In this document: positions 1-64,000 of the stretch, piece by piece
How the letters are laid out: every line of letters begins with the position of its first letter
Numbering within the stretch: the stretch's first letter is position 1
Assembly (NCBI GenBank): GCA_964016885.1
Contig: OZ024747.1
Coordinates: forward strand, 47,430,001 to 47,494,000
Direction: 5' to 3'
DNA length: 64,000 nucleotides
Source: Eledone cirrhosa
Taxonomy: Eukaryota
Translations under genes and position numbers: made by a program
The notes under the pieces: model-generated
What the model was told of the DNA's origin: nothing
The model's input: only the letters and a program-made list of their open reading frames with translations
Databases searched by the model: none

Positions 1-401
1 ATATAGGTTTACAATTTGATTTATTAGTAGTATTCTGTTGAAATATATATTTTCGTTGTTATTGTTGTTGTTGCCATTAGTGCTGGTGTTGTTATTTTCT
101 TGTCTTGTTTCACTGTTTTTATAATATTACATCACTTGAGGTCAATCATCCATCTCATTTCATCATTATTTGCGAGTAAACAAAACTAAATATTGTATAT
201 ATATATATATGTGTGTGTGTAGATATATATGTATATATATGCATGTATGTAGATATATATTCATGTGCATATCTACATACATACATAAACGTCTGTATGT
301 ATATATATATGTGTACGTACATACATACATACATACATACATACATACATACATACATACATACATACATACATACATACATACATACATACATACATAC
401 A

Positions 402-432
<31 letters not shown>

Positions 433-699
433 TGCATAGCGCTGGAAAATCGTATTGGTGATGAATATGACGGTCCAATGCTTCGGACGGAAGATTTTAA
501 ACGATAGATAAATAAATTTATAAATAAACAAAAATAATGAAGAAATAAAATCATCATCATAAGGTAAATCATAAAATCCGCTTTGTGCTGATGTTGCTGA
601 AACGAACTGGAAAACAAAAGTTTTCTGAGCTGTATATAAAAACACTCACGCTATTATATAAATTTATAATATTTCACACAAGGTTTTTAATCGGGAATC

Positions 700-1530
700 T
701 GAATATGGGTACTTGATCTTTGTGAAATAGCAGCGAAACTAGCTTCAAATCATTTTCTGCCGTCTTAAAAAATATTTTTGGAATAAAGATCTGGTAGGTT
801 AACACTGACTAAATAACAGCAACAATATTGATTTCTTTTAAGTCACATCAATAATATTTGAATAATACAAAACCACATTGTGGATGGTTATCAAGAAATG
901 AGGCGACGAGCGAACGAGAGAGCCTTAGAGTTATTGTTTGACCTGCTAGAAATGGCCACCAAATCTCATTCAAGCTCGTGTGCTAATGTATTCGACAGGA
1001 GACTATTCTAATGTTTTAGAGCTGACCTGAATGAAGCGGCTAAGCAAAGATAAATTACAACATATCAACAATAACGATAAGCAGTCGCCAAAGTAGCTTC
1101 TACGTGATCGCTTAAACTGGTAAAAATAGCAGTCAAATCTCCATTGAATCATCACACCCTTCATTATTAAAGTAAAGACACGTTGGGTAACGTGGTCCTG
1201 TGTTCACTTCACATAGGGAAAATGACAGAATGTTCAGGGCTAGAATGTCTTTTATCATAGATCTTCTCTATCAGGGTTGACTGAGGGTTAAACAACATAA
1301 CAACAACAAGACACCAATGATGGCACCTCTACGTGATAACTGGACCTGCTATAAATTGTAGCTAAATCTTCAAATCCCACACCTTATTTCCTTAAGAAAA
1401 GAACGTTGGACAATATACTATTTAATGTATATACAAAAGACATCATGACGTCACGGTCATGGCTGAAATACTTGTGATTCTTGATAGATCTGCTTAATCG
1501 GTGCTGACCCAGGGTTAAATATCATCAACA
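700..1530 (+). repeat. Cluster of ~4 diverged ~200-bp SINE-like repeats (GACCTGCTAGAAATAGCAGCCAAATCTC core, CAA-rich tails)
   Basis: Core motif recurs at ~720, ~940, ~1115 and ~1343. Units end in variants of CTGAC...GGTTAAACAACA. Reverse-strand relatives lie near 5985, 11145 and 54400-54600. Confidence 0.55.
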
Positions 1531-1827
1531 AATCATCAGTTCCCAGATAAGAAGATGTCTTCATTGGTCAAGTGACATATATTTCAAACTACCCCCACTT
1601 TACTGTTTGGTGCTTTTAACATTATATTTATGTCAATCTGGACTTAATTGTCTCTACTTATATTAACATTCTAATGAATAACACTTTGATTTAAACCGCT
1701 CCTAACAGATATTCAATATTCTTTTCAGACTGCTTCAAACCCGATCTTAATAAGCTGTCTTAAATTTCATTCAAACGCTTATTCAATGCCAAATCAATCG
1801 CCAACTCCCCACTCATTCACTCCCTCT

Positions 1828-1886
<59 letters not shown>

Positions 1887-2165
1887 TCTCTCTCTCTCTC
1901 TCTTTCTTTCTCTCTCTCTTTCTCTCCCTTACCCTCTCTAATCTGCGCAGCTGTCAGACAGACTATCTGACCCATATCTTTAGATGTGGCGGTGTTACTC
2001 AGTTTATCGTATGCGTGTGTTGTGTTATGTCTAGTTTACGTCTGTGTTTATATATATAGGAATTCCAACTTTGTCTGATTTACTTGTTTTATTTACAATC
2101 GTTTAAAATCTATAATGGTATTATAATGAAATAGTATGATAAAATATTAAATGTTAAGTGTTAAT

Positions 2166-2204
2166 TGAACAAGTACTTTCATGCTTTCGCAATCTTCAGG
2201 TTCA
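2166..2204 (-). ncRNA. Minimal type I hammerhead ribozyme motif (P1)
   Basis: Reverse complement of 2278-2316. Confidence 0.7.
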
Positions 2205-2277
2205 TAATGTGTGGTGACAGTCATGTTTGCAATTTTCAACAGTTGAAAATTGCAAACATGACTGTCACCACACATTA

Positions 2278-2316
2278 TGAACCTGAAGATTGCGAAAGCA
2301 TGAAAGTACTTGTTCA
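2278..2316 (+). ncRNA. Minimal type I hammerhead ribozyme motif (P1)
   Basis: tgaac CTGAAGA t tgc-gaaa-gca t GAAA gtac TT gttca: stem I tgaac/gttca, stem II with GAAA tetraloop, palindromic loop III GTAC. Confidence 0.72.
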
Positions 2317-2477
2317 ATTAACACTTAACATTTAATATTCTACCATACTATTTCATTCTAATACCATTATAAATTTTAAACGATTGTAAATAAAACGAGT
2401 AAATCAGACAAAGTTGGAATTCCTCTTATTTATATAATCTTCTATACACAATCATACACACCCGTGTATATTTATCT

Positions 2478-2559
<82 letters not shown>

Positions 2560-2561
<2 letters not shown>

Positions 2562-2645
2562 ACAAGGCGATGCGTTATGTCCTTGAGCAAGACACTTTAT
2601 TTCACGTTGCTCCTTCTACCTGGAGTTGCGACCGATAGAGAGTAT
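2560..2645 (+). mobile_element. SINE fragment (TGTCCTTGAGCAAGACACTT motif)
   Basis: GTCCTTGAGCAAGACACTT is typical of tRNA-derived SINE bodies. A relative at 6027-6095 carries a B-box GTTCGATTCC. Confidence 0.45.
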
Positions 2646-2714
2646 TAGCAATTGGAAAGACCAACGGAAACATTATTTCCTCGGTCCAATTTGACGAAAG
2701 TCGATCGTTCCTTT

Positions 2715-2828
<114 letters not shown>

Positions 2829-2829
2829 C

Positions 2830-3268
2830 GTAGTCGTGTGTGTGCGTGGATGTGCGAACAACCAAACACAGCAGTAATTTATTGAAGTTGTTATCTTCCT
2901 GTTTCTTCTACAACAACTACAACGGTACGTGATGGGGTCCACCCACAGCCCCGGCGAACAGAATGGAGAAGGCGTTTCCCCGGCGGACGGCAAGGGAGAC
3001 GCGCTGGAAAAGCCACTCCAACTCGCGGGGCTCACACCTGCGGCTGGCCAACTCAGCGCCTATGGTGGTGAGTAAGGAGGTAGCCCTGGAGCCGAGGACA
3101 CCAGAAGTCTCCACTGCCAGGGGAAGACCACAAACCTGTCGGAGAGCGACCGGTATTTGAGGAGTTTAGCCCCCTCAGCCCGACGTGCAGTAGAACCTGG
3201 GTCAGTCGCAGACTGCACCAGGTTACGGCTGCAGAAAGTGTCGGTGCAAGTGGCATCCCAGACGAGTG
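2830..3268 (-). mobile_element. CRE-clade non-LTR retrotransposon 3' fragment (RLE endonuclease C-terminus and 3' UTR) abutting (CA)n
   Basis: Minus-strand translation with one frameshift: LVWDATCTDTF...AEGAKLLKY...F(P)AVETSGVLG...FQRVSLAVRRGNAFSIL, the typical CRE RLE tail. AATAAA is followed by a (CA)n tract. Confidence 0.75.
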
Positions 3269-3895
3269 GTTATACTGCTGGTGAAATATACTGCTGGTGA
3301 CTGAATTATCGTTTGGGAGCGAATGTATATGTTCAGAAAATCTGTGTTGAACTGAATGTGTTAACATTTTGTGTATATGTTTATGAGAACAAATGTGGTG
3401 ACATGGAAGTATCTCTGTGCGTGTGTGTGTGTGTGTATTGTGTGTGTAAGATATGTGTATTGTGTGTGTGTAAGACATGTGTATCAATGTAGACGTAAAT
3501 GCCTCTGTGTGTCTGAATATGTGTGCAAATATCTAAGCGCTCGAGTGTGTGTGTGTGTGAATGTATGTTTGAGTGTGTGTGTGTTTGTGTGTGAGTATGC
3601 GTGTTTGTATCAAACCAAATATGTGAAGATGCATATAGCTGTGTGTGGAGAGGCATCGTTTGTATCTATAAATTTGTAAATGCATGTGTATATGCGAATG
3701 TGTGTTGAAATATGTTTGAGCGTGCGTGCGTGCGTGCAAATATGCATATGTATGTTTCTGTGCGTACGTATGTACATGAATGTATGCATGTGTGCGTGTG
3801 CCTGTGTGAAAGAAAATACGTGTGTATCCCTCTGTGTATATACATATGTTTCTATAAGATATCACATATATATATGTGTGTGTGTGTGTGTGTGA

Positions 3896-3985
<90 letters not shown>

Positions 3986-4544
3986 ATATATATATATACA
4001 CACATATATATATATATTTATATATATATATATATGCATCTACTTGCAAATGTGTATGTGCTTACGTGTTTCTGTATGTGTGCGCGTGTATACGCATATA
4101 TGTGTGTGTGTGAGCACGTTTGTATTTGTGTGTGTGTGTGTTGTGTGTTGTGTTTGTGAACGTGTGTCTGGTATGTGTGTGTAGAAGCGTGTATGTATGT
4201 GAGAGTTGAAAAAGTACGTAAGACTCGTACATTGGTAGGTGTTGGTTAGAAGAAGGTTTGGTGATGACTTCCCGACTACGTCAAATAAGTTCCGTTAATA
4301 AAGTATGGTTATTTGTTGTAAATAGTTGTGTACTACTTCAAGAGTTTGTCCCTGTCTCTCGCCTTCATTTCCTCATCTCCTACCACCCCCACCACCCCAC
4401 CACCCCCACAATTGGTAATTATTCATTTCTAGTTGATTACTGTACCCATCACTCATGCTCTACATACCAATCAACTTCACCACAACTCCAACCAAACAAA
4501 CAAACACAATCCACAAACTACAATTACCATACATACATATTTAA

Positions 4545-4629
<85 letters not shown>

Positions 4630-6269
4630 TATACATAGATATATGTGTATATATATATATTTATACAGATATACATATATACATAAATGTATGTATGCAT
4701 GTGTTTGTGTGTGTTTTGTGTGTGCTGTATATATATATATATATACATACATATATATATATACATATATATATATATACATATATATACAGCACACACA
4801 AAACACATGCATACATACATGCATACATACATACATGCATGCATATATACATACATAACTACATACATACATACATACATACATGCATACATGCATGCAT
4901 ACATACATACATACATACATACATACATACATACATACATACATACATACATACATACATACATACATACATACATACATACATACATACATACATACAT
5001 ACATACATACATACATACGCTTAAGTCCATGTATTGAAGTGTAAGTAAAGTATTGCTGGTTCAAAGCCGGCGATTTGCATTATATGTGAGGCTTTCTCAT
5101 TCATTTGATGATAATTAAGAATTACGAATGAATTATTGTAATCACTAAAGAGAAGATTTTTGTTCTAGAAAAGCCCACCAAATAAAACTAAAGTATATAA
5201 ACAACGATGCACTGAATCAACCACAATAATATTTATAAAGCAAACTTTACGTGTTGTATCTAAGACGAAACCTAATGATTTTGATAAACGTAAATATATA
5301 TTTATGAGAGTTTTGATCTCTGATGGAGTCGAAACTGCAAGTTTTCACTGTTTCACTGCTGAGATGAAAAGTTTGTAAGTCGTCATCTCTACTTTGCTGT
5401 TTGTTGTAGTTTAACCCTTTAGCATTTATATTATTCTATATTTACTATTGTATTTTCATGATAAATACTTTATCTCACATAATATTGAATCTATGAGATT
5501 TTTATATGATTTATTTTGAGAATACCTTAACATAAGTATGAGCAGTCGGTTATGGCTGGTTTGGCTTGAAAGAGGTGAGAGAATTTTGGACGGATACAGC
5601 CGGTTTAAATGCTAAAGGATTAAGCCTAGTTTTCAGTAATGACATTTGGGTTTGTTTTGTTTTCTTCTTTATCGCTTAGACAAGAACTAGGACGGTATTT
5701 ATCACCTTTTTCTAATATCTGCGAGATTTGTGGTAAGTAAGGAGTAAGGGAGGAAGGAAGGTATCAAACCAGAAACCTATCTTCCAGCTGAGGCGACTCC
5801 GCTAAATGGACCTAAGGTCCAGGTAATAGTAAACCAGATGACAGATCAAGTTTACCACCAAAGCTTCAACAGATATATGACCAGAGAATATACCGTCCCA
5901 TCTAATTTTTTTCGCGTATAACGTATCTAAGACTAGTTTGTCCAATGTGACTTTAGAAAAACACTTGGGTGGAATTTGAAAAAGATTTGGCAGTTATTTC
6001 TAGCAGGTCATGATCGCAAAATTAAGAGTTCGATTCCCAGTGGTGCGTTGTGTCCTTAAGCAAGATATTTTATGTTGTTCCAGTTTACTCAGCTGAGAAA
6101 CATTATATGTTCCCGTAATTCAAAAGGTTGTCCTTTACTCCGGCTCTTTTAAATACTATAGTCTTTTAAAGTTACACACTAATATATAAAAATGTGTGTG
6201 TGTATGTGTGTGTGTTTATGTGTGAGTGTGTATGTAAGTACGTAAGTGTGTGTGAGAGTTTGTATATAT

Positions 6270-6466
6270 GATCTCATTGGGCCTTCGTCAGTTAAGATGA
6301 CAAGTGTTTCAGTGTAATTGACCGTGAGAGAGTATGTGACGGAGAAGCACCTCATTCTTGCCAAGAGAATAAACAACAGCAATGTGAAATAACGTTTCGT
6401 GCCCCGGGAATCGAACTCGCGATTTTACGATCATGAGTCGAACACCATCAGCAATAAGCCACACGC
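6270..6466 (-). mobile_element. tRNA-derived SINE
   Basis: Minus-strand head GCGTGTGGCTTATTG...GAGTTCGATTCCCGG (A/B-box-like). Confidence 0.55.
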
Positions 6467-6715
6467 TTTTGCAAACAAACAAACACGCACACAAGCATAC
6501 AAGCATACACAATCAAACACGTACAAACACATGCACACACATACACACATATATATATACATATATATACCCATATATATACACACATATATATACATAT
6601 ATATACACACACACATACGCTTGTGTATGTATATCTACAAATAGATTTTACGAAATCCCACTACCACTACATATATGTGTGTGGGGGGGAGGAGGGTATG
6701 TGTATGTATATATAA

Positions 6716-6813
6716 AGAGTGTGCCAAAAAAATGTATACACACTTTGCTTACCTGTACAGGCAATATTTATTAGAATGCTGATGAAGTGTATATATATTT
6801 TGGGGGGACACCC
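6716..6813 (+). mobile_element. ~100-bp Tc1/mariner-type MITE (inverted duplicate at ~7026-7125)
   Basis: Imperfect TIRs GTGTGCCAAAAAAATGTATACACACTT / AAGTGTATATATATTTTGGGGGGACACCC. Confidence 0.5.
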
Positions 6814-6824
6814 ACTCTCTCTCA

Positions 6825-6916
<92 letters not shown>

Positions 6917-6954
6917 GGGTTACAAGAAACTCACGAGTGACTCGCACAGTCAAG

Positions 6955-7005
<51 letters not shown>

Positions 7006-7345
7006 GAGAGAGAGAGAGAGAGAGTGGGTGTCCCCCCAAAATATATATACACTTCATCAGCATTCTAATAAATATTGCCTGTACAGGTAAGCAAAGTGTG
7101 TGTACATTTTTTTGGCACACTCTTTATATATACATACACATACCCACCTTCCCCCCACACTCGGCTTGCTGGCGGGCTCGCGAGGCGGGGCTTTCTGGAC
7201 TCTTCTGGTTCCTCTCGCTGTGACTGACTGTCGTCTGCTCCCCTCCTGTATGGACTCACACTGGGTTCGGGGGATGATTGCCTTAGATTTTTTTTTTTTT
7301 TTTACGCGTTAGAGCCCGGGTCCACTCTTCCTAATTCATATATGT

Positions 7346-7386
<41 letters not shown>

Positions 7387-7389
<3 letters not shown>

Positions 7390-7577
7390 CAAGTAGGACG
7401 CCGACGGCTGAGCTCAGGCCGTTTCGACGGCTAATTCTAGTCTAGAATTAGCCGTCCAAACGGCTTGAGCTCAGCCGTCGGCGTCCTACTTGTTCCTATT
7501 ACCCGCTCTACTACCCTAAGTATTGAGTAATTTGGTGCGTTATGGTCCATCTCGTTTCTTACCACATTTCCTTCGTT
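7387..7577 (+). mobile_element. Fold-back element family Q, copy (palindrome 7387-7495 plus ~80-bp tail) in (TA)n
   Basis: 54-bp arms centred on 7441. The tail ...TTACCACATTTCCTTCGTT is shared with other copies. Confidence 0.8.
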
Positions 7578-7747
7578 ATATATATATATTGTTTATATAT
7601 ATATATTGTATATATATATATTGTATATATATATATATATATATTGTATATATATATATTGTATATATATATATATATATTGTATATATATATATATATT
7701 GTATATATATATATATATATATATTGTATATATATATATATATATAT

Positions 7748-7813
<66 letters not shown>

Positions 7814-7827
7814 ATATATATATATAT

Positions 7828-7883
<56 letters not shown>

Positions 7884-7904
7884 ATATATATATATATATT
7901 GTAT

Positions 7905-7980
<76 letters not shown>

Positions 7981-8173
7981 ATATATATATATGTATATAT
8001 AGATATAGATAGGTAAATATACACGGGTGTGTATGATTGTGTATAGAAGATTATATTAATAAGAGGAATTCCAACTTTGTCTGATTTACTCGTTTTATTT
8101 ACAATCCTTTAAAATATATATAATGGTATTATAATGAAATAGTATGATAGAATATTAAATTCTAAGTGTTAAT

Positions 8174-8212
8174 TGAACAAGTACTTTCATGCTTTCGCAA
8201 TCTTCAGGTTCA
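8174..8212 (-). ncRNA. Minimal type I hammerhead ribozyme motif (P1)
   Basis: Identical to the 2278-2316 motif, reverse strand. Confidence 0.7.
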
Positions 8213-8300
8213 TGATATGTGGTGACAGTCGAGTTTGCAATTTTCAACTGTGAAAATTTTCACAGTTGAAAATTGCAAACTCGACTGTCACCACATATCA

Positions 8301-8339
8301 TGAACCTGAAGATTGCGAAAGCATGAAAGTACTTGTTCA
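8301..8339 (+). ncRNA. Minimal type I hammerhead ribozyme motif (P1)
   Basis: tgaac CTGAAGA ttgcgaaagcat GAAA gtac TT gttca. Confidence 0.72.
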
Positions 8340-8495
8340 ATTAACACTTAGAATTTAATATTCTATCATACTATTTCATTATAATACCATTATATATATT
8401 TTAAAGGATTGTAAATAAAACGAGTAAATCAGACAAAGTTGGAATTCCTCTTATTAATATGTATATATATATATATATTGTATATATATATATAT

Positions 8496-8909
<414 letters not shown>

Positions 8910-8945
8910 ATATATATATATTGTATATATATATGTATATATATA

Positions 8946-8991
<46 letters not shown>

Positions 8992-9013
8992 ATATATATA
9001 TGTATATATATAA

Positions 9014-9067
<54 letters not shown>

Positions 9068-9125
9068 TTATATATATATATATACAATTTATATATATAT
9101 ATATACAATTTATATATATATATAT

Positions 9126-9172
9126 ATTCCTGATGATTTCTAAAGAATGAAACAGTTCTAGTCCTGTAGAAT
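9126..9172 (+). ncRNA. Stand-alone type I hammerhead ribozyme motif between (TA)n tracts
   Basis: attc CTGATGA t ttc-taaa-gaa t GAAA cag-ttctagtc-ctg TA gaat: all three stems pair, GUA cleavage triplet. Confidence 0.75.
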
Positions 9173-9301
9173 CTCATCTATATTAAAACTATATATATAC
9201 AATATATATAAATATATATATATATTGTATATATATATATATACAATATATATATATATATATACAATATATATATATATATACAATTATAAAATTATAC
9301 A

Positions 9302-9338
<37 letters not shown>

Positions 9339-9367
9339 ATATATATATACAATTATACAATTATACA

Positions 9368-9402
<35 letters not shown>

Positions 9403-9477
9403 ATATATATATATCGTATATATTTATATATATATACAATTCATATATATATATACAATATATATAAATATATATGC

Positions 9478-9826
9478 AAAAGTTTTATTTAAAATTGTTG
9501 GGTTACAACAAGCAAATATTTTATAACTGATATAAAGCACTCGACAAGTTTTTGGAGTAGATATACGATATTAAACAAATGGAAACTATATTTATAAAAC
9601 CATATTTATTTCATTATACATATTTCAGGGATACCATATTAAAAATAGCCAGCCTCCTACCTTAATGGTATATTTATAGTACGTCAAAATTATTTATAAA
9701 ACTGGTTATATATTGTATTTTATCTGACGAAGGCATGCCATATTTTTAATATGGTATCTCTGAAATATGTATAATGAAATAAATATGGTTTTATAAATAT
9801 AGTGTCCATTTGTTTAATATCGTATA
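9478..9826. mobile_element. Fold-back element family P2 (arms ~9562-9647 and ~9741-9826) in (TA)n
   Basis: ~86-bp inverted arms with a spacer; a hammerhead overlaps the right arm. Confidence 0.7.
9716..9781 (+). ncRNA. Type I hammerhead ribozyme motif (P2)
   Basis: tattttat CTGACGA aggcatgccatatt-ttt-aatatggtatctct GAAA tatgta TA atgaaata. Confidence 0.7.
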
Positions 9827-9859
9827 AATATATATATATATATATTGTATATATATACA

Positions 9860-9891
<32 letters not shown>

Positions 9892-9916
9892 TATATATAT
9901 ACAATTATACAATTTA

Positions 9917-9958
<42 letters not shown>

Positions 9959-10000
9959 ATATATATATATTGTATATATTTATATATATATATATATACA

Positions 10001-10076
<76 letters not shown>

Positions 10077-10079
<3 letters not shown>

Positions 10080-10807
10080 AGTAAATAATCGAGAATCAGA
10101 ATCTCGGCCCACGAAATAACGATAAACAATCTTCGACATGTGTGGCAGAGGGCTCAATAGTTTGGATAAACCAGAGCTATAACTATCGTTAAAATACCAA
10201 CACATAGAAACGATGCCTAAAATCATTCGCACAGCCGAAAAAAACGACCAGGAAAATTCGGGTGACTCAAATAATAAATTAATAAATTAATAAATTAAAT
10301 GAATGTAAAAACTCACCCGGACCCGCTAGAAGGATGTTAAATTCTAGCTTTTGGGGTTTCTGCAGTTCCTTAATCAATTACTGTCAGCCTACATAAAAAA
10401 AATATATCTGACTTCTAGTAAAGAGACGAACGAGGAAACTGCTTTCTCAGCGGATGTTTCGTTCAAAAATACAGGGGGACCCGTTACTGAACGCATGTGT
10501 CGTCCAGCAAGGGAGGGAAACCCTATATTTGGCGAAAGAATTCAGTAAAGTGTAAATTTTGTAAGAATACAAAAAATCACATATCGAATAAGAGTTCTCA
10601 ACAGACGTGTTAAAATAAACAAGAGCTATTCATCAGTCAATAAGATCAACTAAAAAATCAATAAAATTAACTGGTCAGTAGCTAAAGCATGGAGATTAAT
10701 ACAAGTAAATAATCGAGAATCAGAATCTCGACCCACGAAATAACGATAAACAATCTTCGACATGTGTGGCAGAGGGCTCAGTAGTTTGGATAAACCAGAG
10801 CTATAAC
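10077..10807. repeat. ~730-bp non-coding element with 107-bp terminal direct repeats (period 624) in (TA)n
   Basis: 10077-10183 matches 10701-10807 with 2 substitutions. A diverged relative lies at ~50585-50790. Confidence 0.7.
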
Positions 10808-10899
10808 AATTTATATATATATATACAATTTATATATATATATATACAATATATATATATATATTATATTTATATATATATAAATTGTATATATATATA

Positions 10900-10937
<38 letters not shown>

Positions 10938-10952
10938 TGTATATATATATAT

Positions 10953-11027
<75 letters not shown>

Positions 11028-11156
11028 TGTGTATATATATATACACCCATAATTGGCATGACACCCATAATTTTGATTATCTTAATTTTGGATATAGATA
11101 TATAAATACGGCTCCTTAATTGTAGAGCTAACTGTGTTGAAAGGATTTGACTGCTG

Positions 11157-11282
11157 TTTCTAGTTGTCGATAACCCTATTCACGCCACTGTGACGAAGCT
11201 GGTATGATGTGTGTATTTCTAGTTGTCGATAACCCTATTCACGCCACTGTGACGAAGCTGGTATGATGTGTGTATTTCTAGA
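11157..11282. repeat. 59-bp tandem duplication
   Basis: TTTCTAGTTGTCGATAACCCTATTCACGCCACTGTGACGAAGCTGGTATGATGTGTGTA x2. Confidence 0.85.
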
Positions 11283-11402
11283 GCACGTGTTGCTGGCCAG
11301 TCGCTGATTTGAACTTGAAGTGTAAACATAGATCGCTGGACTTCTTCCTTGTTGAAAATCCAAGTACCGGCCTCCATGGTTTACCATTCGATTAATTGGT
11401 GA

Positions 11403-11549
11403 AATATATTTCTGTCCAGAAATAGCCGTCGAAACGGCTTGAGCTCTGCCAAAGGGGTCATACTTTTTCTTATTTCCCACTCTACTACCCTTAGTATTGA
11501 GTACTCTGGTGCGTTATGGTCCATCGGGTTCCTTACCACAATTCCTTTG

Positions 11550-11551
<2 letters not shown>
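11403..11551 (+). mobile_element. Family Q copy lacking most of the inverted arm
   Basis: TATTTCTGTCCAGAAATAGCCGTCGAAACGGC... plus the shared tail. Confidence 0.75.
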
Positions 11552-11630
<79 letters not shown>

Positions 11631-12445
11631 ATATATATATATATCTTTTTGTGTTTGTTTTACAAGATTCTTTATTGGCAACATGACTCTCCCAAAGTAT
11701 AGTAATATATATATATATATGTGTGTGTGTGTCTTTGTGTGTGTGTGTATATGTGTGTTTGTGTGTGTGAGTGTGCATATGTATGTATATATACATATAT
11801 ACATGGATGTGTTCCCAATAGAATGGTATATACCATATACTCATAAAAAGAGATCTCTTTAAGGAGAGTTCATTTTTTTAAGGGGTTTTGTTGTTTTCTG
11901 TTTTTGTTAATTTTACTTATTTGTCTATATCCTATTTTACTATTTTTCTTTCTCAGCAATTTTTATGAGTTTCCGACATTTTTGTTTTCGTATATTATTA
12001 TTTTCATGAATATTATTTCCATCCCCTTCCCTTAACTAACAATCACCAATTACAAAAATGTTACCAAAAGAATTCTCTTCCATAACTTACCTCACGCTCA
12101 CTATCGTTTTCAAACTGTTTATATTCATAAGTACCCTCAAATGATCTCTGTTCTTTGATGAATTCTTATTTTACAAAGCCCCCAACAACGCCACCAACCC
12201 TCATTAGACTTTTCAAAAGCAAGGAAACAAGCATCAACTACAAGTTGTTTGGGTTTTTTTTTAAATCATACAAAACATAAAACTAGGATCGTGAGGACAA
12301 CATCAATAACAATAACAATAACAATAACAATAATAATCCTTTATTTATGAACCACAAGAGCCCATACATACAATAAAAAATGTGTCATGCAAATGAGTGC
12401 GGTTACTAAACGTTTAAGTATATACATACATACATATATACACAC

Positions 12446-12683
12446 ATGATGGCTGCCCCTTCGTTATCGAGTATGGCCATTGCACGATATACCATTATTA
12501 ATAATTATTAATTAATTCTATCGTGCAATGCCTGTGCGTGAAGATCTTTTTTAAAGTGAGGAGAGACTGTGCACTGAGCCAATCCCACTCTCTGAGCGAC
12601 AGTAGCTACAACGCGAAAAGAAGAAAAGATCAACATCATCGATAACTACTGAGCCGCAAGTTTTATATCGGAGTTATCCCAGT
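12446..12683 (-). mobile_element. Non-autonomous bipartite RTE derivative (5' UTR segment fused to 3' tail)
   Basis: Combines sequence found at 46060-46222 (upstream of the RTE ORF) and 42157-42198 (downstream of it). Near-identical to 41321-41559. Confidence 0.65.
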
Positions 12684-12715
12684 ATCCATACATACATACA
12701 TACATACATACATAC

Positions 12716-12756
12716 ATGATGACTGCCCCCTCGTTATCGAGTATGGCCATTGCACA
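12716..12756 (-). mobile_element. RTE 3' tail fragment
   Basis: CATGATGACTGCCCCCTCGTTATCGAGTATGGCCATTGCACAA follows (TACA)n, as at 42157-42198. Confidence 0.6.
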
Positions 12757-12807
12757 AGGAGAAAAAAAAAATTTATAAATAAATAAAAAATAAAATTAAA
12801 AAAAAAT

Positions 12808-12850
<43 letters not shown>

Positions 12851-12879
12851 ACACACACACACACACATACATTAATAAC

Positions 12880-12940
<61 letters not shown>

Positions 12941-12942
<2 letters not shown>

Positions 12943-13512
12943 CACCGCCTCTGGCCTATGCTCATACCATTTCTCAGAATGTGGCACCTGTGCAAAGTAA
13001 ACAATCTACCACATTCTGAGAAATGGTATGAGCATAGGCCAGAGGCGGTGATGGAGAACAGTCAGGTGAAGGTGCTGTGGGATTTTAGGATACAGACGGA
13101 CAAAAAACTGGAACACAATAGACCTGACCTGGTGGTTGTGGACAAAGAAAAAAGATCGTGCCTGATTGTGGATGTGGCCTGCCCGTTCGACACGAGAGTG
13201 CAAGAGAAGGAGAGGGAGAAAATTAACCGATACCAGGACCTAAAGTGGGAGGTGAAAAGGATTTGGAACTGCCATGAAGTCAAAGTGATCCCGATTGTCA
13301 TAGGCGCACTGGGGACTATCTCCAAAGGTTTCCAGGGATGGTTAAAGAAAATCGGCCCCTTCACGCTTTTTGGAACGCTTCAAAAGGCATGCTTGCTTGG
13401 AACGGCAAGAACCCTCCGATACGTCCTGAATATCTGAGGCTGCAGGTAGTGGCTTGATATTCAATCCAACGGACTTTCCAGTTAACCAACATCAATGTCT
13501 GAGATTCAAGGA
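12941..13512 (+). mobile_element. R4/Dong-type RLE LINE family A, 5'-truncated copy with a 44-bp fold-back at its 5' end
   Basis: Near-identical to 15747-16277. RLE motif HNRPDL...VDVACP...KINRY. Flanked by (TAA)n. Confidence 0.9.
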
Positions 13513-13552
13513 ATAACAACAACAATAATAATAATAATAATAATAATAACAA

Positions 13553-16277
13553 CAGACAAGAAAGAGCAGAGCCGTGGTGGAAGAAGCGACTGAGTGGGCA
13601 AATCGGGGAAATGAGAAATGACATAGGAAAGCTTGAGTCACTAATGAATGGGACACTAAAAAACATAGGCACTAAAAATAGACTGGAAATAAAATACAAA
13701 ACTAGGAGTAAAAAGCTAAATATTATCATAGAGGAATTGAAGCAACGCATTGTAGCAAAGAGTGCAAAAATCAGACGATACGAGAACAGAGTCAGTCAGT
13801 ATAAACAGAACCGCATGTTCGACAACAACCAGAAGATGCTGTTTGGACAGCTTGAGGGGAAAGAAAGAGGCAACGACTTGATCCCTGGGGCGGAACAAAC
13901 TAAAACATTCTGGAGAGGAATATGGGAGCAGGATGTTAGACACAATGCCCAGGCAGAGTGGATTGAGACAGTACAGAGGGAGATCGGTGAGCAGGCACAG
14001 CAACAAACTGATTTGAGTATCACAGTTGAAACTCTTAAGGGGCAGGCCAAAAAACTAACCAACTGGAAATCGCCAGGCCCAGATGGTGTGCAGGGGTATT
14101 GGATTAAACATTTAACATCCCTCCACCCGAAGCTGACGGCCATGTTCAATGACTGCTTGGTGTCGGGTGAGGTGCCAGAGTGGTTGACAAAAGGTACCAC
14201 AGTTCTGATAATGAAAGACCGAATCAAGGGTAATGATGTTACCAACTATAGACCTATCACATGTCTGTCCGTAATGTGGAAACTGTTGACGAGCATTGTG
14301 TCTGAGGAAATCTACCATCACCTCCACACAAACAACTTGTTACCGGACGAACAGAAAGGATGCCGAAAGAAGTCACGTGGTACAAAGGACCAGTTACTTA
14401 TTGATAAGATGGTAATGGGGAATTGCAGGAGGAGACACACTGATCTTGCCATGGGATGGATAGACTACAGAAAGGCATTTGACATGGTGCCTCATTCCTG
14501 GATCACCAAAAGCCTGGAGATCTTCAGGGTGGCAGATAACATCAGACAGTTGCTAGGCAGGAGTATGGGGTCCTGGGAGACAGAGTTGACATCAACTGGA
14601 GTATCCTTGGGAAGCGTGAAGATCAAGAGAGGTATCTTCCAGGGAGATAGCCTGTCCCCTCTGTTGTTTGTCCTTGCCCTGATGCCCTTGACCATTATGC
14701 TGCGAAAAGTGAGAGCAGGATACAAGTTGGGAAGGGGAGAGCTTACCATCAATCACCTCCTCTTCATGGACGATCTTAAGCTATTCGGGAAAAGTGAGAA
14801 GGAGTTGGATGTGCTTGTTGACACTGTCCGTATTTTCAGCAGTGATATATGTATGCAGTTTGGTATTGGTAAATGTGGAGTCATTGTGATGAAGAGGGGT
14901 AGGTTGAGCAGAAGTAACGGGATCCATATACCAACAGGTGAGATGATAAAGGAAATTGACTCTGAGGAAGGATACAAGTATTTGGGCGTTCTGGAGGCTG
15001 ATGACATAAAGAACAAAAAAATGAAGGAATTGTTAAGAACTGAATACATTCGGAGAGTAAGGAGCGTATTGAAGTCACATCTGAACAGCAGAAATGCCAT
15101 AAGCGCAGTAAATTCCCGAGCTGTGTCTATTATCAGGTACAGTGCGGGAATTCTGAGATGGAATGTTGCTGAACAAAAAGAAATGGATAGGAAGACTAGG
15201 AAGCTATTGACTATCTACAACATGTTCCACAAGAGGAGTGATGTCGATAGACTTTACCTAAGGAGATCTGAGGGTGGAAGAGGTCTTATCAGCATAGAGG
15301 ACTGTGTTCAGATGGAGAAAAACAACCTATACAAATACGTGACCTATAGTAAGGAGCCAATGCTCAGAACTGTACTGAAGGAGGGGACAGTAGGCCAGGG
15401 GATGTCCAAGGAGGAAATAACATCAAGGAGGAAGAGCAGCCTTAAGGGAAAATCCCTTCATAGTACCTTCTTTGAGAAAACTGAATTTAGAGATCCACAG
15501 ACATGGAACTGGTTGAGAAGAGGAGACCTCAAAAAGGCTACAGAAGGAATGCTAATGGCTGCGCAGGAGCAGGCCCTCAAAACGAAGTGGTTGAAGCACC
15601 ATATCTACAAGGAGGAGGCTAGCCCACTGTGCAGGATCTGTGGAGAGAGAGAGGAGACTGTGGCTCACATTGTGTCCGAGTGTAAACACCTAGCCCAGAC
15701 CCACTATAAGGGCTGGAGACACGATGTGATGGGCAGGGTGATCCACTGGCACCTGTGCAAAGTAAACAATTTACCACATTCTGAGAAATGGTATGAGCAT
15801 AGGCCGGAGGCGGTGATGGAGAACAATCAGGTGAAGGTGCTGTGGGATTTTAGGATACAGACGGACAAAAAACTGGAACACAATAGACCTGACCTGGTGG
15901 TTGTGGACAAAGAAAAAAGATCGTGTCTGATTGTGGATGTGGCCTGCCCGTTCGACACGAGAGTGCAAGAGAAGGAGAGGGAGAAAATTAACCGATACCA
16001 GGACCTAAAGTGGGAGGTGAAAAGGATTTGGAACTGCCATGAAGTCAAAGTGATCCCGATTGTCATAGGCGCACTGGGGACTATCTCCAAAAGTTTCCAG
16101 GGATGGTTAAAGAAAATCGGCCCCTTCACGCTTTTTGGAACGCTTCAAAAGGCATGCTTGCTTGGAACAGCAAGAACCCTCCGATACGTCCTGAATATCT
16201 GAGGCTGCAGGTAGTGGCTTGATATTCATTCCAACGGACTTTCCAGTTAACCAACATCAATGACTGAGATTCAAGGA
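13553..16277 (+). mobile_element. R4/Dong-type RLE LINE family A, 5'-truncated, in (TAA)n
   Basis: The open frame starts at the (TAA)n junction (PWWKKRL). A short 3' UTR ends GAGATTCAAGGAATAACAAC(AAT)n. Confidence 0.92.
13611..16202 (+). CDS. Reverse transcriptase, CCHC zinc motif and restriction-like endonuclease (R4/Dong clade), N-terminally truncated
   Basis: KSPGPDG, YRPITCL, DYRKAFD, GIFQGDSLSPLLF, FMDD, YKYLG, CRIC...HIVSEC, RHD, HNRPD..D..K. Confidence 0.92.
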   Translation: MRNDIGKLESLMNGTLKNIGTKNRLEIKYKTRSKKLNIIIEELKQRIVAKSAKIRRYENRVSQYKQNRMFDNNQKMLFGQLEGKERGNDLIPGAEQTKTFWRGIWEQDVRHNAQAEWIETVQREIGEQAQQQTDLSITVETLKGQAKKLTNWKSPGPDGVQGYWIKHLTSLHPKLTAMFNDCLVSGEVPEWLTKGTTVLIMKDRIKGNDVTNYRPITCLSVMWKLLTSIVSEEIYHHLHTNNLLPDEQKGCRKKSRGTKDQLLIDKMVMGNCRRRHTDLAMGWIDYRKAFDMVPHSWITKSLEIFRVADNIRQLLGRSMGSWETELTSTGVSLGSVKIKRGIFQGDSLSPLLFVLALMPLTIMLRKVRAGYKLGRGELTINHLLFMDDLKLFGKSEKELDVLVDTVRIFSSDICMQFGIGKCGVIVMKRGRLSRSNGIHIPTGEMIKEIDSEEGYKYLGVLEADDIKNKKMKELLRTEYIRRVRSVLKSHLNSRNAISAVNSRAVSIIRYSAGILRWNVAEQKEMDRKTRKLLTIYNMFHKRSDVDRLYLRRSEGGRGLISIEDCVQMEKNNLYKYVTYSKEPMLRTVLKEGTVGQGMSKEEITSRRKSSLKGKSLHSTFFEKTEFRDPQTWNWLRRGDLKKATEGMLMAAQEQALKTKWLKHHIYKEEASPLCRICGEREETVAHIVSECKHLAQTHYKGWRHDVMGRVIHWHLCKVNNLPHSEKWYEHRPEAVMENNQVKVLWDFRIQTDKKLEHNRPDLVVVDKEKRSCLIVDVACPFDTRVQEKEREKINRYQDLKWEVKRIWNCHEVKVIPIVIGALGTISKSFQGWLKKIGPFTLFGTLQKACLLGTARTLRYVLNI

Positions 16278-16285
16278 ATAACAAC

Positions 16286-16321
<36 letters not shown>

Positions 16322-16324
<3 letters not shown>

Positions 16325-18227
16325 GGAAGATTGTCATAATAGACACAAAAATCTATCGATTGCGTGGATAGATTATAAAAAAGCATTCGATAGTTTGCCA
16401 CACAGTTGGATTGAAAAATGTTTAGAGATTTTCAAAATATCCCCCGTTGTCAGGAGGTTTTTGTCATTCAGTATGAGGACATGGAGAACGACACTCCTTT
16501 TGAATAGTAAAACAAAATCACTGGAAGCTGGAGAAGTTAACATTAATTGTGGAATTTTTCAGGGTGACTCTTTATCACCGCTTTTATTCTGCATCGCACT
16601 TATACCATTAAGTAAAATGCTCAATGAAACAAAACATGGATATAGAGTCTATGACAAAACCATTAATCACCTGTTCTACATGGATGACCTGAAACTATTT
16701 GCAAAAAATGATGAACAATTGCAAGGGCTATTATCCACTGTGAAGCAGTTCAGTGATGACATTAAAATGGAGTTTGGACTGGATAAATGCGCCAAAGCAA
16801 CGTTCACCAGAGGAAAGCTGCTGAAGAGTTCAGACATTAATCTTGATCGGGGGAACGTGATAAGAGAACTTGATCAAGAAAAAACTTACAAATATCTAGG
16901 TGTTTGTGAAGGAGACGGAATCAAGCACTCGACAATGAGGGAAAGGATAAGGAAGGAATGTTACCGCAGAGTCAGAGCAATCTTAAGAACGGAATTGAAT
17001 GCAAGGAATAGGATCGATGCCATAAACACGCTTGCCATACCAGTAGTAACCTACAGTTACAATGTCATCAACTGGTCAAGCACAGAGATCCGTAGGCTCG
17101 ATACAAAAATCCGAAAATTCTTAACCATGCACAGAATGCATCACCCTAAGGCAGACATAGATAGAATATATCTCCCTAGGAAAGAAGGAGGACGTGGGTT
17201 AATCCAGTTAGACATTGCGTTGAAAACTGCAACAATTGGATTATCCACATATCTAAGGGAATCACATGATTGGATGATCAAACTCGTTTTGAAACACGAA
17301 AGCACCAAAAGATCATATTCCATTACAAAAGATGCACAAAGATACAGTAATGGACTACAAATTTCAGAAGTCCCATTTACTGCTGAAATGGAAAACACAG
17401 AAAAAGCTAAGCAGGTAAAAGTAACTGCAAAGAAAGAACTGCTACAGAAACTGGCTAAGAAATGGCAAGAAAAGCCTCTGTATGGAAAATACCCAGAGCG
17501 AGCTAACAATCCTGATGTTGACAAAACTTTAACCCATCAGTGGTTGGCATCCTCTGGACTGAAATCGGAGACTGAAGGACTGATTATATCAGCACAAGAT
17601 CAGTGTCTGCCAACAAAAAATTACCAAGCCAACATAATAAAAAATGGGTGCAGCCCATTATGCCGTGTATGCAAAAAACAACCAGAGACCATTGACCATA
17701 TAATTTCAATGTGCAGTCCTATAGCTCCAACCGAATACCTAAACAGGCATGACAGAGCTGCACAATACATACATTGGATAATCTGTAAGCATTTTGACCT
17801 GCCCCATCAAAAGAATTGGTGGGAGCATCAACCACCTCCCATACTTGAAAAAGATCACATCTCAATCTTGTGGAACTTTACCATCCAAACAGACCGAAAA
17901 ATAGATGCAAATAGACCTGATATAATATTGAAGGACTTTCAAAGGAGGGTATGCCTGCTAATTGATATGTCTGTTCCAATAGACAAGAATGTATCTATAA
18001 AAACATTTGAAAAATTGAGCAAGTATAAGGACCTGGAGATAGAAATTGGAAAAATGTGGAAATTGAGAACTAAAACAATACCAGTGGTTGTAGGCGCTCT
18101 GGGAATGATACCTAAGGGGTCTAACGACTACTTATCGCAAATCCCAGGAAACCCGCGTATAGGAGAAATACAAAAGATAGTACTAATGGGAACTGCCCAT
18201 ATACTAAGGAAGATCCTGTCAATATAA
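16322..18227 (+). CDS. Partial RT, CCHC and RLE (R4/Dong family B)
   Basis: DYKKAFD, GIFQGDSLSPLLF, YMDD, YKYLG, CRVC...HIISMC, RHD, ANRPD. The real start is lost to truncation. Confidence 0.88.
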
Positions 18228-18367
18228 GTACATCACAAGTCTAAACACTAAGGATGCATGTGTGAATATGTATGTTCTTTCTTGAACATGGCGGACCTTG
18301 TTGTCTCTTGAGGTCACTGGTTGTGACTTGGTGATAACTCGTATAAACATAAAGCAAGATAAATGCA

Positions 18368-18368
<1 letters not shown>
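16322..18368 (+). mobile_element. R4/Dong-type RLE LINE family B, 5'-truncated, in (TAA)n
   Basis: A sequence distinct from family A, with (TAA)n on both sides. Confidence 0.9.
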
Positions 18369-18412
<44 letters not shown>

Positions 18413-18414
<2 letters not shown>

Positions 18415-18738
18415 GACACGAGAGTGCAAGAGAAGGAGAGGGAGAAAATTAACCGATACCAGGACCTAAAGTGGGAGGTGAAAAGGATTTGGAACTGCCA
18501 TGAAGTCAAAGTGATCCCGATTGTCATAGGCGCACTGGGGACTATCTCCAAAAGTTTCCAGGGATGGTTAAAGAAAATCGGCCCCTTCACGCTTTTTGGA
18601 ACGCTTCAAAAGGCATGCTTGCTTGGAACAGCAAGAACCCTCCGATACGTCCTGAATATCTGAGGCTGCAGGTAGTGGCTTGATATTCAATCCAACGGAC
18701 TTTCCATTTAACCAACATCAATGACTGAGATTCAAGGA
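18413..18738 (+). mobile_element. R4/Dong family A, short 3' fragment
   Basis: Near-identical to 15953-16277; flanked by (TAA)n. Confidence 0.9.
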
Positions 18739-18874
18739 ATAACAACAATAATAATAATAACGACAACAACAATAATAATATACATACATAAATACATACA
18801 TACATACATACATACATACATACATACATACATACATACATACATACATACATACATACATACATACATACATT

Positions 18875-21010
18875 GCGATGTCGCGGGTGCGACAACTTAG
18901 GGGGAATATGACTACACTCTGGCTGGACTACAGGAAAGCTTTCGATTTTCCCCACTCTTGGATGATAGAGGCCCTCCAACTTGCTAAAGTCCCAGACATT
19001 ATTATCAGAGCCATAGAGAAGCTGTCTTCTTTTGGGGCTACTATCCTAAAGTTAAAGACAGAAAAGGGGACTCTATTTTCACTGATAAAATATAATATCG
19101 CAGGGGTATATTTCAGGAAGACTCACTGTGATATTATTCATCCTGTCATTAAACCTCTTGTCCTTTCTGCTCAAGAAATGTGAAGGATACATCATTGGCT
19201 CACAGGAGGACAGAAATACGAACCTAACCCATAAATTCTTTGTGGATGATCTGAAACTCTATGCCAAGAACATGGATGGGATGAAGAAAAATCTTGACCT
19301 GGTTACAACGTTCTCAAAGGATATAGGAATGGAGTTTGGTCAAGATAAATACTCATATAAGACTGTAAAGCGGGGAAAAACAACAACCCAATCTAGCAAC
19401 ATTGTCATCAATGGCCTAACTGTTTCACCGATATCTGATGAGGACTGCTACAGATAGCTGGGGATAGATGAGAACATATCCAATAATGATATCTGTAATA
19501 AGGAACGCGTAACCAGGGAATACTACACCCGATTAAGAAAGATATGGTCATCGGAACTCTCTGCGCAAAACAAAACAGTGTCTCACAATGTGTTTTCTGT
19601 GCCTGCCCTAACACCAACGTTTGGAATACTCAATTGGACGATAGACGAAATCCGAGCAGTTAATGTTAGAACTCGGAAAATACTAAACAACACCGGAAAC
19701 TTCCTCATCAACAGTGACATAGACCGCCTTTACTTGAAACGTAAGCAGGGAGGCAGAGGCCTAATATCAGTCCAGACAATATTTGAATGTCGCATCATAT
19801 CCCTCCGACAACATCTACGAACCTCGAAGCGTAGGAGGCCGTCTCCCGAGCAAGTCTATCTGCATGAAACAGATAAGATCATGAGAGTTGGGAAGGAACT
19901 CCTCGAGAGATATTCCCTGTGTGATAATCAAAAACTCACACACAGGGAAGTCGCTCAGCAGTATCGCAGTGAATCCATGGATGAAAAACTGCATGCTTAT
20001 CAGCAAAAGATCATGCATGGATATGTTGCCAGGAAGCTCCAGGGTGAGAGTAATATAGATAAGGAAAGTAGTCTATTTAGGACTAACAATCGCTATATTG
20101 GCTTCCACTTTCAAGGATACGCTTTTACAATCCAAGAACAGGAAATTAACACGAAATACCTGTTTCACAAAAGAGATAGGGATGCAGGCAAAACACCTAG
20201 ATGTGACAACAAATGCAGACTCTTCAGAATTAACATCGAAGATGTCACCCATGTCATCAGCAGCTGTCCAAAGATGTCATCGCGGTACTATCTACCTATG
20301 AGGCATGATGTAGTGGCCAACACACTGTACAATGCAATCTGTAGAAAAGATAGCCCCGATAATAAACACATTAAAAGCTATAGCAATGTGGAAGACATCC
20401 ATATACATAATATGAAAGAGTACTGGTGGAATGTTCCAGTAAAAACCCCAATAAAATGCAGGCATAACAGACCAGATATTTGATATGGGACAGCGAAAAG
20501 AAGGCATGCACAGTAGTGGAAGTTAGCTGCCCAGCAGATGCCAATATAAAATCAAAGATTAGCGAAAATGAGAATATTTATGCAGAACTGATGAAAAATC
20601 TGCAGATACTCCACCCTGATTACACCTTCAGATTTATGCCTGTGATTATTGGGGCACTGGGATATGTTAGTAACTGCCTCAATACAAATCTTGAGAAGCT
20701 GGGCTTCACAGAAGCAGAAAGAACACGACTAGTTAGGAAATTACAAGTACAATCCATTAATGGAACAGTAAAAATATGTAAAACATTCCAAAAATTCTGC
20801 ATCTAATAACTGCATATACTCATGTACAGATACAAAACATACACATCCACGCATACAATAACATACATATCTACACATGCATGCATGCAGACATGCAGAC
20901 ATATCTACCTAGTGGATGTTGTGTAAATTCCAATGAGAGAGTCTTGTGTTTATGTTAGAAACCGACTCTCTCTATTGGTAAAACTTTGTGAAATTATAAA
21001 ACCAGAAGAA
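18875..21010 (+). pseudogene. R4/Dong-type RLE LINE family C, decayed (frameshifts and stops), flanked by (TACA)n
   Basis: Fragments WLDYRKAFD, FVDDLKLY, GGRGLISV, HVISSC..RHD, HNRPDI, VVEVSCP across ORFs 18878-20806. Confidence 0.85.
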
Positions 21011-21197
21011 CGCACACACATACATACATGCATAGAAACAAAAATACACTCATACATACACACACACAAGCATACAAACATATATATATACATTCACATA
21101 CATACATACATGCATGCAAACATACATACATACATACATACATACATACATACATACATACATACATACATACATACATACATACATACATACATAC

Positions 21198-21820
21198 AAT
21201 GTAAGCCACATTGTTGCCAGCTGCGAAAGAATGTCATCTCGCTACTACCTCCCCATGAGACACGATGGGATAGCTAGAACCATCTGGAACGCACTTCGGA
21301 AAACAAAATTAACAACAAACGAGGAAGAATATATTGAGACAGATGGCACTAAGGAATACTGGTGGAACCGGAAAATAAAAACTGTCACCAAATTAAAGCA
21401 CAACCGGCCTGATATTGTTGTTTGCGACCACACATTGAAAACGTGTTCTGTTGTGGAGATCAGCTGCCCACTTGATGTAAACGTTGTCAGAAAAATACAG
21501 GAGGAGGACATCTACGGACCATTGATGAGGAGTTTACAAATCCAGTATCCAAGATACACCTTTAGCTTCATACCCATCATTATTGGAGCTACGGCTTATA
21601 TACCAACCCGCTTGGACCAAAGTATGACTGAACTTGGATTTGCAGACAAAAAGCGCAGCTCCCTAATTCATAGTCTACAAATGGCTGCGATAGCTGGCAC
21701 CTTCAAAATTTTCAAAACATTCTTGCGATTCAAGGGATAACAATTTCTTTTCTTTCACAACCTTGCCACCAGGAAGGTGGCCGGTCAAAAAAAAAATATA
21801 CTCGAAATTAAGAGAAAGCG
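21198..21820 (+). mobile_element. R4/Dong-type family D, 3' fragment in (TACA)n
   Basis: SHIVASC..RHD, HNRPDIV, VVEISCP, PIIIGA. The same family occurs at 46785-47610. Confidence 0.85.
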
Positions 21821-21865
21821 ATACATACATACATACATACATACATACATACATACATACATACA

Positions 21866-21932
<67 letters not shown>

Positions 21933-22596
21933 ATTTTTTTTTTTCCAAATTCAATAAAACCAATAATTAGTTTGCTTTTCATCCCTACGGGGTCGATAAA
22001 ATAAAGTACCAGTAATGCACTGGATAATTGCTGGCCTTGTGCCAAAAGTAGAAACTTTTGACACAAAAAACATCTACGATTGTTTCAAGGCGACTAGAAT
22101 ATTTTATCACTTGTGGAGAAAAAACAGATACTATCAGTTAAGTAACTCTATTGTAGGTGCTTTACTGAAAGCCTTGTCTCGTCAGGAAATATAATATAAA
22201 ATAACAATAAATTGTTTAAAATCATAAGACAAATTATCAAGAATTATACAAGATTCAGAGTACAAAAGCAAAGGCATAAACTTGTGGATATAGTTTTTAG
22301 ACAAGCCAAAATAGAGTTGTGGGCGTTTTTCACAAATATGTTAAAATACATTAAAGCTGTTAATTGGTTATAGCAGTTGTTAGAAAGGATGTTTTTAGGA
22401 GATAAAATTGCAGCGCTTATTATTTTTCTAAATCTTTTACTACAGCAGAAAGATTTGAAAAATATGAAGATATTTCGAAGATATTTCGTTAGTTATAAAC
22501 TCATACAAAATGTGAAATAATATTGTATTAATGCAATAATTTTTTTTTCAAGATACGTATATCTCTGAAAGCTGCTTATTATTTTCCTAATCAGGA

Positions 22597-22830
22597 GGGC
22601 GGTGGATTGGCAGTATCGGTAGAGCGTCGGACACCATGCTTTGCAGCATAGAGTTACGCCTCTTTATGATCTGTGTTCAAATCCCGTTGAGGTTATCTTT
22701 GCCTTTTATCCTTACGGGGGTCCATAAAATAAAGCACCATAATGCACTGAGGTTGCATTATGTTGCAGATTTAATCGACTTTCCCTCCCCCAAAATTGCT
22801 GACCTTGTGCCTATAGTAGAAATCCTTATT
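22597..22830 (+). mobile_element. tRNA-derived SINE (abundant family in this window)
   Basis: A-box TGGCAGTATCGG, B-box GTTCAAATCC, body CTTTGCCTTT(C)ATCCTTACGGGGTCGATAAAATAAAGTACC. A fragment lies at ~21965-22055. Confidence 0.75.
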
Positions 22831-23138
22831 TTCCTAATCAGGTTTTAATTAAAACATTACATAATACGTTCGAGTCATTTCAAATAAATAACTTTGCCTC
22901 TACACATTTCACAGTTAGTTGTCTGTTCATCAGTACTCAGTAACCTTATCCTTCTCAACACAAAAATACACAAGTAATCTTACCTTTCTGAAACAAAGAG
23001 AGATATAGTCAACCACCAGTTACGCCAACCAGGTTTTACTGTGTACAAAGAGAATGACAGAATGTTCTTCACATTTATTTCAATTTATCAAAATAAGGCA
23101 TATAAACCGTAATTATATGTGCAGCAAAAATTATCTTA

Positions 23139-23171
<33 letters not shown>

Positions 23172-23176
<5 letters not shown>

Positions 23177-23401
23177 GTGGTTACACAACAGTTAGTTCAC
23201 CATACCGAGAACAATTGTTTCACCTTAGCGGATCCTCAGCTCGTAATGGACATGGTTATACCATTACGAGCTGAGGATCCGCTAAGGTAAAACAATTGTT
23301 CTCGGTATGGTGAACTAACTGTTGTGTAACCACTTCTACCCAACTCGTCCCATGAACTGAGTCTCTACCACTACGGATATTACCTTCCAGTGTTCTACCA
23401 C
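23172..23401. mobile_element. Fold-back element family P3 (78-bp arms 23172-23249 and 23261-23338 plus tail) in (TA)n
   Basis: The arms differ at one base; each has a hammerhead motif. Confidence 0.8.
23206..23243 (-). ncRNA. Minimal type I hammerhead ribozyme motif (P3); the + copy at 23267-23304 has GAAA>AAAA
   Basis: cgag CTGAGGA t cc-gctaa-gg t GAAA caattg TT ctcg; palindromic loop III. Confidence 0.68.
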
Positions 23402-23679
23402 TATATATATATATATATATGCGAATAGTATATATTAGTTTTCCGATTAATATAGTAGGAAAAGAGTCTTAACGTATCAGACGTTAGTCGTTCGTCTAAC
23501 ATATAATGAGAGGTAGAAGAATAAATGGGAAAATAGACGAGAATATAAAGTGAAAGAAACATTTAGTTAATAATTTTGAGGTGCCAAGTCTTACTTCCTG
23601 TATTGTTTACAAGCAATTAATAACAAAGAAAAATTTACTCTACATTTATATATTTGTAAATATACAAATATATAAATGT

Positions 23680-23723
<44 letters not shown>

Positions 23724-24882
23724 GGGGGGGGGTGAAAGAGAGGAGAGGGTTGTGGGAATCTGTCTATATATTTATTTTAATACGAAAGTTAAATTTTCTT
23801 CTCGTAACCGTTTTTTTATAATACATCTTTTTCAATGAACTTTCGTAGACATATGAGGCTGCTTGTTAATATCGTATGATTCATTTGTTGTGAATTGTTT
23901 CTTTCCTAAGTCACAGTTTTGTTTCTTTCCTAGGACACAAATTGCGCTTATATATACGAGATGGTTTTTTTATGAATGAATACAGTTTAATACAGTTCTG
24001 AGTTCAAATTCTGTTGACGTCAAGTTAGTCTTTTATCCTACCGAGATTGATAAAATGAAATTCTTGTCAAATACTGAAATCGAAATAATCGAATATACTT
24101 CTCAAAATTTGCGCACTTAAATCTATGTCAGAAATCAATATTATTTTATAAATATTTTCATCATAATCATCATTAATAATGCACACTGTCCGCTTCTTAT
24201 GCGATAGTTTTATAAACCAAAGAACTATGAAACATTATTGTATTGAATAGTTATAAAAATGAAGAATATTGTGTCCTGAATAAAGCATAACTTTGTTCAT
24301 CTATAAAAACTAATAACCAAGATAAGGAAAAACACAATAAAAAACAATAAATTTATAACGAAAGAAAAGCTATAAATTTTCTCAACCAAACTTGATTGAA
24401 GACAAAATCGTTAACTGACACATTGTTTTTGCCAAAATCAGAAAGTGATTTTTGGGGGAAGGAAGTTAATAATCCTAACAAGAAACAAACACTGATAAAC
24501 AACAGTTTACACTTTTTCTTCTTTTACTACTTACAGTATTAATTTTCTTTTCCCGCCAAGAATCAAGCGGTGTTAATTTGACAATATCTTAAACTTTCAC
24601 TTTGTTCTTTTTGTCATAAAAATGTATCTAAATACTATCAATGTCTTTATCGTTGCACTTTAAAAAGTGTAAATTGTTACACCTATTACAAGAAGGAGGC
24701 GTCAATAAGCGAGTATGATGAACGGACTGGGCTGCTTTCTTATGAGTTCATTCCTTGTGTGTGGTATTCTAGTCTACAGCGCTCCACTGTATTGTACAAC
24801 ACATAAACGTCACTGTCCTTGCCGAATTATTGATGAGCAAATGTACAAGAATTTACATGAGAATCTAATGTATTGTTTAAAA

Positions 24883-25061
24883 CAGGCATGTCAAACTAAG
24901 GGTCCCCGAGGGTCACATGGGTCACATATGTGTTGTCTGAGGGCCACACAGGACAACTAATTGCGCACATTACAACTCATTTTACGCTGTAAAAACTTTT
25001 GTGCGGGCCGCAGTTGTGCTTGTAAAGTGCCGCATGCGGCCCGTGGGTCACATGTTTGACA
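24883..25061. mobile_element. hAT-type MITE
   Basis: CAGGCATGTCAAAC ... GTTTGACAT termini with subterminal GCGGCCCG/GCGGGCCG motifs. Confidence 0.55.
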
Positions 25062-25327
25062 TTTAAAGAATAAATAACTCCGAGAAAAATAGTATAGTTA
25101 AGTTATTGTTAACATTTTCAAAACAGGGGACTTTAAAAGGTTAAGTAAACATTAATATATGGCAAGGAAATAAACATGGGTAGAGTTAACCGTATGTTGC
25201 TATAGGAATCACTATGTAAATAAACAAGAATGCACACTGATTGGACTTGAATAGAGATCCCTAAACATTTTAGATCATCGACACCCTCCATGGAATTCTT
25301 GACCTTCCATCGACTCCAGGCTGTACA

Positions 25328-25370
<43 letters not shown>

Positions 25371-25956
25371 ATCAGCAGAATATAAAAGAAATAGACAATA
25401 AGTACTAATTATGTATAAATCTTCATCTTCTTGAGTCATCCCTCCATCGAATGTGAATTATTCATAAATCTGAAATCTGAAACCTGTATAAACAAGTTGT
25501 AATTTACCGTATTATTTTATGTATTTTATTTTATATACAAATGTTAGGTTTTTGGCTCAAATGTTCAATAGCCCCTCTGAGTACTCCCATTGATCCGTAG
25601 GATCGATATTGGCCACTTTTTGTGTCCCTAGCGGAGAGAAATCGAATTGTTTCGACATTTTTCCGATTCTGTCATCTATAGGCCTTTCATTCATTACAAT
25701 AATGTTTTATTTTAAAATTATATGAAAGGCGATGGAATAGTAAAAAAAGGTAAAATGCCGGCTTATATGTCCCCAGGATTTAGTTTGATATCAATATAAT
25801 CTTCATTTAAACCTCCTCGTTCATGACTTGGCCTTTCATCATTCCGAATGTAAGATGTCGACAAAATAAGGATTGGGTTCATACAATCGATTATTCCACT
25901 TGCTTTCAAATCTGTGGCCTGTCAACGGATCAAATCAACATCATTATCAACGTGAA

Positions 25957-26400
25957 GGGCAGTGGCTTGGCAAAATCATTAGAGCGTCGAACAAAATGCT
26001 TGGGGGTATTTAGTTACGGCCCTTTACATTCCGACTTCGAATCTCGTCGAGATCAACTTTGCTTTTCAACCATTCGGGGTCTATAAATTATATTACTAGT
26101 CACTTATGTAACCAACTTTTCTCCTCTCCACAAATTGTTGGCCTTATGCCAAAATTGGAAATGATTATTAACACTGTCACACGGCGGCGGGTTTCGCAAA
26201 ATCGTTAGAGCGTCAGAAAAAAATATGCGATATTTGTTCCAACTCTTTGCGTTCTGAGTTCAAATCCCTCCGTGATCAACTTTGCCTTTCATTCGACTAG
26301 GATCGATAAAATAAAGTACCATTCTAGTACTAGAGTCGATTTAATAAACTTTCCTTTCTCCCAAACTTGCTGACATTGTGCCTTAATTAGAATCCATAAT
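25957..26400 (+). mobile_element. Two tandem diverged tRNA-derived SINEs (~25957-26170, ~26203-26400)
   Basis: A/B-box heads and the CTTTGCCTTTCAT...GATAAAATAAAGTACC body. Confidence 0.65.
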
Positions 26401-26885
26401 TTTCAATGCCATGTCACCAATGATTCGGTCTTTGGAATCGTTTCTGCCAAAGGTAGGCCCCTCATCTAGGAGGGCACATGCTGGCACATGCTTATGTGGC
26501 AACCTAGTTCGTTCGGCTACCAGCCCAGGCTCTACTGCGCGCTAAGCCGAAGAGAGCAAACTGTTCAAGATCGGCCGCTCTTGGATATGTTTGTAGTAGA
26601 GTCTGTAGCATTGCAGACTTCTTGATAATTAACTATCTGTACATTACTTTCCAAACCTTCTAACTATTATTTTTGTTGTCATTGTTCTTATTGTTGCTGT
26701 TATTGTTGTTCTTTTCATCTATTCATGTACAGCATTTTTCAGGAGTTGTCCACAAAGCTCCGAGTGAAAATGTTAGTTTTAATTAGATAAAATTGCATAA
26801 TAACATAAAACTTACTGTGGATCACCCAAACTCCGGTATGGACTACCATTGGTTCTGCTACAGATAAATAGAATATATAGATATG

Positions 26886-27968
26886 TTTCTTTATTAGCCA
26901 CAGGGGCACAAAAGAAGGGGACAAATACAAAGGGGGAAGTTTACGTACAATAAAAACGTGTAAAATACTATCACAAATGCAATTTAAAAAATAATCGATT
27001 TTCCCCAATAGGGGGAGACATTGCATATGGGTAACACATACCCCCCGAAAAAAATGTGCAACCCTCATCTCCAGGAGTACGAAGAGTTTGTACCCCTTTC
27101 CTCTCTTCCTCTTTTTCCTCAACCTACAGGCCGATATAGAGAGAAGGCCCATTCACTCGGGCCATTCTCGCCACTTTCACCCACCTTTCATAAAACTTGC
27201 TGGGGTACAGCACCTCTCTCTCTCCATCCTGATTCTTCTTCCAAAGTGGTATTTGAAAAAAAGAATCAGTTGTTGGCCGGAGAGAAAGGTGTCTGACCTC
27301 AGCCCTTTTAACCTCGTCCACCATACAACCTCTTTCGCCATAGCCATCACACAAAGGAAAACCGCCTCTCAATCGTTTTTGAAGGAGATTGGTGGTTTGA
27401 TCATGACAATAGACTCGGAGGTCAACCGGATTGGTCCCATCCGCGACAATAGTCGTTCTACATCGCCCCACAGGTCGGTAACGCCCGGGCAGTGTACAAA
27501 TGCGTGCGCGACGGTTTCTTCGCCTCGCACCGCATCTCGGACAGATCTTTTTCGAAGGGTCCCCGGGCGCCCATGTCTGTAGAGCTTGTCTCGAACTGGT
27601 AGAGCTCCTCGGTAGCACTGCCAAGCCAGGGACTTTTGGAAGTTGTCCATCGGTCCCGGGCGGAAGGTCCTACCGAACAGACTGCCCAGTTCGTCTTCCT
27701 CTACGCCTAGCGTTTCTCCGAGCGCGTCGTCGCACTTGCTGCGGATCAAACCTCTATAGAATGACGAAGTGGAGTCTCCACTGATCGCCGGGTCCGCCTG
27801 ACAGAGGTCTGTGAGCGCCTGAGCACATTCGATGTGCCAGTCGCCACTTTTCCTCTGTCTTTGCTTGACCCAGGACTGCAGCTCGGTCAGCGAGACGAGT
27901 CGTAGGAAGGCTCGCCTCACGAACGGGGCCCACACCGGTTGTCTGGTGAGGAATACGTAGAGATGCCG
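26886..27968 (-). mobile_element. Tx1/L1-type LINE, 5'-truncated 3' fragment
   Basis: Homologous to the ORF2 C-terminus of the 30.5-36.3 kb copy (PGPMDNFQKSLAWQCYRGALPVR; ERWVKVARMARVNG). AATAAA at the 3' end. Confidence 0.88.
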
Positions 27969-27969
27969 C

Positions 27970-30400
27970 AGTAGTTGTTCGGCGTAGTTCCACAGGTCAG
28001 CCACCCCTAGACACTGTACAATTGCGTGCAGAACGGTTTCAATGTCCCACTCGCATCTTTGACAGGTCCTTTTGGCAGGATCCCAGCCAAGGCGTCCGTG
28101 CCAGTAGATCTTGTCTCGAATTAGTAGAGCTTCCCGAACAGACTGGTCAGTTCGTCCTATTAGACGCCTAGAGTCTCCCTCAGAACGTCATCGCATTTAT
28201 CCTCCACTAACCCTCTATAGACTGTTGACGTGGAGTCCCCGCTGATTGCCGTGTCCGCCTGGTAGAGGACTGAGCGCCTGAGCACACTCGAGGTGCCAGG
28301 CACCCATTTTCAGTCTTCGCTTAACCCAGAACTGCAACTCCATTAGCGAGACGAGTTGCGGAAAAGCTTGTCTCACAAACGACGACCACACCGGTTCACC
28401 GGTCAGGAACACCTGGAGATGGCGTAGCCTCAGCGTGTGTTTGCGCATCATCAGCCACGGCATGCTCAACCCTCCGTTGGAAGAGTGTTGGCAGCAGATG
28501 GATCTCCTCACCAATGGAGCCTGTTTCTTCCAAAGGAACTTGAAGAGTAGGCGTTCCATTTTGGCGAAGTGATCATTAGGATAAGGCACGACTGTCAAGC
28601 GGTAGTAGATGACGAACGCTATGTAAGTGTTCGTCACCTCAGCTCGACCTTTTAAGGAGAGTTTGCACCCAGACCACTTCTGGGTGAGCGCAAATACCTT
28701 CGTCGTGACCGCGTTCCAGTTTTTCTCCACCTGTAGGTCTGAATCGACCCAGACCACAAGCAATTTCCCCGGTCCTTCCGTCCAACGTCCAACGACGCTG
28801 TCGGACGGCATGGGTTTGCCTCTCCATGTGCTGAGTTGCAAACCTACAGACTTGTCCGGGTTCAGTTTTGATCCCGTCAGCGTTTCGCATTCCTTTAGTA
28901 AGTTGCCGATCACCCTAATTTCCGAGGTTTTCAACACCATTGCAGTCACGCCGTCGGCATAAGCTGATACTGCTTTTCACAGTCCTGGTTCCATCGGGAT
29001 GCCCTGCAACAGCTCCAACCTCTGCAGTAGTGGTTCGAGAGTCAGTACATACAGAATGGGTGGAACGCGTGATTTGGAATGGCTCCGATAGGTAGCTATT
29101 CACCTTGACTGCCGAGCAGATGTTGCTGCGCATGGCAGCGATCCAGCCTCTGAAGACGGGTCCGAAACCGGCCGCCTTGAGAACCGCTTCCAAGTATTGA
29201 TGGTCGACCCTATCGAATGCCTTAGATTGATTCAAATTGATCATAGCCCCACCGAAGCTAGGTTTACACCCTACCCTCTCTATGATATATCGCATGAGGT
29301 GGAAGTTGTCGTGTATGTACCTGGTTGGGATTGCACACATTTGAGCTCCCCCCACCAGGCTCTCGGCGACAAGCGCCTGCCTCGCTGCTAGCGCCTTGGC
29401 CAAAATCTTCAACTCTGTGTTGAGCAGAGTTACGGGCCTGAAATTTCTTATGTTATCCCCTTTGTTCTCGTCTTTCTTGCTCAGCGTTACTACGCCTCGG
29501 CTTACAGAACTGGGAATTCTCCCGTTCTGCTGTCAGTTGCAGTAAACCACTTCGAGAACGTCAGAGAACAAGTCTGGCATGCCTATGTAAACCTCATAGG
29601 GTAGACCATCTAGACCGGGTGATTTACGCTTCCCACAGTGGCCTAGGGCGTCTTGTATTTCAGCAGCTGTGATCGCCCTTTCACCGCAGCTCTCTGCGTT
29701 GTGTTCGAGAGTCGCGATAGGCTGTCGAGGTAGAAGCTGAAGTCCGTCACCTCGTCCAACACACCGCTCTGCCCGAACAGTTGTCAAAGCGCTGCTGGAA
29801 AGCCGTGCACATCTGCCTGGATTCAAGTAGGACGCGTCCGTCTTGTGGATTTGTTGCAACTTTTCGCCGCTGCCACTCGGGCTCAGCTAACAGCTTTCGC
29901 TTCTTCGTTTCTCAGAGCACGTGTTCTACTTCTGACAATACAACCTTCGTGTTTCGCATTGAAGGACTGGTCTAGTGTCGTTTTCGCTGCTAGCACACCA
30001 GCTGCATTGCCACTCCTAAGTGCCTCTTCTCCTTTGTCTACCAATTCCTACCCTGTCTTGTTCTTCTCTAAAACTACTTCTTTGCTAAAGGCTATCGATT
30101 CTACTCTACCACCTGTTGTTGACGATGGCCCTTGTCAACTGACGTTTAACTAAACTGCTAATCCGTTTACTGTAAGCTTTACGCGTCGATAACGACATGT
30201 TTAGCTTCCAGTATCCTGGTCCTTGTCTATGTCTTCTATCAAGGTTGACTATGCAGGTGGTCTGAATAGGCAATCATGTGCATTTGGGGACATCTTAATG
30301 TTCCCCTATCGTTTTGTCTAATTAGAAATCTATCTAAATACGATCTAGAAGACCTGGTTGCTCCACGACCACAGAGGTGAGGTGCACTTGGAAAATCTAG
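27970..30400 (-). pseudogene. Older decayed Tx1/L1-type ORF2 fragment
   Basis: KSPGLDGLP, QSKAFDRVDH, LSLKGRAEV and SYLDRFL in broken frames. The 5' end abuts (GATA)n. Confidence 0.85.
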
Positions 30401-30478
<78 letters not shown>

Positions 30479-30797
30479 TGTTTCTTTTATTTGCCACAAG
30501 GGCATCAAAAGTGGGACAAGTACAATGGGGGGAGTTTACAAAACAAGGCGTCCTCAATAGGGAGGAGGCAATAACAATATATAAAAATAAAATAAAATAT
30601 AACAAAAAATAGAACTATAACAAAATCCTCAATAGAGGATTTTGTTATAAAATATAACAAAAAATAAAATTTATAACAAAATCCTCAATAGAGAGGAGGC
30701 GCCTTGGGGGGTCGCACACACCCCCGAAAAAAGTGTGCAACCCTTTTCCTCAGGAGCACAGAGAGGGGGTGCTCCCTCGTTCCTTCCTCTTTTCCAC

Positions 30798-33700
30798 CTA
30801 CAGGCTCATGTAAAGAGAAGGCCCATTCACACGGGCCATTCTCGCCACTTTCACCCATCTTTCATAGAAACGGCTGGGGTGCAGCACCTCTCTCTCCATC
30901 CTGATCCTTCTTCCGAAATGATATCGGAAGAAACGGACCAGTTGTTGGCCAGAGAGAAAGGTGCCTGACCTCGGTCCTTTCAGACGCGTCCACCATACAA
31001 CCTCTTTCGCCATGGCTATTACGCACAGAATCACCGCCTCTGCTTCATCTTTGAAGGGGGGAGGCGGCTTGATCATTACAATAGACTCGGTGGTCAACCG
31101 GATCGGTCCCACCCTTGACAGCAGTTGTTCGACATAGCCCCACAGATCGGCTACGCCCGAGCAGTGTACCAATGCGTGTTCAACGGTTTCCTCGTCGCAC
31201 ACGCATCTGGGACAGATCTTTTTGGCGGGGTCCCTACCCGGGCGCCCGTGTCTGTAGAGCCTTTCTCGAACGGGTAAAGCCCCTCGGTAGCACTGCCAGG
31301 CCAGGGACTTCTGGAAGTTGTCCATAGGTCCCGGGCTGAATGTCCTACCGAACAGGCTGGCCAGTTCGTCCTCCTCCATGTCTAGGGCTTCTCCGAGGGC
31401 GTCGTCGCACCTGCTGCGTACCAGCCCTCTATAGAATGTTGCGGTGGAGTCTCCACTGATAACCGGATCCGCCTGCCAGAGGGCGGTGAGCGCCTGGGCA
31501 CACTCAGTGTGCCAGGCGCCCAGTTTTCTCGGTCTTTGCTTGACCCAGGATTGCAGCTCGGTGAGTGAGACGAGTCTGGGAAAGGTTCGTCTCACAAACG
31601 AGGCCCACACCGGTTGTTCGGTGAGGAATACGTAGAGGTGCCGTAGCCTTAATGCGTGTTTACGCATCATTAGCCACGGCATCCCCAGCCCTCCTTTCGA
31701 AGGGTGTTGACAGCAGATGGATCTCCTCACCATAGGAGCCCGCCTCTTCCAAAGGAATTGGAAGAGCGCGCGCTCCATCTTGGTGAGGGTTTCCCTTGGG
31801 CAGGGCACTACGGTCAGGCGGTAGTAGATGACGGACGCTATGTAGGTGTTCGCCACCTCCGCCCGACCTTTCAGGGATAGTTTGCAACTGGCCCACTTCT
31901 GGGTCAGTGCAAACACCCTGTTCGTAACCTCCGACCAGTTTTTCTCCACCTGGAGGTCCGGTCCGAACCAGACCCCAAGCAACTTCACCGGGCCCTCCGT
32001 CCAGCGTCCGACGACGCCATCGGAGGGCATCGGTCTGCCCCTCCACGTGCCGAGTTGCAAACCGATCGACTTGTCCCGGTTCAGCTTAGCCCCTGTGAAC
32101 TTTTCGTACTCCTCCAGTAAGGTGCCGACCGCCTCGATTTCGGAGGCCGTCGACACCATTACTGTCACGTCATCGGCGTAGGCCGACACCGCTTTCCGCA
32201 ATCCCGGTTCCAAAGGGATGCCCTGCAACAACTCCAACTTCCGCAGTAGTGGCTCGAGAGTCAACACATACAGAAGGGAGGAGAGAGGGCACCCTTGTCG
32301 GATGGACCGCGCGATTTTGAACGGCTCCGAGAGGTAGCCGTTCACCTTGACCCTAGAGCAGATGCGGCTGCTGTGCATAGCAGTGATCCAGCCCCTGAAA
32401 ACGGGTCCGAAGCCTGCCGCCGCTAGCACCGCATCCAGGTAACCATGGTCGACCCTATCGAACGCCTTAGATTGATCCAAGTTGATCAGAGCCCCACCAA
32501 AGCCGGGTTCGTTCCCAACCCTCTCTATGATGTATCGCATGAGGTGGAGGTTGTCATGGATGGACCTGGACGGGATAGCGCATGTCTGCGCATCTCCCAC
32601 CAGGTTGCCCACGACAAGCGCCAACCTCTTTGCTAGCACCTTGGCCAAAATCTGTAACTCTGTATTTAGCAGTGTTATGGGCCTGAAGTTACTTATTTCG
32701 TCCCCCTTGTTCTCGTCCTTCCTCACTAGCGTGACTACGCCCTTGGTCACAGTACAGGGAATTCTCCCGTTCTGTTGCCAGTTGCAGTAGACCGCCTCGA
32801 GGAGATCGGGGAACAAGTCCGGCATAGCTAGATATAATTCGTAAGGAAGACCATCGAGACCCGGGGATTTGCGTTTGCCGCATTGGCTCAGCACGTCCTC
32901 TATCTCAGCGGCCGAAATCGGCTCCTCGCAGGACTTCGCCTCCCTGTCCGAGAGGCGCGGCAGGCCGTCGAGGTATGGACCGAAGTCCACGTTCCCAACC
33001 GGCTCCCCGCCCCTCCCGAAAAGTCGGGCAAAGTGTCTTTGAAAGGCCTCACACATCTGCTTAGGCTCAAGAATCGCCCGTCCATCCAGGTCTCGCAAAG
33101 ACCGGATGGTGGATTTAGTTCCACTGTTGGCCTCTGTCACGCGGGCCCAGCTAACAGCTTTGGTCCCCTCGTTCCCTAGAGCACGTATTTTACTTCGGAC
33201 AACGCAGCCTTCGTGCTTCGCGTCGAAAAACTGGCTCAAAGCCCTTCTCGACGCTAGCACTCTGGCCACGTCGCCGATTCTAATTGCCTCTTCTACTCTA
33301 TCTATTAGCTCCCTTTCCTTCCTATTCCTATCCGCAGCTAGAACCTTACTAAATTCTATCGAGACTACTCTAATCTCTCTCTTTAGAGATACCCACCACC
33401 TGCTGTTGACGATCGCTCCAGTCAACCGTTCCTTAACTAACGTACTAATCCGATTCCTGTAGGCTCTACTTGCCGGCAAGGACAAGTTGAGCTTCCAGTA
33501 ACCGGGGCCCTGTCTATGAGTTCTGTCAAGGTTGACCATGCAGGTCACTAATTTGTGGTCTGAATAGCCAACCATGCGCATTTTTGGACAACTTAAAAAG
33601 TCCTTATCCTTAATTCTAACTAAGAACCTATCTAGGTACGACCTAGATGATCCGCTACGATTTGCCCAAGTCCAGGTTGGCGCAGTCGGAAAATCTAGTC

Positions 33701-34235
33701 GATATCTATCGGCCAGGTCAAATCGACCGATTAACCCTTTGAGGCTATTACACCCCTCTCTATCGGGGCAAGCCCCTACGTAGTCCCAGCGTGCATCTAG
33801 GATACCATTCCAGTCCCCCACTAATAGCAAGGAGCGGGACGTCCCTAGAAAAGTCTCCAGACGATGGAAGAAGTCCGGCCGCATTGACCCGAAAGGGACG
33901 TAGGCGGCTACCAACCTAAACGCTCCGCCTTTACCACTGCCAAGGTCCAGAACCACTAGTCGACCCTCCGAGTCCAAATGTACCATCTGTGTTGCGAGAC
34001 CCTGATGTTTTTGCAGCAGAACGACAACTCCGCCCCCACCTCCGGGCTGACAGAGAGATGCGTGCATCTCAAAGTCATCAAAGGTGGGGGCCAGCTGTCG
34101 CACGTTGCTGATCCGGGCCTCGCAAATAATCATCACATCTATACGTTGTGACCTGAGGTCATTTAGAAGCATTGCTTGCTTCCAAGTTGAGCCCAGGCCA
34201 CGCGCATTTAAACAGCCTACTCTTAGCATAGCCAT
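30798..34235 (-). CDS. ORF2: APE endonuclease, reverse transcriptase and C-terminal CCHC (1145 aa from ATG 34235)
   Basis: CLNARGL, VGDWN, YLDR, YSDH; KSPGLDG, FRPITLL, DQSKAFD, RQGCPLS, YADD; CPRC...HALVHC. Confidence 0.93.
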   Translation of the reverse strand: MAMLRVGCLNARGLGSTWKQAMLLNDLRSQRIDVMIICEARISNVRQLAPTFDDFEMHASLCQPGGGGGVVVLLQKHQGLATQMVHLDSEGRLVVLDLGSGKGGAFRLVAAYVPFGSMRPDFFHRLETFLGTSRSLLLVGDWNGILDARWDYVGACPDREGCNSLKGLIGRFDLADRYRLDFPTAPTWTWANRSGSSRSYLDRFLVRIKDKDFLSCPKMRMVGYSDHKLVTCMVNLDRTHRQGPGYWKLNLSLPASRAYRNRISTLVKERLTGAIVNSRWWVSLKREIRVVSIEFSKVLAADRNRKERELIDRVEEAIRIGDVARVLASRRALSQFFDAKHEGCVVRSKIRALGNEGTKAVSWARVTEANSGTKSTIRSLRDLDGRAILEPKQMCEAFQRHFARLFGRGGEPVGNVDFGPYLDGLPRLSDREAKSCEEPISAAEIEDVLSQCGKRKSPGLDGLPYELYLAMPDLFPDLLEAVYCNWQQNGRIPCTVTKGVVTLVRKDENKGDEISNFRPITLLNTELQILAKVLAKRLALVVGNLVGDAQTCAIPSRSIHDNLHLMRYIIERVGNEPGFGGALINLDQSKAFDRVDHGYLDAVLAAAGFGPVFRGWITAMHSSRICSRVKVNGYLSEPFKIARSIRQGCPLSSLLYVLTLEPLLRKLELLQGIPLEPGLRKAVSAYADDVTVMVSTASEIEAVGTLLEEYEKFTGAKLNRDKSIGLQLGTWRGRPMPSDGVVGRWTEGPVKLLGVWFGPDLQVEKNWSEVTNRVFALTQKWASCKLSLKGRAEVANTYIASVIYYRLTVVPCPRETLTKMERALFQFLWKRRAPMVRRSICCQHPSKGGLGMPWLMMRKHALRLRHLYVFLTEQPVWASFVRRTFPRLVSLTELQSWVKQRPRKLGAWHTECAQALTALWQADPVISGDSTATFYRGLVRSRCDDALGEALDMEEDELASLFGRTFSPGPMDNFQKSLAWQCYRGALPVRERLYRHGRPGRDPAKKICPRCVCDEETVEHALVHCSGVADLWGYVEQLLSRVGPIRLTTESIVMIKPPPPFKDEAEAVILCVIAMAKEVVWWTRLKGPRSGTFLSGQQLVRFFRYHFGRRIRMEREVLHPSRFYERWVKVARMARVNGPSLYMSL

Positions 34236-34259
34236 GTTGGCGGTGAAGAGAAAAGGCAC

Positions 34260-36047
34260 TTACCTCTCTGCGTCCCGGGTATCGGGCTGCACAATTTCCA
34301 TTAGGGTGGGGGATGGGTTGTTGGGTGGGGTGGTGGTTTGTGGAAGTGTGGGGGCATCAGTGTGTTGTGTGGTTGGGGAGCTTGGAGTTGTGTGGGTGTT
34401 TGGGGAGGGGGTGGGATAGTTTTTTAGGAGGACGCGGTTAATGGGCCCGACGCAGGGGGGACCCACGTCCTCTTTAAAATTGTTTTTTAAAGTTTTATAG
34501 GTGTCCTGTGGGGCCTTAATCATTTTGAGGTGGGGGAAATCCCCTGCCTGGGTGAAGTTAGGCCCTTGTGTTTTTATTAGATTGTTGTTGTACACAATGT
34601 TTAACAGTTTTTTGTTTCTTGTATTTATGTATGTGTATGCATGTTTTTGTTTTTGTGTGGTGTTTTTTGTTTGCTGTTGTGAGCTCTTTTGTGTTGGTGT
34701 CAGTGTTATGTTTTGGGGAGGGTTTTTTTTCATTTGTGTGTCTGAGGTGTGTTTTCTTTTTTTTCTTTTGATTGTGTGGAAGTGCTTCTCCTCGTCTGAC
34801 GACGAACTAGGGTCATCTTCCGCGTTGGAGGGGAGGGGTATATTTTCGGGTTGTGTTTGCGGTACGGGTGTTTTGGAAATTGTTTTTGTTTTTTGAGTGG
34901 AGGGGATGGGTTGGACATTGTTTTGTTTTGGTTTGAGCTGTGGTGGTTGTTTTTGTAGTGGTAGTTGTGGTGATTGTGTTTGTTGTGCAGTTGTTGGTGG
35001 TGTAGGCAGGATTGGGGTTTTCTTATTAAGTTGGGGACAAACAGCCTTCAGGTGACCTCTGGTTCCGCAGAGGTAACACGAGGGCCGTCTACCCTCAACG
35101 GTAATGTTGATGAAGGTTAGATCATCCAGTATGACGCGTTCAGGGATCTGGGCGATCCTTTCGGGCCTCATTTGAACTACAAGTTCGAGGCTCGTTCCAC
35201 TGAACGCGTCACCCGATGCCTTTCCCATGGACACCAGCATGTCATCCTCCAGGTCCAGAAAACCTGTCAAAACCCACCATATGTCCATAATCGGCAGGAT
35301 GGTGTGGATTTTTATTTTTTGTGTTCTTCTACCCATGTACGTAGGGTAGAAGGTGTATGCGGTGGATGTGATTGGTTTGATGGACAGTTTCACTGCTGTG
35401 TCCCTGTCCTTCATGAGAATGGATAGACTCCCGTAGAGTCTATCCTTCTGAATGAAGGTGATGTCCTTCATGACGTCTTTTAAAACCAGCTCTATCTCGC
35501 TCTGTGATGGTTGAGCTGGTTTTTTACTTTTGTTCGAGATTGTCCTAAACATGACCGTGTTTAGGAGTCTCTGGCTTTTTAGTTCCGGGGGGGAATGGAT
35601 TGTGAATGAACCATTTTCCCCGTAGACTATATATTTTTTCGCATCCGCCAGTAGCTCCTTCGCTTTTGTTATATCTACTGGCAGATAGTCGAGGGTTTTC
35701 CTTGTCGTCTCGGCGAAGGAGAAATTTTGTTTGTTTGTGTTGTTGTTGTCGTTGGTGGTGTTGTTGTTATCATTGTTGTTGTTGTCACTGTTATTGGTCT
35801 TGTTGTTGTTATTGTTATTGTTATTGGTGTTGTTTTCGTCCGTCGCATTGTTGTTGTTGTTGCTGTTGCTGCTGGTTCTTTGGGTTGTTGCCATGGCAAC
35901 GTCAAGTTGTCGGTTAACAGGTGGAGAGAATTCTTCCTCTGGCTGACCTTTCTTCTTGACCTCTGCTACTGTGACAGTGGCAGGGGGAAGCTGTAAGTTC
36001 ATCTTCCCCTTTCCTCCTTCGAATTTTGGTGAAGAAGCTTCGGCCAT
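34260..36047 (-). CDS. ORF1: gag-like nucleic-acid-binding protein with a CCHC zinc knuckle (595 aa)
   Basis: CYLCGTRGHLKAVC knuckle, Asn-rich N-terminus, Pro/Gln/Thr-rich tail; lies directly upstream of ORF2. Confidence 0.88.
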   Translation of the reverse strand: MAEASSPKFEGGKGKMNLQLPPATVTVAEVKKKGQPEEEFSPPVNRQLDVAMATTQRTSSNSNNNNNATDENNTNNNNNNNNKTNNSDNNNNDNNNTTNDNNNTNKQNFSFAETTRKTLDYLPVDITKAKELLADAKKYIVYGENGSFTIHSPPELKSQRLLNTVMFRTISNKSKKPAQPSQSEIELVLKDVMKDITFIQKDRLYGSLSILMKDRDTAVKLSIKPITSTAYTFYPTYMGRRTQKIKIHTILPIMDIWWVLTGFLDLEDDMLVSMGKASGDAFSGTSLELVVQMRPERIAQIPERVILDDLTFINITVEGRRPSCYLCGTRGHLKAVCPQLNKKTPILPTPPTTAQQTQSPQLPLQKQPPQLKPKQNNVQPIPSTQKTKTISKTPVPQTQPENIPLPSNAEDDPSSSSDEEKHFHTIKRKKRKHTSDTQMKKNPPQNITLTPTQKSSQQQTKNTTQKQKHAYTYINTRNKKLLNIVYNNNLIKTQGPNFTQAGDFPHLKMIKAPQDTYKTLKNNFKEDVGPPCVGPINRVLLKNYPTPSPNTHTTPSSPTTQHTDAPTLPQTTTPPNNPSPTLMEIVQPDTRDAER

Positions 36048-36284
36048 TTAAAAAAATATTGACTTTTCAACAAGAAAAAACTTTTTTTTTTTGTTTAACT
36101 ATTTCGCCTAAAGGCGTAGAATATTTTGAGAGACTGACCAGATCAAAGTTTGACCTGGCAGTCCCTCTACAAACTGGTACAAAAATTAAAGTTATCAGAC
36201 AAGAATTTCTATAGAAATTTAAACAGAACTTACTCAGCAAGTTATACGCGTGTGTCCATTCCAGAGAAGATAGATAGATAGATA

Positions 36285-39200
36285 AGTTTCTTTTATTTGC
36301 CACTAGGGCATCAAAAGTGGGACAAGTACAAAGGGGGGAGTTTACACAAAAAGGCGTCCTCAATAAGGAGGAGGCAATAACAAAATATAAAAATAAAATA
36401 AGATATAACAAAAAATAAAATTTTTAATAAAATCCTCAATAGAGAGGAGGCGCCTTGGGGGGTCGCACACACCCCCGAAAAAAGTGTGCAACCCTTTTCC
36501 TCAGGAGCACAGAGAGGGGGTGCTCCCTCGTTCCTTCCTCTTTTCCACCTACAGGCTTATGTAAAGAGAAGGCCCATTCACACGGGCCATTCTCGCCACT
36601 TTCACCCACCTTTCATAAAAACGACTGTGGTGCAGCACCTCTCTCTCCATCCTGATCCTTCTTCCGAAATGAAATCGGAAGAAACGGACCAGTTGTTGGC
36701 CAGAGAGAAAGGTGCCTGACCTCAGTCCTTTCAGACGCGTCCACCATACAACCTCTTTCGCCATGGCTATTACGCACAGAAACACCGCCTCTGCTTCATC
36801 TTTGAAGGGGGGAGGCGGCTTGATCATTACAATAGACTCGGTGGTCAACCGGATCGGTCCCACCCTTGACAGCAGTTGTTCGACATAGCCCCACAGATCG
36901 GCTACGCCCGAGCAGTGTACCAATGCGTGTGCAACGGTTTCCTCGTCGCACACGCATCTGGGACAGATCTTTTTGGCGGGGTCCCTACCCGGGCGCCCGT
37001 GTCTGTAGAGCCTTTCTCGAACGGGTAAAGCCCCTCGGTAGCACTGCCAGGCCAGGGACTTCTGGAAGTTGTCCATAGGTCCCGGGCTGAATGTCCTACC
37101 GAACAGGCTGGCCAGTTCGTCCTCCTCCATGTCTAGGGCTTCTCCGAGGGCGTCGTCGCACCTGCTGCGTACCAGCCCTCTATAGAATGTTGCGGTGGAG
37201 TCTCCACTGATAACCGGATCCGCCTGCCAGAGGGCGGTGAGCGCCTGGGCACACTCAGTGTGCCAGGCGCCCAGTTTTCTCGGTCTTTGCTTGACCCAGG
37301 ATTGCAGCTCGGTGAGTGAGACGAGTCTGGGAAAGGTTCGTCTCACAAACGAGGCCCACACCGGTTGTCCGGTGAGGAATACGTAGAGGTGCCGTAGCCT
37401 TAATGCGTGTTTACGCATCATTAGCCACGGCATCCCCAGCCCTCCTTTCGAAGGGTGTTGACAGCAGATGGATCTCCTCACCATAGGAGCCCGCCTCTTC
37501 CAAAGGAATTGGAAGAGCGCGCGCTCCATCTTGGTGAGGGTTTCCCTTGGGCAGGGCACTACGGTCAGGCGGTAGTAGATGACGGACGCTATATAAGTGT
37601 TCGCCACCTCCGCCCGACCTTTCAGGGATAGTTTGCAACTGGCCCACTTCTGGGTCAGTGCAAACACCCTGTTCGTAACCTCCGCCCAGTTTTTCTCCAC
37701 CTGGAGGTCCCGTCCGAACCAGACCCCGAGCAACTTCACCGGGCCCTCCGTCCAGCGTCCGACGACGCCATCAGAGGGCATCGGTCTGCCCCTCCACGTG
37801 CCGAGTTGCAAACCGATCGACTTGTCCCGGTTCAGCTTAGCCCCTGTGAACTTTTCGTACTCCTCCAGTAAGGTGCCGACCGCCTCGATTTCGGAAGCCG
37901 TCGACACCATTACTGTGACATCATCGGCGTAGGCTGACACCGCTTTCCGCAATCCCGGTTCCAAAGGGATGCCCTGCAACAACTCCAACTTCCGCAGTAG
38001 TGGCTCGAGAGTCAACACATACAGAAGGGAGGAGAGAAGGCACCCTTGTCGGATGGACCGCGCGATTTTGAACGGCTCCGAGAGGTAGCCGTTCACCTTG
38101 ACCCTAGAGCAGATGCGGCTGCTGTGCATAGCAGTGATCCAGCCCCTGAAAACGGGTCCGAAGCCTGCCGCCGCTAGCACCGCATCCAGGTAACCATGGT
38201 CGACCCTATCGAACGCCTTAGATTGATCCAAGTTGATCAGAGCCCCACCAAAGCCGGGTTCGTTCACAACCCTCTCTATGATGTATCGCATGAGGTGGAG
38301 GTTGTCATGGATGGACCTGGACGGGATAGCGCATGTCTGCGCATCTCCCACCAGGTTGCCCACGACAAGCGCCAACCTCTTTGCTAGCACCTTGGCCAAA
38401 ATCTGTAACTCTGTATTTAGCAGAGTTATGGGCCTGAAGTTACTTATTTCGTCCCCCTTGTTCTCGTCCTTCCTCACTAGCGTGACTACGCCCTTGGTCA
38501 CAGTACAGGGAATTCTCCCGTTCTGTTGCCAGTTGCAGTAGACCGCCTCGAGGAGATCGGGGAACAAGTCCGGCATAGCTAGATATAATTCGTAAGGAAG
38601 ACCATCGAGACCCGGGGATTTGCGTTTGCCGCATTGGCTCAGCACGTCCTCTATCTCAGCGGCCGAAATCGGCTCCTCGCAGGACTTCGCCTCCCTGTCC
38701 GAGAGGCGCGGCAGGCCGTCGAGGTATGGACCGAAGTCCACGTTCCCAACCGGCTCCCCGCCCCTCCCGAACAGTCGGGCAAAGTGCCTTTGAAAGGCCT
38801 CACACATCTGCTTAGGCTCAAGAATCGCCCGTCCATCCAGGTCTCGCAAAGACCGGATGGTGGATTTAGTTCCACTGTTGGCCTCTGTCACGCGGGCCCA
38901 GCTAACAGCTTTGGCCCCCTCGTTCCCTAGAGCACGTATTTTACTTCGGACAACGCAGCCTTCGTGCTTCGCGTCGAAAAACTGGCTCAAAGCCGTTCTC
39001 GACGCTAGCACTCTGGCCACGTCGCCGCTTCTAATTGCCTCTTCTACTCTATCTATTAGCTCCCTTTCCTTCCTATTCCTATCCGCAGCTAGAACCTTAC
39101 TAAATTCAATCGAGACTACTCTAATCTCTCTCTTTAGAGATACCCACCACCTGCTGTTGACGATCGCTCCAGTCAACCGTTCCTTAACTAACGTACTAAT

Positions 39201-39451
39201 CCGATTCCTATAGGCTCTACTTGCCGGCAAGGACAAGTTGAGCTTCCAGTAACCGGGGCCCTGTCTATGCGTTCTATCAAGGTTGACCATGCAGGTCACC
39301 AACTTGTGGTCTGAATAGCCAACCATGAGCATTTCTGGACAACTTAAAAAGTCCCTGTCCTTATTTCTAACTAAAAATCTATCTAGGTACGATCTAGATG
39401 ATCCGCTGCGATTTGACCAAGACCAGGTTGGCACCGTCGGAAAATCTAGTC

Positions 39452-39455
<4 letters not shown>
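36285..39455 (-). mobile_element. Second copy of the Tx1/L1 family, 5'-truncated within the endonuclease domain
   Basis: ORF 36549-39434 is nearly identical to ORF2 above. (GATA)n on both sides (36269-36284, 39456-39529). Confidence 0.92.
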
Positions 39456-39530
<75 letters not shown>

Positions 39531-40185
39531 TTAGATTCACATTGGTCCCGATCAAAGGCATTCCAAATATGAACTTTTTAGAGATATCTACGGTTTTATT
39601 ATTTAGTGTGACCTTCATTTTTAAGACGACAAGAAACGATTTAAGAGATATTTTGACTGCTACATTTACGAAATCGAGCGGAGACAACCGCGAGCTGGCC
39701 TGATATTTGAAGAATAGTATAGCCTTATGGAAATTAGAATATTTCAGTTTTCGCTTTAAATGTCAGAAAATGTAAAAACAAAACCTTGTAAAGGAGAGGT
39801 CTCAACTGCATCAACCTCGTAAAAAATCGATATTTCACCAGTAGACTATTACTCTCATATAATCGATTATATACACCACCCCTTACAAAACTAAACCGCC
39901 TTTCTGTTTAGTCAAAAGAAACTTTAAGACATAAATGAGAGTTGAAAAGTGTCACAAAGATAGCGATGTCTGGCTGTGTTTATAAATGTGTTTCCATGAA
40001 TACACAATGAATATACATTATGCTTCAAAGTTTTCTTATTTTCACATTGTAATATTTCTTTTTTATATATATATATTTATATTCAAATTTTATCATTTTT
40101 CATATAAATTTCTTAGTTTCCGTTAGCTATTAAAAATATGAAGTGTAAACACACATACAAACATACATACATATATACACACCTG

Positions 40186-40219
<34 letters not shown>

Positions 40220-40221
40220 CT

Positions 40222-40318
<97 letters not shown>

Positions 40319-40432
40319 ATGAAGTACAAATCAACAGGTTATAATTATATATATATATATATAACAAAGGAATTGTGGTAAGGAACCACTTTTTCCTATA
40401 TATATATACATATATAATTATATGCTTGTATT

Positions 40433-40482
<50 letters not shown>

Positions 40483-40490
40483 TATGCTTG

Positions 40491-40528
<38 letters not shown>

Positions 40529-40542
40529 TATGCTTGTATATG

Positions 40543-40614
<72 letters not shown>

Positions 40615-40897
40615 TATATATATACGCTTCTATTAGCGTTAAGTGCTTATAACTTTAATGCATATATTTAACCTTTAAGGAACCAATTATAATTTTGAAT
40701 GGAATTTCTTATATCTATAGATCTACACATATACGCGCACACACATACATGCGTATATATATATATACATACATTACATGCATACATTTCAGACAGATGT
40801 GCGTGAATGTTATATATATATATATATATATTCATACTTATATATATGTGTGTGTGCGTGCGTATGTATATATATATATATATGTGTGTGTATATAC

Positions 40898-41270
<373 letters not shown>

Positions 41271-41320
41271 AAGTACATACATACATACATATATACATAC
41301 AAACATTACATACATACATA

Positions 41321-42141
41321 CATGATGGCTGCCCCCTAGTTATCGAGTATGGCCATTGCACGATATACCATTATTAATAATTATTAATTAATTCTATCGT
41401 GCAATGCCTGTGCTTGAAGCTATTTTTTAAAGTGAGGAAAGACTGTGCACTGAGCCAATCCCACTCTCTGAGCGACAGTAGCTATAACCCGAAAAGAAGA
41501 AAAGATCAACATCATCGGCAACTACTGAGCCGCAGGCTTTATATCGGAGTTATCCCAGTTTCCTGAGTTGCCTTCTCCTAGAACAAAGGTTCTCATCGGG
41601 GGTCATATGCCCCCCCCCCCCCGAGCAGGGGGGGGGGGGCGTTTGAAGCTTTGGGGGCGCTAGAGGGGCGCTGGAAGCCCCTTTAGTTTGGTAAGTTTTA
41701 TAAGTCATATTTGTACGTCTCTTAGGCAGCCAGTGTGAATGCATTTGAATGAAGAAAACGAAGAAAATAAAAGAAGCTTGTCAACGAATTCCCTAGGGAG
41801 ATAAAAGAAAAACAAAAGAAATCAAAGAAAATGAACATAAGGCCGTCAACTTTGACAACAGTTACAAGAACAACGTCAACAGAAATGACAACAAAAACAA
41901 GCAATGGTGATGAAAGGTGTGGGTATCTACATATACATACATATGAACATACACACACATGCATATGTACATACATACATACATACATACATACATACAT
42001 ACATACACACAAATATATACACACACAGGCCTGCGTTAGTGTTTGATGAGGTTGACGACCCGACCATGAGACAGGTTGTACTGGGATACATGTTACCAGT
42101 AGCACCAACATGTTACCAGTAGCACCAACTGGTGACCTGAC
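41321..42141 (-). mobile_element. Non-autonomous RTE derivative (3' tail and 5' UTR part at 41321-41600; 5' end at 42027-42141), flanked by (TACA)n
   Basis: Matches 12446-12683, 46060-46245 and 48197-48262. Whether the two ends form one element is inferred. Confidence 0.55.
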
Positions 42142-42156
42142 ATACATACATACATA

Positions 42157-42223
42157 CATGATGGCTGCCCCCTCGTTATCGAGTATGGCCATTGCACAAT
42201 AAAAAAAAAAAAAAAAAAAAAAA

Positions 42224-42278
<55 letters not shown>

Positions 42279-42357
42279 GCAATAATAATAATAACGACAA
42301 CAACAATAATAATATACATATTCATATATATATACACACACACGCACGCACATAAGC

Positions 42358-42397
<40 letters not shown>

Positions 42398-45300
42398 GAT
42401 AGCAACTAACAGTGCTGCGATCGAATGTGGCTTTTTAGCCCAGCCAATGATCCAAAATGTCTTGCACAGAGTCGGCAACCAAAACATTTACTGGGAATAG
42501 TCGGCTGTGGTTGGAGTTCGTGTACTTTTGCATGTCGCTTGAGTCCTCCTGCTGATTTACATTCTCTACCACATGTTTGGCAAGCATGATGAGTAGCATC
42601 TCCAACAGCAGCCTGGTAGTCAACCACTGGTCTTACTTTATGACTGCGAAGATGACTTTCGAGTCCAGCTTTGCTTAGGCAGAGTCTCGCACAGACGCTG
42701 CATGTCAGAAACATAGGAGGACCCTCGCCGTCTGGAAGTGCAACAGCAATACCCTTCCTCACGTCCCGCTTTACTTTCTCGTGTGCGATTCGAGATGCCT
42801 CAAAGGCAACTTTTCCCTCATATACAGTCTTTCTCCATTTATTACGATCAGCAGCAATATTTTCCCATGTATCAGCAGAGATGTTAGCGTCTTTCAGAGA
42901 GGCCTTCAAGGAATCCTTATACCTCTTTTTTGGTTTATGTGGCGGTCGTTTTCCTTTAACCAACTCTCCATAGAAGAGTTGTTTTGGTATTCTAGAATCC
43001 TTCATCCTGGCAAGGTGACCACTCCAACGGAGTCGCTGCTTAAGCACAAGAGCTTCTATACTGTCACACATAGAGCTTTCCAAAATCTCGACATCACTGA
43101 TGTGGTCCCTCCAGCGAACGCCATGTATCCGTCTGAGACACATCTGATGGAAACGCTCCAATTGCTTAAGGTGGCGTCGATATGTGACCCAGGTCTCGCA
43201 GGCATAAAGAAGACAAGAGAGTACACATGCCCTGTACACCTTTACCTTTGTCCTCCTGCATATGTCTCGCCGACCCCAGAGTCGCCTTTCTAGCTTTCCG
43301 AAAGCATCACTTGCTTTCCTAATCCTAAGTGAGATTTCACTGTCAAGGTTGCCGTATCGATTGACAGTGCTTCCCAGGTAGACAAACTGATCAACCACTC
43401 CAAGTCGTCTGCCATACACATAGATGTTTGGTTCAGTGTACTGCCTACCAGGTGCAGGTTGGTACATGACGACGGTTTTCTTGAGACTGACAGTCAAACC
43501 CAGGGCAGTGCAAGCGTCAGAAAATACATTCAAAATGTGCTGCATATCACTCTCTGTGTGCGCTACAAGATCGCAATCATCTGCATACAAGAGGTCTCTT
43601 ATGACTGATGTAAATACTTTTGTCTTCGCAGCAAAGCGCCTGATGTTAAATATGCTGCCTGAGGTTCGATATCGGATGTAAACACCATGCTCGCAATTCC
43701 TGAATGCAATACAGAAAACCATTGCAAAGTATATGGCAAACAGGGTCGGTGCTGGAATATCCCCCTGTTTCACTCCATTTTTTACTGAGATAGGCTCCGA
43801 CATGTTACCTCCGACATTAACCCAAGCCTTCATGTCGTCATGGAAAGACCTAACTAAAGCAAGGAACTTATCAGGGCAACCAAGTTTCTGGAGAACCTTC
43901 CATAATGCATCTCTGTTGACAGTATCGAAAGCCTTTGTCAGATCGACAAAAACCTGATACAGATCCAAGCCCTGTTCAATGCACTTCTCCTGGAGCTGTC
44001 CAGCTGAGAAGATCATATCAGTAGTGCCGCGTCCAACACGAAAACCAGATTGACTTTCAGGAAGGACACAATCTGCAATGTGTGTCAGCAGACGGTCCAG
44101 AAGCACCCTACATAAAACTTTCCCCACGACAGAAAGCAATGATATACCTCTGTAGTTCCCACAATCATTCCTGTTACCCTTTCCCTTGTACAAGACCACC
44201 ATTACTGCATCTCTCCAGTCCTCAGGCACGGATTCATTAGCCCATATCCCTCCAAACAGAGAGTGAAGATGTTGCAGGAGTCTCTCACCACCATATTGTA
44301 GGAGCTCAGCATGTATGCCATCCATACCTGGAGATCTTCCACTGTTCAGCTTCGAAATAGCCACTGCAACCTCCACAAGTGTCGGAGGCTCTGCGAGAGC
44401 TACTTTCACAGGACTTTCCGGAATGAGATTGAGGAAATCTTCACTGACGACAGACGGCTGATTCAAAAGATCATCAAAGTGCTCCCGCCACCTTCGTAGA
44501 ATTCCCTGTGAGTCACGAAGAAGTTCTTTGCCATCCTTGCTGCGAATCGGTGTCACCAGAGAAGAAGACGGTCCATAAACCTCACGCAAGAGACTGTACA
44601 ACAGCTTTGTGTTATTGCAATCAGACGCAGTTTGTATCTCACCAGCCTTCTCACTCCACCACTGATCCTTCATCTGAGAAAGACTCCGCCTAACACGTGA
44701 TTTTACATCCCTGAGCTCCTCATGCAACGTATTCCTCTCCTGTGGTCTTGCCGTCAAGTAGCGTGACAGAGCGCGCCTCTTATCAGCCAACAAGTCATCT
44801 ATATGCACATCTTTCTCATTAAACCAGTCCTGATGTTTTCTCTGCACCAATCCCAGAACACGTCTGCCTACATCATAAACCGACTTTTTAAGGGTCGGCC
44901 AATCCTCACCAAGATCTGCAGCCTGCATCTCTTCTTCCAATGTCCTCTTCACATTTTTATCCTTAAGACGAGCAGCATTCAATCTTTTGGGCAGGGTAAC
45001 ACCAGGAGCCCGGATTTTACGTTTGGTGATTAGATTCACTTTTGCGCGTACCAGGCGGTGGTCCGTCCAGCACTCAGCTCCACGAAGAACACGAACACAC
45101 CGCACATCCTGTCTGTCACGCATCCTGACTAGGACGTAGTCCAAAAGATGCCATTCCTTAGATGCAGGATGCATCCATGTGGTCTTGAATTTGTTCTTTT
45201 GTTGGAACATGGTGTTGGTAACACACAGATCCAGCTCCTCACACATCTGCAGCAAGAGCATACCATTGCTGTTACACTTTCCCACCCCATGCCTTCCGAT

Positions 45301-45960
45301 TACATTCCATGTGTTAAAATCCCTACCCACTCTAGCATTAAAGTCACCAAGCACGATGACTTTGTCTGCCTGAGGGATATTTCTTAAAACACCTTTCAAG
45401 GCATGGTAAAAGGACAGTTTTTCTTCATCGACAGAATTCATAGTTGGAGCATACACACTCACCAGGGTAGCATATCTTCCCTTGTCCAGCGGAACTCTCA
45501 TGGACATAAGACGCTCACTAATCCCCACTGGGAATTCTTCCAATTTATTCACCAGTACAGTCTTAACAGCAAATCCCACCCCAGCCTCTCTTCTGGTTCC
45601 TTCATCTCTTCCTTTCCAGAAGAATGTATATTCTCCACAAAATTCCGTAAGATGACCATCTCCAGCTAACCTCGTCTCAGACAAAGCCACGATGTCAAGA
45701 TCGTAACGTCGAAGCTCCTTCGCAACAAGAGCGGTCCTTCGTTCAGGACGCTCCAAAGAATCCCTGTCAAGCAGCGTCCGTACGTTCCAGCAGCCAAGAC
45801 TAAATGCCCTGTTTGGCTCTATTACAATGGCACGATGACGGGCGGGCCCAGGTTGTGATAACTTGGGGCCCCTGCCCTTATTGCCAATGATCTTTTTTGT
45901 TCCAGAACCCAAATTGGCAATTATCTCGTTTACATTGTTCTGGAACATCATTGAATTGGG

Positions 45961-45994
<34 letters not shown>

Positions 45995-46336
45995 TAATAA
46001 TAGTAATAACAATAATAATAATAATAATAATACTACACTATTAATAATTATTAATGCACTCGTGCAATGCCTGTGCGTGACGAATATTTTTAAAGTGAGG
46101 AAAGACTGTGCACTGAACCAATCCCACTCTCTGAGCGACAGTAGCTATAACCCGAAAAGAAGAAAAGATCAACATCATCGGTAACTACTGAGCCGCAGGT
46201 TTTATATCGGAGTTAACCCAGTTTCCTGAGATGCCTTCTCCTAGAAGAATACCCTGACATGGGCTAGGGGTTCTTCACTCCCAGTGGTTTAACTGCGCGA
46301 TCGGGCATCCAGCCCGATTATTTCTATGTCCCCGCG
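42157..46336 (-). mobile_element. RTE-clade LINE, near full length, with microsatellites in both UTRs
   Basis: Single ORF 42406-45951. Upstream UTR-like segment 46040-46336. RTE-like 3' tail CTCGATAACGAGGGGGCAGCC followed by (ATGT)n. Confidence 0.75.
42406..45951 (-). CDS. RTE polyprotein: APE endonuclease, RT and three C-terminal C2H2 zinc fingers (uninterrupted; start codon uncertain)
   Basis: WNVRTL, LSETR, VYAPT, GDFNA, TDH; YRGISLL, DLTKAFD, GVKQG, YADD, YLGS; CSVC..HLRSH, CQTC..HAKVH, CRLC..HIRSQH. Confidence 0.93.
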   Translation of the reverse strand: MMFQNNVNEIIANLGSGTKKIIGNKGRGPKLSQPGPARHRAIVIEPNRAFSLGCWNVRTLLDRDSLERPERRTALVAKELRRYDLDIVALSETRLAGDGHLTEFCGEYTFFWKGRDEGTRREAGVGFAVKTVLVNKLEEFPVGISERLMSMRVPLDKGRYATLVSVYAPTMNSVDEEKLSFYHALKGVLRNIPQADKVIVLGDFNARVGRDFNTWNVIGRHGVGKCNSNGMLLLQMCEELDLCVTNTMFQQKNKFKTTWMHPASKEWHLLDYVLVRMRDRQDVRCVRVLRGAECWTDHRLVRAKVNLITKRKIRAPGVTLPKRLNAARLKDKNVKRTLEEEMQAADLGEDWPTLKKSVYDVGRRVLGLVQRKHQDWFNEKDVHIDDLLADKRRALSRYLTARPQERNTLHEELRDVKSRVRRSLSQMKDQWWSEKAGEIQTASDCNNTKLLYSLLREVYGPSSSLVTPIRSKDGKELLRDSQGILRRWREHFDDLLNQPSVVSEDFLNLIPESPVKVALAEPPTLVEVAVAISKLNSGRSPGMDGIHAELLQYGGERLLQHLHSLFGGIWANESVPEDWRDAVMVVLYKGKGNRNDCGNYRGISLLSVVGKVLCRVLLDRLLTHIADCVLPESQSGFRVGRGTTDMIFSAGQLQEKCIEQGLDLYQVFVDLTKAFDTVNRDALWKVLQKLGCPDKFLALVRSFHDDMKAWVNVGGNMSEPISVKNGVKQGDIPAPTLFAIYFAMVFCIAFRNCEHGVYIRYRTSGSIFNIRRFAAKTKVFTSVIRDLLYADDCDLVAHTESDMQHILNVFSDACTALGLTVSLKKTVVMYQPAPGRQYTEPNIYVYGRRLGVVDQFVYLGSTVNRYGNLDSEISLRIRKASDAFGKLERRLWGRRDICRRTKVKVYRACVLSCLLYACETWVTYRRHLKQLERFHQMCLRRIHGVRWRDHISDVEILESSMCDSIEALVLKQRLRWSGHLARMKDSRIPKQLFYGELVKGKRPPHKPKKRYKDSLKASLKDANISADTWENIAADRNKWRKTVYEGKVAFEASRIAHEKVKRDVRKGIAVALPDGEGPPMFLTCSVCARLCLSKAGLESHLRSHKVRPVVDYQAAVGDATHHACQTCGRECKSAGGLKRHAKVHELQPQPTIPSKCFGCRLCARHFGSLAGLKSHIRSQHC

Positions 46337-46784
46337 CAAAAAAAAAAAAAAAAAAAAAAAAAAAATTACTTATTGACACTTATACGTACGACATACACAC
46401 ACACGCATACATATGCGTGCACACAGCAACACTCACACACACAACAAACACACACACACGCTACTCTACTCACTTACACGCACACACACACATATATATA
46501 TATATATTACCGTCATTACTGATACAAGATTACCAGATTATGTCAACTGTTGACTTTCAAGAGTTTGTATAGTTGAAGCCGATCGTATTACAGTCCAGTA
46601 TTACTATAATTGCTTTACAGCATAGAGTTATGGCTCTCCACGGAGTCAACAAAAGAGAGTACCAGTGATGCGCTGGCCAGTCGCTGGATCCGTGCCAAAA
46701 GCAGAAAAATTATTATTAAATACATACATACATACATACATACATACATACATACATACATACATACATACATACATACATACA

Positions 46785-47610
46785 ATTTACAGAGAAAGTT
46801 GTGCATGGGTACTTGAGACGAAAACCACAAACCATAGAGGGGATAAATCATTCAAAAAGCTTGGCATGAAGTTCCGACAAGTTTTTTGACATCCCACCTT
46901 GAAAGATATCTCTATGCAATACAGGAACAAGAAATCCCTACCAAATATCTGCTACACAAAAGAGGAGGGCCATCAGTTGACAATAAATGTAGGCTTTGTA
47001 AAACAAAGATCAAAGTTATTAGCCACATTGTTGCCAACTGCGAAAGAATGTCGTCTCGCTACTACCTTCCTATGAGAAACGATGTGATAGCTAGAACTAT
47101 CTGGAACACACTTAGGAATATGTTGAGATAGGTGGCACTAGAGAATACTGATGGAACCTGAAAATAAAAGCTGCCACCAAATTAAAACAGAACCTGCCAG
47201 ATATTGTTGTGTGGGACCACACATTGAAAACGTACTCTGTTGTGGAGATCAACTGCCCACTTGATGCCAACGTTGTAAGAAAAATACAAGAGAAGGAGGA
47301 CATCTACGAACTCTTGATGAGGAGTTTACAAATCCAGTATCCAAGATATACCTTCAGCTTCATACCCATCATTATTAGAGTTACAGGTTGTATACCAGCC
47401 CGCTTGGACCAAAGTATAACCGAACTTGGATTTGAGGACAAAGAACGCAGCTCCCTAATTCATAGACTACAAATGGCTGTGATATCTGGCACCTTCAAAA
47501 TTTGCAAAACATTCTTGCGATTCAAGCGATGACAATTTCTTTTCTTTTACAACCTTGCCACCAGGAAGGTGGCCGGTCAAAAATGTACTCGAAATTAAGA
47601 GAAAGAGAAA
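46785..47610 (+). pseudogene. R4/Dong family D, decayed 3' fragment in (TACA)n
   Basis: AIQEQEIPTKY, CRLCK..SHIVANC, VVEINCP. The 3' UTR matches 21740-21820. Confidence 0.85.
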
Positions 47611-47651
47611 CATACATACATACATACATACATACATACATACATACATAC

Positions 47652-48262
47652 ATGGTGGTGGCTGCCAACTCGTTTTCGAGTACGGCCACTACTTTATATC
47701 CATGTAGGAGAACCCCTATCGATGCGCTGAACGAGTATGACTTTTTAGTCCAGCCAGCGACTTGAAAACTCCGGTACAAACATTACACTTGTGACAATTA
47801 TTGACACATAGTGCCGGGCCCATGGTACCATGTGACGACAAGTGCAGAGAGATCTCCAGATATAAAGCAATGCCTGTACCGTGAAGCTTTTATAGTGAGC
47901 AAAGGCACTGCACAAAGCCAGTCCCACTCTCTTAACCAAGATTATATTTACCAAAAAGAAGAACAAGTCAACATCATTGGATACCATCAGGGTTGCAGGT
48001 GTTATATCAGAGTTTTCCTTCTCCTAGAATTCTGCCTTGACAAAGGCTAAGGGGTCATCTCTTCCGGTGATTTTGGATGGCCATTGACTCTAAAGAGCTC
48101 CTTTGCCCTTTGATAGGTTTTGTTTTTAGTCCTGCAGGATGTCCAAAGTCACCCTCTCACCAAGAAACCTTGGTGGGGTTGCCAGTTTAGTCGCCAACGA
48201 CCCGACCATGAGACAGGTTGTACTGGGATACATGTTACCAGTAGCACCAACTGGTGACCTGA
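47652..48262 (-). mobile_element. ~610-bp non-autonomous RTE-type element (5' UTR-like body and RTE-like 3' tail) with (TACA)n on both sides
   Basis: Tail GTGGCCGTACTCGAAAACGAGTTGGCAGCC. Body similar to 46060-46245. 5' end shared with 42056-42141. No ORF. Confidence 0.6.
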
Positions 48263-48296
48263 CATACATACATACATACATACATACATACATACA

Positions 48297-48328
<32 letters not shown>

Positions 48329-48979
48329 AATATAGAGATTCCGATCGGAGGGTCATAATGATCCACAGTAAAGAATGAACGCAATGTTACAGAATAACAT
48401 ATAATTCTTTCTTTACGTGCACTTGCACTGTCTAATAATGACGGCAATAGTGTTGAACGTAGTAATTTTCAGAGCCCTTCATTGGTATGCCTTATATAGC
48501 AGGGTTACCGAATATGTAAACAATCATACAAACTGGAAATATTTGTATTTTAATGAATTAACCTTCTAGTTTATGTTGGTTACTAGCACGTGGAAGTAAT
48601 TAAAGAGATGAATGACATTTTAATAATTTATTTTAAAATTGTAATTACACATAACATATATATAATAATATATAGAAACACACATGGCGTATTATTATGG
48701 TTTATACATTTATACATATTACATTATTATACATTCATACACACAGATGAAACCTACATGTTGCTCCAATCAATGCGATGATCTCTCTGATATAGGAGGA
48801 TTGACGCCGCAGGAGCCAGTGTTAGAAGACGGAGTTCGATCTCAGAAGGCAAAGTACTGTAACAAATACCACAATTAATCTCATAACAGTTTCACAAGTT
48901 ATCCGCATTGAAATGGTACGCTAGGTATCGACCCGCGTGATCTAAGTGGGATTTGAACTCAAAATGAGAGAACCGGTAT

Positions 48980-49015
<36 letters not shown>

Positions 49016-49016
49016 A

Positions 49017-49176
49017 AACGAAGGAAAAGTGGTAAGGAACCAGGTGGACCATAACGCACCAAAGTACTCAATACTTAGGGTAGTAGGGTGGGTAATAGGA
49101 ACAAGTAAGACCCCGACGGCTGAGCTCAAGCCGTCGAAACGGCTTGAGCTCAGCCGTCGGGGTCTTACTTGTTCCT
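49017..49176 (-). mobile_element. Fold-back element family Q copy
   Basis: Tail plus a palindrome centred on AAGCCGT-CGAA-ACGGCTT. Confidence 0.8.
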
Positions 49177-49603
49177 ATATATATATTTTTTTTTTTTTTT
49201 TTTTTTTGTTATGTTTAGTCAGGGAGGGAGGTGCAGTGCCCATGACCCTTTACGGTGCTTCCGAGACTGGTGAGACTGAAGGATGAAGGTGTACTCAAAC
49301 AGGAGATCTGGTACAATTCTTTGCAACAGAATGGACTTAACTAAAAGCACCCAAGTTCCAAATGGTGGTGCTAAACCAGGCAACAGATTAAGTCTAGTAG
49401 ACATCTAAGCCACAATAGATTTGAACGTCGAACGTAAAGAGTCGGAGCAAACACAGCAGATCATCTCGTTTGATCCCCTAACAATTCTTCCTATTGATTC
49501 TACTAGGGCGGTCATTTATTTGATCTACTCGAAAGGATGAAACAAAGCTGATCTCAGTGACTGACAATCATTGGCTGTGTGTCTGTGTGTGTGTGTGTCT
49601 GTG

Positions 49604-49655
<52 letters not shown>

Positions 49656-49755
49656 TGTGTGTGTGTGTGTGCGTGCGTGTGCGTGCGTGTGTGTGCGTGT
49701 ATGTTATGTGTATGTGTGTGTGTGTGTGTGTATGTATGTGTGTGTGTGTGTGTAT

Positions 49756-49834
<79 letters not shown>

Positions 49835-50542
49835 TGTGTGTGTATGTGTGTGTGTGCGTGTGTGCGTTGGCATTATGTGTGTACATATATCATGTGCGTG
49901 TGTGTGTTGGCATGATGTGTACGTGAGTGTATCATGTATGTTTACACTCACACAAACACACGTTCAGATACATACTTTGTTTCATAAGTCTTCAAAATTA
50001 TAGGGCGGTGTTCACCTCCATACCTCAATGTGATAAATGTGTGTCTTTCCGTGTCAGAACCTGTCACCATCCGTGTGATATCAAGGATATCACTATGATA
50101 AAAACAAATTTTAAAAAACTTCCATATGATGAACTGCTAAATTTGTGTAAACAAAAATGAAAACTCATCGATCGTCACAGGTAAGGATTCGTACAGAGCT
50201 GACAATGATGAAAGACGAAACCGACAGCAGTGACATCAAGCGGCAAGTCGAGGTAGCCAGTGTTGACAGCTAGTTTATAAATTTACCTGTTTATACGGAA
50301 ATTCACTTAACCATGGCTTATACATCAAATAATCACACAAATGCTCAAATGGACACACACACACATACACAATTGACAAATAAACAAATACATACATGGA
50401 GATTCACAAACGTGATGCTACACATATGCGCACCCGTCTATGAATTTATGCTTATATAATGTGTGTGCATAAGTACACACACACACACATATTTCGAAAC
50501 GGCCGGAGCTCTTTGGATTTTAGTCTTCAAATTTATTATTAT

Positions 50543-50583
<41 letters not shown>

Positions 50584-50787
50584 TAATTTAGCGAGAATCG
50601 CATTTCGGCGGGTAGAAATTAGCGAAACGCAACTTCCATATTGTGCTGACAAGCGCTCGATGGAACTGAAGAAGATACCAGAGCTATAAACATAAGTTAA
50701 AAAGGTCATACACGCTGAGACGATGGTTAAGAAGCCATTCACCACCATACCCAAAAAAGCGAACAGGCTAAAACGGGTCAAACAAAA

Positions 50788-50827
<40 letters not shown>

Positions 50828-50948
50828 ACAAACATAGAATATTCGAAAATATTCTGTATGTTTATAATAAACATTTTGAAGACCTAATCGCTATAGAATA
50901 ATATACGTCACGTATTACAATTTGAGATTCTCGATAAAAGCAAGGGAA

Positions 50949-50991
50949 GTAACCTACGCGTTTCATTCTTATTAGAAATCATCAGGATTAC
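50949..50991 (-). ncRNA. Minimal type I hammerhead ribozyme (P4)
   Basis: Reverse complement of 51216-51258. Confidence 0.8.
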
Positions 50992-51215
50992 ATATCCAAT
51001 GCTTTTATCGAGAACGACACAGCTAGAGACTTATAGAATACTTAGCTGTGTACAGGAACTGGTTTGAAAGAGCGGTAGCCGGTCCGGCAGAAATTAGAAT
51101 TTGGATTTAATGCTCTGAAATAGCGATATATATGTGAAGACAAACATAGAATATTCGAAAATATTCTGTATGTTTATAATAAACATTTTGAAGACCTAAT
51201 AAAAGCATTGGATAT

Positions 51216-51258
51216 GTAATCCTGATGATTTCTAATAAGAATGAAACGCGTAGGTTAC
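51216..51258 (+). ncRNA. Minimal type I hammerhead ribozyme (P4)
   Basis: gtaatc CTGATGA t ttct-aata-agaa t GAAA cgcg TA ggttac; GUA site after 51252. Confidence 0.82.
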
Positions 51259-51526
51259 TTCCTTGCTTTTATCGAGAATCTCAAATTGTAATACGTGACG
51301 TATTCTATTCTATAGCGATTAGGTCTTCAAAATGTTTATTATAAACATACAGAATATTTTCGAATATTCTATGTTTGTCTTCACATATATATCGCTATTT
51401 CAGAGCATTAAATCCAAATTCTAATTTCTGCCGGACCGGCTACCGCTCTTTCAAACCAGTTCCTGTACACAGCTAAGTATTCTATAAGTCTCTAGCTGTG
51501 TCGTTCTCGATAAAAGCATTGGATAT

Positions 51527-51569
51527 GTAATCCTGATGATTTCTAATAAGAATGAAACGCGTAGGTTAC
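51527..51569 (+). ncRNA. Minimal type I hammerhead ribozyme (P4)
   Basis: Identical motif; GUA site after 51563. Confidence 0.82.
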
Positions 51570-51906
51570 TTCCCTTGCTTTTATCGAGAATCTCAAATTG
51601 TAATACGTGACGTATTCTATTCTATAGCGATTAGGTCTTCAAAATGTTTATTATAAACATACAGAATATTTTCGAATATTCTATGTTTGTCTTCACATAT
51701 ATATCGCTATTTCAGAGCATTAAATCCAAAATATATATATATATATATATTATATTTTCTCGCAAAACCACAAACTCTCCATCTCAACTCTACTTTTGAA
51801 AAGCACAAGAACTGCGAAACCGGTAAAGGAACCAAATAAATATATTAAAAAAAAAAAGACTCCAGTTGCATTTTCGATTTCATCTTCTTTCCTTATATAT
51901 ATATAT

Positions 51907-64000: not shown

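Follow-up and report, generated by a model that had tools for sequence, protein, structure and literature searches.

The 64,000-nt stretch of the Eledone cirrhosa genome considered here, the window, holds a short tandem array with three hammerhead ribozyme motifs, part of which is inverted. What kind of element is this, and how was it copied into its present form? The initial annotation took it for a cephalopod retrozyme with a unit-length, circularisable RNA. On all testable features the element does appear to be a non-LTR retrozyme, for which self-cleavage and a circular RNA are predicted.

The 312-nt unit and its hammerhead

The features of the locus are collected in Table 1, with unit positions counted from the base after GUA (position 1). 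The two arms read in opposite, diverging directions, each ending in (TA)n. All three annotated hammerheads were recovered: GAAACGCGUA motifs place the cut-site base at 51252 and 51563 on the plus strand and at 50955 on the minus strand. The two plus-strand copies are 311 nt apart, as claimed, and identical (64 nt, 51199-51262 vs. 51510-51573, 100%), and the inverted minus-strand arm of 1.2 units was confirmed as well. The annotated unit length of ~311 bp is right for this copy and wrong for the family, whose unit has 312 nt: the middle unit of the window has lost one base just 3′ of the cut site, a deletion seen in 1 of 209 units at that column.

Table 1. Features of the retrozyme locus, in window positions
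Feature	Position	Strand	Basis
(TA)n target microsatellite, left flank	50790..50824	.	sequence
Left arm (1.2 units, read leftward), from unit position 67 at its 5′ end to ~130 at its "short", tailless 3′ end	50825..51200	-	
Type I hammerhead 1; predicted cut (GUA) after 50955	50935..51000	-	motif and Rfam HH9
Head-to-head junction of both arms, 2-nt overlap (AT)	51199..51200	.	
Right arm (1.7 units), from unit position 259 at its 5′ end to 167 at its "long" 3′ end	51199..51730	+	
Type I hammerhead 2; predicted cut after 51252; core CUGAUGA at 51222; U-U at helix II base; helix III palindromic, ACGCGU	51207..51272	+	motif, subfamily comparison and Rfam HH9
Predicted monomer or circle, a full unit between successive cut sites; length 311 nt in this copy vs. 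312 nt for the family; 34% GC; highly self-paired	51253..51563	+	
Type I hammerhead 3; predicted cut after 51563	51518..51583	+	motif and Rfam HH9
"Tail" of ~35 nt, unit positions 133-167, on the 3′ end of one arm only; starts with an internal (AT)4 run	51696..51730	+	
(TA)n target microsatellite, right flank	51731..51750	.	

At the gathering score, Rfam gives no match in the window; at E ≤ 1 over 50700-51900 it gives only three, all Hammerhead_HH9 at the three sites (E 0.035-0.037; 20.5 bits vs. a cut-off of 52). The core is not a chance occurrence, since its 31 nt have 612 exact copies genome-wide vs. 0 for the reversed control. The motif had been described as a minimal hammerhead; its 6-bp helix I, hexaloop II and short palindromic helix III instead fit the canonical metazoan type I, not the helix-III-less form of PMC4209133. 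The view of the element as a non-coding tandem unit with a type I hammerhead stands, and the hammerhead proved to be conserved and covarying.

The stems were compared in 12 representatives picked from diverged copies, which are related rows and not 12 independent events. Pairs were counted on motif-anchored rows because the unconstrained consensus fold of the alignment recovered helix II and mispaired the core. Helices I and II keep pairing through changed sequence; pairs 2 and 3 of helix II are formed in 12/12 representatives, with three pair types each. The cleavage triplet is GUH in all 12, the core varies between C3-G8 and U3-A8, and position 10.1-11.1 has U-U in three, a standard pair in eight and G-G in one. 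Among ~200 units the core columns are near-invariant and every unit contains the hammerhead, the exception being the two-armed insertion L143, in which 5/6 units read GUG at the cut site. The covariation across sister subfamilies suggests that the hammerhead is under selection, and it is quite likely that the ribozyme is active.

The annotated logic that tandem copies supply a dimer partner is supported. Helix III is self-complementary in 12/12 representatives, at lengths of 6, 8, 9 and 12 nt (6/6 twice, 8/8 once, 8/9 four times, 12/12 three times and 10/12 twice), and forcing the double-hammerhead fold on 51199-51600 costs only 1.4 kcal/mol (-97.0 vs. -98.4). In PMC4209133, a palindromic helix III is explained as dimer-dependent. 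For Xenopus retrozymes, 8/9 dimers without cleavage are reported (10.64898/2026.07.22.740005). Folded as a circle, the unit reaches -71.1 kcal/mol (z -4.9), and 0/60 shuffles are as low; the antisense strand folds equally well (z -5.6), so the RNA is not distinguished by its fold.

The 312-nt repeat family is young, dispersed and non-coding. Searching the animal's own 3.0-Gb genome at the DNA level turned up 497 candidate places, of which 39 were scored; these 39 yielded 254 matches, with 97-100% identity among the 150 listed, and 64 dispersed loci were mapped (39 + 25). Extrapolation from the first 100 exact cores, which lie in 36 loci, puts the family at roughly 200 loci. There is no ORF of at least 150 aa over 50825-51730, and none in the unit or between hammerheads. 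The unit wraps onto itself, lacks an LTR, PBS and PPT (the latter two judged by eye), and does not contain the RT plus GIY-YIG ORF of an autonomous Penelope-like element (PLE).

Sister subfamilies with units of 310, 311 and ~320 nt, and others, have the same design. The 14-nt tail motif has 26,029 exact copies, which makes the wider clade a large and real component of the genome; a loose hammerhead core pattern has 36,101 matches. An array of ~28 units of the 320-nt sister family (G000:C14:23499215-23508236), whose units recur in a few score classes, is possibly a higher-order repeat. A core variant UUGAUAA, with U3 and A8 replacing C3 and G8, occurs in sister subfamilies (L011, L141, L144, L225, L051) and in one PLE family (PLE ends in L099-L104 and L195). 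The fragment at 9126-9190 of the window comes from a very abundant family. The hammerhead core of that family is almost the same as that of the 312-nt family, and its long upstream part is non-coding, with no ORF seen.

Insertion anatomy and a probable link to Penelope-like elements

The insertions were mapped at the 39 scored loci, at 25 further 312-type loci from the contig-1 exact-core list and in 11 stretches of the 310-type, 2 of them without a usable array. The first 39 favour young, long arrays, since they are the best-scoring of 497 candidates. The inverted array, treated in the initial annotation as a side feature, is the rule: 35/39 loci of the first set are two-armed and diverging (4 one-armed), as are 18/25 of the second (7 one-armed), so that an inverted 5′-truncated copy lies beside the 5′ end. 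The longest arm has 22 units (L057).

The ends of the arms follow a strict pattern. In the first set, 29/30 classifiable two-armed loci have one long and one short 3′ end; L031 has two long ends with mirrored flanks, and 5 are unclassifiable. The second set gives 15/15 long/short pairs with 3 unclassifiable, and the 310-nt subfamily 9/9, so that overall 53/54 classifiable two-armed insertions pair a long with a short 3′ end and thus have the 30-40-bp tail at one end only. Long ends lie at unit positions 165-172 (~168), short ends at 116-141, for the most part at 132 if the TA run is not counted, and 57/71 long or short ends run straight into at least three TA repeats. The array ends had been thought to fall at arbitrary points of the unit. 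Mapping of the start and end phases at these loci upheld this for the inner junction, where the 5′ ends show an even distribution over the unit (KS vs. uniform p = 0.25, n = 119), and not for the outer 3′ ends, which are fixed at ~132 and ~168. A cluster of 5′ ends at unit positions 248-267 (18/119 vs. 7.6 expected; second set 7/44, p = 0.02) was chosen post hoc and was discarded, the scan statistic in the first set being p = 0.19. At 34 inner junctions the arms overlap by 1-15 nt in 20, meet bluntly in 4 and are separated by extra bases in 10. A search for target-site duplications at 39 loci revealed no consistent direct repeat at the ends, where (TA)n would mask one.

The fixed outer 3′ ends tie the element to PLE-type priming. 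PLE insertions are described as partial tandems with an adjacent inverted 5′-truncated copy, a 30-40-bp tail at one end and a (TA)n bias (PMC8557442), and a PLE protein nicks and extends both strands, with two internal start sites on the RNA, one on either side of the tail (PMC11167929). We therefore consider the insertion of the 312-nt unit to be of the PLE type with high confidence. The window offers an internal control: positions 8013-8460 match, with 100% identity, the 3′ end of an element with RT and GIY-YIG (L182, with RVT_1, below cut-off, and GIY-YIG matches) and show the same inverted-plus-tail build. Both 2058-2474 and 8013-8460 are inverted pairs of such a PLE 3′ end, with a hammerhead in each arm and the tail on one arm.

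One might suppose that the copies are mere 5′-truncated pLTRs of a coding Penelope-like element, since they are inserted in the manner of PLE ends and the same 64-kb window also contains genuine hammerhead-bearing pLTR fragments. However, the 312-nt spacing of successive hammerheads leaves no space for an ORF, the sequence 5′ of each hammerhead wraps into the tail of the previous unit, and in 11 one-armed copies the preceding 150 nt are, as judged by eye, for the most part microsatellite or sequence unrelated to the unit. Among 50 GIY-YIG loci the only match is a separate sister-family insertion in L100. The simple-pLTR reading, which the initial annotation had named as the alternative to be checked, is thus largely refuted and highly improbable.

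The genome is rich in GIY-YIG elements (10,594 candidate loci). An autonomous partner PLE with a homologous pLTR was found neither among 50 of the 150 such loci listed nor at sister-family loci. The L100 sister element, at first a candidate pLTR, proved to lie beyond the end of the PLE itself, as an inverted insertion of its own. Alignments of the tail with 9 PLE-type ends yielded none that was significant (best p 0.012 of 27 tests); a likeness to PLE family L099 (p = 0.03, one of the 27 tests) was dropped. The names of the Neptune and Hydra clades, which we presume to apply to these GIY-YIG ORFs, are assigned from sequence motifs and PMC8557442.

Immediately beyond the array, 51764-51897 contains the 3′ end of another GIY-YIG element family (92% to locus L117) with the 3′ half of a hammerhead; this fragment and the retrozyme array are nested insertions in one (TA)n site. 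Just left of the array, between TA runs, lies a dispersed repeat (50586-50790) with 72-84% matches in L198, L038, L261 and L244.

Circle or multimer as the template

Because priming occurs in mid-unit, any arm longer than 132-168 nt has crossed the cut site. The first set contains 208 such read-throughs; only 4/119 5′ ends stop within 5 nt of the site vs. 3.8 expected, which also disposes of a pile-up of 5′ ends there, and the cut-site columns are near-invariant and without scars. The template was therefore not a cleaved linear monomer; it was either an uncleaved multimer or a circle closed by ligation. The same three observations speak against jumping from the end of one cleaved linear monomer to the next.

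The variants carried by the arms bear on this choice. At 19 sites in 32 two-armed loci, both arms of a locus represent one haplotype, with 24 shared variant states and 3 discordant; 5000 re-pairings of arms gave means of 4.0 shared and 42.6 discordant, and 0/5000 reached 24 shared. Several variants of the first set are fixed in a single locus: 87G in L052 (8/8 covering units), 267T in L062 (5/5) and 44T in L048 (4/4). The 8 arrays compared in the 310-nt subfamily fall into 6 haplotypes; both arms of an array are fixed for the same haplotype, and singleton changes total 6. These very young arrays are uniform within and distinct between loci. A-to-I editing was dismissed as the origin of this variation, since A>G singletons are as frequent as T>C singletons (7.2 vs. 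7.1 per 10 kb). Locus-private variants that are fixed favour a one-unit bottleneck and hence a circle, so that a monomer circle was probably the usual template. Homogeneous arms may also derive from a homogeneous source array, which is a caveat to the circle reading. Some loci carry partial or periodic variants: 148G occurs once per arm of L036, 188A and 190A stand in units 0 and 4 of L043, L042 behaves likewise, and L057 is a mosaic. These count against a single monomer circle, because it would need later shuffling to yield them.

The main rival is PLE-type double priming on an uncleaved linear multimer (or a multi-unit circle) from a source array, with the hammerhead acting late or rarely. 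It is equally compatible with the even spread of 5′ ends and with copying through the cut site; the partial and periodic variants of L036, L042 and L043 and the L143 array, with its uncleavable GUG triplet in 5/6 units, speak in its favour. Moreover, with the anole PLE (PAc) in vitro, unprocessed RNA is the main, preferred substrate and the element's own hammerhead is dispensable (PMC11167929). On a multimer, however, a new mutation in one unit of the source array would reach just one unit of the daughter array, yet the variants private to a locus are found throughout the units of its two arms, without exception; together with very young arrays that differ by fixed haplotypes, this requires a one-unit bottleneck, and the sustained covariation of the ribozyme does not fit either. 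We regard the multimer template as rather unlikely.

Still less probable, in our estimate, is a short PLE-type insertion that later expanded as DNA by unequal crossover and inter-arm conversion, that is, a local satellite of the sort proposed for Xenopus retrozymes. The mosaic 22-unit arm of L057 and the common variants of adjacent units in L035, L038 and L061 would agree with it, and the two long ends of L031, with their mirrored flanks, are what conversion would give. Against it, arrays almost without divergence already have multi-unit arms on both sides, any arm of more than one unit requires a wrapped template, and the long/short asymmetry is kept in 53/54 insertions, so inter-arm conversion must be rare.

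Retrotransposition from one RNA accounts best for these data: the 312-nt unit is probably a non-LTR retrozyme that PLE enzymes insert by two reverse-transcription events on a single and presumably circular RNA. Tandem transcripts would fold as a double hammerhead and release the monomer, which a host ligase would close into a circle. The GIY-YIG endonuclease of a PLE would nick both strands of (TA)n; one reverse transcriptase would prime near unit position 168 and another near 132, beside the unit's own (UA)4 run. Pairing of the (AT)4 run of the unit with the nicked (TA)n target is plausible for the short end, because that end adjoins the run. Both enzymes would then pass the ligated cut site, for up to several turns, and the two cDNA ends would be joined, often via 1-15 nt of complementarity.

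In its fullest form, offered tentatively, this reading makes each insertion the fossil of twin rolling-circle reverse transcription, in which a pair of PLE enzymes, primed from both nicked strands, would start on a single circle made by the ribozyme, at two fixed positions separated by 36 nt, and lay down two diverging arrays. If true, it would be direct genomic evidence for retrozyme circles as a transposition template, and it would explain the tandem, inverted and tail structures of PLEs by one mechanism.

Four sequencing runs were compared, all of them contigs for which the kind of nucleic acid (DNA or RNA) is not given. In run X4, which has another organism label, the family is represented by one 342-nt contig that loops back by 312 with 5 differences, at a depth of 18.5. 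The haplotype of this self-looping contig (312 + 30 nt) is absent from the mapped units, and it fits both an expressed circle and one uniform DNA array. Run X1 resembles genomic DNA; X5 and X6 yield fragments only.

Known systems and neighbouring features

Non-LTR retrozymes, including one from a mollusc, are established (PMC7229834). Like those of coral, mussel and axolotl in that paper, the present element is a low-GC, non-coding and highly self-paired tandem unit within their 150-450-bp range, with one type I hammerhead each. It shares a weak palindromic helix III with axolotl HHR_Amex1 and the U-U at the base of helix II with HHR_Amex2. It differs in that circles were demonstrated for those retrozymes and are only predicted for the 312-nt unit, and in that insertions of the latter typically consist of two inverted arms whose ends, one long and one short, are fixed. 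The main text of PMC7229834 does not mention "inverted", "tail", "microsatellite", "octopus" or "cephalopod". In giant squid, 235 hammerheads were counted (PMC6962438). In the literature consulted, mostly open-access main texts whose supplements may list further invertebrates, there is no retrozyme with paired long/short ends or arm-shared haplotypes and no cephalopod retrozyme.

Work on retrozymes of Xenopus and other vertebrates reached the same conclusion on PLE dependence, treating them as non-autonomous PLE derivatives (10.64898/2026.07.22.740005). That conclusion was based on co-occurrence and pLTR homology, with local tandem amplification proposed, whereas ours is based on insertion anatomy and no homologous pLTR was found. 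EN+ PLEs (Neptune, Hydra, Naiad; anole Poseidon PAc) likewise target (TA)n and combine an inverted 5′-truncated copy with a one-sided tail of 30-40 bp and a hammerhead upstream of the priming sites (PMC8557442, PMC11167929); the 312-nt unit, unlike them, has no ORF and is repeated up to 22 times per arm. Non-autonomous Chlamys elements such as MRC1 are also non-coding PLE dependants with multicopy head-to-tail insertions, but they are algal, belong to a mostly hammerhead-free clade and have 3′ similarity to known autonomous partners (PMC8557442).

The retrozyme class is thus established and its PLE dependence has been argued before, and what this family adds is unusually clear mechanistic footprints. 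Both the enzyme that moves animal retrozymes and the use of circles as template are only proposed (PMC7229834, PMC7761336), as is the copying of circles over more than one unit (PMC4209133, PMC7761336). The family therefore touches two questions, that of retrozyme enzyme and template and that of how PLEs make tandem, inverted and tailed insertions (PMC8557442). Hundreds of near-identical, haplotype-tagged insertions provide exact predicted priming sites and a minimal RNA for the question of circle vs. multimer.

The window also contains another repeat with inverted arms, a one-sided tail of ~85 nt and (TA)n flanks, at 7383-7579, 8494-8688, 11406-11553, 49017-49178, 51905-52128, 52148-52339 and 53512-53649; a motif scan for the CUGANGA-GAAA hammerhead found none in these copies. 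Long, near-intact ORFs at 13503-18227, 30798-39530 and 42406-46032 are, judged by their motifs, probably LINE-type reverse transcriptases of several kinds, and 52690-53340 is presumably, again judged by a motif, the decayed remnant of a mariner-like transposase.
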